Shown here: piece by piece, positions 1 to 64,000 of the stretch
Layout: every line of letters starts with the position of its first letter
Numbering within the stretch: the stretch's first letter is position 1
Source of the DNA: an uncultured Verrucomicrobiae bacterium
GTDB taxonomy: Bacteria > Verrucomicrobiota > Verrucomicrobiia > Limisphaerales > Palsa-1400
DNA: 64,000 nucleotides
Assembly (NCBI GenBank): GCA_963707025.1
Contig: CAVPOM010000018.1
Location: forward strand, 448,001 to 512,000
Direction: 5' to 3'
Notes under the pieces: model-generated
Databases searched by the model: none
Seen by the model: only the letters and a program-made list of their open reading frames with translations
What the model was told of the DNA's origin: nothing
Made by a program: the position numbers and the translations under genes

Positions 1-2934
1 GCCGCCGTCTTGCGCGTAGAGGATGGCCAATTGCCGGATGGCGGGGAGAAAGAGAGGATAGGCGGCCAACACCTTCTCGCAGGTCCGTTCCGCTTCCTTG
101 CCCTGGCCTAGATGCTCCTGCACACGGCCCAAGGCCATCAACGCGGGAGCGTAGTCGGCATTCGTCTGCAAAACCTGCTGCACACGGGCGACCGCCTGAG
201 GTTGGTCCGGGTTTTTGAAGGCCGACATCATATCGAGGAATTGTTTGGCGTCGTCGAGTTGGTCAAAGGGGGCGCCGGTTTGCATTGCCCGTTGCATGGC
301 ATCCTGCGCTTCGGCGACTTGGCCCACGCCGAAGTAAGCCCAAGCCAGGTCGTGGAGCAAATCCGGCTGCGCCGGCAGCAGGCGGGCGGCGGCTTCCAGC
401 AGGCTCCGGGCGTAAGGATAGTCGCGGGCCTGAAAGAGCATCCGGCCCAAGGTCGCGGAGATGTAGGGATCATCCGGGGCGAGGGTGTGGGCGGTCTTGG
501 CCAAGTCCAAACCCTTCCCGGCCTGATTAAGTTTGGTGGCATCCAGGAGTGCGAGCCGGATAATGGCGCGGGCATTTTGCGGGGTTTGTTTGATCTCTTT
601 CTCATAGGTCGCGGCGGCCTTTTCAAAAGCGCCATCATGCTCTTGAATGCCAGCCAGCCGAACCAAGGCAACCGGATCGGCGGAATCCTTCCCGATTTGC
701 TCTTCCAACTCGGCGCGCTCGGCGGCAGAGGCGGTTTTGGGGTCGAGTTCGAGAATTCTCAAGCGAAGCCGGGCTTCGTTGGTGCCATCAAAATTCTTCT
801 GGGAAAGAGCAAATTTCAAATTCAACTTGGCGGATTCTTCCTCTCCCAGCATGTAATGAGCCATGCCCACATGGTAGTGAACGTCGGCATCGGCCGGTTG
901 CTTGTCCATGCTTTCCAGCAACAAGGCCAGGGCACGCTCATAGTCGTGCCGCTTGTAAAGAATCCACCCCAGGGTGTCGGCCGCGTAAGGATCATAAGGC
1001 GCGAGTTCCCGGTCCTTCTCCGCCAACTTATATGCCTTGTCCAGGTCGTTGCAGTGCTCGGAATAGAGATAAGCCAGATTGTTCAAGGCACCGGCGAAAT
1101 GCGGGTCCACCTCGAGAAGCTTTTCGTAGGCCTGGCGCGCCAGTTCGTATTCTCCCAATTGAGTGTGGATGATGCCGATTTCCATCAAAGCGGGAACGCT
1201 GTTGGTCAAATTGATGAGGGCGTTAAGTTTGTCCAGCGCTTGCTTCTGTTGGTGCTGGTCCAGGTAAAGCTTGGCCAGCATGAGGTAAGGCAGGGGGAGT
1301 TTGGAATCCAAATCAATGACCTTTTCCAAGTCGGCTCGGGCTGCCGCATTCTCTTTTTGTTTGACATGGATTTCGGCCTGGAGGAGCCAGGGCAGGGGGG
1401 CTTTGGGGTTCTTGTCCATTTGCTGTTTCACACGTTCCAAAGCGGTCGCGTAACGGGATTCTGCAAGGTCCAGGTTCACCAGTCCCTCCAGGGAGGGGAG
1501 GTAATCGGAATTGATGGCGAGGGATTTCTCAAAAGCGGCGCGAGCTTCCACGAGTTTGTCCGTCGTCACCCAGGCTTGTCCTTCGAGAAAAGGAATTTGC
1601 GGTTCTTGCGGAAACGCTTCCTCCACCCGACGATAGATGGCGACGGCTTGATCGGGGGATTTCTGGATCAGGTAGGACAGGGCAAGGGTCAAGCTGGCTG
1701 GAACGATGACCGCCGGAGGGAGATTGGTCTGTTCGGTCAATGGCGTGAGCAGGAAGATGGCCGCCGCGGAATTGCCCTGGCGCAGGTTCAGTTCGGCGAG
1801 CATCAGCTTGGCGGGCACAAAATTGGTGTCCAGTTCCAAGGCGCGGTTCAGGTTGGAGAGGGCTTTGGTCCGGTTCCCACTGAGCAGATAAGCCGAGGCC
1901 AGTTGATAGGGAACCTGTGGGCGGGGATCTTTTGGATACTGGGCCATCAGGTATTCAAAGTCCGCCACGGCCTGTTTTCCGTCCTGCCTTCCCATGCTCA
2001 CATCGGCTTTCATCAGCAGCGCGTCGTAATTGTTTGGATCATGAGCCAGGACTTGGGAAATGTAAGACTTGCATTCTTCGTAGTTGCCTTCGCTATAGGC
2101 AAGCTTCATCAAGAAAAATGGCGGCGGCAAGTAATCGGGCGCCTGGCGGATCAACTCCATCATGCCCTGCCTGGCCTGATTGGTCGCTCCGGTTCGGGCC
2201 TGGAATTCAGCATACATCATCCGCACGGGAGAACGAAGCGGGGCCAGTTCAACCGCCGTTTTGTAGGCTTGGTCCGCCCCTTTGAGATTGTGGTGCATTT
2301 CAGACAATCTGGCCAAACCGACATAAGCCAGGCTGGACTTGGGGTCCATGCTCCTGGCCTGGTTCAATTCGGTCTCGGCGGCGGCCAGGTTGGTTTCGCG
2401 GGCGTCAATCATGCCCAAAGCCAAATGATAACTGGCGCGGTCCTGGTCCTGCTTTTGCAGTTGTTCGATATATTGGCGCGTTTGCCCGGCATCCTCGGCG
2501 CTTTGAGAGGCATCGCACAGAGCCAGGAGAGCCCGTTCGTTGCCCGGCAGGAGCTTGAGGCCGCGCCGGGCCGCCTCTTTTGCGTCCGCAATGCGGCCTA
2601 CCATCGGCAAGATGGCGGCCCACTCGACCTGGACCTCGGCATTGTCCGGTTCGTTCGTGGCCGCCCTCTGCAAAAGCCCAAACGCCGCCCCCGGCCGGCC
2701 TTCCTTGACATAGACCAAGCCCAGTTGGCGCAGAGCGATGGGATTTGGGGGATAAGCCATCCGGCAGGCGTTGCTATAGGCGACTTCCGCTGCGCTGTAA
2801 TCCCCGGCCTGATAGTAATAGTCGGCCCGCGCAACGGCGCGTTTGCTCCGCGCCGCTTTAGTGCAACCCCCGCCCGCGGCGGCAACCAGGGCCAGGGCCA
2901 CCATCGTGGCGAGGGATCGCTTTAAAGTCAGCAT
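1..2934 (-). CDS. Long TPR-repeat lipoprotein, PrsT-like (PEP-CTERM/exosortase system); 3' end outside window
   Basis: Manual translation from ATG 2934 gives MLTLKRSLATMVALALVAAAGGGC (lipobox-like Cys), then TKAARSKRAVARADYYYQAGDYSAAEVAY, which is TPR-like. It is absent from the ORF track, consistent with no stop inside the window. It lies directly downstream of the exosortase. Confidence 0.8.
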   Translation of the reverse strand, partial: MLTLKRSLATMVALALVAAAGGGCTKAARSKRAVARADYYYQAGDYSAAEVAYSNACRMAYPPNPIALRQLGLVYVKEGRPGAAFGLLQRAATNEPDNAEVQVEWAAILPMVGRIADAKEAARRGLKLLPGNERALLALCDASQSAEDAGQTRQYIEQLQKQDQDRASYHLALGMIDARETNLAAAETELNQARSMDPKSSLAYVGLARLSEMHHNLKGADQAYKTAVELAPLRSPVRMMYAEFQARTGATNQARQGMMELIRQAPDYLPPPFFLMKLAYSEGNYEECKSYISQVLAHDPNNYDALLMKADVSMGRQDGKQAVADFEYLMAQYPKDPRPQVPYQLASAYLLSGNRTKALSNLNRALELDTNFVPAKLMLAELNLRQGNSAAAIFLLTPLTEQTNLPPAVIVPASLTLALSYLIQKSPDQAVAIYRRVEEAFPQEPQIPFLEGQAWVTTDKLVEARAAFEKSLAINSDYLPSLEGLVNLDLAESRYATALERVKQQMDKNPKAPLPWLLQAEIHVKQKENAAARADLEKVIDLDSKLPLPYLMLAKLYLDQHQQKQALDKLNALINLTNSVPALMEIGIIHTQLGEYELARQAYEKLLEVDPHFAGALNNLAYLYSEHCNDLDKAYKLAEKDRELAPYDPYAADTLGWILYKRHDYERALALLLESMDKQPADADVHYHVGMAHYMLGEEESAKLNLKFALSQKNFDGTNEARLRLRILELDPKTASAAERAELEEQIGKDSADPVALVRLAGIQEHDGAFEKAAATYEKEIKQTPQNARAIIRLALLDATKLNQAGKGLDLAKTAHTLAPDDPYISATLGRMLFQARDYPYARSLLEAAARLLPAQPDLLHDLAWAYFGVGQVAEAQDAMQRAMQTGAPFDQLDDAKQFLDMMSAFKNPDQPQAVARVQQVLQTNADYAPALMALGRVQEHLGQGKEAERTCEKVLAAYPLFLPAIRQLAILYAQDGG

Positions 2935-2947
2935 GGCAGGCATCTGG

Positions 2948-3929
2948 CTAAGTTTTGTCTCCAGGTTTGACATTGCTTTGCGGCTTGGGTTCGGACTTTC
3001 GCAGCCACACCAGAAACAAAAAGAAGGGGATCAGCGAGAGCGCGAAAAAGACCGGCCCGCCATGGTGGTGAATCCACGAGTTTATCCAGTCGTGGTTGAG
3101 TTGAACGCACAGTTCACCGATGACGAAGATACGAAAGCCGTTTCTGACGATGGCCAGAGGAATGATGAACAACGCCAGGAAGGCGCGCCGCCAGGGTGAA
3201 CGCAAGAAGAGGTTCCCTGCCAGAAGACTAGTAATGAGCAGGACTTGGGTGGAGTGGATCCCGCTGCACTCCGGCGCCACCCCTCAGACTGAAATCAGTC
3301 GGCAGATTCAGTATCAGCCCGTTTTGGCCGCAGTGCGTCCCAGCCAGGCTGAAAAAGCCGTGAGCGGCAGCGGCAGAACTATGTTGGAAGAAGTTTTCCA
3401 TCCCCGCATTCACACGCTCCGGATAAGGAACCATGAAAAGCAGCAGCGCCAGCGGGAAGGCGATGGCCGACATCGTGGCGGCGCCCAGAGAGGCAAAACC
3501 CACCGCCAGCAGCAGCAGTAAAAACGACAGCATCATCACGCACAGATAATCCGCTTCTGCTGGAAACCAGCCCTGTTGGCGGGCCCGAAAATAAAGCGCG
3601 AGGATGGCGCCTCCCGCCGCCGCCGCCGCCGCCGCCGCTCCCCAGCTCGGGCGGACCTCCGCGCCCAACCCGGCGCGCCTGAGCCAGATGAGATAGCCTG
3701 TGATCAGGGGCATGAGCGGCATGTAGGAGTAGAACTCGCTGTCCATGGCGAATCCCATCCAATCGCACAGCGGAACGATGAAACAAAGTGCCAGAACGGC
3801 CGTCAGCGCCGCCAGCACCGCCAGCTTTCTCCACCCAGGCGGCCCCGTTCCCCGCAGAAGGCCGGGCGCGGGCGCGGGAGAGGTTTTCTGCGTATCACCC
3901 GCCAAAACAACATCGCCGGAATTCTCCAT
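2948..3929 (-). pseudogene. Exosortase/archaeosortase family protein, split by a frameshift at 3280-3283
   Basis: N-terminal ORF has multiple TM helices, YSYMPLMPLI and FPLALLLFMVPYP. C-terminal ORF has VAPECSGIHS (catalytic Cys), NGFRI (Arg) and HHHGG (His). Removing one G from a G4 run joins them. Could be a sequencing error. Confidence 0.8.
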
Positions 3930-3997
3930 GGCATGGCTCCCCTTCAATCGAATCATTTGTGCTCGGTCCTGCGCGTCCCACCATCGCAACAACTCCT

Positions 3998-5362
3998 CTA
4001 ATAATGCCACCCTATTTCAATTCCAACTTGCTTGCTGCTCAGGTTAAAAGCGGACAAGCTGGAAGCATCGTCGTAATAGGAATAGAAAATGGAAACCGTG
4101 CCCCGTTGCCGAAACGTGCTGCCCACACTCACTCTGGCAAACCGGTAATTATCCGTGCGATTTTGCTGAACGCTCGCCAGCACCACTGGCGAGCCTATCT
4201 GGTTTGGGTGGAGCAATTCACTAACCGTGGCAAACCCCACATAAGGTATGCTGGAGTAGCCGCCGTTGACTTCGAAGTTGAATTGTTGAAAAAACCGTTG
4301 GCGAAAAGTGGCGCTGATCGAGGTGGTTACCGTCACATCGTCCTGGAAAAGGGCGGGGGCAACCGTACGGGAGGCGACGAGTGACGCGCTGGTGTGCTCG
4401 AAGGGCTGGTAGTTGATCGCGGCGGAAAAAGTAGGATCCACCAATTGCGCCCCCATCAACTGAGAGACCTCCATCCCGGCGCTCGCCACTACGGAGAGTT
4501 TCTTGGCCAACTGCCAATTCAATGTGCCCTGAACCTGTTCAAATTGGATATCCGCACCAGGACTGATCAGGTCGTAGCCGGCAGAGCCATTGATGCCGAA
4601 TCCCAATTTGTATTCTGTCTGATAATTCAAGCCACTGGATAATACCCATGAATGGACATCCTGGGAGATGCCGGTCGTGGGGCCTAAATTCTCTGAAGTG
4701 GAGGTGATGGTCTGATTCACGCTCCATTGAGCCGTGAGATGGCTTCCCAGCTGGCGGCTGGCCGTCAATATTGTCGCATAACTCGCCTGCTGGGTCAGGG
4801 CCTCCGTTTCTCCCTGCGGCTCAGTGGTATAGATGTATGCTTGGGACAAACCGAAGGTCCAGTCCTCATAATGCGTGGTCCCATTCAAGAGCGCATTCTC
4901 GTCAGTTCCATCAGTGAATTTCGGATTGGAATACAAACGCAGAGTAGGGGTGTAATCCAGGGTCCAATGGGAGCCTACATTAAGCAGAAGGCCGGGGGAT
5001 ATCTCCTGGATGGCCGTGGTCAGATGGTTGGTCGGCGAGACCGGAATGCCATCGCCGTAAATGAACCGATAAAGCAAATGCGGGTGGAAATCCACCGGAC
5101 CTAACTGCACTGGACCGAGCGTTTGGGGGATGGAGCCGCCCGGGGGTGGAACGCCCCCCGTTTGGTAACTGGGGAGGGACGGCGCCAGAGTTGATTTCTC
5201 GAAATCGGCCGACGACGGGGCCAGGATCCCTTGGGCCAGCGCCCCGGTGACGCCCGCCAGGAAACCGAGCAGAAGAAGTCCGCGCCCAAGAACCCGGCAG
5301 CCTTCGCGGCGATGAGCCGCCGCTGGCCGACGCCACGGACGAAATGTGATTGTTTTGTCCAA
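3998..5362 (-). CDS. Outer-membrane beta-barrel protein of EPS/exosortase loci
   Basis: Signal-peptide-like LLLLGFLAGVTGALAQ, alternating amphipathic strands, C-terminal aromatic residue (GIEIGWHY). Start uncertain; TTG 5362 chosen. Confidence 0.75.
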   Translation of the reverse strand: MDKTITFRPWRRPAAAHRREGCRVLGRGLLLLGFLAGVTGALAQGILAPSSADFEKSTLAPSLPSYQTGGVPPPGGSIPQTLGPVQLGPVDFHPHLLYRFIYGDGIPVSPTNHLTTAIQEISPGLLLNVGSHWTLDYTPTLRLYSNPKFTDGTDENALLNGTTHYEDWTFGLSQAYIYTTEPQGETEALTQQASYATILTASRQLGSHLTAQWSVNQTITSTSENLGPTTGISQDVHSWVLSSGLNYQTEYKLGFGINGSAGYDLISPGADIQFEQVQGTLNWQLAKKLSVVASAGMEVSQLMGAQLVDPTFSAAINYQPFEHTSASLVASRTVAPALFQDDVTVTTSISATFRQRFFQQFNFEVNGGYSSIPYVGFATVSELLHPNQIGSPVVLASVQQNRTDNYRFARVSVGSTFRQRGTVSIFYSYYDDASSLSAFNLSSKQVGIEIGWHY

Positions 5363-5436
5363 AAAGCGGCCGCGTTTCAGTTTTGCAACGTCCGGGGAAA
5401 GGATAGCCCCTTCAAACCGGGGCTGTAAAGAGCGGC

Positions 5437-6474
5437 TTAAGCAGTCTTCTTCTTTACCTGTTTCACCCACCCCTGGTTATCCAGGTACCATTGGATCGTC
5501 TCCCGGATGCCGCTTTCGAAGGTGTGCGCCGGCTTCCAGCCCAGCTCCTTTTCAATCTTGCCGGCATCAATCGCGTAACGCCGGTCGTGGCCCTGACGGT
5601 CTTTGACAAATTTAATCAGGCCCCGGGAATGCCCGCCCAATTGCGGGGCCATTGCGTCCATCAGGTCGCAGATCAATTCCACGATGCGGATATTGGACCA
5701 TTCATTGTGCCCGCCGATGTTGTAAGTCTCCGCGTCGCGCCCGCGCGTCAGCACCTGCCAGAGCGCCTCCGCGTGATCCCGCACATAAAGCCAGTCCCGC
5801 ACGTTCAGACCGTCGCCATACACAGGAATGGGTTGCCGTTGGCAGACCGCTTCGATGATGACCGGAATCAGCTTCTCTGGAAACTGGTAGGGGCCGTAGT
5901 TGTTGGAGCAATTGGTGGTGACCACCGGCAGGCCATAAGTGCGGTGATAGGCGCGCACCAGCAGGTCGCTCGAGGCCTTGCTCGCCGAGTAAGGCGAGTT
6001 GGGCGCATAGGACGTGGTTTCGGTGAAATAGCCGGTGGCGCCCAGGCTCCCATAAACTTCATCGGTCGAAACATGGTGAAAGCGGCATTCTAATTGCGGA
6101 TTGCGGATTGCGGATTGCGGATTAAACCAGAAACCGCGGCATGCTTCCAGAAGATTGAACGTACCGACGACATTGGTCTGAATAAAGTCGCCAGGGCCGG
6201 TGATGGAGCGGTCCACATGAGATTCGGCGGCCAGATGCAAAACATGGGTGATGCGATGCTTCTCCACCACCCCCAGAACCGCGGCTTTGTCGCGCAGGTC
6301 GGTTTTCTCAAAAGTGTATTTGGGTTGATGCGCGACGCGCTCCAGATTCCCCGGATGACCCGCGTAGGTCAGGCAATCCAAATTGACCAGATGCCGGACT
6401 TCCGGCTCGTCAATAATGTGATGGATCAGGTTCGATCCGATGAAGCCGGCGCCCCCTGTCACTAATAAGTTCAA
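5437..6474 (-). CDS. rfbB: dTDP-glucose 4,6-dehydratase
   Basis: [41 protein letters not shown]. Start adjusted to TTG 6474. Confidence 0.95.
6093..6123. repeat. Heptanucleotide tandem repeat (ATTGCGG)x4 + ATT inside rfbB
   Basis: Read directly; encodes [10 protein letters not shown] on the minus strand. Confidence 0.9.
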
Positions 6475-6488
6475 TGTAAAATATAAAT

Positions 6489-7436
6489 TCAGGCGGCCGA
6501 GGGCGTCCAATTTTGCAGCGCCTCCCGCAGGGCCTCCTCCACCGGACGGAGCTTGACGCCCGTGCCCAGCAGTTTGGAAACATCCAGAACGCAGTTGGAG
6601 CGCGGGGTTTTGGCCGCCAGTTTGTAAAATTCCTCATCATCGGCCCAAAACTCGAACGGCCGGGCCGGCTGGAGGATGCGCTTTATCATGGCCACCACCT
6701 GGCGGGTGGAAACAAAACCGGGATTGGTCATGTTGTAAGTCCCGAAAGGGGCGCGCCTCTGCCACAGATCCAGGCAGGCGGCGACAAAATCCCCGCGCTG
6801 GGAGAGCGAATTGACGTTGTCATACACCTTGGCGTAATTTTGCACTTTGCTCAGGTAATTACGGGGATGGTCCCACTGGTCAAAGGGGATGCGCAACCGC
6901 CAGATATAGTGTTGACCCGACTGCCCGAGGGCTTCCTCCGCCAGCGCCTTGGTCCCGCTGTAAAAGCTGCATGGGGGCCGGCGAAAAGTGAAATTCGGCT
7001 CGTCCTCTTCGGTAAAGCCCCCGATGGCCCCGCGATTCTGTTGGAACAACGCCTGGCAGTCCGGCGTGGTCAGATCTTTTTCCACCCGCCCCCCAATTTT
7101 GGCGCCGGCATAAATGCAGCCGGAGGAAACATGCCCGAAAGGAACGCCCTGCGCGGCGCAGGCATGGGCCACCATGGCGGGAAAGAGCGTGTTTCCTTGC
7201 AAGGTGTCCGCCCGGTTTGTTTCGCAGGCATCCACGTTCGGTTTGCCGGTGTAACCAGCCGCGTTGATTAAAAAATCCGGTTTGGTGCGGCGCAACAACT
7301 CCCGCAACACGTCAAACCGGGTGTAGTCGGTCTGGACGCGGGCCGGGGCCTCAAAAGCGAGGGCACGCGCCGCCAGTTCCCGCGCAAAAACCTGGCCGAT
7401 GTAACCGGTCCCGCCTAATAATACGATCTGGCTCAG
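6489..7436 (-). CDS. RmlD-family / NRS-ER-like NDP-4-keto-6-deoxyhexose (epimerase-)reductase
   Basis: Frame extends upstream of the called ORF to [14 protein letters not shown] (Rossmann motif). Also [14 protein letters not shown] and YSGTK (YxxxK). Probable CTG start overlapping the rfbA stop. Confidence 0.85.
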
Positions 7437-8302
7437 GGTTGTCCTTCCGCCAGCACCCGGTACAGATAATCCCGGTATTCGCAGTTGGGTGATCGGGCCG
7501 CCAGTGCTTCAAATTGGGGCCGGTTAATGAATCCGCTCCGGAACGCCGCCTCTTCCGGACAGCCGATCTTTATCCCCTGTCTTTTCTCGATGGTCTGCAC
7601 GTAGGCGGAAGCTTCGTGCAGGCTGCTGCTGGTCCCGGCATCCAGCCAGGCAAAGCCGCGGCTCAACTGGCGCACCCGCAACTGGCCGCGCCGCAGGTAT
7701 TGCACGTTGACCTCGGTGATCTCCAGTTCGCCCCGGGCCGACGGCCGCAGTTGCCGCGTAATTTCCAGCACCGTGTTGTCGTAAAGATAAAGTCCGGGCA
7801 CCGCGTAATGGCTGCGGGGCGACTTGGGTTTTTCTTCAATGGAAATGGCCCGGCCGTCCTGGTCAAACTCCACCACGCCATACCGTTCCGGATCGGTCAC
7901 CCGATAGCCGAAAATGCAGGCGCCCCCGTCAAACTGCTCGAAGGCGGCCTTGAAACTATCCGCGCCGTAAAAAATGTTGTCTCCCAGGATCAGCGTCACC
8001 GGATCGGCGCCGATGAACGAGGCCGCGATTAAAAAGGCCTGGGCGATGCCGGCGGGCTTGGCCTGCTCCCGATAATCCATGCTCAACCCCAATTGCCGGC
8101 CGTCGCCCAGGAGTTGCTGGAAGCGCGGCAGATCCTGCGGCGTGGAGATGAGGCAAATCTCCCGCACGCCGTTTTCAATCAAAGTGGTCAGCGGATAATA
8201 AACCATTGGTTTGTCGAATACCGGCTGCAACTGTTTGCTCGCCACCAGGGTGAGCGGGAAGAGGCGCGAGCCCGCCCCGCCGGCCAGTATGATTCCTTTC
8301 AT
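7433..8302 (-). CDS. rfbA: Glucose-1-phosphate thymidylyltransferase
   Basis: MKGIILAGGAGSRLFPLT, SKQLQPV, LGDN, RGELEIT, WLDAGT. Confidence 0.95.
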   Translation of the reverse strand: MKGIILAGGAGSRLFPLTLVASKQLQPVFDKPMVYYPLTTLIENGVREICLISTPQDLPRFQQLLGDGRQLGLSMDYREQAKPAGIAQAFLIAASFIGADPVTLILGDNIFYGADSFKAAFEQFDGGACIFGYRVTDPERYGVVEFDQDGRAISIEEKPKSPRSHYAVPGLYLYDNTVLEITRQLRPSARGELEITEVNVQYLRRGQLRVRQLSRGFAWLDAGTSSSLHEASAYVQTIEKRQGIKIGCPEEAAFRSGFINRPQFEALAARSPNCEYRDYLYRVLAEGQP

Positions 8303-8331
8303 CCGATTCCTTTCGTGCGACCTTGCCAGAA

Positions 8332-9336
8332 TCAAGGCGGCGTGGAGGGAGATGGCCCGGGAGGACTCGCCGGCGCTTGCGGGGCGCGCGCCGCCAGGCG
8401 CACTTTGTGCAGACAATCCTGCCAGGCCTCCTCCAGGCTCCGCATTTTGACGCCGGTGGCCAGAAGTTTGGAAACGTCCAAAATACAATGGGATTGCGGC
8501 GCTTTGCCGCCCGCCCGCGCCGGCTCTTCCTCGTCCGGCCGGAAATCCAGCGGGCGCGGCAGTTTGCCGACCCGGTGCATCAACTCGGCCAGATGCAAGG
8601 TGGTGGCCGCGCCGGGATTGGTCACATTGTAAATGCCAAACGGCGCGCCGATTTTCCACAGGTCAAGACAGGCCCGCACACAATCCTCCGTGTGAGACAG
8701 CGAATCAATCGTGTCGCCAGGATGGGCCTGACGTTGGAACTGCCACAGGAAATTGCGCGGATCCTCCCGCTCGCTGAAGGCCAGCCTGGGCCGCCAGATA
8801 TAACTATGCCCAATGTCCCGGATCGCCTCCTCCGCCAGCGCCTTGGTCCCGCTGTGAAACGTGCAGGGCGGGCTGCGGAAGGAAAAATTCGGCTCATCCA
8901 GCTCGTTAAACCCGGAGATCAATTGTGGCTGCTTCTCAAACATCTCCCGCACGCCGGGCCGGCTCAGGTCTCGCTCCACGCGCGCCTGGCCCTCCTCCAT
9001 GATTTTTGCCCCGGTGTAAATGGAACCGGAGGACAGATGGCCCCAGGGCGTCTTGGTCATCAGGCAGACCCGCGCAATCATCTGCGGCAGCAGGGCGTTG
9101 GCCAGCATGGCCTGTTCCCGCGCCGCTTCCAACCCGTCTTCCTCCGGCCAGCAGCAATAACCGGCGGCGTTGATGAGGAACAGCGGCCTCATCGTGCGCA
9201 GGTAATCAAAGAGGTAGTCGAAACGGGTGTAATCGAACGCCGTGCGGGTCAGCGGGATAAAGGACTGGCCGCGCCGCCGCAATTCGGCGGCGAAAGCCCT
9301 GCCAAAATATCCGCTGGAACCGAGCAAGACGATCAT
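8332..9336 (-). CDS. Second RmlD/NRS-ER-like paralogue with altered catalytic motif
   Basis: MIVLLGSSGYFG; collinear with 6489-7436 but has HSGTK in place of YSGTK. Confidence 0.85.
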   Translation of the reverse strand: MIVLLGSSGYFGRAFAAELRRRGQSFIPLTRTAFDYTRFDYLFDYLRTMRPLFLINAAGYCCWPEEDGLEAAREQAMLANALLPQMIARVCLMTKTPWGHLSSGSIYTGAKIMEEGQARVERDLSRPGVREMFEKQPQLISGFNELDEPNFSFRSPPCTFHSGTKALAEEAIRDIGHSYIWRPRLAFSEREDPRNFLWQFQRQAHPGDTIDSLSHTEDCVRACLDLWKIGAPFGIYNVTNPGAATTLHLAELMHRVGKLPRPLDFRPDEEEPARAGGKAPQSHCILDVSKLLATGVKMRSLEEAWQDCLHKVRLAARAPQAPASPPGPSPSTPP

Positions 9337-9359
9337 TAGCTGTCCTTGGCTTTCCGAGC

Positions 9360-10646
9360 TTAGGCCTTCCAAACCTGCCCCGGTTTTGATTTGACGCTGG
9401 CCATGGCGTTGCGGGAATCCACAATGCAACCAGCCCACTTGGCCAACTGCTCGTAGTCAACGGCGCTGTGCTTGGTCGCAATCACCACCAGATCGAATCC
9501 TCCGATGTTTTTTTCATTCCACGCAACGGACTGCTCCCCCGCCCATTGCGGATGCTCGCGGGTGGGCTTGATCACCGGCACGTAGGGATCGTGATAGCAA
9601 ACCTCCGCGCCACGGTCCTTCAGCAACGTCATCAGAACGTAGCTGGGCGATTCGCGGTCATCGTCCACGTCGGCCTTGTAAGCCAGGCCGAGCACGAGCA
9701 CTTTGCAGCCGTTGAGGGACTTTTTCCGCGCGTTCAGGGCGGAGACCGCCTGATGAACCACGTAGGCGGGCATGGCGGTGTTGATCTCCCCGGCCAGCTC
9801 GATGAAACGGGTGTTGACGCCGTACTCGCGCGCCTTCCATGTCAAGTAGAACGGGTCAATGGGGATGCAGTGGCCGCCCAGGCCCGGCCCGGGATAAAAG
9901 GCCATGAAACCGAACGGTTTTGTTTTGGCGGCATTGATCACCTCCCACACGTCAATGCCCATGGCCGTGTAAACGATCTTCAGTTCGTTGACCAGGGCAA
10001 TGTTGATGCTGCGGAAAATATTCTCCGTCAGCTTGGCCGCTTCGGCCGCGCGGCAGGAGGAAACCGGGACCAGTGTTTTGATGGCCAGGCCATAAACCGC
10101 CTTGGCCCGTTCCAGGCAGGCCGGCGTGTAGCCGCCGATCACTTTTGGAATCAGCGCCACTTTGCTGTCCGGGTTGCCCGGGTCTTCTCTTTCCGGCGAG
10201 AAGGCCAGATGGAAATCGGTCCCCGCCTTCAGGCCGGAACCGCTTTCCAGCACCGCCCGCAGGTCTTCGTCGGTCGTGCCCGGATAGGTGGTGGATTCCA
10301 GCACGACCAGGATTCCCTTCTTCAAATAGGGCGCGATGCTGCGCCCGGTGTTGAGGATGAAGCTAATATCCGGCTCGCGGTTTTTGTTCAGCGGCGTCGG
10401 CACGCAGATGATCACCGCATCCATCTGCTTGACTTGCCGGAAGTCGGTCGAGGCGGAAAACTTCCCGGACTTGACCAGTTCGGCGATGGCGGCGGCTGCT
10501 ATGTGTTTGATATAGCTGCGCCCCTCCGTGATGGCCTCAACCTTGGCGCGATCCACGTCCAGCCCCAGCACGGCCGCCCCGGAGTGGGCGAATTGGAGTG
10601 AGAGGGGGAGGCCGACGTAACCTAAACCGACGATGGCAATCTTCAT
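9360..10646 (-). CDS. UDP-N-acetylhexosamine 6-dehydrogenase (WbpA/WecC/TviB-like)
   Basis: GLGYVGLP, ESTTYPGTT, SPEREDPGN, GGHCIPIDP. Confidence 0.9.
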   Translation of the reverse strand: MKIAIVGLGYVGLPLSLQFAHSGAAVLGLDVDRAKVEAITEGRSYIKHIAAAAIAELVKSGKFSASTDFRQVKQMDAVIICVPTPLNKNREPDISFILNTGRSIAPYLKKGILVVLESTTYPGTTDEDLRAVLESGSGLKAGTDFHLAFSPEREDPGNPDSKVALIPKVIGGYTPACLERAKAVYGLAIKTLVPVSSCRAAEAAKLTENIFRSINIALVNELKIVYTAMGIDVWEVINAAKTKPFGFMAFYPGPGLGGHCIPIDPFYLTWKAREYGVNTRFIELAGEINTAMPAYVVHQAVSALNARKKSLNGCKVLVLGLAYKADVDDDRESPSYVLMTLLKDRGAEVCYHDPYVPVIKPTREHPQWAGEQSVAWNEKNIGGFDLVVIATKHSAVDYEQLAKWAGCIVDSRNAMASVKSKPGQVWKA

Positions 10647-10751
10647 ATTTTTAAGTTTCAATGCTGCAAGGCGTTTCGGAAAAAAGAGAGGTTTGGAATC
10701 AAAGTAATTGCCAGCCGGAACTGTTTCCGCAACCAGCGGAAGAACCGCCGC

Positions 10752-12041
10752 TTAACGTCCGATGCTCTTGTAGAGAAAGCCCAGGCGGTCCATTTCCGCG
10801 GCGTCGAAAAGGTTGCGGCCATCGAAAATGATGGGGTGGCTCAGGCCGCGGCGCACCCGGTCCAGATCCAGATGCTTGAACTCCGGCCATTCGGTCGCGA
10901 TCACCAGCGCGTCGCAACCTTCGGCGACTTCATTCATGTCGGCCACGTAAGTAACGTCTTTTAGGATCGCCCGCGCCTTGTCCATCGCCTGCGGGTCATG
11001 GACGCGCAGCCGCGCGCCGGCCGCTTGCAGGCGCTGGCACAGTTCGATGGCGGGGGACATGCGGATGTCATCGGTGTTTTGCTTGAAGGCCAGGCCGAGG
11101 ACGCCCAGGGTCTTGCCTTTGACGATCCAGAGAGTGTCGCTGATTTTTTTGACGAAGCGATCCATCTGCGCAGCATTGATGTGCTGGACTTCCTTAAGCA
11201 ACCCGAAGTTGTAGCCGAGCGCCTCAGAGATGTGGATGAAGGCGCTGAGGTCCTTGGGAAAACAACTGCCCCCAAAACCCAGGGAGGCCTCCAGGAACTT
11301 GCCTCCGATGCGCGAGTCCATCCCCATGCCCCGGGCGACTTCCTGCACATTGCCGCCGGATAATTCGCAGACCACAGAGATGGCATTGATATAAGAAATT
11401 TTCAGCGCGAGGAAGCAATTGGCCGCGTGTTTGATCAGTTCGGCCGACTTAATGTCCGTGATGATGACCGGGGCGTGATAGGGCGCGAAAATCTCCTGCA
11501 TGGCGGCGACCGGTCGCGCGGAAGAGACGCCCACCACCACACGGTCCGGTTTCATGAAATCTTCCACGGCAAACCCCTCGCGCAGGAACTCGGGATTGCT
11601 GACGACATCGAACTCCAACTGGGGTTTGCCATAGCGCTTGATGGTTTCGGCGACTTTCTCCCCGGTTTTCACCGGGACAGTGCTTTTGTCCACGACGATG
11701 CGGTAACTGCTCATGGCGGCCGCGATGTCGCGGGAGACGGATTCGATGTAGCTCAAGTCCACCGAGCCATCCGGCAGGGAGGGTGTGGGAACGGCGATGA
11801 AAATGACCTTCGACCGCTCGACCCCTTCCTGGGTGCTGCTGGTGAAGGAGAGCCGGCCGGCGGCGACATTCTTTTGCACCAGTTCGGGCAGGCCGGGTTC
11901 ATAGATGGGCATTCCCCCCTGCTGCAGCACCTTGACTTTATTGACATCACAATCCACACAGGCCACTTCATGTCCGCCCTCGGCGAAACAAGTGCCTGTC
12001 ACCAACCCCACGTAGCCCGTGCCGATGATCGTTATCTTCAT
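10752..12041 (-). CDS. ugd: UDP-glucose 6-dehydrogenase
   Basis: GTGYVGL, KSTVPV, NPEFLREG, GGSCFPKD. Confidence 0.92.
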   Translation of the reverse strand: MKITIIGTGYVGLVTGTCFAEGGHEVACVDCDVNKVKVLQQGGMPIYEPGLPELVQKNVAAGRLSFTSSTQEGVERSKVIFIAVPTPSLPDGSVDLSYIESVSRDIAAAMSSYRIVVDKSTVPVKTGEKVAETIKRYGKPQLEFDVVSNPEFLREGFAVEDFMKPDRVVVGVSSARPVAAMQEIFAPYHAPVIITDIKSAELIKHAANCFLALKISYINAISVVCELSGGNVQEVARGMGMDSRIGGKFLEASLGFGGSCFPKDLSAFIHISEALGYNFGLLKEVQHINAAQMDRFVKKISDTLWIVKGKTLGVLGLAFKQNTDDIRMSPAIELCQRLQAAGARLRVHDPQAMDKARAILKDVTYVADMNEVAEGCDALVIATEWPEFKHLDLDRVRRGLSHPIIFDGRNLFDAAEMDRLGFLYKSIGR

Positions 12042-12069
12042 TTTTCCTTGTTGAACGCTCCCCTTTACG

Positions 12070-12918
12070 TCACCAGCCTGCGCTGGAAGCTGCCTCCGTC
12101 AGGCGGCCAATCGCCCCTTTCCCGTCCGGCAGAAGGGCGGGCCACTTGAGTTGGGAATCGCCGATGGTTATAACAGCCGGGTTCCTGAGGTCCGGCTTGC
12201 CATAGCGAAGCGGGCGACCATCCAGAGAGCAGACCGAACCGCCGGCGGTTTCCACGACACATTGCGCCGCCGCCGTGTCCCATTCCATGGTCGGCAGGTC
12301 GCGCAGGTAGATATCCGCCCGGCCTTCGGCCACGAGACAAAACTTGAGGGAGCTGCCCATGCTTTGAAGGGCAGGCTGGGGCAAACGGGCGAGCAGGGCG
12401 GCGACCATCGGGCCGGCGTGGTCCTTGCTGGCCACGACCGTCATGCGGGAAAAATCCGCGCGGCGGGTGGCGATGGGGACGGGGGCCTGGGCGGACAGTT
12501 GCCGCCAGGCGCCGCTCTTTCTCGCGGCAAAGTAGGTTAAATCCAGCGCCGGCGCATGCACGACGCCCAGCATGGGCCGGCCGCCTTCGATCAAGGCAAT
12601 ATTCACCGTAAATTCTCCGGTGCCTTTCACGAATTCCTTGGTTCCGTCCAATGGGTCCACCAGCCAGAAGCGGCCCTGGCCGTCCGCTGGCCGCCGGCGG
12701 GACTCGGTTGACTCTTCGGAAATCACCGGAACGCCAGGCATGAGGCCCGGCAAATGTTCCGCCAAAAAATGGTGCGAAGCCAAATCCGCTCCGGTCAAGG
12801 GCGACGAGTCGCTCTTGAGCGCAACCGCCGCGTTGCGTCGGTAAAAACCCAGAATCGCCGCGCCGGCTTGAACGGCCAATTCGCAACACCGGGCTAAAAG
12901 TGGATCGAGCGGCTTCAC
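12070..12918 (-). CDS. cysQ: 3'(2'),5'-bisphosphate nucleotidase
   Basis: KSDSSPLT, ISEE, DPLDGTKEF, GSSLKFCLVAEG, EWDTAA. Start set to GTG 12918. Confidence 0.92.
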   Translation of the reverse strand: MKPLDPLLARCCELAVQAGAAILGFYRRNAAVALKSDSSPLTGADLASHHFLAEHLPGLMPGVPVISEESTESRRRPADGQGRFWLVDPLDGTKEFVKGTGEFTVNIALIEGGRPMLGVVHAPALDLTYFAARKSGAWRQLSAQAPVPIATRRADFSRMTVVASKDHAGPMVAALLARLPQPALQSMGSSLKFCLVAEGRADIYLRDLPTMEWDTAAAQCVVETAGGSVCSLDGRPLRYGKPDLRNPAVITIGDSQLKWPALLPDGKGAIGRLTEAASSAGW

Positions 12919-12934
12919 GCAGGCAGGTCGTCTT

Positions 12935-13999
12935 CTATTTTTTTTCCCGCCGCGCGCCGGTCTTTGTTTTTGACGCGGGCGCGCCCGCGGCATCGGCCAC
13001 GTACCAATCCAAGGCCGCATCCAGGCCCCGTTCAAAGCCATAGTCAGGCTGGTAACCCAGCAACCGGCGCGCTTTGCTGATGTCCGCCAGCGTGTGGCGC
13101 ACGTCGCCCGCGCGGAAATCCTGGTAAACCGGCTTGAAGTTTTTAAGGTGCGGGCAGCGCGGCAGCAAGCGCTCGCGCAACAGGCGCCACAGTTCATTCA
13201 AGCTCGTCCGCTCGCCCACCGCCACATTATAGGCCTGGTTGATCGCGCCCGGACGGGTTGTGGTGGCGGCCTTCAGATTGGCCTGCACCACGTTGCTGAT
13301 GTAGCAGAAGTCCCGGCTCGTTTCCCCGTCGCCATTGACCCGCACCGGCTGGTTGCGGATCATGGCGGCAATCCATTTGGGAATCACCGCCGCGTAAGCG
13401 CCCTCCGGATCCTGCCGCGGGCCGAAGACATTGAAATAGCGCAGCCCGATCGTTTCCATCTGGTAGCATCGCGCAAACACGTCCGCGTAAATCTCGTTCA
13501 TCGCCTTGGTCGCGGCGTATGGCGAGACCGGATGGCCGGTGCGCTTTTCGATCTTCGGCAGCCGGTCGTCATCGCCGTAAACCGAACTGCTGGAGGCATA
13601 GACAAACCGGCCCACCCCGGCCTCTCGCGACGCCACCAGCATGTTGACAAATCCGGTGACATTGCTGGCGTGCGACGCCAGCGGATCGTCCACCGAGCGG
13701 GGCACCGACCCCAAAGCCGCCTGATGCAGGACCAGTTGGACCCCTTTGACCGCCCGCCGGCAATCTTCCAGTCGCCGGATATCGCTCTCCCAAAATTTAA
13801 AACGCCTCCATTGCTCCCGCGAGACCGCCTCTCTGACCTGGTCCAGATTCTTCCGGTGGCCGGTGGCGAAGTTATCCAGCCCGGTCACGCGCTGATTAGA
13901 CTTCAGCAGCGTTTCGAGAAGATTCGAGCCGATGAACCCGGCGACGCCGGTCACCAACCATATTTTCCCGTCATTCTTGAGCCTGATTTTTGTGTCCAT
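12935..13999 (-). CDS. UDP-GlcNAc(A) C4-epimerase (WbpP/TviC-like)
   Basis: [40 protein letters not shown]. Confidence 0.9.
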
Positions 14000-14113
14000 A
14001 AATTTGAGCGGAAACGATGGCTCCAACCAGCCGGTCCACCCTGGCGCCGTGGCGCAAAGACAGCTTTTGCCGGCCTTGGATTCTCTCCCGCAGCATTGTC
14101 CAAACCGACAACC

Positions 14114-14554
14114 TCACACGACCTTCCGGGCAAAACTCAGCTTGCCCCGGGCCACCACAGTATCCTCCACACGGGCGACTCCTTCGACCAAGGCCGCATT
14201 CTCCACCATTTTCAGGACATTGATTTCCATGGTCATGGTATGACCGGGCAACACGGGGGCCAGGAATCTCATGTCGTTGACGGCGGCCAGCGCCATGAAT
14301 TCCCCCGGCTTCATGCCTTTGCCCGTCGTCTGGCTGAAGAGGATGGAAGCGCTTTGCCCAATGGCTTCAATGATGAAAGTTCCGGGCATGATGGCGAACT
14401 CTGGGAAGTGGCCCAGGAATTGAATCTCACTGCCCGTCACGTTTTTGAGGGTCTTGATGCGTTTGCCCGGTTCCAATTCCAAGACCCGGTCCACCATGAT
14501 CAGCGGGAAGCGCTGCTTCAAGTGGTCTTTCAGTTCCGCAAAGGTCATCACCAT
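14114..14554 (-). CDS. 3-hydroxyacyl-ACP dehydratase, FabZ family
   Basis: RFPLIMVDRV, KNVT, GHFP...MPG...EAIGQ (catalytic His and Glu present). Confidence 0.9.
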   Translation of the reverse strand: MVMTFAELKDHLKQRFPLIMVDRVLELEPGKRIKTLKNVTGSEIQFLGHFPEFAIMPGTFIIEAIGQSASILFSQTTGKGMKPGEFMALAAVNDMRFLAPVLPGHTMTMEINVLKMVENAALVEGVARVEDTVVARGKLSFARKVV

Positions 14555-14586
14555 AATGAAGGGTTGGGCAATTCGGATGGCCCGGC

Positions 14587-15489
14587 TCAACGCCGGCGCA
14601 GGATCATGGCCAGGGCGCGGGGGAGAAAACGGCCGCCCGGAACCGGGTTGCCCGCATCACAGACCAGCCGCGTCACACGAAGGCCGACTTCCTCGGCCAT
14701 CTGGAGCGCCTCACTTTCGCGATGATACTCGTAAGTATGATCGCGTTGGGCTGATTCCAGCGCGGTGCTGAAAAAGACCAGGCCGTCGTCGGCGAGATGA
14801 TGGGCGATGACTTTAAACAACAGGCGCGGATCTTGCAGATGCTCTGCCAGCATGGCGGCAATGATGCCTTGATACGTCTTACCCGGACCCATCAGGTTCA
14901 AATTGAGCGCGTCCTTAACCTCGAAGTTCACGCGCTGCCCAAACCCGGTCACGGCCAGCAGCCGCTTTGAGACAGCCACCGCCGGCGGACTGATGTCAAA
15001 ACCGTCCAGATGAATGTCGGGCCTTTCCTTGGCTGCCAGCAGGCCCATGACTCCATGGCCGGAGGCCAGTTCGAGGACTTTCGCGCCCTTCGGCACCCCT
15101 TTGATGAATTCGTCCCGGTATAAGGCGATGTGGCTGATCATCGAAGGCCAGAATGGATAAATTAAAATGGCGGCCCACATGTAGGGAACCATGTAGCCTT
15201 CTGACTCATAGACATTGGAAATGACATCCGGCATTGCTTGAGGTTCGTAGCGCCCGGTTTTCTCGTACTGTTGCTGGCACTTCCAGACGCCCAGGCAGTA
15301 CTTGGCGTAGCCCTCGGCGGCGTCGTCAAAGGCGCGTTCGCCGTAGGCCGCGCCAGCCCAGAGGGCCAGGGGATCCAACAACCAGGAACAGAGGCCCGCA
15401 TTGGCCTCATAGGTGGCCCGCACGGCGGGAGCAAATATCCTGGCCTTTTTCTCCAAACTTCTTAGAAACGAATTGGCGTCGGTCACCAT
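14587..15489 (-). CDS. Class I SAM-dependent methyltransferase
   Basis: VLELASGHG, GFDIS, EHLQDP; GAGG Shine-Dalgarno before ATG 15489. Confidence 0.8.
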   Translation of the reverse strand: MVTDANSFLRSLEKKARIFAPAVRATYEANAGLCSWLLDPLALWAGAAYGERAFDDAAEGYAKYCLGVWKCQQQYEKTGRYEPQAMPDVISNVYESEGYMVPYMWAAILIYPFWPSMISHIALYRDEFIKGVPKGAKVLELASGHGVMGLLAAKERPDIHLDGFDISPPAVAVSKRLLAVTGFGQRVNFEVKDALNLNLMGPGKTYQGIIAAMLAEHLQDPRLLFKVIAHHLADDGLVFFSTALESAQRDHTYEYHRESEALQMAEEVGLRVTRLVCDAGNPVPGGRFLPRALAMILRRR

Positions 15490-15512
15490 TTGAATTTTCC
15501 TCGTTAGTGTGT

Positions 15513-16778
15513 TTAGTGTGTTCCATCGGCCGAGCGAACATGACGCACCATGCGGACCATGGGCCGGACCAGATCCACCCCGTCCCACGGAGGGACAAAA
15601 GCATGCATGCGTCCCAGCTTGACGATCCGATCCACGCCTCTTCTGGCGGCCAGTCCGGCCAGTTTGCCCTCTTTCTCCGGATCCGCCATGCCCAAACCCA
15701 GCGTCTGCATGACCCCATCAAACTTTGAAGCCGCCTCAATTAAACTGTCCACCTCCAGAACCGTCAACGTTTTCCCTTGCGTGGGTTGGGGCAGGTCCGA
15801 TCCCGCGCCGAAGAGCAGCGTCCAATCCGGCCCCATCGGAAAGACGGCCCGATGCGCGGTGTCCTGCAACAGCCAGGCCGTGCGGGCCTGGCAAATGGCT
15901 GAGGTCAATCCGGATGCAATGGTTTGCCGCGGATGCGCCTTGTTTTCGGCTTCAAAGGCGCGCCTCAGGACTGACAGAAATTGAGCCGTCGGCAGGCCCG
16001 CCTCATTTTCGAGGAACAGAACCTGGGGCGACGAACAGGCCTGCTGGTCAAATTGCCAGACATCCCGCGCCAGCCGCACGCACCAAGTCTCCTGGACCTC
16101 AGGGTTGTTCCAAGTGCCCGCGTCCATCGCGGCGACGGACATTCTGGGACCGAAGACCGCGATTCTCGCCCAATGAGGAAAAGGCAGTGCCCGCACGCTC
16201 AAAACAGACTCTTTTCCGCCCCAAATCATCGCGCCGTCCACCGATTGAGCCATCGTTTCATGCAAATCCTGCCGGCCATGCTCGAATGCCGCCATAAAAA
16301 TGCGGGAGGTTAGCGATTGCCCCGGGTCGCTTTGCGCCAGCTTTCCCATCACCCGCCGCGTCACCTCGGTCAAACCTTCCGGGACGCGGACCATAGCGGC
16401 ATTGCCCCCCAACAGAGCGCACGTCATGGACAGAAGCGGCTGGATTTCCACATTGCCGGCAGGCCAGTGGCCCACCACGCCGACGGGGTAGGCCTTGCAC
16501 TGGGCGCGGCCATATTCAGTCCACCCGCCATGCAACGCGTTGGCTCCAAGTTCGCGCGCAATAATCGGTTCCAAATTCCCCCGCTTCAGCCACATCCGAA
16601 GGAAAAGTATTCCGGGAATATCGTCCATTTCGCGTGCGTCCAGGCTCCCGGCCCAAGCATCGAAAACGGTCATCACATCGTCGGGCGGGATTTCCCGCTC
16701 CACAACCCGTTGGCGCAGTTGGACCGCCGCGCAGGAAATCTCGGCGGGGGCCTGAACATCATGGATCAGATTTGTCAT
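15513..16778 (-). CDS. Acyl-CoA reductase, LuxC family
   Basis: GVVGHWPAGNV, WGGKES, FGPRMS, FDQQACSSPQ (catalytic Cys), QTLGL, WDG. Confidence 0.88.
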   Translation of the reverse strand: MTNLIHDVQAPAEISCAAVQLRQRVVEREIPPDDVMTVFDAWAGSLDAREMDDIPGILFLRMWLKRGNLEPIIARELGANALHGGWTEYGRAQCKAYPVGVVGHWPAGNVEIQPLLSMTCALLGGNAAMVRVPEGLTEVTRRVMGKLAQSDPGQSLTSRIFMAAFEHGRQDLHETMAQSVDGAMIWGGKESVLSVRALPFPHWARIAVFGPRMSVAAMDAGTWNNPEVQETWCVRLARDVWQFDQQACSSPQVLFLENEAGLPTAQFLSVLRRAFEAENKAHPRQTIASGLTSAICQARTAWLLQDTAHRAVFPMGPDWTLLFGAGSDLPQPTQGKTLTVLEVDSLIEAASKFDGVMQTLGLGMADPEKEGKLAGLAARRGVDRIVKLGRMHAFVPPWDGVDLVRPMVRMVRHVRSADGTH

Positions 16779-16793
16779 CGAAAAACCCGCCGT

Positions 16794-17918
16794 TCAACTT
16801 ACGGGATCTCGTTTGCTTTGCAGATTTCCGCAGCCCCGCACCTCCGCCTTGGGAATGCGTCCGGCAAAGCGGAAACTGATGCCCCGTCTCCCGCAAGGGC
16901 AACAATCATAAGCGACCACTTTGGCTAAGTCCTCCGTGAGCAGCAAATGGCCGGGGAAGCTGGTGGGCAAAACACTGCAAACCTGAACGATGCCGTGTTC
17001 TCCCGCGGCAACGGGCTGCAGCGTCAATGGATTCCTGACAATCACCTCGCCAAAGGCCGGGCTGTGTTTGTTCCCCTCGGGACAATCCGGAAAAATAACC
17101 CCCACGCTCTCCACCATGCCATAGAAATCAATGACGCATTCCGGCGAACACCCAAAGACCCGGGCCAAGCCCTCGTTGAAAGCTGCTTTTTCCACGGCTT
17201 GTTCCTGCAAACGTTTCCAGCCGCCGCTGTGCAGGATGCGGACCTTGGGCAAATTCAAACACGCGCCATCGGCCAGGAGCGGCTTGACCAGGTGGTTCCA
17301 CAGAATATAGGTGAAGCCATAAACCAGCAACTCGGCATCCTGCCGGTCCCGGGCGAATTCTCTCAGTTTGTCCCGATCCAAAATCAGTTCATCCTGGTCA
17401 TTTAGGCCAAGACAATAGGTGGCCTCGCTGGCAAAAGGCTGCAACCCCTGAATCGCCGCCCCCCTGGCCCCAAGTTCGTTCCCGTCTCCCCTGTAGCCTG
17501 GCACGTCCACCACCAAATACGGCCGGCGGGCCGGTCCAATGTAATCTCGCACAATGGTCACAATTCCCTTGGTCATCCGTCGCGAGGTTGGCCCATCAAT
17601 CGCCACACGGCTGGGCGATTGAGAGGTTGTCGCGCTCGAGGTCAGGGTTCTCTTAATCTCGCCCGGACCCACCAGGGACAGCGGAGGATTGGCTTTAAGA
17701 ACCCCCACAGGCAAAAAAGGAAGGGAAGCCACGTCACCTGCGGCGCTATAGTCCGATGGCCAGCCCCGCACATAATTTTCATAACCCGCGTGGCGCTGGC
17801 AGGCGTAATGCAACTCATCCTTGAGCAATTCCAACAGCCCCGCCTGTTTCTCCCCGGGAGGCTGGCTATAGGGAGGAATGGACAGCAAGCGGCTTATTTT
17901 ATCATCCAATGATTGCAT
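16794..17918 (-). CDS. Acyl-protein synthetase, LuxE family
   Basis: LTSSATT, GFTY, HSGGWKRL, DFYGMVE, LLTEDL, C-terminal EVRGC acylation Cys. Confidence 0.88.
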   Translation of the reverse strand: MQSLDDKISRLLSIPPYSQPPGEKQAGLLELLKDELHYACQRHAGYENYVRGWPSDYSAAGDVASLPFLPVGVLKANPPLSLVGPGEIKRTLTSSATTSQSPSRVAIDGPTSRRMTKGIVTIVRDYIGPARRPYLVVDVPGYRGDGNELGARGAAIQGLQPFASEATYCLGLNDQDELILDRDKLREFARDRQDAELLVYGFTYILWNHLVKPLLADGACLNLPKVRILHSGGWKRLQEQAVEKAAFNEGLARVFGCSPECVIDFYGMVESVGVIFPDCPEGNKHSPAFGEVIVRNPLTLQPVAAGEHGIVQVCSVLPTSFPGHLLLTEDLAKVVAYDCCPCGRRGISFRFAGRIPKAEVRGCGNLQSKRDPVS

Positions 17919-19392
17919 GGAGGCTTTTGCCCTGAACGGGGAGCGAGATGCGCGCTATCTTCCCGGTGGAGGTCTTCGGCAATTCAGAAACCAAATGAAT
18001 GGAGTCCAAAGCCCAATGGGCCGGAAGATGGCGGCGAACCTCTTCCACCCCAAGGTTCGCTCCCGGCTCGGGCACGATAAACAACACCAGCGCCTCTCCC
18101 GCTTCCGGATGCTCCACCGCGCGGGCGGCGCATTCATAGACCCCTGGCATGGAGGCCACGGTTTCCTCAGCTTCCGTAAAACTCACCCGCATCCCTCGCA
18201 TTTTCAGAAAGGACCCTTGCCGTCCTTCGATCCACAGATACCCTTCCTCATCCTGCCGGGCCAGATCCCCGGTGCGCAGCCAGCCGTCCCCGAAGACCCG
18301 TTCCGTTTCCACCGGGTTGTTCCAATAACCCGAGGAGATGGACGGTCCCTTGGCCCACAGTTGGCCGGTTTGCCCTGTGCGCAAATCATTTCCCTGCTCA
18401 TCCATGATCCGCACCGTCAGGTTGTCCAGCGGGCGGCCCACGCTGCCGGGTTTCTCTTCCCACCGTTCCGGTTCCAGGCACGATATGCGGGCCGTCGCTT
18501 CAGTTTGTCCGTACATCACGTAAAACTTCGTCATGGGCAATGCCGCCCGCATCTCATTCACTTTCTCCGGCGCCAGGCGGCCCCCGGCCTGGAGAAAACG
18601 CCGCAAGGAAGGCATGGCGATCCCCCGAAAATTGGAACGTCGCAGCAGCACATTATAAACCGTCGGCACCCCGGCAAAGGTGGTGCAGCCATGCTCGGCC
18701 ACCGCTCGCAGCACTTTGTCTGGAAACATAAAGCGGCGGTCAAAGACCACGCCACCTCCCGCATATAGATGCGTATGCAGCACACTCGTCCCAAAACAGT
18801 AGCTCAACGGGAGAATCAGCATGGCCCTGTCGTCGCCCGCCAATTGTTGGCTGCGGATGATGGCTTCGGTATTGGCGATCAGGTTCCCGTGGCTGACCAT
18901 GACGAAACGAGGAACGCCGGTGGATCCGGACGTGGCCATCAACGCCGCCAGATCCGAGTCATGGACTGCCGCCGCCGGCATCTTGTCTGACCTGTCCCCG
19001 GCCAAGTCCCCGCGCAGCATGAGGATCGAGCCTTGGTCAATCCCCCCGTCCCGGAGACCTGTTTCGGTCCACACGGCTTTGGCCCCGCTTGCCTCCAGCA
19101 GCGTCCCCAGCGACGTTGTCACCGCGCGCTCTTCCACCGGCACCGCCACCAGGCCGGCGTAGATGGCTCCCAGATAGACCAGGGCGCTGGCAGGAGACAA
19201 AGAACAGCCGATCAACACCCGGTCTCCTTTTCTCAAACCAGCCGAAACCAAGGAAAGGCCATGCGCCGCGATCAACCGCGGCAAATCTTCCGGGTCAATC
19301 GCGCGGCCGGTGGCCGCATCAATCAGCCAGGAACACGGCCCAAGGCGCTGCACCAGGCGCCCGGCAAAATTTACTTCTGCCGCCGCTGTCAC
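17902..19392 (-). CDS. AMP-binding acyl-CoA/acyl-ACP ligase
   Basis: TSGSTGVPR, YGQTEA, RTGDL, LPKTSTGKI. GTG start immediately after the ACP stop. Confidence 0.9.
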   Translation of the reverse strand: MTAAAEVNFAGRLVQRLGPCSWLIDAATGRAIDPEDLPRLIAAHGLSLVSAGLRKGDRVLIGCSLSPASALVYLGAIYAGLVAVPVEERAVTTSLGTLLEASGAKAVWTETGLRDGGIDQGSILMLRGDLAGDRSDKMPAAAVHDSDLAALMATSGSTGVPRFVMVSHGNLIANTEAIIRSQQLAGDDRAMLILPLSYCFGTSVLHTHLYAGGGVVFDRRFMFPDKVLRAVAEHGCTTFAGVPTVYNVLLRRSNFRGIAMPSLRRFLQAGGRLAPEKVNEMRAALPMTKFYVMYGQTEATARISCLEPERWEEKPGSVGRPLDNLTVRIMDEQGNDLRTGQTGQLWAKGPSISSGYWNNPVETERVFGDGWLRTGDLARQDEEGYLWIEGRQGSFLKMRGMRVSFTEAEETVASMPGVYECAARAVEHPEAGEALVLFIVPEPGANLGVEEVRRHLPAHWALDSIHLVSELPKTSTGKIARISLPVQGKSLHAIIG

Positions 19393-19393
19393 C

Positions 19394-19648
19394 TTAGGCT
19401 CCCTTGGCCAGCTTTGCCTGGATGATGCGCACGATCTCGCGAACATTCTCCATTTCAATCATCTCATCCACATCCAGGTTGATTTTGAACTCCGTCTCCA
19501 GATTGCTGGCCAAAGACAAATGACCCACAGAATCCCAACCCGGGATATCGCGTGCGGCAGTCTCCATGGATACTTTTTGTGGTTCGATGTCAAAGGAAGC
19601 TTTGAAGACTTCCCGGACTTTGTTTAAAATGCCGTCTGTATCGTTCAT
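19394..19648 (-). CDS. Acyl carrier protein
   Basis: 84 aa, acidic, GWDSVGHL phosphopantetheine site. Confidence 0.92.
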   Translation of the reverse strand: MNDTDGILNKVREVFKASFDIEPQKVSMETAARDIPGWDSVGHLSLASNLETEFKINLDVDEMIEMENVREIVRIIQAKLAKGA

Positions 19649-19677
19649 TTAATGTGTTTATCTTTCGTAAGTTGTTC

Positions 19678-20451
19678 TCATACCATTATCCCCGTGCCCC
19701 CGTCTATAACAAGAGTTTGCCCGATGATCCCCGACGCCGCATCGGAGAAAAGGAATTGCGCCCCATACGCAACCTCCTCGGCTGTCACCAGACGCCCCGC
19801 CGGAGTCCGGCGGATGGCCTCGGCAATTCGGTTTTCGGCATCCGGCAACGCCTTCCAGACATCCGTCAGCACCGCCCCGGCCGTGATAATGTTGACACGA
19901 ATGCCGCGCGGGGCCAGTTCGACGGCCAGATGGCGGGCCAGGGCCTCCAGCGCGCCCTTGGACGAACCAACTGCGCCATAGCCCGGCTGGAAGCGCAAGG
20001 CTCCCCAGGAACTGACCGCCACGACGCTTGATCCCTTGGAAAAGCGCGCCAGCAGCAGCTTGATCACCTTGAAAAAGGCGCCGACATTCAGGCTAAAAGT
20101 AAAGTCGAAATGCCGCCAGTCAAGTTCCTCCACGGAGCGATGAACCCCGGTCGCGGCACAATGGACCAATCCGGAAAGTTGCGGACCCACCTCCGCAACC
20201 GAGCGGTCCAACTGTTCCAAACCCCGGTCGTTCGTCAGATCCGCCCGGCACAAGCGGATGCCCAAACCTTCTTCCGTGGCGATCGCCTTCAATTCCTCTG
20301 CCGCCTTTTGGTTGCGCACAAAGTTCGCGATGACGGTGGCTCCGGCCCGCGCAAAACGAAGTGAAATGGCGCGACCAATGCCGCGCGTGCCCCCGGTCAC
20401 CAAAATCGTCCGGCCGGACAAGGAAAATAAATTATTCGGACTTATGCCCAT
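19678..20451 (-). CDS. SDR oxidoreductase, FabL-like enoyl-ACP reductase
   Basis: TGGTRGIG; YGAVGSSK (Y-x6-K spacing of enoyl reductases); ALARHLAVELA. Confidence 0.8.
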   Translation of the reverse strand: MGISPNNLFSLSGRTILVTGGTRGIGRAISLRFARAGATVIANFVRNQKAAEELKAIATEEGLGIRLCRADLTNDRGLEQLDRSVAEVGPQLSGLVHCAATGVHRSVEELDWRHFDFTFSLNVGAFFKVIKLLLARFSKGSSVVAVSSWGALRFQPGYGAVGSSKGALEALARHLAVELAPRGIRVNIITAGAVLTDVWKALPDAENRIAEAIRRTPAGRLVTAEEVAYGAQFLFSDAASGIIGQTLVIDGGTGIMV

Positions 20452-20840
20452 AACGGCTCAAATATACCTGTTCTTCCAGCCAACCATCGGACTGCAACGG
20501 TCACGCACTTCAACCAGAATCTTGCGAACGATGGGCCGCAAGGACGGCGGAGGCGGCGCCGTCGTTTTGAAGTCAACGCCATTTTTCCGCGAACAGGCCA
20601 CCACCAGATTCTCCGCTTGCTTGACAGGAAAAGAGCCGCACACGCCGTTGCTGGCGAGCTGGGACGCGCTTCGCTGCTCGTGGCCGCAAAGAAAAGTCAG
20701 ATCTTCGCCCTCCTCCCCCGGCCCGAGCCAGGGGCGGTGGTGTATCCAGAGTTCTTCCACACCGTCGGCAATGGAGGGATGAATCCGGTGTGAGCAGGGG
20801 CGGATATGGAGGGCCCGCCCCCGCCGAAGTTTCTTTTAAT

Positions 20841-20875
20841 TGGCACGCATGATGCCAGTTTGGCATCGCTGCTGC
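20841..20875. promoter_or_regulatory. Cluster of sigma-54-like -24/-12 motifs
   Basis: GG-N10-GC three times: + TGGCACGCATGATGC (20841-20855), + TGGCATCGCTGCTGC (20861-20875), - TGGCATCATGCGTGC (20857-20843). Confidence 0.4.
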
Positions 20876-21068
20876 TGCGAGAAATGACAAAACCGAGTTC
20901 AAATCGCTCACACCAATTCTCTTATACAAACCACTCAAAATCAGCCACTTCCAACAAGGACAGTCTCTCCAAACCGGATGACGGTGACAGGCAGGAGAGG
21001 TTGCCGGGCTGAAAAGTCCAACTGTTAATCTGGGGGGAACGTCCCCAAGGCATTAAGACATCATTTGC

Positions 21069-21420
21069 TCAAGTTCCCAGGAGTATTTGGGTCAGGGGAC
21101 CGATCCGGACAAGTTTGGAGGCGCCCCAGTCTGCAAAGGTCGCTTTAAGGTTAGAATCCCATTGATCCCTGACCGGCCCCCCGCTGGTGATGATTTTTTG
21201 GTGGTTTCCTTTCTTGAACTGATCCCAAGCCTCCCGCAATTTGGTGGCCGGGATCAAGCCTTCCACCACCAGGTAGTCCCCGCCCACGCGGCTGTTGACG
21301 GCCGGAAGCCGTAAACACCACGCTGGAGGCCCAGCAGCAGGGCGAGGGTCAGCAGCCTGCCGCGCCAGGCTAAAAGCCAGGCTTCCTTGCGAACAAAGAG
21401 GCCGGAAAGCGCCGTCGGAC
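21069..21420 (-). pseudogene. Frameshifted, truncated paralogue of the YdcF/DUF218-like gene at 22887
   Basis: GLFVRKEAWLLAWRGRLL...GVYGF, frameshift near 21304, then AVNSRVGGDYLVVEGLIP...ITSGGP. Matches the N-terminus of 22887-23615. Confidence 0.7.
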
Positions 21421-21573
21421 ACCTTTGTGGAGAATTCACGCCAGAAATCCTTAATGAACCGGAGGGCATCCAGCACTGCGTTCATCATTGCGCCAAGAAG
21501 CCATTCCGGCTGCGGCCAATCCGCCTTTGAAAAAACGCGGTACTTCACGCTGCCGGAGCCCGGTTTCATTCGA

Positions 21574-22662
21574 TCAGTGACTCTGGTGCTGGGGAGATTC
21601 GTGGTCACGGGCTTCTGCCGGAGGATGAAATTGCCCCTGCCTCCGCCTTTTCCCCGCGGCCGGTTTTGTCAAGTAAAAGAGCATCTTATACCACGATCCT
21701 ACAAAGAACATCTTGCATTCATTGTAGAGCAAGCTGGATAGCTTGGCCGCCCTCATTCCAAAAGCCCTTTGAATCCAGGCGTACTTCCAACTGAGGCGGG
21801 GAATCTGCAATTGCCCCCCCAGCGTCGCGGCCAGCCGCCGGGACTCTTCCACGATTTTAGGCATCTCAGGATAGAAAAAAGGCAGCCAGTTCTGCAGGAA
21901 GGTCACGCAGGCGGCTCGTACCCTCGCGCTATCCTCGACCGAGCGCAGGTAGCCGATTTGCAGGCGCATGCCCAGGAACTGCGCCTCCTTTTTCTTTTTG
22001 GAGCGGCCCACATAAGACAGGCTGCCGACGGGGCACCTGCGGTAGTACACCTTGGCCTCGGGCACAAAGCAGACGCGGTCGCTTTTGAGAACGACCCTGC
22101 TGAAATACTCCCCGTCGTCATCCCCGAGCAGGCGGGTGTCCCAAGGCCCGGCCGCTTCTGTCAGCTCGCGGCTCACCAGCCACGTTGCTGTCTGCATAAA
22201 GACGTTCTGCTCCCATTTCCGCGTCATCCACTCCACCGGAGAAAGATCGCACCACAGGGCCGTGGGGCGAAAGCGGGCTTTGTTCACACGGTAAAAAAAG
22301 TAGCCCCAAGCCGACGAAACGAGCGTCCGCCTGCTGCCGTAGCTTCTGAACAACTCCATTTGCCTGGCAATTTTTTCACGGCTCAGGAGATCGTCGGCGT
22401 CCAGCCACTGGATATAGTCCCCCTGGCACAAGGAAAAAGCCTTGTTTCTGGCCGCCGCCGCGCCCTGGTTGGGCTGGCTGACCACCGACACCTCCTTCCC
22501 GGCAAATTTACGGGCCACCGCCAGAGTTTGGTCGGTGGAACCATCGTCCACTATAATGATTTCCTTCCTGGGCCACGTTTGACACAGGGCGGACTCAATC
22601 GTCTCCGCGATGCACCCCTCTGCATTAAATGCAGGTATGAGTATTGATATCAAAGGTTCCAT
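21574..22662 (-). CDS. Glycosyltransferase family 2
   Basis: ISILIPAFN, VDDGSTD, QWLDADD, DDDGEYF. Confidence 0.92.
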   Translation of the reverse strand: MEPLISILIPAFNAEGCIAETIESALCQTWPRKEIIIVDDGSTDQTLAVARKFAGKEVSVVSQPNQGAAAARNKAFSLCQGDYIQWLDADDLLSREKIARQMELFRSYGSRRTLVSSAWGYFFYRVNKARFRPTALWCDLSPVEWMTRKWEQNVFMQTATWLVSRELTEAAGPWDTRLLGDDDGEYFSRVVLKSDRVCFVPEAKVYYRRCPVGSLSYVGRSKKKKEAQFLGMRLQIGYLRSVEDSARVRAACVTFLQNWLPFFYPEMPKIVEESRRLAATLGGQLQIPRLSWKYAWIQRAFGMRAAKLSSLLYNECKMFFVGSWYKMLFYLTKPAAGKRRRQGQFHPPAEARDHESPQHQSH

Positions 22663-22886
22663 GGCTGGGCCTCAGTCTTTCCGATAGGCAGATACCAGGA
22701 TATCTTGAAACTGCTGACGAACCTCTCCTCGCAGCAGCTTCACGCTCAACTGATAACCAAATCCAGCCTTTTCAAGTTGTGCCGCAACGACCGGGAAGCA
22801 GTCCCGACTTTGTTCTGAGGAGAGCGGGTGCAAAATCATGCCGCTTCGACGTTTCCTCAGGCCACCGCGGCGCGTCCCAGAACTTC

Positions 22887-23615
22887 TCAGGAAGCCGCCG
22901 GACGAAAGAAAAAACGGGCATAAAGGTAGGCGATGCTCTCGCCGACCACATTCCGCACCCCTTCGCTGGTGCGCCACCAGTGGCGCGGATCATATTCGTG
23001 ACTGTCCATGGCAATAATGCCAATCTTTACCCCGGCCCCGAACGCTTTTTCGTACATCAACCGGGAGCGCCGCGCATGCGGCCCCTCTGTCGCAACATCC
23101 AAAAACTTTACCTCCATCCCTTGTTCCCTGGCCCACTGTTTCACCACCAAGGCCGAATGGTAAGTGCGGTCTTTGCTGGCCACATTGGGGAAGAGCGTCG
23201 AGAGTTTCTCCTGGGGCACGCCGTCCTGGACCAACAGTCGGCTCACAAAATCACCGGAATAGCGGCCCGACTCATATCGGTCCCCCTCCTCCAGCACCGG
23301 TCGAATCAGAACGGCACGCTGATAGCCGCCGTGCAAAAACTCCGAGGCAGCCTGCTTCATCGTATTGGGTGGAGACCAACCCTCAATCACCAGCAACTTT
23401 GCCGGAACTCGATCTGTGAGAGCTAAAAACGAATGCACGCCGAACCGTAGCGTAACTAGGATCACAAGCCCAAGGGCCAACACCAGCAGCCAACCGGCCC
23501 GGGACAACGTCCAGCATTCCCGGCGGCGCAGCAAGCCACCGAAGGCCGATGGCCGTTTTTGGCGTGGACGTTCCATCGGCGGATTCAAAGCGAAACCTCT
23601 CTTTCCATCCATCAC
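22887..23615 (-). CDS. YdcF/ElyC/SanA (DUF218)-like membrane-anchored protein
   Basis: One N-terminal TM helix, LVIEGW, RTYHSA, HARRSRL, WW...G..E. Start may be at 23576. Confidence 0.75.
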   Translation of the reverse strand: MMDGKRGFALNPPMERPRQKRPSAFGGLLRRRECWTLSRAGWLLVLALGLVILVTLRFGVHSFLALTDRVPAKLLVIEGWSPPNTMKQAASEFLHGGYQRAVLIRPVLEEGDRYESGRYSGDFVSRLLVQDGVPQEKLSTLFPNVASKDRTYHSALVVKQWAREQGMEVKFLDVATEGPHARRSRLMYEKAFGAGVKIGIIAMDSHEYDPRHWWRTSEGVRNVVGESIAYLYARFFFRPAAS

Positions 23616-23616
23616 G

Positions 23617-25200
23617 TCACTGGACCGCGTCTTTCTTGGTCATTTTTGACAAAAAACCGCGCATTTCGTGGATCACTCTTTGCGCCGTCCGACGCTGATG
23701 GGGCAAAATCCAAATAATCGCCAAGCCGGCTGCCAGTGTTGCCGGAACACCCACGCAGAGCTGCAGGATGGGTGTTATTTTTGCGCAGGCCAGGCTGGTT
23801 CCATACGCCGCCCCAAAAGCCACGACCCACACCGGTACGTGGCGGAATAACACCCGCCAGAGGTCAGCATTGCTGACGGGGCCGAAACGACCCACGATAT
23901 AATTCTGCAGCGGCAATCGAACCAGCAGTCCCCCCAGCGAAAACGCCAGAGCCACGCCCGTGATCCCGTAAAACAGCCCGATGGCATATGAGGCGACTGA
24001 GACCAGCGATACGGCCAGGCCGGTCCAGAGAATGTCCCGATTGCGTCCCTGGGTCGTCAACAGCCACATGGACGATCCGGCCGCCGCATAGTAGGTGGCG
24101 GCGATGGCCAAGGCTGCGAAAACGGGCACCACTTCCAGCCAGCGTGGCCCGAGCGTCGCCAGCACCAGGGGACGGGACAGTCCCAGAAACAAGCCAGCCA
24201 TCAGGTAGCTGGCGAGCACCAACGCGTCGTAAATCTGCAAGAAAGTGCGCCGATACCGTTCTGGCGCGTCTTGCAAACGCGACAACATCGGGATGAAGAC
24301 CGTGTCAAACGGAATGAGAAACTGGTCCAGAGGCCGCATCAGCAGCGCCATGCCTCGACTGTACACTCCCAGCGGCCCCGCGCCGCAAACGCGGCCAATC
24401 AAAACCGAATCCATGTTGCTGGAGACACGCCGCAACACGGCGGACACCGTGAGGCTGGCTCCAAGGTGAACCATGGATAGGGTTCCTGCACCGGCCTTGG
24501 GGAGCTGCGGACGCCAGCTCGACAAAGTCCATGCCAGGGCCAGCTCGCCCACGGCGATCGCGAATTGCGAGCCGACCAACGACCAATAGCCGTATCCCAG
24601 CAAGGCCATCCCGACTCCGACGATCAACGACAGGACCATGGAACCAATATCCACCCACGCCAAGGCTTTGAACCGCATCTGCCGGTTGAGCAGCGCCAAA
24701 TGCTGCACCGTCGAACCGCTCAGGATGAAGGTGCTACAGAGCCAGATCGTAATGGCAACCAGCCGCTGATCGCGGTAAAACCATGCCATAACGGGCGAGA
24801 GGGCGGCCCCAATCGCAGCGGCGCAAATGCCGAGCGACACATTGATCCAAAAGAGATTGGAAACTTGGGCATGCGTAACTTTATCCCTCTGCACCGTGGC
24901 GGCGGACAACCCGGCCTCACGAAACAGGCGCAGAAAGGCAATCAAGACCGCCGCCATCGCCACCAACCCGAAGTCCTCCTTGGACAGCAACCGGGCGAGG
25001 ATGACCGTCGAAATGAAGTAGAGGCCGAACTTGGCCGCCTGGGCTCCCACCGTCACCAGCCCGCCGGAGATGACTCGTCCGCCCAGGTTCGTCATCAAGT
25101 GGTCAGTGCTAAAATGCTTGTCGTGCCGGCCTTGCGCTGCGGCCAGGACCGCGGATTCTCCCGCACCTGGCGCGTGATCAGGAATTTCCGGATGATTCAT
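23617..25200 (-). CDS. Polysaccharide flippase (Wzx/WzxC family)
   Basis: LARLLSKEDFGLVAM, GYWSLV, LGVYSR; many TM helices. Confidence 0.92.
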   Translation of the reverse strand: MNHPEIPDHAPGAGESAVLAAAQGRHDKHFSTDHLMTNLGGRVISGGLVTVGAQAAKFGLYFISTVILARLLSKEDFGLVAMAAVLIAFLRLFREAGLSAATVQRDKVTHAQVSNLFWINVSLGICAAAIGAALSPVMAWFYRDQRLVAITIWLCSTFILSGSTVQHLALLNRQMRFKALAWVDIGSMVLSLIVGVGMALLGYGYWSLVGSQFAIAVGELALAWTLSSWRPQLPKAGAGTLSMVHLGASLTVSAVLRRVSSNMDSVLIGRVCGAGPLGVYSRGMALLMRPLDQFLIPFDTVFIPMLSRLQDAPERYRRTFLQIYDALVLASYLMAGLFLGLSRPLVLATLGPRWLEVVPVFAALAIAATYYAAAGSSMWLLTTQGRNRDILWTGLAVSLVSVASYAIGLFYGITGVALAFSLGGLLVRLPLQNYIVGRFGPVSNADLWRVLFRHVPVWVVAFGAAYGTSLACAKITPILQLCVGVPATLAAGLAIIWILPHQRRTAQRVIHEMRGFLSKMTKKDAVQ

Positions 25201-25254
25201 CAGGGAAAGAGACGTGCAGAAATTAGAATCTTGCTTGCTACAGCAAGCCCTTTA

Positions 25255-27042
25255 TCAGATGGCTTCATGCTGCGGTCGCTTACCGAAGCGTCCCGCCAAC
25301 GGGGCAAAACGATCTCGACCTTCGCAAAGCAATCGTCGTGCAAAAGCCCAGACGTTGAGATGGGGAATTTTGACCAAGTTCTGAGCAATGGCTTCTGGAT
25401 GAATAAAGGCAATTTCGACGCTGCTGCCAGGCTCCACGGGCAAGGATTCCCCCGCGTAACTTTCGATGAACTTCATTTCGCCTCCTGGAACGCCCAGACG
25501 CATGCCTTCGTTGCGTCCGTTCGTGGAATGGGGACGCAACACCGAGATGGAATGACATTCCGGCGGAACAGCCACATGAAGGAGCCTGGAGTAGGCCCGC
25601 ACGCGAAAAAGGCCGCCCTGCTTCTGCGTTTGGTAATTGTGCCGACTGATGGCGCTCATGCGCATCCATTGCGCGTTCCCCAGCGCATTGATGGAAGCGG
25701 CTACCTCCTCCAGAATGCCCAAGCCTTCGGCCACATCTTCATGGTGGCCATAAGGAATAATGGGCCGGTGCAGATACGCGGCCAAATGAATCGCGGCGTC
25801 ATACTGCTTGCTCTTGAAGCGGAAGCGGGGCAGAACGGGCAAACCGGCGACAACGTCGGAAACTCGTAGTCCCAGGCCATGGGACCATGGCTTGTTCGCA
25901 TTTGTTTCCAGCAGGCAGGGCACGGCGGTGGACACGGCGTCAAATCCAAGCCTGGCCAAGGCCTCAAGGACCTCCTCGCCGCAGACACCATGAGGCGGGG
26001 CCATCACCCGGCAAATTTCAAGCCGCCCAGCTTTTTCTGCGCGGCCAATCCGTTGCAGCGCCTGGACGAGAGACGCGATCGCTTTTTCCTGGGAGCCAAA
26101 GGAGGCCAGTTCGGAGTGCAGATGGTCATTGCCATGCATCATCAGTGAGAGCTGCCCGGAATTATGGCTGAAAACCTCCGCCGTCCGCCTCCGCACCAGC
26201 CACGCATCCAAAGGCACCGTGGCAAAAGCAACATGGTAGGGCGAGGACCGCGCGCTGGCCGCCAAGCGCCTGAAATCCAGCCACCCGTATCGCCCGGCGT
26301 GCAAATTCGGATCGTCGAACTGAAAGCAGGCCCTTGGCCCTGAAGAGAGCCATTGCTCCTCGCCGGTGAGTTGTCGCAGAAAGTCTATCAAGGGAAGCAT
26401 GGCGATGAAATTGCCAGAATGAAAATAACGGTAGAGGCAGCCCTCGCTCTTGACCTCCGGCAACGGCATCGCGCTCACGTCGTGTCGAAGAACGCCATTT
26501 GCACGGCGGACCCACAACGGTTTGTCTCCCAATCGCGCCATAATCACGTCCCCTTCCCTCAAGCCGGGCGGCGCGCCTTGGCGAACATCCTCTTGATAAA
26601 ACCGGTGCGCGCGAAATGCTTTCGGAACCTCCGCGCTTTGGCCGAATTGGATTTCAGCAGATGGAAAAGAAAGGTCGCCGGAAGCAGCGCAGGGCAGATG
26701 CAGTGAAGGCAGCTCCAGCGCGCTTTCCTCCAGAATCCCGCCCCAGGCGATCACCGCGTCCAGGCCCTTCATTTCGTGGGCGTTGCGGCGTTCGAAACGG
26801 ACGGGCAAAAGTTCTTCCAGCCAAGCCCAGAGCGGACCGCCACAAGCTCGGTCGGGGCCTGCCAAGCCCACAATTCTATTGGAATCAGTCAAAGGAATCA
26901 CGCCAGTCAAAGTATCGGGGGCAACTGGCTCAGATTGCGAAGGCCTCTTCGGGCCGCCAGACTCATCCTTCAAGAAAACCTGCCAGACAACGGAACGGCG
27001 TCGGCGCCCTTCCTTCAGAAACCAGGTCCGCCAAAGCTCCAA
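25255..27042 (-). CDS. Hypothetical EPS-locus protein with a deacetylase-like barrel
   Basis: FQFDDPNL, MHGNDH, APPHG, YGHHED. True start is probably downstream (e.g. GTG 26901). Confidence 0.6.
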   Translation of the reverse strand: MELWRTWFLKEGRRRRSVVWQVFLKDESGGPKRPSQSEPVAPDTLTGVIPLTDSNRIVGLAGPDRACGGPLWAWLEELLPVRFERRNAHEMKGLDAVIAWGGILEESALELPSLHLPCAASGDLSFPSAEIQFGQSAEVPKAFRAHRFYQEDVRQGAPPGLREGDVIMARLGDKPLWVRRANGVLRHDVSAMPLPEVKSEGCLYRYFHSGNFIAMLPLIDFLRQLTGEEQWLSSGPRACFQFDDPNLHAGRYGWLDFRRLAASARSSPYHVAFATVPLDAWLVRRRTAEVFSHNSGQLSLMMHGNDHLHSELASFGSQEKAIASLVQALQRIGRAEKAGRLEICRVMAPPHGVCGEEVLEALARLGFDAVSTAVPCLLETNANKPWSHGLGLRVSDVVAGLPVLPRFRFKSKQYDAAIHLAAYLHRPIIPYGHHEDVAEGLGILEEVAASINALGNAQWMRMSAISRHNYQTQKQGGLFRVRAYSRLLHVAVPPECHSISVLRPHSTNGRNEGMRLGVPGGEMKFIESYAGESLPVEPGSSVEIAFIHPEAIAQNLVKIPHLNVWAFARRLLCEGRDRFAPLAGRFGKRPQHEAI

Positions 27043-27069
27043 CTTAGTGGAACCACAAGCATCTCCAAC

Positions 27070-29895
27070 TCACGGCACTACGTGCAAACCAGTCGGCGCC
27101 GGCAGTGGTTGACCGCCGGTTGGTGGACCGGGATTCATTAACGCGTTGAAGCGCGCCTGCGCCGGGATCATGCTCACCATGGGTGTCCGGTCCGGTCCGA
27201 TGGGCGGCCAGGCGAAACCGACCGGCCACCACGATGGCTGGGAGGAATAGTAGAGCGAGGCTGGGAGCGTGGTCGCATAGCCGTTGGAAATGACCGTGGA
27301 CATGTGGGCGTAGTCGTAATTCTCGTGCCAGAATGTATTTGTTTCCACCCTCAAATCGTAGGCGTTGGTCAGCGGATAAAATGGCACGGCGGTAGGCGAG
27401 CCGGTGTAGGTCGTCTTGGCCGAGGCCGGATAACCGAATTTGCGAATGGCGTAACTGGTATAGTAGTCGTCATAATTGTTGGTGTCGCCAAGATCAAAAG
27501 TGTAGAGCCGGGACGGCTCGCCCAGGACGTTGCCCACGATGTTGTTGGAAAGTGTCCATGCGTCCAGGTCCACGGCGATGATGTTCTGGTAGAAATAATT
27601 CGTCGGGGAAAGCTCTTGCAAAGCGTTGCGGAAGACGGTCTGGCAGGTACCGCCGCTGCCGTGAGTGTGGTCGAAAGTGACGTTCGGGCAGACATTTCCC
27701 TCCACCAGGTTCATCACCGGATTAGGGACGTGGATGCCGATGTAGGGGTCTTGAAACCCGGATGATCCCATGAGGTTCGTCAAATAATTGTAGCCATAAA
27801 CGTTGCCGGTGCAGCCGCCTTCGATGAACACGAACATGAGCAGGTTATATTCGATATTGTCCTCCCACAGACAATCCGTGCAGCCGGGCACTTCCAGCCC
27901 GTAACCGTAATCAATGGAGTAGGTGGTGGCGTCGTGGATGGTGCATTCGCGCATCTCGCAGAACAGGCATTGGTTCCACCACTGATGCCAGCGTTTGGCG
28001 TAGGCAGTCTCAACGCCTTTCTCCCAGCAGTTCAAGCAACCCTCAAAGTCCACCAGGTTCTGGCCGGTATTATTGGCCACATCATTGCTGATGGTCAGGT
28101 TTTCCAGGCCGAACCTCTGGACCGGCGCTTCCATCATGGCGACCTGCGGCGATTCGGCCATGTCAAAGTTCCACTGGATGGGCGGCCAGACGGTCAGGTT
28201 CGTCACCTGGCTGATGGCCTTGACCTGGGTGAGCTGGCTCAAGCAACGGCTGCCGTTGTGGGGCCGGTCATAGTTGCCCAAAGCGTCGGAACCGAACGGC
28301 GTCACGAAGCTGTTTTCCATGTCCCCCGTTGCCATGTTGGTGTTCAACTGGTCTATTTGCAACATCATACCCACGGTGATGCTGGCGGCGTTGCCCGCCA
28401 CGCTGACCACCGAGATGTTGCTGGAACCGATGGTGAGGCCGGAATGGACCGGGCAAACACGGGCGGCGTTGGTATTGATCCAATAGGTGTCGCCGACGAG
28501 CAGCGCATCACTGGAACCCACAGGGTTCTTCTCGTGCCAGATCGTCTTGCCCGCGCCATCGCCGCGGATGACCACGCCGTTACGGTTGTAGTTGGCAACG
28601 AGGTTGGTCATCAAATAGGTTCCCGTCGGAATGTAAATCACCCAGTTGGACGGGCAGTGCGCGAGGACGCTGGCCAGGATGCCGGAGTCATCGTTCACGT
28701 TGTCGCCGTGAAACCGGTAAGCCAGATTGGTGATGGTACCATTGCTGCAAACACCAGTGGCGCAGTTGCAAAAGACGTTGGTCACAGTGGGGATGCCACC
28801 CTGCACGCCGACCCCGCTCCTCGTCCAGTTAATGTACCATCCAGCCGGCATCAATGGCAGTGCCGAATTGGTCGGCGGTGCCGAATAGGCCGGAACAGGC
28901 GTGCCACCGTTGAGCACATACACGGTGCCGTAAGTGTCAAAGTTCTCTCCCGTGGCCGTGTTTTCCTCGGTATTCTCGCAACCCACAATCCCTTGGATCG
29001 TCGTCCAGTTGGCCGGGCCGGTGGCGCCGCTGCCAACATTGTCGGTCACGGTGGCCGACCCCAGATAGGTTTGACTGGCGCAATCCCAGACATACATCGT
29101 CATCACGCCGCCCGACGGCGCATCGGTAATCACAGCCAGCGTGTGGTTGAAAGTCATATGAAGCAGTGGAGTCGCTTGGGTGCTGATTTCGTTCTCTATC
29201 GTGACATACGATCCGGGGTCGGGATGATCGTTGAAATTGTCATACATATTGTGGTTGTTGGGCGCCGTATTCAGGTTCAGCCAGTCGAAGTTGTTAAATT
29301 GGGGCACCACCGTGGTAAACGTGATAACCTGATAGACCGTCACCTGGGCCGCGTTGAGTCCTCTTCCCTGCAAAAATCCCACCATGTTCGCCCCGGACTG
29401 CCACTCGGCGCATTTGCTGCCGGTCAGCATTGCTGAGACGTTGGCCCCCCCGATGGTCATGGCCGGCCAAGGCCATTGGCCCGCCGCCAGCGTGTTGGAA
29501 CTGACGATCTTGATGTTGTTGAATGAACCGCCGGGAGAAATCTCACCGGCACTTTCCCAGAGCGTCAAGACCGGCTGGCCGGCGACTTTAAAGGTTCCTG
29601 CATAAACACCGTTTGAACTTAGATAACTGCCAACTGAATCCGTGACCAAATCCGGGAAAAAACCCAGGGAACCGGACTGCCCGTGAACCGAAGCCGTCAG
29701 GCAGAGGAGCAAGGAAAAAATGACAAGGCGCAGTTTGATGGCCCTCACGCCCACACACTCTGGGGCAGCGGCTTCTTCGCCGCTTCCACCGGAGGCGTCA
29801 CATTGGATGTCCTTAACATTATGTTGAAAATCAGGGCCGCGCCTAACCCACCCTAAAGGGAGGGATTGGGAGCGATTGCGATTGAAAATTTTCAT
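27070..29895 (-). CDS. Large secreted protein with pectate-lyase-like beta-helix
   Basis: Signal peptide (LVIFSLLLCLTASVHG); GDNVNDD...VIYIPTGTY...VVIRGDG beta-helix cap; Asn/Thr-rich with EDN/YN/EGN repeats. Start uncertain (ATG 29895 or GTG 29754/29748). Confidence 0.75.
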   Translation of the reverse strand: MKIFNRNRSQSLPLGWVRRGPDFQHNVKDIQCDASGGSGEEAAAPECVGVRAIKLRLVIFSLLLCLTASVHGQSGSLGFFPDLVTDSVGSYLSSNGVYAGTFKVAGQPVLTLWESAGEISPGGSFNNIKIVSSNTLAAGQWPWPAMTIGGANVSAMLTGSKCAEWQSGANMVGFLQGRGLNAAQVTVYQVITFTTVVPQFNNFDWLNLNTAPNNHNMYDNFNDHPDPGSYVTIENEISTQATPLLHMTFNHTLAVITDAPSGGVMTMYVWDCASQTYLGSATVTDNVGSGATGPANWTTIQGIVGCENTEENTATGENFDTYGTVYVLNGGTPVPAYSAPPTNSALPLMPAGWYINWTRSGVGVQGGIPTVTNVFCNCATGVCSNGTITNLAYRFHGDNVNDDSGILASVLAHCPSNWVIYIPTGTYLMTNLVANYNRNGVVIRGDGAGKTIWHEKNPVGSSDALLVGDTYWINTNAARVCPVHSGLTIGSSNISVVSVAGNAASITVGMMLQIDQLNTNMATGDMENSFVTPFGSDALGNYDRPHNGSRCLSQLTQVKAISQVTNLTVWPPIQWNFDMAESPQVAMMEAPVQRFGLENLTISNDVANNTGQNLVDFEGCLNCWEKGVETAYAKRWHQWWNQCLFCEMRECTIHDATTYSIDYGYGLEVPGCTDCLWEDNIEYNLLMFVFIEGGCTGNVYGYNYLTNLMGSSGFQDPYIGIHVPNPVMNLVEGNVCPNVTFDHTHGSGGTCQTVFRNALQELSPTNYFYQNIIAVDLDAWTLSNNIVGNVLGEPSRLYTFDLGDTNNYDDYYTSYAIRKFGYPASAKTTYTGSPTAVPFYPLTNAYDLRVETNTFWHENYDYAHMSTVISNGYATTLPASLYYSSQPSWWPVGFAWPPIGPDRTPMVSMIPAQARFNALMNPGPPTGGQPLPAPTGLHVVP

Positions 29896-30027
29896 GGGCT
29901 CAATATTGTTTATCATACGATGCTGAAGCAAGACCCATGCCAAGACCCACCCGGTTAACCCTTCAGAATCTCCGCGCATCGAAAAGAAGACATTTAAAGC
30001 GCACCAATTATGCCGCAAAGTGCTTAC

Positions 30028-31038
30028 TCAACGGTTTGCTGTCGGGGCGGATTGTCCCCCCTTTTGGCTTCCCGAGGCTTGGATGAGCGATTGGAGACGC
30101 TTGCCCACGTCACGCGTGAACGCTTCCGCTCCAATCGCATTGAGGTGTTGCGAATTGTAGAAAAGGTCGCGGTTTTTGGAAAACTCCGACTCGCTATAGT
30201 CCCAAAACGGGACATGATAACGGTCAGCGATTTCGCGGAATTTGGCAAAGATCTCCGCGCGATTGGTGACCATGTTGAGCATTTTGCAATATTGCGGCGA
30301 ATAAACCAAGACAATGCCGATGTCTTTGCTTTGGCAGGTCTGGATCAACTCTTCCAAGACCCGCACGCCGTTGCTGGAGACGTCGAATCCGACGCCATCC
30401 GGATGCATTGCCTTGAAGAGATCAAAGTCGCTATTCCATGCTTTGTTCATCGGACAAAAGCCGTCGAAATCGTCTTCGCGAGGGTTCAGACCGGTGAGGC
30501 CCCGCAGGCCAGAGAGCCAGCCTAAATTCACGTCCTCAACCACATAACCGTAGAGCGGAATGTATTTCCATTTCCACACCCTGGGATTGATTTGGAGCAG
30601 GGCTTGGTAGAGTGGGCGTTCGCTTAAATAGGGCACGTACTGGAAAGGCGCAAAGATTTCATCTCGCGGCGTGAGAGCGAAACTATGCACATCCAGGTTT
30701 TCCACGACCAGTTCCGGTTTGGCGTTGTGACGCAGATAAGCCTGGAGCACGGCCAGTTGAACGTCAGTATGCGAGGCGTTGCGAGCCAAGTTGAACGCGG
30801 TTTTGCCGGTCATGGCGCCGATGATCCTGGGATCGTAACCGCGGAAGGCCCGGGAGGAGCCACCGATGATCACCTGGGCGTTGACGCGGCCGGTCATGGC
30901 GCGGTTGAAAGCGCCGCCATCGCCAGTTTTCACGCGCTTTAGACCGGCGCCGATCAGCAGGTGAAGCCCGATGGCCAGTAAGCCGGCGAGGCCGAAGAAC
31001 AAGACAAGCCGCCGCACATCTCGAGGAAACGCTTTCAA
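30028..31038 (-). CDS. SGNH-like periplasmic protein (DltD/AlgJ-type MBOAT partner)
   Basis: N-terminal TM helix, GGSSRA, FYNSQHLN; overlaps the MBOAT stop. Start codon uncertain. Confidence 0.75.
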   Translation of the reverse strand: MKAFPRDVRRLVLFFGLAGLLAIGLHLLIGAGLKRVKTGDGGAFNRAMTGRVNAQVIIGGSSRAFRGYDPRIIGAMTGKTAFNLARNASHTDVQLAVLQAYLRHNAKPELVVENLDVHSFALTPRDEIFAPFQYVPYLSERPLYQALLQINPRVWKWKYIPLYGYVVEDVNLGWLSGLRGLTGLNPREDDFDGFCPMNKAWNSDFDLFKAMHPDGVGFDVSSNGVRVLEELIQTCQSKDIGIVLVYSPQYCKMLNMVTNRAEIFAKFREIADRYHVPFWDYSESEFSKNRDLFYNSQHLNAIGAEAFTRDVGKRLQSLIQASGSQKGGQSAPTANR

Positions 31039-32474
31039 AATTGGAAGTAGATAAACTGTGTCTGTCGGAAAACGCCAAATAAAATGACAAGAAAGACCGC
31101 TGCAAAATAGCCCGCCCAGCGTGGAATCAGCGGCAGGCGCAAGAGAGGGTCGGTGAAGGATGTTGTGCGCGCAATCAACTGGCCCACCTCGAGGAGCAGG
31201 ATGCTCATCACCGCCACCGGCATTTGGCGCAGGTAGAACTGCACCGTGGCAACGTGGTGGATGTCCCAGTTGCGAAAGAAATGGGTCAGAACGTAAGCGG
31301 CGTCACCAAGATTACGGGCGCGAAATACGGCACAACCGGCACAAACGAGAAAAAACGTGGTGACCATGCTGATTCCGGCGCGCCAAGAGCTCTCCACGCC
31401 CAGACCGATGGATCCAAAGAAACGGTCGCGCAAACCCTTGCCCGCCCTGCCGGCAAGAAGGTAAAATCCGTTGAGCAAGCCCCACACCACGTAAGTCCAA
31501 TTGGCCCCATGCCACAGGCCGCAGATGCCAAAAGTGACCAGGATGGTAAAGACCCAGCGCTTCATTGCCACGCGTTTGCCAACCATAGGATAGTAAACGT
31601 AATCGCGGAACCAGGTGGAAAGGGAAATGTGCCAGCGCTGCCAGAATTCCGAGATCGAGCGGGAAAAATACGGATTGTCGAAATTCTCCATGAGCCGGAA
31701 CCCCAGGACGCGCGCCGCTCCAATGGCGATGTCCGAATAGCCGGAAAAATCGCAATAGATTTGGTAGGCAAAAAAGAAGGTGGCGATGGAAAGCTGCAAT
31801 CCGTTGCAGGCGGCGGGAGCGGCATAGACGTCGTTGACGTAAAGGGCCAGGCGATCGGCCACGACCAGCTTCTTGAAGAATCCCCACGCCATGCGTTTGA
31901 GGCCCGAGACCACGCGGTCATAGTCGAAGGGGTGGTCCTCGTAGAACTGGTGGAGCAGGTGTTGGGGTCGTTCGATCGGCCCGGCCACCAACTGCGGGAA
32001 AAACATCACATAGGTCGAGTAGGTGACGAAGTTTGTCTCGGCCTTTTGTTTGCGCCGGTACACTTCCACCACGTAGCTGAGGCTTTGGAAAGTATGAAAC
32101 GACAGGCCGATGGGCAAAATAATATGCGCCACCACCGGCGGCAGGCGCCACCCCACCAGATTGGCAAGCCCGACAAACGTTCCGGTGAAGAAGTTGAAAT
32201 ACTTAAAGACAAAGAGAACGGCGCACGTCGAGACGATGCTCACCACCAGCAGCGCCCGCCGACGACCGCCCTCGCTTCTCTCGATGTAAATTCCAGCTAC
32301 ATAGTCAATCCCAATCGTGACAAAAAGGATCAGGATATAGACCGGGATGAACGCCATGTAGAACACGCAACTGGCCGCCAGCAACATCGGCACCCGCAGC
32401 CCGCGCGGCAGCGAAAAGTAAAGCGCCACCACCAGGGGGAAGAATACGGCAAACTGAATGGAATTAAAAAGCAT
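31035..32474 (-). CDS. MBOAT O-acyltransferase (AlgI/DltB family), copy 2
   Basis: LPIGLSFHTFQ, FFPQLVAGPI, YCDFSGYSD, FWQRWHISLS, GLWHGA, C-terminal FIYFQF. Confidence 0.95.
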   Translation of the reverse strand: MLFNSIQFAVFFPLVVALYFSLPRGLRVPMLLAASCVFYMAFIPVYILILFVTIGIDYVAGIYIERSEGGRRRALLVVSIVSTCAVLFVFKYFNFFTGTFVGLANLVGWRLPPVVAHIILPIGLSFHTFQSLSYVVEVYRRKQKAETNFVTYSTYVMFFPQLVAGPIERPQHLLHQFYEDHPFDYDRVVSGLKRMAWGFFKKLVVADRLALYVNDVYAAPAACNGLQLSIATFFFAYQIYCDFSGYSDIAIGAARVLGFRLMENFDNPYFSRSISEFWQRWHISLSTWFRDYVYYPMVGKRVAMKRWVFTILVTFGICGLWHGANWTYVVWGLLNGFYLLAGRAGKGLRDRFFGSIGLGVESSWRAGISMVTTFFLVCAGCAVFRARNLGDAAYVLTHFFRNWDIHHVATVQFYLRQMPVAVMSILLLEVGQLIARTTSFTDPLLRLPLIPRWAGYFAAVFLVILFGVFRQTQFIYFQF

Positions 32475-32507
32475 GCCAGTAAAGGCGGAACATATCGCCA
32501 GAAGACC

Positions 32508-33287
32508 TCATGGAGCGCACAGGTTCATCGCCTCCAGCGCGACCCCTGCGGGCAGGATGCGCGCGCCGGACTCGACGGACCAACGGACCACTGTCTCAAA
32601 AACATCAGGCCTGCACCCAAACGGCGTCGGGTTTTCGCAGACATCGTGCGTGGCGAAAACGAGCCAGCCTTTGGCGGCGCGGTTGCTTTGAATCGTGCTT
32701 TTAACAAAATCAGGGTCGTTCCTGCTCTTCTCCAAAAAAAAGGCCGATAAATTGTTGAGGTCGGTGGCCCCGGCGTTGTAAACCATTCCCCCGCCGCGGC
32801 AGCCGGAAAAGTAACGAGCCGCCCGGCGCTTGGTAGCAGGACGGGGGCACGCTATGGGATACGAGTGCGTTTTGAAAACAGCCCCCGGAACCAATTGTTG
32901 CAACGCGCGCCGATTTTCAAGGATGGACGCCTCAAAGGCTGACGGCTTCGTGTTCCAGGCGTGGCAATGGCCAAACGTATGGCATCCCAATTCATGGCCA
33001 TCGGCCAGCAGCCGCTCAATATCACCGCCATTAAAGATTCGCCCGACGGCGGAATCCTGATTCATTAACCCAAAGGACGCGTAAAACGTCCCTACAGCAC
33101 CATATTGGCGCAGAATGACCCCGCCAGTCCTGAGCGCCGAGACGGGAAAATCATCGAACGTGAAGGAAATAATGGGAGTTTTCGATCGCAAATCCGCCAC
33201 GCGCCGTCCAAAATAACGAGCCATCTCGAGTTGATATCGGCCAAGGATTCTGGTCTTCAAGTTCGAAAAGTTCATTAACCGCATCAA
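32508..33287 (-). CDS. Polysaccharide deacetylase (NodB-like)
   Basis: SFTFDD, GHELGCHTFGH, ATHDV. Confidence 0.88.
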   Translation of the reverse strand: MMRLMNFSNLKTRILGRYQLEMARYFGRRVADLRSKTPIISFTFDDFPVSALRTGGVILRQYGAVGTFYASFGLMNQDSAVGRIFNGGDIERLLADGHELGCHTFGHCHAWNTKPSAFEASILENRRALQQLVPGAVFKTHSYPIACPRPATKRRAARYFSGCRGGGMVYNAGATDLNNLSAFFLEKSRNDPDFVKSTIQSNRAAKGWLVFATHDVCENPTPFGCRPDVFETVVRWSVESGARILPAGVALEAMNLCAP

Positions 33288-33309
33288 AGATCATGCCGTC
33301 ATGACAGGA

Positions 33310-34455
33310 TTATTGGCTGGGCGGCAAAGCCATCCGCCCCGGGCCGCTTCCATTGCCTCGGGCCAACAATTGCAAACGCTGGGCCACATCACGCGAGAAC
33401 GCTTCCGCTCCACGCGCGTTCAGGTGCCGCGAATTGAAGAAGAGGTCGCGGTTTTTGCAATAATCCGACCCGCTATAGTCCCAGAAGGGAACCTCGAAGT
33501 GTTGAGAGAGTTCCCGAAATTTTTCCATGATTTGTTTTCTGTTCGTTTCCAGCTTTTGCAGTTCATAATACTCTGGAGAATACACCAAAACGACTTGAAT
33601 TCCCTGCTGATGGCACAAATCAATCAACGCCTCCAGGCTGCGCACGCCCTCGGGTTCAATTGCATAATGCACACCCGCGCTATTACCTGCTTTGAAACGT
33701 TCAAAGTCGCCGTTCCAGGTCGAGAGGCGCGGATTAAAACCTTGATAATAATCTTCGGGGCCCTGAACCCCAAAACACCCTAAAATTCCCCAGACCCACG
33801 TGAATGCCATATCCTCCGCGGCGTATCCGTAGAGGGGTATGTATTTGCATTTCCAGGCGTTCGGTTCCACCCGATGAATAAAACCATAAAGCTCCTGATC
33901 ACGGAGGTAGGGCATGTACAAGCCAGGATCGAACAGCTCCCCTTTCTTTGTTGTTTCACAGCTGAACAGATCCAGATTCTGAACCACCAATTTCGGTTTG
34001 GCATTATGCGCCAGATACGTTTTCAGGATAACAAACTCAAAATCAATCTGGGACGCGTTCACTCCGATATTGTAAGCGCTTCGTCCTGTAAGATTCTGAA
34101 TGATCCGCGGGTCATAGTGATTCAAAGCCCGCGATGACCCGCTTATGATAATATCCGCATTGACATGACCACTCATGATCTCGTTCAAGGCCCCGAACTT
34201 TGAGACTTTGATCCTCTTCAATCCGAAATTTATGGCGGCATTTAATGCAAAAGCACTGACACCGACTAAAAGAAAGAAGGCAACAATTCTGAAAACGCCC
34301 ATCCAGATACTTTTCTCATCAGGCTTCCTGCCATGAGCTTCAGTCTGTGGCACGCCAGGCGACAACTCGTCCTTGCCGTGCTCAAACTCTTTCAAGTCAG
34401 GCGCGACTTGCTGAACAGTGGAACGTCCTGAGGGAATTCTTTTTGCCATCATCAA
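33310..34455 (-). CDS. SGNH-like periplasmic protein (DltD/AlgJ-type MBOAT partner), paralogue of 30028-31038
   Basis: SGSSRA, VVQNLD, KYIPLYGY, FFNSRHLN. Confidence 0.75.
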   Translation of the reverse strand: MMMAKRIPSGRSTVQQVAPDLKEFEHGKDELSPGVPQTEAHGRKPDEKSIWMGVFRIVAFFLLVGVSAFALNAAINFGLKRIKVSKFGALNEIMSGHVNADIIISGSSRALNHYDPRIIQNLTGRSAYNIGVNASQIDFEFVILKTYLAHNAKPKLVVQNLDLFSCETTKKGELFDPGLYMPYLRDQELYGFIHRVEPNAWKCKYIPLYGYAAEDMAFTWVWGILGCFGVQGPEDYYQGFNPRLSTWNGDFERFKAGNSAGVHYAIEPEGVRSLEALIDLCHQQGIQVVLVYSPEYYELQKLETNRKQIMEKFRELSQHFEVPFWDYSGSDYCKNRDLFFNSRHLNARGAEAFSRDVAQRLQLLARGNGSGPGRMALPPSQ

Positions 34456-35891
34456 AACTGGAAGTAAATAAACTGGGTCTTGCGAAAAACGCCGAACAGT
34501 ATCACGCCGAGAATCATGAGCGTATAAGCGGCCCAGCGCAACACACCTGGCATCATGGAGAGCCTGTACCTGAATGAAAATTTCGGCTCAAGAAATTGAA
34601 TCCCTTCCAGGGTGATTATCGCCAATATGGCGGCGGGAAAATGTTTCAGTTGAAACTGCTCTGTCGTGATGGATGCGAAGTCCCAATTGGAATAGAAGTG
34701 CGTGAAAACGTACCAAGCGTCCCCCACACTCTTGGCGCGAAACACCACCCAGGCCGCCAGCACGAGTGCAAAGGTCGTGACCATGCTCACGGCGCCGCGC
34801 ACGGAGCCGTTCGGATCCAGACCCAGGGCGCCAAAGAAACGGTCGCGCAGCCCCTGGCCCGCCCTGCCTGCCAGAAGGTAAAAGCCGTTGAGAATGCCCC
34901 AAACGACGTAGGTCCAATTGGCCCCATGCCACAGGCCGCTGATGCCAAAAGTGACCAGGATGTTAAACACCCAGCGGCGCATTGCCACGCGGTTGCCACC
35001 CAATGGGAAGTAAAGATAATCGCGGAACCAGGTGGAAAGGGAAATGTGCCAGCGGTGCCAAAATTCGGATATCGAGCGGGAATAATACGGAGTGTCGAAA
35101 TTCTCCATGAGACGGAAACCCAGGATGCGCGCCGCTCCAATGGCGATGTCCGAATAGCCGGAAAAGTCGCAATAAATCTGGTAGGTGAAGAAGAACGTTG
35201 CGATGGTCAATTGGAGGCCGTTGTAGTTGTGGGGTGCGGCGTAAACGTCGTTCACATATAAGGCCAGGCGATCGGCCACGACCAGTTTCTTGAAGAATCC
35301 CCACGCCATCCGCTTGAGGCCGGAGGTGACGCGGTCATAGTCGAAGCGGTGGTCCTCGTAGAACTGGTGGAGCAGGTTTTGCGGACGTTCAATCGGACCG
35401 GCCACCAACTGCGGGAAAAACATCACGTATGTGGCATAGGTGACGAAGTTTGTCTCGGCCCGGTATTTGCGCCGGTACACTTCCACCACATAGCTGAGGC
35501 TTTGGAAAGTATGAAACGACAGGCCGATGGGCAGAATAATATGCGCCACCACCGGCGGCAGGCGCCACCCCACCAGATTGGCAAGCCCGACAAACGTTCC
35601 GGTGAAGAAGTTGAAATACTTAAAGACAAAGAGAACGGCGCACGTCGAGACGATGCTCAGCACCAGCAGCGCCCGCCGACGACCGCCCTCGCTTCTCTCG
35701 ATGTAAATTCCAGCTACATAGTCAATCCCAATCGTGACAAAAAGGATCAGGATATAGACCGGGATGAACGCCATGTAGAACACGCAACTGGCCGCCAGCA
35801 ACATCGGCACCCGCAGCCCGCGCGGCAGCGAAAAGTAAAGCGCCACCATCAGGGGAAAGAAGACCGCAAACTGAATGGAATTGAAGAGCAT
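34452..35891 (-). CDS. MBOAT O-acyltransferase (AlgI/DltB family), copy 1
   Basis: Same motifs and same 479-aa length as 31035-32474. Confidence 0.95.
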   Translation of the reverse strand: MLFNSIQFAVFFPLMVALYFSLPRGLRVPMLLAASCVFYMAFIPVYILILFVTIGIDYVAGIYIERSEGGRRRALLVLSIVSTCAVLFVFKYFNFFTGTFVGLANLVGWRLPPVVAHIILPIGLSFHTFQSLSYVVEVYRRKYRAETNFVTYATYVMFFPQLVAGPIERPQNLLHQFYEDHRFDYDRVTSGLKRMAWGFFKKLVVADRLALYVNDVYAAPHNYNGLQLTIATFFFTYQIYCDFSGYSDIAIGAARILGFRLMENFDTPYYSRSISEFWHRWHISLSTWFRDYLYFPLGGNRVAMRRWVFNILVTFGISGLWHGANWTYVVWGILNGFYLLAGRAGQGLRDRFFGALGLDPNGSVRGAVSMVTTFALVLAAWVVFRAKSVGDAWYVFTHFYSNWDFASITTEQFQLKHFPAAILAIITLEGIQFLEPKFSFRYRLSMMPGVLRWAAYTLMILGVILFGVFRKTQFIYFQF

Positions 35892-36007
35892 TTAGCCGCC
35901 TGCCTGGGGATCCGCCGTTTCGGTGGCTTGGGCATCTGGGCCACCGCCACCAGACGACCGTTGCCTGCGCCACCGGTGGGCTGTCCCAAGAGTCAAGGGG
36001 CAACGCA

Positions 36008-37387
36008 TCATACCGGGGAATACGACCCGCTCCGCGAGTCCGCCAGAGCTTCCGCCGTGCCGGCTGCGGCCTCCTCCACTTGCTCGGCTTGCCTTCGCCA
36101 CGGCTGTGGCTCAATGCAAACCAGGAGGAGCGTCAGCCATAACGAGCTCAAGCGGAAATAGTCGGTTTCGGAGAAATTATACAGGATAGCGATCACACAA
36201 ACGGCGAATGCCAGTCCCCCGTAGTGCGTGCCCCGCGCCATCCCGTCAACCGCGGTTTTGCCAAACGACAGCAACATGATCGCGAAGAGGGCCACGCCGA
36301 CGATGCCGCCATCAATATATTCTTCCAGATAGCCATTGTGCGCCTCGTTGATGACCATCACCTCCTCTCCAATTTCCTTGCCCATTTGGCCGTCCCAAAA
36401 GGAACGGAACCCGCAGCCAAGGATCGGATCGGTATGTTGGGCCTTAACCAGGCGCCAGATCTCTGTCCGGCCAGTGAGGGTTTTGTTCCGCCCCAGCATC
36501 GTGAGTATCTGGCCAGAAATGTCCAACGTGCCATCCAGAGCAATGCAGCAACAGACGACCCCCGCCATCGCCGCCAACGTAAGGCGGGGGCGGCGCAAAC
36601 GGGCATACCAGGAGCTGAGCAAGAGCAAGGGACTGCCGATCACCAAGCAAACAAGCGACGTTTTGCTGTCGCACGTCTGCAACAGCCAGAGGCCGCACAA
36701 CAGCATAGCCACATTAATACGTTTGTCGGTTTTATGCTCAGACTTGTGGTGCTCCCGATAGAGCAGAATCAGATCCAAAACAAGAATGAGGCCGAAGACG
36801 AGCACCGTCAACCCCAGCGAGTTCTTGCCAACCGTCAAGCCCCCAAAGCTGGCATCGCCACTCCGCAACGGGCGCCGCCCGATGGTCGGAAAGTACTTGA
36901 TGGTAATGACCGACAGTGGAAACAGGATGTAGGAACATCTGACATAAACGGTTCGAATGGCCTCCAGCGGATTCTTCTGGGCCAGAAAAACCAAGGCAAC
37001 AAGGACACAACCGAAGTCCTTGCACACACGTTTCAGCGCCACAAACGGATGTTCCGCCCACATCATGCTGATGGCAAAGAACAAATACATCACCAGCAAG
37101 GCCTTGTTCTGAGCCGCAAAGTCGCCCCATCGCATCTGCCGCTGGAACAGGACGATGATCGAGGCTCCCATGAGCGCGCTCATGGAAAGCAGGTCAACGG
37201 TGGTGTTCCCCGGATCGGTGGCGCTGCCGCTCCCAAACCAAGCCCCCACCGGTCGCGAGCCGCTTATCAGCAGCCAGAGGAAGGGAATCCACAATGCTTT
37301 TGACTCAAAGTGGCGGCGCTTGAGATCTTGACGAAACATCCAATAAATCAGGACCAGGCAGCCCAGGAGCGCTAATTTCGGCGGCAT
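36008..37387 (-). CDS. O-antigen ligase/Wzy polymerase family protein
   Basis: Multiple TM helices; KNSLG, SKTS, LTGRTEIW, GCGF..FW, AHNGYLE. Confidence 0.88.
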   Translation of the reverse strand: MPPKLALLGCLVLIYWMFRQDLKRRHFESKALWIPFLWLLISGSRPVGAWFGSGSATDPGNTTVDLLSMSALMGASIIVLFQRQMRWGDFAAQNKALLVMYLFFAISMMWAEHPFVALKRVCKDFGCVLVALVFLAQKNPLEAIRTVYVRCSYILFPLSVITIKYFPTIGRRPLRSGDASFGGLTVGKNSLGLTVLVFGLILVLDLILLYREHHKSEHKTDKRINVAMLLCGLWLLQTCDSKTSLVCLVIGSPLLLLSSWYARLRRPRLTLAAMAGVVCCCIALDGTLDISGQILTMLGRNKTLTGRTEIWRLVKAQHTDPILGCGFRSFWDGQMGKEIGEEVMVINEAHNGYLEEYIDGGIVGVALFAIMLLSFGKTAVDGMARGTHYGGLAFAVCVIAILYNFSETDYFRLSSLWLTLLLVCIEPQPWRRQAEQVEEAAAGTAEALADSRSGSYSPV

Positions 37388-37393
37388 ACGATT

Positions 37394-39262
37394 CTACATC
37401 TCCCTTTCTCTGACGGGATTGATGCCCAGCGCGCCCAACATTGTACCCATGTGAAAACAAAGTTTTACCAGGTAGCGCATGAAAAGATGATGGCCGCCCA
37501 AGTGCAGAAAGGGCAACGCCACCGCATAAAGCGGCACGGCCGCGGCCGCTTTGATGAGACGCCCGCCTCGTCCTTCGGGATGGAGATAAGAGTGGTGACC
37601 CCGCAGCAAGCCGCGGCTCAACAAAACGCTTCGTTTCCAGCGCTTTGGTGGAACATACTCGTGGACCACTGCCTCATTGCACCAGATAAATTTGTGGCCT
37701 TTTTCCATCATCCGCCGAAAAAAGTCCATGTCGCCGCCGCTCGCCGCAAATTGCGGCAGAAAAACCGGGTCAAGCCCTTGCACGATGCGCTTGTGAAACA
37801 ACACGTTGCCCGTGCGCGTCTCCGTCCAAGACATGACAAAACCAGTCGGATGCTCGGGACGATCGTAGAGACGGGAGCGGCGAATCCACTTCGGTGCGCT
37901 GTCGTCAAAAAAAGGCCGCACAGGCCCCAGCACCCCGGCCACTTGATGTTGGGTCAAGGCCAGGTAATGGTTTAACAGCCAGTCGTTCTCCGGAAATTCG
38001 TCGTCGTCAATGAAAGCGATGGCGTCCCCCTTGGCCAGCGCGATGGTCAGGTTCCGGACCAATGAAATGCTCCGGGCCGGCTCGGCGCCATAAGTCATCT
38101 CAATCGGGCAGCCACGCCGCATTTCTTCGACGACCGCGCGCCCCGATTCCGCCGGATCATTGTCGGCCACGACAATGGAGTAGGCAAAAAGGCCATCGGT
38201 CTTAAGGCGGCCCAACTCCGTCAATAAGCGTTTGAGCCATGCCGCCCGCTGGTAGGTGCAAATACAAACGCTGATGTGCAGGGGACTTTGCTGGCTTCTG
38301 GATTGTGGGCCGGTGGCGGCGCTGGCGGCGGTCCCGCCAACTGCAGCCGGGCGTTCCATCTTGTCAAGCTTCAGCACGATTTCATCGGCCCGCACTTTGG
38401 AATGTTTGAGGCCGCAAAAAGTCAGCAGCCGGCCGCCATGATCAGAGATCTTGATCAGGTACCACATGAACAGGCGGCCGCTGGCCAACGCCAGGAAGGG
38501 CAGGGCAAGGGTGTAAAGAGGAAGGGCTATCAGAGACTTGACTACTTTCTGCAAACGATCCGTCGGATACTTGAGGGAAACCTGTCCCCGATAGAAAGCT
38601 CGTCTGAGCAAGTAGCGACGCGTCTGCCGCTCCTTTGGCACCAACTCGTGGGCCACCGCTTCATCACACCAAATAAAAACATGCTTCTGTTCGGACATCC
38701 GCCGGAAAAAGTCCATATCCTCGCCCCCGGTTCCGAACTTCCGGTCAAAGGGCTCCGCCACCCCGGCCAGGATCGATCGGCGAATGAGGACGTTTCCGGT
38801 CCGGCACCCGGTCCAGTCTATGTCATGGCCGGTTTCGTGCCTGGGACGAACAAAGATCCTCACGTCAAGAATCCGCGCCTTCGACGCTTCCTCAAAGTAA
38901 GGTTCCACAGGTCCCAGCACCCCGGCCACGTTGTGCTCCGTACAGGTCTTGAAGAGCTGCAAGAGCCAATCTTTCTCGGGGTATTCGTCATCGTCAATGA
39001 AGGCGATGAAATCTCCTTGGGCTTGCCGCACGGCCGTGTTCCGGACCGCGGCGATATTACGCTCCGGCTCAACGCAATAGACCAATTCCAGGCGCTTCGC
39101 AAATTCCGCCGCCGTTGCCTTCGCCGATTGCTGCGCATCATTGTCCACGACCACGACTGAATAAGTAAACAGGTCTCCGGTGTCCTGCTTTTCCAATTCC
39201 TGCAACAACCGCGTCAGCAGCGCAGGCCGATGGTAAGTGCAGATGCAAACACTAATGTGCAT
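37394..39262 (-). CDS. Tandem GT2-GT2 glycosyltransferase
   Basis: Two repeats of HISVCICTY.R ... FIDDDE.P ... RTGNVL ... DMDFFRRM, joined by an Ala/Gly/Ser linker. Confidence 0.92.
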   Translation of the reverse strand: MHISVCICTYHRPALLTRLLQELEKQDTGDLFTYSVVVVDNDAQQSAKATAAEFAKRLELVYCVEPERNIAAVRNTAVRQAQGDFIAFIDDDEYPEKDWLLQLFKTCTEHNVAGVLGPVEPYFEEASKARILDVRIFVRPRHETGHDIDWTGCRTGNVLIRRSILAGVAEPFDRKFGTGGEDMDFFRRMSEQKHVFIWCDEAVAHELVPKERQTRRYLLRRAFYRGQVSLKYPTDRLQKVVKSLIALPLYTLALPFLALASGRLFMWYLIKISDHGGRLLTFCGLKHSKVRADEIVLKLDKMERPAAVGGTAASAATGPQSRSQQSPLHISVCICTYQRAAWLKRLLTELGRLKTDGLFAYSIVVADNDPAESGRAVVEEMRRGCPIEMTYGAEPARSISLVRNLTIALAKGDAIAFIDDDEFPENDWLLNHYLALTQHQVAGVLGPVRPFFDDSAPKWIRRSRLYDRPEHPTGFVMSWTETRTGNVLFHKRIVQGLDPVFLPQFAASGGDMDFFRRMMEKGHKFIWCNEAVVHEYVPPKRWKRSVLLSRGLLRGHHSYLHPEGRGGRLIKAAAAVPLYAVALPFLHLGGHHLFMRYLVKLCFHMGTMLGALGINPVREREM

Positions 39263-39268
39263 GAGACG

Positions 39269-40024
39269 TTATTGGCCCGAGGGTTGTGAGCTTGGGGCGA
39301 GGCTGGGAGCGGCCTCGCCAGCGGCCGCGAGGCGCTTCGGCGCGTCATGCTTCAGGACGACTCCGCAATTATCTACAAAAAGTGACACGGCCTTGCGGCC
39401 GGAGACCAGGCGGAAAAGTGCATCAATACTCGAAAAGAGCGGCCTAATCAGGGGCCATCGGCACAGTCTCGTCGTCATTTTGCCCTCCACCAGCTTGATC
39501 ATCAGGACAGAATAGCCGTGGTCCTCTGCGATGCGAACGACGTTCTTGGGCAGAATAGTCAGTCGCAGGTAGCTCGGAAAGGGGGTCCCCTTGTATTTCA
39601 TAATCTTATGATATACAAAAACATGGAACCAGTGCGGGGTGAATTTCGTCATCAGGCCTTTGAAGGACGCAACATGGGGAAAACCCAGCACCACCAATCC
39701 CCCGGGCTTGACGCTGTTGAAAAGGTTGCGCAGCGCCTCCTGCGGCCGGGACAAATGTTCAATCACATCCCAGCAAACCGCGAGGTCAAATTCGTTCATC
39801 GCCAGGGGATAGGTCTGCAAATCACCGAGAATTTTTTCCTGGATCGCCGTGTTCCGATCTAATTGAACTCGGGAAATGTCGATCCCAACCGATTTGCTTA
39901 TCCCGATGAACTTGAAATGGCTGGCTGAACCACAGCCGGCCTCCAGAAACTTAAGGTCCGTCCTGCCTTCAAACTGCCGGTTGACCAGCTCGGCAATCTC
40001 GTCACGAAACATGTTTGCTGCCAT
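39269..40024 (-). CDS. Class I SAM-dependent methyltransferase
   Basis: LEAGCGS, GIDIS, VIEHL, VKPGG. Confidence 0.88.
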   Translation of the reverse strand: MAANMFRDEIAELVNRQFEGRTDLKFLEAGCGSASHFKFIGISKSVGIDISRVQLDRNTAIQEKILGDLQTYPLAMNEFDLAVCWDVIEHLSRPQEALRNLFNSVKPGGLVVLGFPHVASFKGLMTKFTPHWFHVFVYHKIMKYKGTPFPSYLRLTILPKNVVRIAEDHGYSVLMIKLVEGKMTTRLCRWPLIRPLFSSIDALFRLVSGRKAVSLFVDNCGVVLKHDAPKRLAAAGEAAPSLAPSSQPSGQ

Positions 40025-40077
40025 AAGAGTTCCTTTATTGGTTGGAATTTGTTGCGAACTTATGCGGACCGATCTCG

Positions 40078-41907
40078 TTAGTTTCCGCTCTCAATTAAGT
40101 CTCTCTCAATGAATTCGCTGGTCATCAGCTTATGTATGGCCAGCGTATAATTACCCGTCCCCCGGGTATGGTCTTGCACCATCTGCTCCACCCGCCGTCC
40201 GTCAAGATAGGGCCGCCGGAGCGTGCCGGGGTCCAGCAAGACTTCTTTGACACGGTCCGCCAGCTCGTGGCGATACCAGAGGCGGAAATGGTAATACTTC
40301 TGGTGCCCCAGAAACTGGCGTTCCACGTGCAGCGGCCCCAGAACGCGATCCACTTTGGCCAGCCATTGCGGCATGCCGTAGTCGTAGCGGTCCTCGGCCC
40401 TGGGCAAAAGCTCTTTCCAAAAGAGAAAGGCCTTCTCCGGCAGGAAGCGCGGACATGAAAGGTTGCCCCGGTCGGTGGGCGCGCCCACCAGCGCGGAATT
40501 GACGTCCTCGGTATAGCAATAAGCCAGTTGTTTGTTAAGCAGGAGGCCCGGCGGCGCCTGGTAAGCCAGACGCACCAATTCGTTGTCCAAGTAGGGCGAA
40601 CGAATCGTCAATTGGCTGTTCTCCTCGGCAAACCGGCAGTAATGATGCCAGGGCACCTGCTTGAAGGCGATGAATGAGAGACGATGTCCTTTGAATTCTT
40701 CCGCGAAGGTCGAGGCCGCATTGCGATAGATCGGCACGAAGTCGGGGGCGAACATCTCCTCATCCACATAATCGGGCTTGAACGCCACGCCCGATCGCAA
40801 AATCTCGCTCCCGTAGTTGCCCGTCATGCGAACGGGCGCAATGTCCCTGGCCCGCCGATTGACCACCATCCCCACTGCTCCGCTGACATCCATCGCGCCG
40901 TCGGTTATATAGACACACCGCTTGGCCTGGTCGAAATACTCCGGGAAGAAACTTTGGTCCACCGTGATGACCTGGTGCGGCTGATGGCAGCGTCTCGCCA
41001 CCTCACGCGATATGCTTACGTCCTCGCAGTCCCGGTACATCCCCCCAAACGTGTAACACGGAAGTTGGCCGGGGGCGCAAGGCGCGGCGGCAATAATCAT
41101 CCGGCTATCCAAGCCACCCGTCAACGACAAGCCCACCTTCTGGCGTCCGCCAAAATACCGCGGCAGGATGCGTGTGAAAGTTTCCTTCAGGCGCTGGTAA
41201 TATTCCTCGGCCGGCAAGGGAGCCAGGGCTTCCCAGTCCTCCTTGCGAAAATACGTTTCCTTCTGCACAGGCACCCCGGGCCGGAACGTCCACCTCGAGC
41301 CGGGCGGAAGCAGGGAGATACCCTCGAAGAGCGTCCGGTTTTGCAGCGCGCAACCGCACGAGAAAGCCTCCCCTAAACTCCGCAGGTCCAGCCGCCGCAG
41401 TTGCGGCACGGTTTGCAGCAGGGACTTGGCTTCGGACGAAAAGTAAAATCCGTCCCCGCCTTCGTGATAATAAACCCGGGCCAGCCCGTAGCGGTCATTG
41501 AACAGGACGACCTTCTTTTCCCGCAAATCGGCCAGCACGCCGTTAAAAGTCCCGTTGAGCCGTTCGAAGAACTTCGTTCCCAGTTCCTCATACAAATGAA
41601 CCAAATAGGCGGCGGTCGAGCCTGAACAGGCCTGGCCGGCGGCCTGGAGGGCCTGAACTTCGGACGCATCGGCGAAATGCTCGCCCCAAAATATCAGGAC
41701 AATGTCGCGCGCTGCGTTCCAGATCGGCAGACAATCCGAGTACGACCCTTGGTGACAGATCCATCCGACGGCAATTCCCAAAGAATCCTGCTGGAGCGAA
41801 CCAGCAGTATAAAAGGACTCATGGAACATGGGCTTGAGCATGGCCTCAAGCACAGCCTTTCCCTCACTCGGAGAGTGTTTGCCGATGATTCCTGTGATTC
41901 CTGGCAT
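40078..41907 (-). CDS. Asparagine-synthase-like ATP-dependent amide ligase lacking the N-terminal Cys
   Basis: Begins MPGITGII; NGTF, DRYG, FSSEAKSLL, SLTGGLDSR, TGNYG, RSPYLD. The track's longer start runs through the tRNA. Confidence 0.88.
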   Translation of the reverse strand: MPGITGIIGKHSPSEGKAVLEAMLKPMFHESFYTAGSLQQDSLGIAVGWICHQGSYSDCLPIWNAARDIVLIFWGEHFADASEVQALQAAGQACSGSTAAYLVHLYEELGTKFFERLNGTFNGVLADLREKKVVLFNDRYGLARVYYHEGGDGFYFSSEAKSLLQTVPQLRRLDLRSLGEAFSCGCALQNRTLFEGISLLPPGSRWTFRPGVPVQKETYFRKEDWEALAPLPAEEYYQRLKETFTRILPRYFGGRQKVGLSLTGGLDSRMIIAAAPCAPGQLPCYTFGGMYRDCEDVSISREVARRCHQPHQVITVDQSFFPEYFDQAKRCVYITDGAMDVSGAVGMVVNRRARDIAPVRMTGNYGSEILRSGVAFKPDYVDEEMFAPDFVPIYRNAASTFAEEFKGHRLSFIAFKQVPWHHYCRFAEENSQLTIRSPYLDNELVRLAYQAPPGLLLNKQLAYCYTEDVNSALVGAPTDRGNLSCPRFLPEKAFLFWKELLPRAEDRYDYGMPQWLAKVDRVLGPLHVERQFLGHQKYYHFRLWYRHELADRVKEVLLDPGTLRRPYLDGRRVEQMVQDHTRGTGNYTLAIHKLMTSEFIERDLIESGN

Positions 41908-41929
41908 TCTGGTGCCTGTCAAACGAAGT

Positions 41930-42004
41930 TGGAGCGGGCGGGAGGAATTGAACACTCCATCTCCTGGTTGGAAACCAGGCACTCTGGCGTTGAGCTACAC
42001 CCGC
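41930..42004 (-). tRNA. tRNA-Gly (anticodon TCC), atypical D-loop and T-stem, CCA encoded
   Basis: GCGGGTG TA GCTC AACGCCA GAGT G CCTGG TTTCCAA CCAGG AGAT GGAGTG TTCAATT CCTCC CGCCCGC T CCA: 75 nt, 7-bp acceptor, 4-bp D-stem, 5-bp anticodon stem, U73. Confidence 0.9.
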
Positions 42005-42011
42005 AGACAAA

Positions 42012-43013
42012 TTATCCTTCTTCAACCATGATTTTCTTCTCTTTTGTTGAGGGCGCCGAATGGAGCGCCTCCGGCCGACCAAGCTTCGATTCATAATACT
42101 TGGCCCTCACTTTCAACAGAAAAGCAAGGCAATGAGAAGGCAGCAGATTTTTTACGCCAAGGTGAAGCCTCAACTTCAACGCCATTTTCCCTCGAGGCGT
42201 CAGGGGGATATAGTATCTCGGATAGGACAGCTTCTGAAAGCCCATCCGCCTTTTGAACTCAGTAAGCGGGCTGCTTTCCTTTTTTCCGTAGCTGTACTTG
42301 CCGTACGTGAAGTGCGTCAGGCCCTTTTGGCAGGAAATCTCAACCGCCTTGGCGACCAAGGCGCTGGCAGGGCGCTTGTCGAAATGGGCCATTTTTGATA
42401 CGATTTGCATAATTCTCGCCGTCTTGTCCACGTAAACGAGTTGGATGAACCCAATCAATTCCCCGTCCGCCTCGGCCGCAAGAAAAGCGTCACGCCCAAG
42501 GAAAGTGGAATTGTTTCTCTTGACCGTTTCAAAGTCCTCCTGGTAATGCTTGTTGGGGAAACCCTGTCGGACAGGCACTTCATCATAAACCCCCTTGATC
42601 CCGAGAACGAGATCGTCGTCCAAAGGCGCTATCGTTACTTTAACACCGCGTTTTTCTGCCGCGCGGACATTTCTTCTCGAATCCTGCGAAAGTCCTTTCC
42701 ACCAAGCCTCATAGCTCGTAAGACAAATCGCGGCAAAATTGTCCCATTCCATGTGGTATTGCGTGAACTTTGGGTTTAGTTGATGAATAGATTGCGCGAA
42801 GGTAAAAATGTCCGCCAGCAGCTTTGAATTTTTTAGCTTGGCTACAAACTCAGCGGGCTCTTCAATAGGCTGGCCTTCCGCGTAATCCTCTGCATTGATG
42901 TGGGCGGTTTTAAGCCATCGGCCCGTAGTCACAATCTCGCGCTCTTCAATCATGGCCGATGGCAGGCCGATTTTCCCGCCCCGTATTTGATTTTCTTTCA
43001 TGCCATCCTTCAT
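42012..43013 (-). CDS. FemAB-like GNAT-fold protein
   Basis: WWKGLSQDSRRNVRAAEKRGV and LTEFKRRMGF resemble the Fem 'RRNIRKA.K.GV' and 'L..FK..FG' segments. Confidence 0.72.
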   Translation of the reverse strand: MKDGMKENQIRGGKIGLPSAMIEEREIVTTGRWLKTAHINAEDYAEGQPIEEPAEFVAKLKNSKLLADIFTFAQSIHQLNPKFTQYHMEWDNFAAICLTSYEAWWKGLSQDSRRNVRAAEKRGVKVTIAPLDDDLVLGIKGVYDEVPVRQGFPNKHYQEDFETVKRNNSTFLGRDAFLAAEADGELIGFIQLVYVDKTARIMQIVSKMAHFDKRPASALVAKAVEISCQKGLTHFTYGKYSYGKKESSPLTEFKRRMGFQKLSYPRYYIPLTPRGKMALKLRLHLGVKNLLPSHCLAFLLKVRAKYYESKLGRPEALHSAPSTKEKKIMVEEG

Positions 43014-43226
43014 CAGGAATGTGGTGGCCCCGACCTGGATCCAGGCTCAACAAGTCCAGCACCGGATTTCTTGCCAGCGCGACGAGTTTTTCTTAAGTCT
43101 CTTGGGCGACAGGCTCAGTTTGTGCCATCAAGGGCTGCGGTTTGCGCTGTTGGAACCCGACGCCGAGCAAAAGTCGCTGGCATTGCCGGGTACCTAAGCT
43201 GGCTTGGTATTTCTGGCGCATAAGTG

Positions 43227-44351
43227 TTAATTCGTCTTGAATTGCATGAGCGGTGGCCGTGCCGGCGCGCCGTCGCGCGCGGCGACGGCGTACTCCACCG
43301 CGCGCAGAAAATTCTGGAACATGTTCTCGGTCGAAGCCTCGCGCATCACGTCCTCGCGGGCGTTCCGCGAAAAGGCCTCCCGCTCCCCTTCATTGTCCAA
43401 GAGGTAAAGCATCTTTTCCTTGAGCTGGGCGACATCGTTTTGCGGCACTATGAACCCATTGCGGCCCGTTTTGAGAAGGTGAATCTCCGGCGGTTGCAAG
43501 CCGGCTTCGGTCACAACTGGCAGGCCCCAATAGAAGGCCTGATTCAAACCCAATCCGATGTGACCGGGCACCACGAAAATGTCCGCCGCCTTGAAAAGCC
43601 GGCTGACTTTCAGATCTTGGGGGTCGTGCAGCGCGCCCAGATAACGCGTGTTTTTTGGATTGATCCGGGCCTGCAGCGCCTCCGGCATCCCGGCCCCGAC
43701 AATCACCGCGCCGATGTCGTCCCGCTCAACGACCCGGAATACTTCGATCAGATGTTCGACTTTTTTCCGCTCGCCCGACAGTCCCATGGTGCCGACGAAC
43801 AAGACCAGGAGCTTAAAGGGCAGGCCGAATTCGGCCTTGATTTGATTTTTGCTTTCGTTGACCGCGGGAATGTCCTCAAAATTGATGGTGTTGTTGGCGG
43901 CAATCGCCTTGGCGCGATGGCGCGGCCTGAGCTGGTCAACCTGGTTGGCGGAATACAAAATGATCGCGTCGCTCAATGCGTGAATGTGGTTGAACAGCCA
44001 ATAGCGCCAAACACTCTTGGGTAAGTCCAGGTTGATGCCTTTCGTCCAGCAAATCACCGGGATGCGCCTCCATTTCAGCCAATGAATCAACGGCCAGAAT
44101 ATCAGCTCTTTCATGTGCAGGAAAAGAATGACCACCTCCGGTTTCGTTGCGCGCACCAGCGCGGCGTAGCGAGGGAAGCTAAAAGGCTCTTCCCGAAGTG
44201 CAAAGCGCACGGGGCGCGGGTTGCCCGGTTGCACGCCGCTGGTCAGCGTTTTGAATTCCCAGCCGTGCTCGCCAAAGCGGCGCGCCAAATAATTATAGAC
44301 CGACACGCGATAGTGCAGGACTTTGCTGGAAATCAGAAGAACCGTTTTCAT
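43227..44351 (-). CDS. Glycosyltransferase family 4
   Basis: LFVG, ADIFVVPG, GLNQAFYWGLPVVT, GRNGFIV. Confidence 0.88.
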   Translation of the reverse strand: MKTVLLISSKVLHYRVSVYNYLARRFGEHGWEFKTLTSGVQPGNPRPVRFALREEPFSFPRYAALVRATKPEVVILFLHMKELIFWPLIHWLKWRRIPVICWTKGINLDLPKSVWRYWLFNHIHALSDAIILYSANQVDQLRPRHRAKAIAANNTINFEDIPAVNESKNQIKAEFGLPFKLLVLFVGTMGLSGERKKVEHLIEVFRVVERDDIGAVIVGAGMPEALQARINPKNTRYLGALHDPQDLKVSRLFKAADIFVVPGHIGLGLNQAFYWGLPVVTEAGLQPPEIHLLKTGRNGFIVPQNDVAQLKEKMLYLLDNEGEREAFSRNAREDVMREASTENMFQNFLRAVEYAVAARDGAPARPPLMQFKTN

Positions 44352-44412
44352 CAAATGGCTGACGCTGTTGTCGTCTGTCGATCACGCATATGGCAAACTA
44401 CGAGCTTTATGG

Positions 44413-44886
44413 CTAATTTTCCCCTTTTTCTTTCAATCTCCGATAGTCGGTAATCTTGATGTTTTCCTTCACGATTTTAGCAGGAACGCCGGCAACGAGG
44501 CAATTGGGCGGAACATCCTTGAGCACTACGGCGTTGGCCCCGATGACCACGTTTTCACCAATCTTGATCGGACCAAGAATCACGGCACCGGCGCCGATGA
44601 GCACATTATCTCCGATGACCGGCGCTTCATCCAGGATGGAACTGGTGGCGCCAATCGTCACTCCCCCGTGAATGATGCAATTGCGGCCGACCACACACTT
44701 CCGATGAAAGACCGTGCCGAGGCCCCCATAACCAATCCGCGTGTTGGGGCCGATGTCGGCCGACGGCGGGATGACGGAGGAAAAGACAATCCGGATGAAG
44801 ACCTTGATGAGCGATGGGAGCACGGGCACCCGGGCTTTATAGAGTGTTCTGGATAGCTTGTAAAAGAAATAGACGAGGAGGTACAT
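44413..44886 (-). CDS. Serine-acetyltransferase-like hexapeptide O-acetyltransferase
   Basis: IGDNVLIGAGAVILGPIKIGENVVIGANAVV, VAGVPAK. Confidence 0.88.
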   Translation of the reverse strand: MYLLVYFFYKLSRTLYKARVPVLPSLIKVFIRIVFSSVIPPSADIGPNTRIGYGGLGTVFHRKCVVGRNCIIHGGVTIGATSSILDEAPVIGDNVLIGAGAVILGPIKIGENVVIGANAVVLKDVPPNCLVAGVPAKIVKENIKITDYRRLKEKGEN

Positions 44887-44929
44887 AAAACCGTCTGGCC
44901 GCCTGTCTCCCATCATACGCCCGCTGTAA

Positions 44930-45106
44930 ATGCGGGACTTGCTTCTAAACGCTGTGATGACGGCGGCGTTGGTAAAATGCGCAAATTGCTCGGAGGCAAT
45001 AGCGGTTGAGTGGCAGAACCACTGGATCGTTGGCCAGATGGTCAAGTTTGTCACCCGGCACTTCATTGGAAATGAGCAGAACTTTCTTGTGAACAGGGTC
45101 GGCCAT
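44930..45106 (-). pseudogene. Eroded remnant of a GT4 paralogue of 43227-44351
   Basis: MADPVHKKVLLISNEV matches MKTVLLISSKV; in another frame LTIWPTIQWF matches LIFWPLIHWL. Confidence 0.45.
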
Positions 45107-45147
45107 AAGAGCTAACCTCAACCGTGATCATGGAAGCACACCGGCGC

Positions 45148-46365
45148 TTACCGTGATAGCTGACCTTCCTGCCGGGCGACCTTGGCCTTTTGGTGATGCA
45201 AGAGAATGGACAAGGCGGCAAACATGGTCGCCTGGCCCCAATGCAAGGTCGGCGTCTTGTTCGTCATCAGAGGATATTTGCGATAATAAAAATAGCCGGC
45301 CGGGTCCTGCATGTTGGCGATGGTCCACAGCGCCACCTTCTCCGCCATGTCAATGCTCCGGGAATCCATTTCATGGAGGTTGACCAGCGTTTGGATCCCT
45401 TGGGAAGCGCATTGGATATCCAGCGGAGAAGTCTTGTGATCGTAGTAGCGCGGTGTTCCGTCCGGCCCGAAAAAAGTATCCACGTAGAACTTGTACCCTT
45501 TTGCCAACGCGGGCTGAAATTTTGAGTCGCCGCTGTGGCGGCCATAATGGTCGATCGCCTCCAGGTTGTAGCCCGTGTGGAAGGAGTCCACCCAATGCCA
45601 GCGGGGATGCGAGCCGTAATTCCAAGCCCCATTGGGCATTTGATCTCGCACGGTAAACCGGACGGCTCGTTCGGCGATCTGCGTGTAAAGCGGATTCGGC
45701 GAGTGCGAATGGACACGGGCCAGCAGGCCGGCCCCCAACACATTGGAATTGTGGATGCCATGCTCGCCCTTGACCGGTTGGCCGCCGTTGGCCGGAATGT
45801 AGTTCAAGCAAATGTCCTGGCCCGTCTCAATCCAACCCAACTCCTTGGAGATAAACTCCGCCACGCCTGAGGCGACCGCCAAATCCTGTTCGAGAGAAAA
45901 AGCCTCGTAGGCGTCCAAAAAGGCGTGGCCGATCAGGCTGGTCCACACCACTGTGGGTGTGCCACAGGGAATTCGTCCGCCGCGTGATTCATAGTCGAAA
46001 TGATTTCCCCAAGCATATCCCTTGAATTCGGGGCAACGATGCTGCCTCAGCCAATCCAAACAAAAGCGCATTTTCACCCGGTAGGCGTCCGAGCCAGTCG
46101 TTTGAAAGAGGCGAAGATAACCTTGGGCAAAGAAACCCATGGCCTTGCTGGATTGGGCAGGTTTGATGCCCAACAGCGGACGCAGGTTGATGGGAAACCT
46201 GCGCACCGCCTGCTGCCAAAGGCGTCTGAGCAAGGGGCGCCCGAGGGTGAAGAGACCGGCATAAGGGGATGATAAACCATCGAACGTGTCGTAGGCTCGA
46301 TAATCTTTGGCAGCAACCCACTCTTCCAGTTTCAGAACCGAGCTGCTGATTTTTTTATCTGACAT
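45148..46365 (-). CDS. Conserved EPS-locus protein, probable (alpha/alpha)6 barrel
   Basis: YDTFDGL, WGNHFDY, IHNSN, DQMPNGAWNYG, VDSFHTGY, MQDPAGYFYY repeats. Confidence 0.7.
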   Translation of the reverse strand: MSDKKISSSVLKLEEWVAAKDYRAYDTFDGLSSPYAGLFTLGRPLLRRLWQQAVRRFPINLRPLLGIKPAQSSKAMGFFAQGYLRLFQTTGSDAYRVKMRFCLDWLRQHRCPEFKGYAWGNHFDYESRGGRIPCGTPTVVWTSLIGHAFLDAYEAFSLEQDLAVASGVAEFISKELGWIETGQDICLNYIPANGGQPVKGEHGIHNSNVLGAGLLARVHSHSPNPLYTQIAERAVRFTVRDQMPNGAWNYGSHPRWHWVDSFHTGYNLEAIDHYGRHSGDSKFQPALAKGYKFYVDTFFGPDGTPRYYDHKTSPLDIQCASQGIQTLVNLHEMDSRSIDMAEKVALWTIANMQDPAGYFYYRKYPLMTNKTPTLHWGQATMFAALSILLHHQKAKVARQEGQLSR

Positions 46366-46384
46366 AATATAGAAAGGACGTTCC

Positions 46385-47626
46385 TTAACGGCAGAGCGAT
46401 TCGTATGCGTTCAGCAAGTTCTTCCCGACCACCGACCACTGCAACTCCCGTTCCACCCGGGCCCGCCCAAAGTCCCCCATTTCCTTCCTCAAACCGGGGT
46501 CGTCCATCAATTTGGCGATGCCCGCCGCAAAGGCCTTCTCGTCGTTGGGCGGCACATACAAGGCCGCCTGCTGCGCGGAAAACCGCGTCTCCTTCAGGTC
46601 GAACGTCACGATGGGTTTGCTGAACGCCATGTACTCCATGATCTTGATCCAGGTCGAAACGTCATTGAGCGGGCTGGAAGGGTCGGGATCTACACAAATG
46701 TCGGCGGCCGCCAAGTTTGACCTCAAATCTTCTTCCGAGACAAAACCGGTCAGTTCCAGGCATGCTTCCAAATGCAATTCCCCGGCCAGAACGCGCAGAT
46801 CCGGGAGGGAATCCCCGCTGCCCATGACCACACAATAAAAATCGGTCCGTTTAAGGTCGTGATACAGATAACCGAGCGCACGGAGCAAATAATCCACCCC
46901 GTCCTGCGGATTCAAAGCGCCGATATAACAAAGGATCGTTTTCTTCATGGCGCGCAGGCGTGGACTGGGCGCGGGCGGGGTCATGCGCGAACCGTCCGGG
47001 CCGTTCCGGACCACAAAAACAGTCTTGGGATCGCGCCCCCCGCGCTCAATCTGGATTTGCTTGTACGATTCGTTGGTGGCGACAGTCACATTGGCCAGCC
47101 GAAGACTGCCCGCCTCAAAAAAGCGCAACAACCTGGAATAAAGACCGTCCTTGGCTCCGTAACGGGACTGATACAGTTCCGGACAAAGATCGTGGTGGTC
47201 AAAAACAAACTTCTTGCCCAACAACTTGTAGGGAAGGGCGACCAGAAAAAGTGTGTCCGGCGGATTGTGGGCATGCAGGACATCAAACCCTTCCTTCAGC
47301 AAGATATACGCGCTCAGCGCCAGGCAGCCTCCGGTGAAAGTTCCGTACTCGGCCATGTAGCCCAGAAAAGACTTGGCCTTGAGCCAGGCCAACCCCAAAG
47401 GACCGGCGTCTCGGGAGGGCGTCTTGCTGAACAACTCGCAAGGACGCATTCGATAGGCTCTCACGCCGTCAATTACCTCGGTGAAGGCCTGGCCCCGTTT
47501 GCGCCACGCAATGACCGATACCTGGCAGCCCGCCCCGGCCAGCAAGGTCGCCTCATTGCGCACCCGGGTGTCTTGAGGGTAGAAATTCTCCACAAGCATC
47601 ACGATGCGCTGGCGTTTTGCGGGCAT
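46385..47626 (-). CDS. Glycosyltransferase family 4
   Basis: DTRVRNEA, HAHNPPD, FDHHDL, KIMEYMAFSKPIV. Confidence 0.92.
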   Translation of the reverse strand: MPAKRQRIVMLVENFYPQDTRVRNEATLLAGAGCQVSVIAWRKRGQAFTEVIDGVRAYRMRPCELFSKTPSRDAGPLGLAWLKAKSFLGYMAEYGTFTGGCLALSAYILLKEGFDVLHAHNPPDTLFLVALPYKLLGKKFVFDHHDLCPELYQSRYGAKDGLYSRLLRFFEAGSLRLANVTVATNESYKQIQIERGGRDPKTVFVVRNGPDGSRMTPPAPSPRLRAMKKTILCYIGALNPQDGVDYLLRALGYLYHDLKRTDFYCVVMGSGDSLPDLRVLAGELHLEACLELTGFVSEEDLRSNLAAADICVDPDPSSPLNDVSTWIKIMEYMAFSKPIVTFDLKETRFSAQQAALYVPPNDEKAFAAGIAKLMDDPGLRKEMGDFGRARVERELQWSVVGKNLLNAYESLCR

Positions 47627-47653
47627 ATCTGGTCGGTCCACTCGAGGAGCGGC

Positions 47654-48961
47654 TTACCAACAGATCCCATCGTAGTTGGCCAGCCCGGCCGCCGGTTGGC
47701 GCCAAATGCGCACCAGATCGAGCACCGCTTTGCCATCACGATTCTTTTCCAACGCCTCTATAAACTGAGGCGTCTTCTTGCTGACCACGATCAGGTCGCT
47801 TTGGGCGAAAACGTCGCCCAAGTTTGGCACCATCAGAGAGGAAATGTGGGGAATCGTCTGCTCGATGTAACGCCGGTTGGCGCCGATCAATTGCGAGAGC
47901 GAAACCTCTTCGTCAAAGATCGCCAACTTGTATCCCTTGCCCAAAAGACGCTCTATGAGAATGACGATGGGGCTTTCCCGCAGGTCATCCGTGCCCGCCT
48001 TGAAGCTCAGGCCCAGCACTCCGATCCGCTTTTTGCCCGTTCGTTGCACCAATTCGAAGGCATGATCCAGATGCTTGCGATTGCTTTCCAAAAGCGACCC
48101 CAGCACCGGCAGGTCCACGTCCTGGCTCTTGGCTTTGTGCAAGATGGCGCGCAAGTCCTTGGGCAGGCACGAACCGCCAAAGGCGAAGCCCGGCTTCAAA
48201 TAATATGGGGAGAGGTTGAGCTTGGCGTCTTTGCAAAACACTTCCATCACCGAGAAACTGTCAATGCCCAGGCTCTTGCTCAGGACTCCTATTTCATTGG
48301 CGAAGCAAACCTTCAGCGCGTGGAAGGCATTGCAGGCGTACTTAATCATCTCTGCCGTCCGGATCGCTGTTTTTTCCAGCGGCGCGTTGATCGTTTCGTA
48401 GAGTTTGGCCACCGTTTCGGCGCCGCGGGCGTCCAGGCTGCCTATGACCGTGAAGGGCGGCGCGTGAAAATCGGCCACCGCGGTGGTTTCGCGCAGGAAT
48501 TCCGGGTTCATGCAAACCCCGAAATCCCGCCCGGCAACTTTGCCCGATCTCTCCGCCAGCAGCGGAATGATCCTTTCCTCCACCGTTCCGGGCAGCACCG
48601 TGCTGCGGACATTGACCACGTGGTAGGCGCCGGCCTGGCGCAACGCCTCCCCCAGTGATGCGGCTACCCGCTGCACATAATCCAGGCAGAGGCTCCCGTT
48701 GTGGTTGCTCGGCGTGCCCACACAAATGATGGAAACATCGCCCAATTCCCCGATCTCTTGCCGCGCCCGCAAACGGCCGGCCTTCACTCCCGCCTGAATC
48801 AACTCATCCAATCCCGGCTCAATCAGCGGACTTTGCCCGCTGTTGATCAGGGCCACCTTGTTGCGGTCCGTATCAATGCCGGTGACCTCGTGGCCCAACT
48901 CAGCCAGACAGGCGGAGGTCACACAGCCAACGTACCCCAGGCCAAAGATATGGACTTTCAT
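47654..48961 (-). CDS. GDP-mannose/UDP-glucose 6-dehydrogenase (AlgD-like)
   Basis: FGLGYVGCV, RSTVLPGT, NPEFLRET, YLKPGFAFGGSCLPKD, FKAGTDDLRESP. Confidence 0.9.
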   Translation of the reverse strand: MKVHIFGLGYVGCVTSACLAELGHEVTGIDTDRNKVALINSGQSPLIEPGLDELIQAGVKAGRLRARQEIGELGDVSIICVGTPSNHNGSLCLDYVQRVAASLGEALRQAGAYHVVNVRSTVLPGTVEERIIPLLAERSGKVAGRDFGVCMNPEFLRETTAVADFHAPPFTVIGSLDARGAETVAKLYETINAPLEKTAIRTAEMIKYACNAFHALKVCFANEIGVLSKSLGIDSFSVMEVFCKDAKLNLSPYYLKPGFAFGGSCLPKDLRAILHKAKSQDVDLPVLGSLLESNRKHLDHAFELVQRTGKKRIGVLGLSFKAGTDDLRESPIVILIERLLGKGYKLAIFDEEVSLSQLIGANRRYIEQTIPHISSLMVPNLGDVFAQSDLIVVSKKTPQFIEALEKNRDGKAVLDLVRIWRQPAAGLANYDGICW

Positions 48962-49233
48962 AATTTACAATCGAGCCGCACGCGGTTGCCGAATCAAGCC
49001 CGCTCTCAAAAACCAAAGATCAAGGAGCGGTAGATCACTTTCACCCCGAAAAGTTTATCACGGTCTGGGAGCACTGCGTCAAGTCCTTAGTGCGTCGGGG
49101 CTTGCATACGGTGACGCATTTTACAGTTAAGCGGCCATTCCACTGGGGCGTGTTATCCAGATCTGTTCGGATCTTTTCCCGGGTCCTGGGCGCGCCAGCG
49201 TTTTCCACCGCCGGCGCGAGGGCCGCCGTGGGT

Positions 49234-50148
49234 TCAGCCGGCCCCACGGCTGCTCCGCACGTAATCCGCAACCTGCCGGGGTGTTCCTTCCCAAAAGTGT
49301 CCGCCGTATTTGGACCGCGCATATTCGAGAAATTGCTCATAAAACGCGGCTGGGAACGTTTTCCAGTTTCCATTCCCTCCGGAGAAATCTACATAGTCTG
49401 GATGCACGTTCATCAGAACCATGCCGCCCTGCCTCGCGATCCAGTCCAGCTTCCTCAACCAAATCTCCGGGTTGCGCTCCCGCATCAGCAGGAACAGGGT
49501 TGAATCTTGTGGCAGGGTGTAAGGCAGTTCCACGAATCCCCGTCCACGCGCCCCCTCGCACCAAAATGGAAAAACCGTTCCCACCCCGTCGGGCTGCGGT
49601 TCAAACGGATCCGTGTCGAAAGTCGAGGCGTCGTATTCGATGTTCAAGTCCTCCAGCCAATTCAAGTTGTGAAACATGAAACCGGAGCGGAAGCCGACCG
49701 CGCCCCACGCTGCCAGATGCTCGTTGATCAGCACGGCCTTGGCCACGAATTTCTTCCGGTCACGGTAAAGTTTGCCGTCGTGGTACAGGTCATGCACGCC
49801 GACTTCAAACCCGGCGGCGGTCAACTCATCCCGCAACTCTTTTGTCACACGGTAATCCCCTTCGGGGATAAAGTTGAAGGAGGAGCGAAACCCCCATTTC
49901 TCTTCCAGTTCCATCAGTTGCCGGCATTTATCGAGGCCCGACTGGCTTTCCACATCATGCGTCAAGACTATGGCAAATTCCTTCCCATCCGGCCAGCCAG
50001 GCCAGCCAGGCCTCTTCCCAGACCCGGGCAGAACAGGCCAGAACTCGCGGGTATGCCGGCGCGTCCGCCGCACCAGCCAGCCGTGAACGGCCAGTCGGAG
50101 TGGGCGCGGAACCAGCGGTTTAAACTGATAGTAAAGCCGGGTGCGCAT
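49234..50148 (-). CDS. Polysaccharide deacetylase-like protein
   Basis: WPDGKEFAIVLTHDVE, GVHDLYHDG, GFRS, HPDY. Confidence 0.8.
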   Translation of the reverse strand: MRTRLYYQFKPLVPRPLRLAVHGWLVRRTRRHTREFWPVLPGSGKRPGWPGWPDGKEFAIVLTHDVESQSGLDKCRQLMELEEKWGFRSSFNFIPEGDYRVTKELRDELTAAGFEVGVHDLYHDGKLYRDRKKFVAKAVLINEHLAAWGAVGFRSGFMFHNLNWLEDLNIEYDASTFDTDPFEPQPDGVGTVFPFWCEGARGRGFVELPYTLPQDSTLFLLMRERNPEIWLRKLDWIARQGGMVLMNVHPDYVDFSGGNGNWKTFPAAFYEQFLEYARSKYGGHFWEGTPRQVADYVRSSRGAG

Positions 50149-50317
50149 CACAAGGTGCGGCGGTTGCCCCGCCTGAAAAGGTAGGAAGGCACAGGGGTAA
50201 TCTTGGCAATGCTGCTTCAGACTTTTTCGGCCTCCTCTATCAGTTATCTGGCTTCCCTTAAATTCCCCGCCCCCGTTGGCGGTCATCATCAGAATCCCAA
50301 TCGCCCGCGGGCTGTCC

Positions 50318-52603
50318 TCAAATCTCCGGCTGCAGCCGTCGGGGAACGTAAGTCCGGCTCTTGTTCATCACCACCCCCACCTGGGCCTTGTATTCCGAAA
50401 GCAGCGAGGTCGCCCGCTGGGCCGCCTCGCGGTCGGTTTTCTCCGCCTCCACCACCAACAGCACCATGTCCATGAACCGCGCCAGCCGGGGCGTCACGCT
50501 GATTTGCGTGACCGGCGGCATGTCAAATATAATGTAATCGTAATCGCTCGCCTTCATCTTGGAGACCAGGTGGCCGAATCGTTTGGGCAGGATGGCCGGC
50601 AGCTTGTCCCGGTTCGAGCATTCACTGACCACGTATAGCTTCTCCCGCACCAGCGCATTCTCCCGGTTCGCCTTCTCTTTCTCGAAAATGTCGTCCAAAC
50701 CAAGGTTCAGCTTGCCCTTGTAGAAGCGATGCGCGTCCCCCTTCTCGGAGCTCATATTCACCAGCAGGACGTTGCCGTCTCCCGTCTCGGACAGCACGGA
50801 GGCCAGCCCGGCGGCCATGGTGCTCACACCGGCGCCAGCGTGACTGCTGGTCAGCGCCACCAGTTTTGGTTTGTGAGTCAGATTGAGCACCTCGAAGTAG
50901 TCAATGAGCCGGTCGCGCAACGTTTCATGAAAAGGCCGCAGGAGGTGCTCTTCCTCACACGACGCCATCGTTGCCTCCCCCACCCGCGCCAGCGCCCCCC
51001 CGCCCGGGGACCCATCGCCGCCGCCCGGTAAAAGTTTGACCGCTTGGCCCCCGTTGGACAAGCCGGCCGGGCGCTTGCCGTTCAGGTAGGGAACCGACAG
51101 AAAAAATGGCAACGCCAGTTTTGACACGACTTCCTGAGGACGCTTGAACGTGCGATCCAGGCACATTTCCAATAAAAAGGCCAGGCCAAACCCCAGCGCC
51201 ACACCCCCTCCAGCCAGGGCGGCGACCAGCTTGAGCCGCTTCTTCACGTCGCGCAACGGCGGGGTGGGCTGCTGGCTGGGGCTGATGCTCGATACCCGGT
51301 TGGGTCCCAGCTCCTCATCCATATTCGCCTTGTCCATGACCTTTTCCATCTGTTTCAGCTCCCCCTCATCAATCTCCTTGTTCCTCTCCAAGTCATGAAT
51401 GGTGACTGCCAATTGAACCAGGTTCGATCCTTTATCCATCATCAGCGCAAGTTCATTGGTCTGCCGGGCGATCCGCCCCTGTAGTTCCGCAATCCGCGCC
51501 AGCTCATTATCATAAGCTGTCGCAGGGTCCACCAGGCTGGCGGCAGCGCCCGGCGCTTTTGTCTCCGCCGCCGCCACCATCAAGAGTCCGGCGTTCGTTT
51601 CCTCGAGAGCATTCTTATGGGCAAGGGCCGCTTCAATCTCGATCAAGTTGGTTTTCACCAGGATGCTGTTGGTGGTCAGGTAGTCGAGCTTGGCCTGCTT
51701 GGTTTGAAGCTCCACCAGGCGCCGGCGGGCTTCGTTGTAGGCCTCCACCTCGGCCGCAGTCGGCGTCCGCACGGCGTTGGCATTGGTTGAGGCCCCCTGG
51801 TCATGAACCTGCCCCATCGTTCGCTTGAGCATATTGGAGAGCACGTTGGCTTTCGCCATGGCTCCGTCCAACTCCGCCATCGCCAGGGAGTTCTCCTGTT
51901 CGATCATCCCTTCCTGCGCCGTGAAGGCCGCCAGCTCTGCCGGTAGGTCAACAAACCCTCCCCGTTGTTTTGCTTTGGCCAGTTCATCTTCCGTGTTCTT
52001 CAACCGCATCCGCCGCAGATCGGTCTGCGAATGCAGGTAGGAGTCGAACACTTCGGTCCTCTGATGGATGTTTGCGTGCTTGACGATGTAATTGGTGATC
52101 AATTGATCCAGCACCGGTTTGACCACCTCCGGGTTCCCATGCCAGAATGACAGCCGCATGATCTGGGTGTTTAGGGGCACCTCAGCCTTCAAACCATCCT
52201 GAATCATGTGCGCCGCGGCGTCCACACTGCCCGCATTGGTCCCCGCCCTCTCACCCAGGAGGGCCGCCGGGCCGATGCTTTCCGCCACCGCCTTCGCCAG
52301 ATCGAAGCTCTGGACTATCGTGAGTTCCGAATTGAGGATGGTAGCCCTTTGGTCGCCCATCATCGGACGGGCTTCCGAACCGGGCGAATCTGGCGCCTGC
52401 GCGTCAATCACGTAGCCGATGTACAGCTCGGCCACCGACACATACTTGACGGGCCAGCGGGCAAGGACCAACCCGGCGGCGACAAAGCCCAGCAAAGAAA
52501 ACCCCAGGATCAACCACTTGCGCCGGAATAAAATATAATAGATGTCCCCCAAATTCGGCCCGGAAGCGGGTGGTGGAGACATTTGTTTTGGATTCATGGC
52601 CAT
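50318..52603 (-). CDS. Wzc/GumC-like chain-length regulator with degenerate kinase domain
   Basis: Two TM helices flanking a coiled coil; C-terminal GAGVST, VLLVN, IIFDMPP. Confidence 0.88.
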   Translation of the reverse strand: MAMNPKQMSPPPASGPNLGDIYYILFRRKWLILGFSLLGFVAAGLVLARWPVKYVSVAELYIGYVIDAQAPDSPGSEARPMMGDQRATILNSELTIVQSFDLAKAVAESIGPAALLGERAGTNAGSVDAAAHMIQDGLKAEVPLNTQIMRLSFWHGNPEVVKPVLDQLITNYIVKHANIHQRTEVFDSYLHSQTDLRRMRLKNTEDELAKAKQRGGFVDLPAELAAFTAQEGMIEQENSLAMAELDGAMAKANVLSNMLKRTMGQVHDQGASTNANAVRTPTAAEVEAYNEARRRLVELQTKQAKLDYLTTNSILVKTNLIEIEAALAHKNALEETNAGLLMVAAAETKAPGAAASLVDPATAYDNELARIAELQGRIARQTNELALMMDKGSNLVQLAVTIHDLERNKEIDEGELKQMEKVMDKANMDEELGPNRVSSISPSQQPTPPLRDVKKRLKLVAALAGGGVALGFGLAFLLEMCLDRTFKRPQEVVSKLALPFFLSVPYLNGKRPAGLSNGGQAVKLLPGGGDGSPGGGALARVGEATMASCEEEHLLRPFHETLRDRLIDYFEVLNLTHKPKLVALTSSHAGAGVSTMAAGLASVLSETGDGNVLLVNMSSEKGDAHRFYKGKLNLGLDDIFEKEKANRENALVREKLYVVSECSNRDKLPAILPKRFGHLVSKMKASDYDYIIFDMPPVTQISVTPRLARFMDMVLLVVEAEKTDREAAQRATSLLSEYKAQVGVVMNKSRTYVPRRLQPEI

Positions 52604-52680
52604 TTCAATCTACATCAGGCTGCTCAAAACACCATCATTGTTTAACATTTAACACTCCTCGTGCCCTGGTTGTTCAATCA

Positions 52681-53769
52681 TCAGCTCAAATGCCGATACA
52701 GCAGTTGGCCTGCCAGCCGCAGCAACAGCGGCGGCAGCGCTGCAAATACCCGGTTGTGCCACCCTTCCGCACGATCCACCTCCCGGACAAACCGCCCGGC
52801 GCGGAAATCGTATTTGCAACACTTGATTTCCTCTTCCCGCGGACCAAATCCAAGTTTGAACCGCCGCAGCCCTTCATTGCCCACCGAGGTGCGTCCAAAA
52901 TGCAGCCGCGCACAACCGCGCGCCGCGCACTGGCGCATGCCTTCCCACATCACCAGATTGTTCGGGCGCAAATGCTGAAATCCGTAGTCCGAAGCCCCAA
53001 ATTTATAAAGCGCCTGCCGGCCCTGATGCAAAAAAACCGCCGCCGCCGCTGGCTTGTCTTCCCAGTGGGCGATGGCAATGAAACCCAGGCCGGGCTGGAG
53101 CATATATTTCTGGATATTGGCGAAAAACCGGAACGGCTGGGGCGGCAATCCGTGCCGCCGGCGTGTCCGGCAATGCAAGCGGTAGTAGGTGTCCGCAGAC
53201 TCCAGGGTGTTGTCAAATTGGATGCGTAAACCCGCCGCCTTGGCTTTCTTGATGCCGCGCCGCACCGGACCCTCCAGTTTCTCGAACAGAGCTTCCTCGC
53301 CGACTCCCAGCTCAAGCTGATGTCCATAAAAAACCAGCGATGGAGAACTGCCCGGCCAGTCTTCATCACTGCTCCTGCATTGCAGATATCGCCAGCCGCG
53401 CGCCCGGCCTTCTGCCATCGCCATTGCGTACAGCTCACCCGCGTCCTGACCCTCCGCATTTAATGGAAAACAAAAATCAGTAAACGGCAGTGATACCCCG
53501 CGCCGCCCCGTCCACCGGCTGCTCACCTCCATCAGGGGAAGCAGGGTTCGTAATTGCCCGTCGGCAAATCGCGCCGCAAAAACCGGAACATGCCCGTACG
53601 TTTCCTGCAGCACCCTGGCCCAGGCCGTCCCGTGGAAGAACCAGGCGTCCGGGTGCGCCGCCAACAGCGCATCCCATCCCGGTTGCTGGAGTGGGTTGAT
53701 GAGGACTGAACCCTCCAGCCGGCCATGAGCCGGTGTTGGCACGGCTTCCTGTTCAACGCTGCATATCAC
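52681..53769 (-). CDS. FemAB-related GNAT protein
   Basis: FFHGTAW, SLPFTD, RRGIKKA, HGLPPQP, RPNNLVMW, FGRT...GLRRFKLGFG. GTG start overlaps the upstream TGA. Confidence 0.82.
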   Translation of the reverse strand: MICSVEQEAVPTPAHGRLEGSVLINPLQQPGWDALLAAHPDAWFFHGTAWARVLQETYGHVPVFAARFADGQLRTLLPLMEVSSRWTGRRGVSLPFTDFCFPLNAEGQDAGELYAMAMAEGRARGWRYLQCRSSDEDWPGSSPSLVFYGHQLELGVGEEALFEKLEGPVRRGIKKAKAAGLRIQFDNTLESADTYYRLHCRTRRRHGLPPQPFRFFANIQKYMLQPGLGFIAIAHWEDKPAAAAVFLHQGRQALYKFGASDYGFQHLRPNNLVMWEGMRQCAARGCARLHFGRTSVGNEGLRRFKLGFGPREEEIKCCKYDFRAGRFVREVDRAEGWHNRVFAALPPLLLRLAGQLLYRHLS

Positions 53770-54899
53770 TGAGCGCACCCGGCCAGCGGCCGGGCGGCGC
53801 TCAGGCACAGTTTCAATTCCTCCGCCACCGCGTGAATTTGTTCCTTGGTCAATTCCGGAAACATGGGCAGCGACAGGAACTCCCCGGCACACCGTTCCGC
53901 CACCGGATAGCTGCCCTTCCCACGGCCCAGGAACCGATAGGCCTCCTGTAGATGGACCGGAATCGGATAATGAATGGCGCAGGCGATCCCCTTCTCCGCC
54001 ATGGATTGCAACACCTGGTCCCGATCCTTCACCCGCACCGCATAAATATGATACACACTCTGGTTGTAATGGGCCTGCGCCGGCACAATTACTTCTTCGG
54101 TCTCCCCCAAAAGCTGGTCGTAAAGCAGCGCATGGGAACGGCGGCGCAGGTTCGAGACATCCAGTTGCTTGAGTTTGACACTCAAGACCGCTCCCTGGAT
54201 GCCGTCCATCCGCCCGTTCCAACCGATCTGGGAATGGTAGTACTTGCGCGCCTGGCCGTGATCCCGGAGTCCCTGGATTTTCCCCGCCAATTCCGCGTTG
54301 TTGGTCACCGTCGCCCCCGCCTCCCCCAGCGCCCCGAGGTTCTTGCCCGGATAAAAGCTGAAACAGCCCGCCACCCCCAGGGTGCCCGCCTTCTTCCCTT
54401 TGTAAGTCGCCCCGTGCGCCTGGCAGGCATCCTCAATCACCGGGATGCGGTGCCGGGCCGCGATTTCCAGGATCGGGTCCATATCCGCGCACTGGCCAAA
54501 CAGATGCACCGGGATGATGGCCTTGGTGCGGGGCGTGATCGCTTTCTCCAGCAACCCGGGATCCAGGTTGTAAGTCGTCTCTTCAATGTCCACAAAGACC
54601 GGCCGCGCCCCGCAATAACTGATCGCCTCCACCGTCGCCATAAAGGTGCTCGGAACGGTGATGACTTCATCGTTGGGCCCCACTCCCAGCGCCAGCAAGG
54701 CAAACCAGAGCGCATCGGTTCCGTTGCCCACCCCCACGGCATGCCCCGCCCCGCAATAAGCCGCAAACTCCTTTTCAAATTTGGCCACAAACGGGCCGCC
54801 CGCAAAGGCCCCCGCGTCAATCACCTCACGAATCGCCGCATCCAGTTGTTCGCGGAACGGCGCGTGATGCGCCTTGAGATCAAGGAATGGTACTTTCAT
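53766..54899 (-). CDS. DegT/DnrJ/EryC1/StrS sugar aminotransferase (WbpE-like)
   Basis: MKVPFLDL, NGTDAL, EDACQAHG, SFYPGKNLG. Confidence 0.93.
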   Translation of the reverse strand: MKVPFLDLKAHHAPFREQLDAAIREVIDAGAFAGGPFVAKFEKEFAAYCGAGHAVGVGNGTDALWFALLALGVGPNDEVITVPSTFMATVEAISYCGARPVFVDIEETTYNLDPGLLEKAITPRTKAIIPVHLFGQCADMDPILEIAARHRIPVIEDACQAHGATYKGKKAGTLGVAGCFSFYPGKNLGALGEAGATVTNNAELAGKIQGLRDHGQARKYYHSQIGWNGRMDGIQGAVLSVKLKQLDVSNLRRRSHALLYDQLLGETEEVIVPAQAHYNQSVYHIYAVRVKDRDQVLQSMAEKGIACAIHYPIPVHLQEAYRFLGRGKGSYPVAERCAGEFLSLPMFPELTKEQIHAVAEELKLCLSAARPLAGCAQ

Positions 54900-54918
54900 G
54901 TTTCTCCAATGGGTTGTT

Positions 54919-55464
54919 TCAGCGTTGGGCTGCTTTTGGCGCCGGCGCCGCCGCCTTCCTCTCTTTTTCCGTCCTGCCGCCTTTGAGCATGCGGATGACT
55001 CGGGCGGGGTTGCCGGCCACGACTGCATCCGCGGGCACATCCCGGGTCACCACGCTGCCGGCGCCGACGATCGCGCGCCGGCCTATCGTGATCCCGCACA
55101 GCACCGTCGCGCTGGATCCGATGGAGGCTCCCCGCTCCACCCGCGTTGGAATGCATTTCCAATCCGCCTCCGTTTGCAGCGCTCCGTTTTCGTTGGTGGC
55201 ACGAGGGTAGAGATCATTTATGAAAGTGACGTTGTGCCCCACGAATACATCCTCCTCCAAGACCACCCCTTCGCATATGAACGTGTGGCTGGAGATTTTG
55301 CAGCGGTGGCCGATGCTGGCCCCTTTTTGAATTTCAACGAAAGTGCCGATCTTTACGTCATCGCCAACCTGGCAGCCGTACAGATTGGTGAACGCATAAA
55401 TGCGCACGCCTCTGCCCAATTTCACATCGGGCGCGATCAGTTGATAGGACGGCGATTCAGCCAT
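54919..55464 (-). CDS. Hexapeptide-repeat sugar N-acetyltransferase (WbpD/FdtC-like)
   Basis: NLYGC, KISSHTFICEG, FINDLYPR, VAGNPAR. Confidence 0.9.
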   Translation of the reverse strand: MAESPSYQLIAPDVKLGRGVRIYAFTNLYGCQVGDDVKIGTFVEIQKGASIGHRCKISSHTFICEGVVLEEDVFVGHNVTFINDLYPRATNENGALQTEADWKCIPTRVERGASIGSSATVLCGITIGRRAIVGAGSVVTRDVPADAVVAGNPARVIRMLKGGRTEKERKAAAPAPKAAQR

Positions 55465-55494
55465 AAGCGTTTGGCCGGGGGGATCTCCAAAACG

Positions 55495-56649
55495 CTAGCT
55501 GGTGACGGCGGGTGGGGTCGCGCGGTGGCGGGCCGTCGGGGGTGGGTTCTTCTTCTCCTGTTTGGAGGCGCCATTGCCCTCCACTACATGGGGACTGGCG
55601 GCGGCTCGGACCGGTCGCGGCCGCTCTGCATGCACAAATGGTATCCGGCTCCCTCCCTCCTTCAGGGAGGCGGAGGACGCTTCCAGAATCTTGACCAGTT
55701 CCAAGCCCCGGATGCCGCAACTCAGCGGCGTTTTGGACTCCTGAATGCAGTCAATGAAATGCTGGCACTCGGATTTGAGCGGCTCTTCCTGTTTCAAATA
55801 CGGCGCGTAAGTGTCCCCGTAATGATAGGCATAGTGAAATTCAGCAAAGGTGTCGTAGTGCGGCGGGCGCTCCACCCGGGCGTCAAAAATCCGGATCTTC
55901 TCCTGCTGCGCCACGTCGTCATACACCACCATCCGCTTGCTCCCCACGATCGTCATCTCCCGCACCTTGCGCGGGTCCAGCCAACTGCTGTGGATGATGG
56001 CCGAACGGTCATGGCCGAACCTCAGGCACATGGAGGTCACATCCTCAATCCCGGGCGTCACATGCGCGCTCCCGGAACAGTTGACGCTTTCCGGAAATTC
56101 CTTCAGCAGGTGCAGGATGATCGAAATGTCATGCGGCGCCAGGTCCCAGGCCACATTGATGTCCTTTTGATACAACCCCAGGTTCAGCCGCCGGGCGCAA
56201 ATGTAGCGGATTTGCCCCAGATCGCCCCGGTCCACGATCTCTTTGATTTTTTTGACCGCCGGTGAATAAAGGAAAGTATGCCCGACCATCAGCACCAGCC
56301 CGTTCTGTTTGGCAATTTCTATCAATTCCTCGCATTGCCCCGCCGACGACGCCATCGGCTTTTCGATCAAGGTGTGTTTGCCCGCCTCCAACGCCGCCTT
56401 GGCCATGGGAAAGTGCATCCTGACCGACGTGGCCACGGCCACCGCATCCACGCTTCCGTCGCTGAGCATCTGCTCGTAACTCATCTCCCCCTTCACCTCG
56501 GGATATACCGCTTTGAGATGCTTCAGCCTCTCCGGGCTGATGTCACACATCGTGGTCAACTCGCATCCGGGCAAGCTTCGAAAATTGCGCACTAGATTCG
56601 GCCCCCAATAGCCGCATCCGACCACTCCGACTTTGGTTTGTTTGCTCAT
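55495..56649 (-). CDS. Gfo/Idh/MocA oxidoreductase (WbpB-like sugar dehydrogenase)
   Basis: GCGYWGPN, IEKP, DLAPHD. Confidence 0.9.
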   Translation of the reverse strand: MSKQTKVGVVGCGYWGPNLVRNFRSLPGCELTTMCDISPERLKHLKAVYPEVKGEMSYEQMLSDGSVDAVAVATSVRMHFPMAKAALEAGKHTLIEKPMASSAGQCEELIEIAKQNGLVLMVGHTFLYSPAVKKIKEIVDRGDLGQIRYICARRLNLGLYQKDINVAWDLAPHDISIILHLLKEFPESVNCSGSAHVTPGIEDVTSMCLRFGHDRSAIIHSSWLDPRKVREMTIVGSKRMVVYDDVAQQEKIRIFDARVERPPHYDTFAEFHYAYHYGDTYAPYLKQEEPLKSECQHFIDCIQESKTPLSCGIRGLELVKILEASSASLKEGGSRIPFVHAERPRPVRAAASPHVVEGNGASKQEKKNPPPTARHRATPPAVTS

Positions 56650-56690
56650 TTGTTGTCTTTTATACGCTGGTTGTGTCGCCTTTTATACGC

Positions 56691-57635
56691 TTATCGCGTT
56701 ACGTCTTGTACATTATCGTCACATTTTCCCACCGGCTTGTGCCGTTTCTGTGACTTTTGTAATTCTTGGAGCAGTAGAATCAACCACCCGTCGGCCCAAG
56801 CGCCGCCCCCCAGCCCCGTGGATTCCGCCGCCGCCAGTGCCGGGCCTGGCCTCGGTTCCGCGCCCTCGGGCCTGGGAACCGTCCCGCGCCGGCTTCCGTG
56901 GCAGCCATTACTTTGAATTGTCCCACCAAAAACGGGCCGGAGAACCCTGCCCTGCGGGCTGCTTTGCGGCTCAACCCGCGCCGCAATCTCCGCCGAGTGC
57001 GCCTTCGCGGCCGCTCTGCGCACGGCTTGAACATCCCACGCCTGCATGAAAATGGCCAGCGGCGTGCTGGCTATGATTTTGACATCCAGCAAAAGCGATT
57101 TGGTCTCAACGTAGGCCAGATCCAACTCCATCATTTTCTCAAAAGTGGTCCGGTTCTTTCCCTTCACCTGCCAGAGGCCGGTCAGCCCGGGCAGCGTCTC
57201 ACAACGCTGCCGATGCCGCGGCTGAAACATCTCAAACTCGTACACGGTGCTGGGGCGCGGCCCAACCAGGCTCATTTCGCCCCGCAGCACATTGATGATC
57301 TGCGGCAACTCGTCCACTCCCAGCGCCCGCAGCCATAGGCCGCCCCGAATCAACCGGGAATCTCCATTGCTGTCCAGCTTCTTCATCGGCCGGTTGGAGG
57401 TCATCAGATGGTTCAGATGTTCCCGATGCACACCCGTGTCCGCATTGACCTTCATCGTCCGAAACTTCAGACAGAAAAAGCGCGCCCCCATGTGGCCGAT
57501 CCGTTCCTGCCGGAACAGGGCCGGGCCGGGAGAAACCAGTTTCACCCAAGCCGCAATCAGCAATCCCAAAGGCAGCCAAACCGGCGCCGTCAGCACGATC
57601 AGGCTGCAATCCAACATGCGCTTCCACGATGGCAC
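56691..57635 (-). CDS. Priming sugar (phosphoglycosyl) transferase
   Basis: KRMLD, FRQERIG, KFRTM, DELPQIINVLRGEMSLVGPRP, PGLTGLWQV. True start may be 57712 with a frameshift. Confidence 0.92.
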   Translation of the reverse strand: MPSWKRMLDCSLIVLTAPVWLPLGLLIAAWVKLVSPGPALFRQERIGHMGARFFCLKFRTMKVNADTGVHREHLNHLMTSNRPMKKLDSNGDSRLIRGGLWLRALGVDELPQIINVLRGEMSLVGPRPSTVYEFEMFQPRHRQRCETLPGLTGLWQVKGKNRTTFEKMMELDLAYVETKSLLLDVKIIASTPLAIFMQAWDVQAVRRAAAKAHSAEIAARVEPQSSPQGRVLRPVFGGTIQSNGCHGSRRGTVPRPEGAEPRPGPALAAAESTGLGGGAWADGWLILLLQELQKSQKRHKPVGKCDDNVQDVTR

Positions 57636-58166
57636 CCGGGCCCGTGCGATTCGGCCGAGACCCTGTCAATTCTCTCCGGGGCGGAGGAGTGATCTTCAAA
57701 GATAGAATTCATACAATTCAGTGCCAGGCGGCCTCTGGAAAGTCATTTCAATTCTGCCATTTCTCGCGGCGGCATGAAGGCGGATACCGCCTCAAACGCC
57801 GCAAAAAACGTCACTTCAAAATTAACCTTCCTATTCCGGCGCAAATCGCTTCCCATCCCTCCAACCCGATCCCCTGTCTCAAACGATCTACAGCCTTCAT
57901 CGCCCATCTTTTTTTCTCGTGCCATCCCATCCAGGCAGGCTCAATTGCATGAACAGTCTGCACGAATTACACTAGTATCTCTTGCGTGTCAAAATCTTAC
58001 AACAACTCAACCCCGAATCCATGTAAACCCAAGAACCAAGGCATCTTGCGCAAAGCTCCGCACTTGCTGGCGCGGTCATTTTGCGCCAACAATGGACTTC
58101 CTTTGCCCATCAACGCCATTTTTTGTGACAGATCTGTCACCTACCCTCGCGACAACAGCCATCGAA

Positions 58167-58718
58167 CTACGCTGCCGCTAATAAAGGCAGGCGATCGGCC
58201 ACTCGTTGATGCAACAGCTTCAACGAGCTGCGATTCACTTCTGCCAAAATTGGACGACCTAAAAAATCCAGCAGGATTTGTACCCTTCTCACCGCTGGTA
58301 ATGCCCGCACCACCATCGCCGGGCAGCCAAGAAACGATCCTTCGGCGATCGTCACCTCAGTCCCGGCCACCAATCCGTCCTGCACCGCCATCGGCTCTTC
58401 CGATTCGAAGCACTGGCGCAATTCCTCAATCGCCCCGTCGGGCACAATGGGTATCCGCTGCCCAAAATGAACCAGACTGCTTATTCCGGCGGCGTGACGG
58501 ATGCTCTCCATGTTCTCCGCCAGAAGACAACGAACAAAAAGATAGCAGGGAAACAGCGGCTCCACCACCCGCATGATGCCCCGTTGTGTGGCCCGCTCCA
58601 TCCGCAACCGCGGATGAAACACTTCCAAACCCAGCGTCCTTTGCAGGTTCGCCGCCGCGATATGCTCGTGCTTGGGCTTTGTCCTGGCACAGTACCAAGC
58701 TGACTCACAACTTTGCAT
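58167..58718 (-). CDS. NusG/RfaH-family antiterminator paralogue
   Basis: WYCARTKPKHE, PLFPCYLFV (NGN domain); GTEVTIAEGSFLG (KOW-like). Confidence 0.9.
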   Translation of the reverse strand: MQSCESAWYCARTKPKHEHIAAANLQRTLGLEVFHPRLRMERATQRGIMRVVEPLFPCYLFVRCLLAENMESIRHAAGISSLVHFGQRIPIVPDGAIEELRQCFESEEPMAVQDGLVAGTEVTIAEGSFLGCPAMVVRALPAVRRVQILLDFLGRPILAEVNRSSLKLLHQRVADRLPLLAAA

Positions 58719-59345
58719 AGAAAAAATCTAAAACAGCCTCTCCCGCAATGTCCCCTTCGGTTTCGCAGCGGCGCCGGGCCGCATCCCCCGGTTATCAAAT
58801 CTGCAAAACACCCTTTCCCATCGCCACCGCGCGAGCCGGACAGCCGCCATCTTGTTAGAATCCACACCCATCGAGATCACAACAACTTTCCAGAAAGAGC
58901 GCACTACGACAATCGCATCTTTAGTCAATTTCGCTTCCGCAGCGAAATCCAATGTTAGTCGAATACACTATACTACACGTGTTGTCAAAGGGTTTTTTGC
59001 AAGTTCTTTCCGAACAGTCATCAAGGCTGTATTATTAACATCTTCGCGCAAAACGTCAAGCTTAAAGTGGGGTTTTGTGGGATGGACTGGGATTGCCTTA
59101 CAACACCGTCCTCCATTCCCTGAGCCAGTTCCGTCGTCCGCAGACATCATGCCTTCGGAGAATTGTTTATATGTTGCTTTCCATCAATCACTTGTGCTTT
59201 TCTTGGAGCCGGCCCGAAACTTGCTCCCACCGGTAATTCCGTCAACCTCCGTTTACCCTTCCTGTCATTCCTCCTTCCCCCCATTCCACCCCTCCCCCGC
59301 CCTCTCACGCCCTTGGCCCCCGCCAGATATTCCTGAAATTGCGTG

Positions 59346-59374
59346 TTGACCAAGCTCCGCGCCATTGCTACTCT
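59346..59374 (+). promoter_or_regulatory. Sigma-70 promoter of the ilv leader
   Basis: TTGACC-17 nt-TACTCT with an extended -10 TGn. Confidence 0.7.
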
Positions 59375-59381
59375 GCGCCCC

Positions 59382-59435
59382 ATGAAATATCGGGCCGGCT
59401 TGTTGACAGTGGTTCGCGTCGTCGTCATGGACTGA
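59382..59435 (+). CDS. ilv leader peptide MKYRAGLLTVVRVVVMD
   Basis: 17 codons with 5 Val and 2 Leu clustered, upstream of a terminator-like hairpin and ilvN-ilvC. Confidence 0.75.
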   Translation: MKYRAGLLTVVRVVVMD

Positions 59436-59468
59436 CGCGGCCGGAGGCATGGTTCCGGCCCGCAGGCC

Positions 59469-59500
59469 GCCCGCCGATGAGCCAGGGACGCGGGCTTTTT
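59469..59500 (+). terminator. Attenuator terminator candidate
   Basis: GCCCGC (59469-74) / GCGGGC (59490-95) followed by TTTTT; loop is long (15 nt). Confidence 0.55.
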
Positions 59501-59536
59501 AGTCCCGGAACCCATAGACAAAACACGCGCCACATT

Positions 59537-60025
59537 ATGCGTCATACCTTATCCGTGCTGGTGGAGAACAAGTTCGGCGTCCTCACGCGCGTCGCCGGCC
59601 TTTTCAGCGGCCGCGGCTACAACATCGAATCCCTCAACGTCGCCCCCACCCAGCAAGCCGCCACCTCGCGCATGACCATCGTCACCAGCGGTGACGAGGC
59701 CACCCTGGATCAAATCGTCAAACAGCTCAACAAACTGGTCAACGTGCTGGAGGTCATCAATTTCGGGGAGGATGATTTTATTGACCGGGAACTGGTTTTG
59801 GTGCGCGTCTCGGTGGACGCCAAGGCCCGCGCCGAGATCATGCAGATGACCGATATTTTCCGGGCCAAAATCGTGGACGTGCAGCCCCGCAGCCTGACCA
59901 TCGAAATCACCGGCAACGACAGCAAGGTGGAAAAGTTTTTGGTCCTCATGCAGACCTTTGGCGTGGAAGAGTTGACGCGCACCGGGAAAATCGCCCTGGC
60001 CCGCAAACCATCGTCCCCGCAGTAA
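59537..60025 (+). CDS. ilvN: Acetolactate synthase small (regulatory) subunit
   Basis: [42 protein letters not shown]. Confidence 0.96.
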
Positions 60026-60059
60026 TTCACCATTCATCATTCAACCTGCCCCATTGATT

Positions 60060-61085
60060 ATGCCTGCCAAAGTTTACACCGACAAAGACGCCGACCTGAA
60101 ACATCTGCGCAACAAGACCCTGGCCGTCCTGGGCTTCGGCTCCCAGGGCCACGCCCACGCCCTGAACCTCAAGGACAGCGGCTGCCAAGTCATCATCGGC
60201 CTGTACGAGGGCAGCAAATCCATTCCCGTGGCCCAGTCCAGGGGTTTTGAAGTGGTGGGCACGGGCGAAGCCGTGCGCCGCGCCGACGTCGTCTTTGTGG
60301 CGATTCCCGACACCAAACAGGCCAAAGTTTACCAAAAGGACATCGCCCCCAACCTGGCCCCGGGCAAGACACTCTTGTTCTCGCACGGTTTTTCGATTCA
60401 TTTCAAGACGGTGGTCCCGCCGGCCAGCGTCAACGTCATCCTCGTCGCCCCCAAAGGGCCGGGCCACATCGTCCGCCGCCAGTATGTGGAAGGCAAAGGC
60501 GTGCCCTCGCTCATCGGCATTTACCAGGACCCGGGCAAAAACTCCAAGCAAGTCGCGCTGGCCTGGGCCAAGGGCATCGGCGCCACCCGCGCCGGCGTCC
60601 TCCAGACCACCTTCAAGGAGGAAACCGAAACCGATCTGTTCGGCGAACAAACCGTGCTGTGCGGCGGCGCCTCCGCCCTGATTCAGGCCGGCTTCGAAAC
60701 CCTGGTCGAAGCGGGCTACCAGCCCGAGATGGCCTATTTCGAATGCCTGCACGAATTGAAATTGATCGTGGACCTGATGAACGAAGCCGGCATCAGCGGC
60801 ATGCGCTTCTCCATCTCCGAGACCGCCAAATGGGGCGACGTCAGCGTCGGCCCGAAAATCATTGATGCCTCGGTCAAAAAACGCATGAAGGCCGCCCTCA
60901 ATGACATCCAGTCCGGCAAATTCGCCAAAGGCTGGATCAACGAATACAACGGCGGCTACAAAAGCTACAACCGCCTGCTGAAAGCCGGCGAAAACCACCC
61001 CGTCGAAAAAGTGGGCCGGCGCCTGCGCGGATTGATGCCCTGGATGAAGAAACACTCCGTCAAAGGCGTCCAGGCAGCCTATTGA
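60060..61085 (+). CDS. ilvC: Ketol-acid reductoisomerase
   Basis: [35 protein letters not shown]. Confidence 0.97.
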
Positions 61086-61104
61086 GTCGGGCGCCTTTCC
61101 AACT

Positions 61105-61182
61105 CGGCAGGGCCAGACTCTGTCGAGCCGTGAATCGCTTTCGTCGGAAAAAGTCAGGGTTCGACGGAGTCTCGCCCTGCCG
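61105..61182. repeat. Long imperfect inverted repeat (REP/REPIN-like) between convergent genes
   Basis: CGGCAGGGCCAGACTCTGTCGAGCC ... GGTTCGACGGAGTCTCGCCCTGCCG; 25-nt arms with 3 differences. Confidence 0.75.
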
Positions 61183-61189
61183 GGAATTC

Positions 61190-62368
61190 TCAGTTATCCC
61201 ATTTGAAGTCGGTGAGCACCCCGTCTTTGAATTCCAAATCGGCGATGGGAGCGTTGCCGTAGGTGTCGTGGTGGAAACTGACCCGGATACTGACGTTGCC
61301 AGGCGCATCGCCGGAAGGGGCGTTGTTCCTTGTGTCGTTATCAGGCTGGGGTGAATTCCGCAGGGCAACCACCCAGCCATTCTTGCCGGCCTCTCCCAGC
61401 GCGGTCATTCCGGCATCGGTCAACAGGTCACTGAGTTTGGTTTCGCCCACTTTGTATGAATTGAGGCGGCCCACCACTCTCCCGGCCGGGCTGCGGTTGC
61501 CTCCCACCTCGCCCATGCGTGGTGAGCGGCGTCCGTTGCGGGGTTCCAATTTTGGGATGTCCATTTTGCCGCTGTAAAACTCGTCAAAAAGCGCGAAGGC
61601 CTCCGGGTCGTACTTCTTGAGTCCCTCGGTGCCGGGTTCCGGCCGGGTGCCGCGCAGACCGCCCAGGCTGCCGTGGGAGTTAAAATACCACATGGTCAAC
61701 TCGGCAAAGTATTCGGCCGGGTTGGAGCCGGCGTAGGAACCCAGCCAAAGCCCTTTGTCCTTTGAGATCTGGGCTTGGGCGTCGAACTTGGCGCGGATTT
61801 CCCGGCCCATGCCGGAGCCTTCGATGTTGTGGGCGAATTCGTGCAGGCAAATATCGCTGCCGCGATAGCGGTCGGTGGGGAGGTTGAGCAGGTTCTCCTC
61901 GCCACAGGAGGTGATCAATCCACCCATGCCACGGGTGCGGCGGTCGCGGGTGGCGCCGTTGTAGGTGGGTTCGTAGAGAGGCACATGTTTGTCCTGCCGC
62001 CATTCGGGAAGATCGGTGGTGACCTGGTTGCGGCCGATGATGTGCAATTCGCCGCCAGCGGCGGCGATGTTGCTGACCGCCATCGGAATGCGGGCCGTCT
62101 CCAGCGCCATGCGGTCATAGGCGCGGTACATGGCGTCGTCCACGACGACAGCCGGGGCCTTGATGAGAATGCCGTTGAAGGAAAGGACCTTGGTGAAGAA
62201 ACCATTCTCCGGCGGATCAATCACCTGGATTTTTGGGTAGGCCGACGCCGGCTTGTTGGTTTCATCAGCGGCGTGGAGGGGCCGGGCGAGTCCGCCGGCC
62301 AGCAGGAGAGCCAGGCCCAGCACGGCGGACCGCCTGGCCTGGCCAGAGCAAACAGGAGACATTTTCAT
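61190..62368 (-). CDS. Secreted zinc metallopeptidase-like protein (HExxH)
   Basis: Signal peptide; RGMGG, GEENLL, HEFAH, NPAEYFAE, YDP. Start uncertain. Confidence 0.75.
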   Translation of the reverse strand: MKMSPVCSGQARRSAVLGLALLLAGGLARPLHAADETNKPASAYPKIQVIDPPENGFFTKVLSFNGILIKAPAVVVDDAMYRAYDRMALETARIPMAVSNIAAAGGELHIIGRNQVTTDLPEWRQDKHVPLYEPTYNGATRDRRTRGMGGLITSCGEENLLNLPTDRYRGSDICLHEFAHNIEGSGMGREIRAKFDAQAQISKDKGLWLGSYAGSNPAEYFAELTMWYFNSHGSLGGLRGTRPEPGTEGLKKYDPEAFALFDEFYSGKMDIPKLEPRNGRRSPRMGEVGGNRSPAGRVVGRLNSYKVGETKLSDLLTDAGMTALGEAGKNGWVVALRNSPQPDNDTRNNAPSGDAPGNVSIRVSFHHDTYGNAPIADLEFKDGVLTDFKWDN

Positions 62369-62442
62369 AAGACGCATAGAGCGGGTTTTTCTCGCGGCGT
62401 TTACATCGCTGCGGCCGGATTCTGGCATGGCACGGATTGATT

Positions 62443-64000
62443 TCAAGGCTGAGTTTGCGCCGGGGTCTTGCCGTCCTCAAAAACCACTTCGCCGCCGATC
62501 ACGGTCATGAGGCATTTTGTTTTTGGGATGTCCGCTTCGGGCACCGTCATGATGTCCTGCGAGAGAACGGTCATGTCCGCCAGTTTGCCCGGTTCCAGCG
62601 TGCCTCGGGAGTTTTCCTCGAACGCGGCGTAGGCGGCCCATTGGGTGAACATTTTCAGCGCCTGCTCGCGGGAAACAGCTTGTTCGGGATGCCAGCCTTC
62701 CCCGGAAAACCCGGCCAAATCCTTGCGCGCCACCGCCGCGTAAAACTCAATCATCGGCTCGCCTCTCTCCACCGGCGCGTCCGAACCGCCGGGAATGATG
62801 GAGCCGGCTTTGAGAAAGCTCTGCCAGGCATAGGCGCCTTCCAGCCGCTTCAAGCCCAGCCGGCTGGCGGCAAAATGGAGGTCGCTGATGGCGTGCGACG
62901 GCTGCATGGAGGGAATGACTCCCAGGCGGGCAAAGCGCGGGATGTCTGCCGGGGCGACAATTTGGGCGTGTTCCACCCGCCAGCGCGGCTCCGGGATTTT
63001 GCGCTGCGCAAGCGGGACGGCGCGGAAGGCTTTTTCATAAAGATTGAGAATTTCGCGGTTGGCGCGGTCGCCGATGGCGTGGGTCCAGACCTGCACGCCC
63101 TCGCGCAGGGCCTGCTCCAGCGTGGGCAGGAGGTCTTCCTCCTTCCATTTGAGGAACCCGGCGCTGTCGTAATCCGAATAGTTTTCCAGGAGGGCCGCGC
63201 CTTTGGAGCCGAGAGCGCCATCCAGAACAATTTTAATGGAACGCATCGTGAAACGGTTGTCGAAAGCGTTGGTCTGGACACCTTCCTTGAGCAGGCGCGC
63301 GCTGTCCGGGCTTGGGCCGAGAATGGCGTCGTAAATGCGCAATTTGATTTTGCCCTCCTGATAAAGGCGCTCGATCAGGTCCACTTCGGCGAAGGTATTT
63401 CCCGGAATGTGGACTTCGGTCCAGCCCAGGCTCAGGCTGCGCCGCACGGCCAGGAGCAGGGCGCGCTCGTTTTCCTCCGGCGAGGCTGGCGGGATCAGGC
63501 GGGTGATCAGTTGCCGGGCGTTGTCGAGAAACATGCCGTTGGCTTGGCCGGTTTTCTTGTCACGCATAATTTCTCCGCCAAACGGATTGGGCGTGGCGTC
63601 CTCCACGCCGGCCAGGCGGATGGCCAGGCTGTTGGCCACCGCCCCGTGGCCGTCGGCGCGGTCGAGGAAGACCGGATGGTTGGACGAGATTTTGTCCAAA
63701 TCCCAGCGGGTGGGGAAGGCCTGCCCCTTCCAGAAAGTCTCGATCCAGCCCCCGCCGGTGACCCACGCGCCGGGTTTGGCCTGGTCCGCGCGCGTTTTGA
63801 CCCGCGCCAGAAAATCATCGAGGTTGGTCAGGCCTTCCAGGTTCAAATTCATCTCCCGTTCGCCGACCCGGCTCAAATGATAATGGGCGTCGGTCAGCCC
63901 CGGCACCGCGGTTTTTCCGCCGAGGTCAATCATCCGCGTGTCCGGCCCGCGCCACCGGGCCGCCGCCGCATTCGATCCCACAAACAGGATGCGCCCGTCC
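62443..64000 (-). CDS. Amidohydrolase family 3 (YtcJ-like); 5' end outside window
   Basis: PGLTDAHYH, DGALGS, HAIGD, RVEHAQ, GSDAP, GKLAD. Confidence 0.9.
   Translation of the reverse strand, partial: DGRILFVGSNAAAARWRGPDTRMIDLGGKTAVPGLTDAHYHLSRVGEREMNLNLEGLTNLDDFLARVKTRADQAKPGAWVTGGGWIETFWKGQAFPTRWDLDKISSNHPVFLDRADGHGAVANSLAIRLAGVEDATPNPFGGEIMRDKKTGQANGMFLDNARQLITRLIPPASPEENERALLLAVRRSLSLGWTEVHIPGNTFAEVDLIERLYQEGKIKLRIYDAILGPSPDSARLLKEGVQTNAFDNRFTMRSIKIVLDGALGSKGAALLENYSDYDSAGFLKWKEEDLLPTLEQALREGVQVWTHAIGDRANREILNLYEKAFRAVPLAQRKIPEPRWRVEHAQIVAPADIPRFARLGVIPSMQPSHAISDLHFAASRLGLKRLEGAYAWQSFLKAGSIIPGGSDAPVERGEPMIEFYAAVARKDLAGFSGEGWHPEQAVSREQALKMFTQWAAYAAFEENSRGTLEPGKLADMTVLSQDIMTVPEADIPKTKCLMTVIGGEVVFEDGKTPAQTQP

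Follow-up and report, generated by a model that had tools for sequence, protein, structure and literature searches.

A bulged tRNA-Gly(UCC) beside a Fem-like gene in an exopolysaccharide cluster is a probable non-ribosomal glycyl donor

The window, which is the whole stretch of 64,000 nucleotides that was analysed, contains a Wzx/Wzy-type exopolysaccharide (EPS) cluster with genes for an initiating transferase, a Wzc-like kinase, Wzy, Wzx, glycosyltransferases, MBOATs, and an exosortase. The only tRNA gene that ARAGORN found in the window lies inside this cluster, between an ORF for a Fem-like protein, which stops 7 nt ahead of the tRNA, and an ORF for an AsnB-like protein, which begins 22 nt past it. 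The features used below, and the basis on which each was assigned, are as follows.

about 3228..58718 (~55 kb), minus strand: Wzx/Wzy-type exopolysaccharide cluster holding the cassette (HMM scans, ORF reading)
40078..41907, minus strand: AsnB-like ATP-dependent amide ligase, 609 aa, starting MPG, with a TGGLD loop (HMM, alignment, fold)
41930..42004, minus strand: atypical tRNA-Gly(UCC) of a Thr/Gly family tied to the Fem-like gene (ARAGORN, Rfam, family alignment and model)
41941..41958, minus strand: T-arm, G49-C65, G50-C64, A51-U63, G52-C62, bulged U (41954), G53-C61 (homologue alignment)
41970..41972, minus strand: anticodon UCC, in which C35 and C36 are GlyRS determinants (ARAGORN; identity table of PMC9976931)
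41985..41991, minus strand: D-loop AACGCCA, with C for G19 at 41987 (sequence)
42012..43013, minus strand: Fem-like double-GNAT protein, 333 aa, proposed aminoacyl-tRNA-dependent transferase (model, fold searches, weak HMM hits)
45148..46365, minus strand: unnamed protein with GH88- and C5-epimerase-like look-alikes (homologue in 43/80 cassette loci)
47654..48961, minus strand: nucleotide-sugar dehydrogenase, for uronic acid supply and candidate carboxyl partner (HMM)
52681..53688, minus strand: second FemAB-like protein, TIGR03019-like below cut-off, without an adjoining tRNA and used as a control (HMM)
53766..55040, minus strand: DegT-family sugar aminotransferase, adjoining a hexapeptide-repeat ORF and a GFO/IDH/MocA oxidoreductase (HMM)

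The ORF that heads the cluster (58167-58718) is presumably RfaH/NusG-like, as taken from its translation. Homologues of the unnamed protein at 45148-46365 are often mislabelled as delta-aminolevulinic acid dehydratase. Two tandem pairs of MBOAT and SGNH-like (DUF1574-like) genes flank a polysaccharide deacetylase at 30028-35891, the two MBOATs being 81% identical, and the region 15513-20451 encodes a LuxC-like reductase, a LuxE-like synthetase, an AMP-binding enzyme, and a short-chain dehydrogenase, which possibly form an acyl-supply module. A promoter scan found no promoter-like sites near the tRNA, the same result as was obtained with shuffled sequences.

The window tRNA scored 54.5 bits against Rfam RF00005, where the extra U was modelled as a T-stem insertion, and 92.4 bits against covariance model R1 of the Thr/Gly family. 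It carries G1-C72, C2-G71, G3-C70, C35, C36, U73, and an encoded CCA, and the bacterial glycine identity set as tabulated in PMC9976931 (Table 1) is complete in it. The anticodon stem is paired at 5/5 positions, and the initial annotation, which described intact GlyRS determinants, an encoded CCA, and a perfect anticodon stem, had read these features correctly. The T-loop (UUCAAUU) and anticodon loop of this copy are ordinary. The T-arm reads GGAG-U-G / CCUCC; in a single-sequence fold the acceptor, D, and anticodon stems were kept and the T-arm was refolded (z -2.84), and the T-stem register was therefore tested on homologues. This was done with alignment A2, consisting of 58 distinct members (5 from a DNA search and 53 protein-anchored loci, with 5 duplicates excluded). 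The two registers originally offered for the T-stem fared differently: the one with a bulged U was 99.7% paired over the 58 homologues, with double-sided changes at 50-64 in 4 sequences and at 51-63 in 10, whereas the one with mismatches was only 63.4% paired and was rejected. The full bulged cloverleaf, with an acceptor of 7 bp and a T-stem of 5 bp, was also 99.7% paired, with both-sided changes at 11/21 pairs. The bulge was present in 55/58 members, the remaining three all carrying a weak G50.U64, and the D-loop GG in only 8/58; among ordinary Thr/Gly tRNAs from the genomes examined the corresponding counts were 0/51 and 51/51. The D-loop AACGCCA with its G19 to C change and the altered T-arm are thus defects common to the family, as a check on orthologues had been meant to establish. 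Loss of the D-loop GG by itself was also seen in degenerate tRNA arrays of the same genome. As far as the aligned sequences tell, the T-stem bulge and the fold of the window tRNA go beyond chance or decay.

A larger set, in which 154 of 156 distinct members were parsed and whose metagenome part was chosen by a pattern demanding the bulge, was compared with the 51 ordinary Thr/Gly tRNAs. The D-loop GG was found in 26/154 family members and 51/51 controls. In seven-base anticodon loops, Y32 was retained in 48/151, U33 in 123/151, and R37 in 136/151 family members, each being present in 51/51 controls; A34 occurred in 23 family loops and no control, and the loop was fully ordinary in 26/151 family members and 51/51 controls. 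N35N36 was GU or CC in 151/151 seven-base loops, and U73 was present in 154/154. The 3-70 pair tracks the anticodon, G3-C70 occurring in 11/14 Gly and 0/137 Thr members.

Other cassette loci hold RNAs of different identity. Ala-type bodies (G2-C71, G3.U70, G4-C69, A73) with a replaced anticodon loop were found in seven loci (L359, L361, L363, L366, L368, L372, and L373), about 0-100 nt from the Fem-like gene, the replacement being a GCAA or GAAA tetraloop in five loci and a loop of 5-6 nt in two. Five of these RNAs lie between the Fem-like and AsnB-like genes, and one locus has five tandem copies (L366:2423-2893). ARAGORN mis-called the Ala-type RNAs as Leu, Arg, or Cys, or missed them. The label Phe given to L254 in the tree was discarded, since this RNA is Ala-type with a tetraloop. 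A Leu-type RNA with a long variable arm and a tetraloop (L071:6111-6199) and an Asn tRNA whose T-stem has two mismatches (L099:6005-6079) are each located directly behind a Fem-like gene, and two Val-type RNAs, also directly behind such a gene (L077:3439-3517 and L358:1391-1465), keep A35 and C36 in odd loops. The identity table of PMC9976931 lists no anticodon determinants for AlaRS or LeuRS. Going by these sequences, each cassette RNA appears to keep the features that its synthetase reads and to lose those that the ribosome needs; the tetraloop relatives cannot decode.

Among 5019 candidates, 2402 were relatives of the Fem-like protein encoded next to the tRNA, and almost all of these are unnamed. 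The predicted model of the protein (pLDDT 88) has a double GNAT fold spanning the whole chain. Foldseek placed Sba18 and Sbb17 (with or without streptothrisamine), FemX, and MprF/aaPGS at ranks 1-15. Pairwise superposition with VIA-align gave Z 18.2 for FemX (6snr; rmsd 3.8, 261 aligned), 17.5 for 4ii9 (rmsd 4.2, 266 aligned), 16.9 for Sbb17 (rmsd 4.0, 245 aligned), and 14.3 for MprF (rmsd 3.7, 251 aligned), and the best single-domain acetyltransferase, an acyl-CoA GNAT, reached Z 12.7 (rmsd 3.8, 132 aligned). By sequence, the best PDB relatives of the profile were acetyl-CoA GNATs (PaiA, E 1e-4, over 84 positions) and not Fem proteins. The window protein had no match to FemAB (PF02388) or TIGR03019; weak matches to FemAB were obtained for 19/48 homologues (E up to 0.1, best 6e-6) and to LPG_synthase_C for 5/48, and alignment of the protein with the TIGR03019-like protein of the window had a probability of 2%. 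A basic helix at residues 110-123 includes invariant R113, N115, and G123, and K254 is invariant in an FK motif; the helix and K254 may correspond to the FemX acceptor-stem helix and Lys305. Residue 114 in this helix, chosen post hoc among 332 columns, is K in 107/110 Thr, R in 10/13 Gly, and N in 7/7 Ala cassettes. Five independent pairs were available, of which 2-3 changed in the same direction and none in the opposite one (p 0.25-0.5), so that the link between residue 114 and tRNA identity, not being significant on independent pairs, is a lead only. By analogy with FemX and Orf11, drawn from portions of PMC12945691, PMC7826273, and PMC4052509, the Fem-like protein would transfer glycine from Gly-tRNA.

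The AsnB-like protein starts with MPG and lacks the catalytic Cys1. Its ATP-pyrophosphatase loop, T263-G264-G265-L266-D267, is of the SGGLD type, is invariant in 38/38 aligned homologues, and aligns with the loops of TsnB9 and AsnB. The nearest folds were those of TsnB9, AsnB, and beta-lactam synthetase, and the match to the lasso cyclase HMM was below cut-off. Without Cys1, an enzyme with AsnB chemistry obtains no ammonia from glutamine and needs another amine. The gene was found in 72/80 cassette loci, and in 70/80 it both lacks a Cys start and lies downstream.

These cassette loci were collected by a genome scan, which found nothing when the single Fem-like protein was used as query and found relatives when a protein alignment was used; at least 476 stretches were confirmed among 600 listed, and the best 80 were used. 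The 80 loci derive from Verrucomicrobiota, Acidobacteriota, Pseudomonadota, Nitrospirota, Thermodesulfobacteriota, Methylomirabilota, and others. An intact family tRNA is present in 57 of these best 80 (50 Thr and 7 Gly), a decayed family tRNA together with a Leu-type RNA in one, and another tRNA in four (3 Asn and 1 Val-like). The remaining 18 have no tRNA within 5 kb, although three of them are cut just downstream, and 12 of the 18 form one mostly acidobacterial clade; a private tRNA is therefore not obligatory. The family tRNA is located at -150 to +600 nt of the Fem stop in 53/57 loci (median 47). The position of the cassette tRNA varies, being upstream of the Fem-like gene in L003 and L104, on the opposite strand in L064, and 2.7 kb away in L070 and L100, and so does its copy number, which is two in L067 and five in L366.

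Co-occurrence was also measured in the reverse direction, using a tRNA pattern that requires the bulge and recovers 52/58 known members. Among the metagenome matches listed there were at least 120 loci, of which 108 were of the family type; a Fem gene lay within 700 nt upstream in 98/102 family-type copies with at least 250 nt of upstream sequence and in 0/12 of the non-family matches. In a sample of 301 genomes of the order, all 13 pattern-positive genomes were among the 34 Fem-positive ones, these kin not being independent. The control, the second Fem-like gene, had a tRNA within 1.5 kb in 0/29 loci, compared with 16/29 for the cassette Fem gene at the same setting and 19/29 when Rfam and a scan of our own were added. 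Fem homologues were found in 0/400 other genomes of a phylum sample and in 4/251 genomes of an Acidobacteria-centred sample, two of the four with a family tRNA, and the cassette is therefore patchy. Searches of plasmids gave no match, and of seven pattern matches on viral contigs none was of the family type or accompanied by a Fem gene. The window tRNA is thus real, selected, and a member of a three-gene cassette, and the combination of enzyme and tRNA recurs, with other amino acids, in many bacteria from soil and freshwater.

Whether the cell has another tRNA for the same codon was assessed in the assembly of the source genome, which consists of 18 contigs and is 88% complete. At default ARAGORN settings no second whole Gly(TCC) was found in it, and allowing introns at a relaxed score produced thousands of false calls. 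However, the first 57 bases of an ordinary Gly(UCC), with G18G19, terminate a contig (G000:C18:1-57); this is the second copy that the initial annotation had proposed to look for, truncated where the contig stops. Contigs C6 and C13 begin with a matching 3' piece, which may instead belong to the ordinary Gly(CCC), which is cut at the start of contig C12. Whole Gly(UCC) copies with the same 5' part are present in two genomes of the same genus, G001 and G003 (L008 and L010). Among the best 30 matches per search, an ordinary tRNA with the same anticodon accompanied the cassette in 8/10 other cassette-bearing genomes, the exceptions being G723 (array-type copy only) and G724 (none). The idea, present from the outset, that selection to escape the ribosome and not random decay shaped this tRNA is supported by the paired cloverleaf, the shared defects, and the spare Gly(UCC), and its oddities would be explained by the adjacent Fem-fold transferase, a reason that had not been given before. 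Three degenerate tRNA arrays lie outside the window (C2:106545-112733, C8:72282-81806, and C4:150761-153834 of G000); many of their tRNAs lack the D-loop GG and have altered T-loops, and one gene is Gly(UCC)-like (C2:108186-108260).

Affinity for EF-Tu was estimated with the three-pair model of PMC3239215 (Table 2), in which the bulge has no term. The window tRNA is predicted at -9.4 kcal/mol. The mean of the Gly(UCC) class is -10.8 (sd 0.68), the staphylococcal non-proteinogenic tRNA comes to -9.5, and the ordinary Gly(UCC) of the genome, calculated by hand, to -11.0; the window tRNA exceeds the 1.3 kcal/mol outlier line of that source. On this model it may escape EF-Tu. The Thr members, also at -9.4, are only 0.4-0.6 kcal/mol under their class means and within the normal Thr range, and any EF-Tu escape among them therefore rests on the bulge and on decay of the anticodon loop. 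Identity of the window tRNA with Thr members reaches 84-86%, against 78% with the genome's own Gly tRNA; several Gly members retain a Thr-type anticodon stem, and L032 retains C3-G70. On an unrooted FastTree phylogeny of 163 Fem proteins, the Gly state required 7 changes against a shuffled mean of 12.6, the starred branches force 6 changes, and Ala occupies one side of a branch with support 82. Repeated switches of tRNA identity within the cassette are likely, the unrooted tree leaving their direction unset.

From these data, the window tRNA is probably a dedicated non-ribosomal glycyl donor for polysaccharide modification, and this is held with good confidence; the exact acceptor and ligase chemistry set out here is rated less than half as probable. 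Host GlyRS would charge the tRNA, given its intact determinants, and the weak set of pairs 49-65, 50-64, and 51-63, the bulge, and the broken elbow are predicted to keep it off EF-Tu and the ribosome. The Fem-like enzyme would then move glycine from Gly-tRNA to an amine on a polysaccharide building block, as suggested by fold, adjacency, and co-occurrence. The acceptor would most likely be an amino sugar attached to a nucleotide or a lipid, for which the oxidoreductase-acetyltransferase-DegT set at 53766-56649 might, as a guess, be the source; only 1/80 cassette loci has a DegT aminotransferase within 5 kb, and the amino sugar is therefore a candidate only. In the last and weakest step, the Cys1-less AsnB-like enzyme may adenylate a carboxyl, for example of a uronic acid, and join it to an amine that the substrate provides, perhaps the alpha-amine of the glycine just added, so that the polymer would be capped or cross-linked. 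Swapping the identity of the cassette tRNA (Thr, Gly, Ala, Val, Leu, or Asn) would alter the decoration. Several points count against the donor role: the ordinary anticodon and T-loop of the window copy, which might still decode GGA, the second Fem-like gene of the window, which could share or take the tRNA, the acetyl-CoA GNATs as best PDB sequence relatives, and the 18/80 loci without a tRNA.

Other explanations were weighed against this one. The donor role could be combined with a different chemistry, in which the amino acid ends as a uronic acid amide: the AsnB-like enzyme would activate the uronate, the alpha-amine of the tRNA-borne amino acid would attack it, and the Fem fold would present the tRNA or release the product. 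Such a route would supply the outside amine that a Cys1-less AsnB needs, and it agrees with the position of the ligase gene after the tRNA in 70/80 loci, with folds near TsnB9, AsnB, and beta-lactam synthetase, with sugar dehydrogenases in the cluster, and with no conserved aminotransferase nearby. Uronamides of Thr, Gly, and Ala are common. In part of PMC7685785, O antigens are described as carrying Gly, Ala, Ser, and allo-Thr in amide linkage. The route is nevertheless judged unlikely, since the known Fem-fold enzymes, in the portions of PMC12945691 that were available, pass the aminoacyl carbonyl to an amine or hydroxyl, and for the ligase a free amino acid would do, with no tRNA involved.

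A spare translational tRNA, or a decaying relic derived from an array or an integration site and present in the cluster by chance, would account for the ordinary anticodon loop here and would match the genome's degenerate arrays, also without D-loop GG; among the Gly codons of a crude ORF set, GGA accounts for about 12%. This is regarded as very unlikely in view of the near-complete pairing and compensatory changes, maintained while the neighbouring cassette proteins are only 41-50% identical, of the strict co-occurrence with one gene family, and of the tetraloop relatives unable to decode. The integration-site version was dismissed because there is no att repeat and the last 14-25 nt of the tRNA occur only once in the genome. 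Even less probable is a cis-acting role, in which the tRNA fold would mark a site of processing or regulation on the operon mRNA between the two genes. The 104-nt intergenic gap, the operon strand, the lack of a promoter-like site nearby, and the usually fixed place right after the Fem stop would suit it; yet the tRNA moves (upstream, to the opposite strand, 2.7 kb away, duplicated, or five-fold), and pair 3-70 of the acceptor changes together with the anticodon, which recognition by a synthetase requires.

The proposed dedicated donor of glycine has its closest parallel in staphylococci, where NP1-NP3 tRNA-Gly(UCC) serve FmhB(FemX), FemA, and FemB. Both systems have an extra Gly(UCC) beside an ordinary copy, GlyRS determinants and A51-U63 that are kept, and a partner with a Fem fold; the staphylococcal features are taken from parts of PMC4052509 and PMC7826273 and from Table 4 of PMC3239215. 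The staphylococcal tRNAs have lost G18G19 (UU or CU), whereas the window tRNA keeps G18 and has C19, and their T-stem has A49-U65, U50-A64, and A51-U63 in place of G49-C65, G50-C64, and A51-U63 with the bulge, so that similar predicted EF-Tu affinities are reached by different routes. The staphylococcal lineage is confined to staphylococci and peptidoglycan; the window family extends over several phyla, the window itself being part of a Verrucomicrobiota-type genome, belongs to a polysaccharide cluster, changes its amino acid, and, unlike the staphylococcal tRNAs, has a Thr-type body and is encoded beside its enzyme. The window system would work like the staphylococcal pair, but with another T-stem sequence, lineage, and pathway. 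Orf11, Sba18, and Sbb17 of streptothricin-related clusters, which were at the top of the Foldseek list (TM 0.56/0.64), share the Fem fold and carry out aminoacyl-tRNA-dependent acylation of an amino sugar, streptothrisamine. Orf11 uses Gly-tRNA according to the available portions of PMC12945691, which mention no dedicated tRNA gene; these proteins are only 14-15% identical to the window protein and act in a small-molecule pathway. MprF and other aminoacyl-phosphatidylglycerol synthases have the same catalytic fold and an aminoacyl-tRNA donor for an envelope component, but the 333-aa window protein has no membrane flippase domain, and MprF competes with EF-Tu for ordinary tRNA (PMC4052509, in part).

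TIGR03019 FemAB-related proteins of PEP-CTERM/XrtA EPS loci resemble the cassette in that a Fem-like gene lies in an EPS cluster, often near an AsnB-like gene; the cassette protein has no TIGR03019 match, and the function given for TIGR03019 is a curated guess. Directly behind a true TIGR03019 member (330.7 bits) in an XrtA-type EPS cluster, a Val-like tRNA was found (L159:1533-1610), and a second Fem family may therefore use private tRNAs. This tRNA and another Val-like one in an XrtA-type EPS cluster (L117:2979-3056) have an 8-nt anticodon loop and the same T-stem bulge. Among Cys1-less AsnB-like enzymes, beta-lactam synthetase, carbapenam synthetase, and lasso cyclases keep the loop, lack the glutaminase cysteine, and match in fold, but they are 15-16% identical, and the window ligase is fixed to a Fem-like gene and a tRNA, with a substrate that is only proposed. 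The allo-tRNA and selC* tRNAs have 8/4 or 9/3 folds with an acceptor of 8 or 9 bp (PMC7609411, in part), compared with 7 bp in the window tRNA. A full-text literature search, which covered few subscription journals and no supplements, found no description of the cassette, and none is mentioned in the available parts of PMC5389517 and PMC7609411, on non-canonical tRNAs, or in the outlier table of PMC3239215.

Dedicated non-ribosomal tRNAs are known mainly from the synthesis of staphylococcal peptidoglycan, and the available part of PMC4052509 calls it unclear how other aminoacyl-tRNA-dependent enzymes get their substrate past EF-Tu. A wider model is advanced tentatively and with somewhat less than even confidence. 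A mobile polysaccharide-peptidylation cassette would consist of a Fem-fold transferase, a Cys1-less AsnB-like ligase, and a donor tRNA selected for the synthetase and transferase only; its amino acid would be reprogrammed by tRNA swap, several donors being anticodon-less, and the bulge, recurring on different bodies, would serve as an EF-Tu antideterminant or as a handle for the transferase. Together the enzymes would cap or cross-link the exopolysaccharide with bridges of amino acids, like the Fem bridges in peptidoglycan. The family provides more than 150 natural variants of at least six identities, with which the needs of synthetase and transferase can be tested against those of the ribosome, and it points to an enzyme and a donor that may decorate exopolysaccharides with amino acids, the tRNA naming the amino acid to be expected in the polymer. 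It may also offer translation-silent tRNA scaffolds for engineering. For annotation, A34 Thr, 'Phe', 'Leu', and 'Arg' calls in such cassettes are not to be taken as decoders.

Two further tRNAs were recorded outside the window. One, called tRNA-Gly(CCC) (L113:2890-2965; G000:C18:390889-390964), has an Arg-like body (A20, G73) and a U3.G70-type acceptor and sits behind a lipoate-ligase-like ORF. The other is a family tRNA-Thr with A34 (L006:1501-2584, G002), which lies by transposase remnants upstream of another, unclassified kind of GNAT-like ORF.
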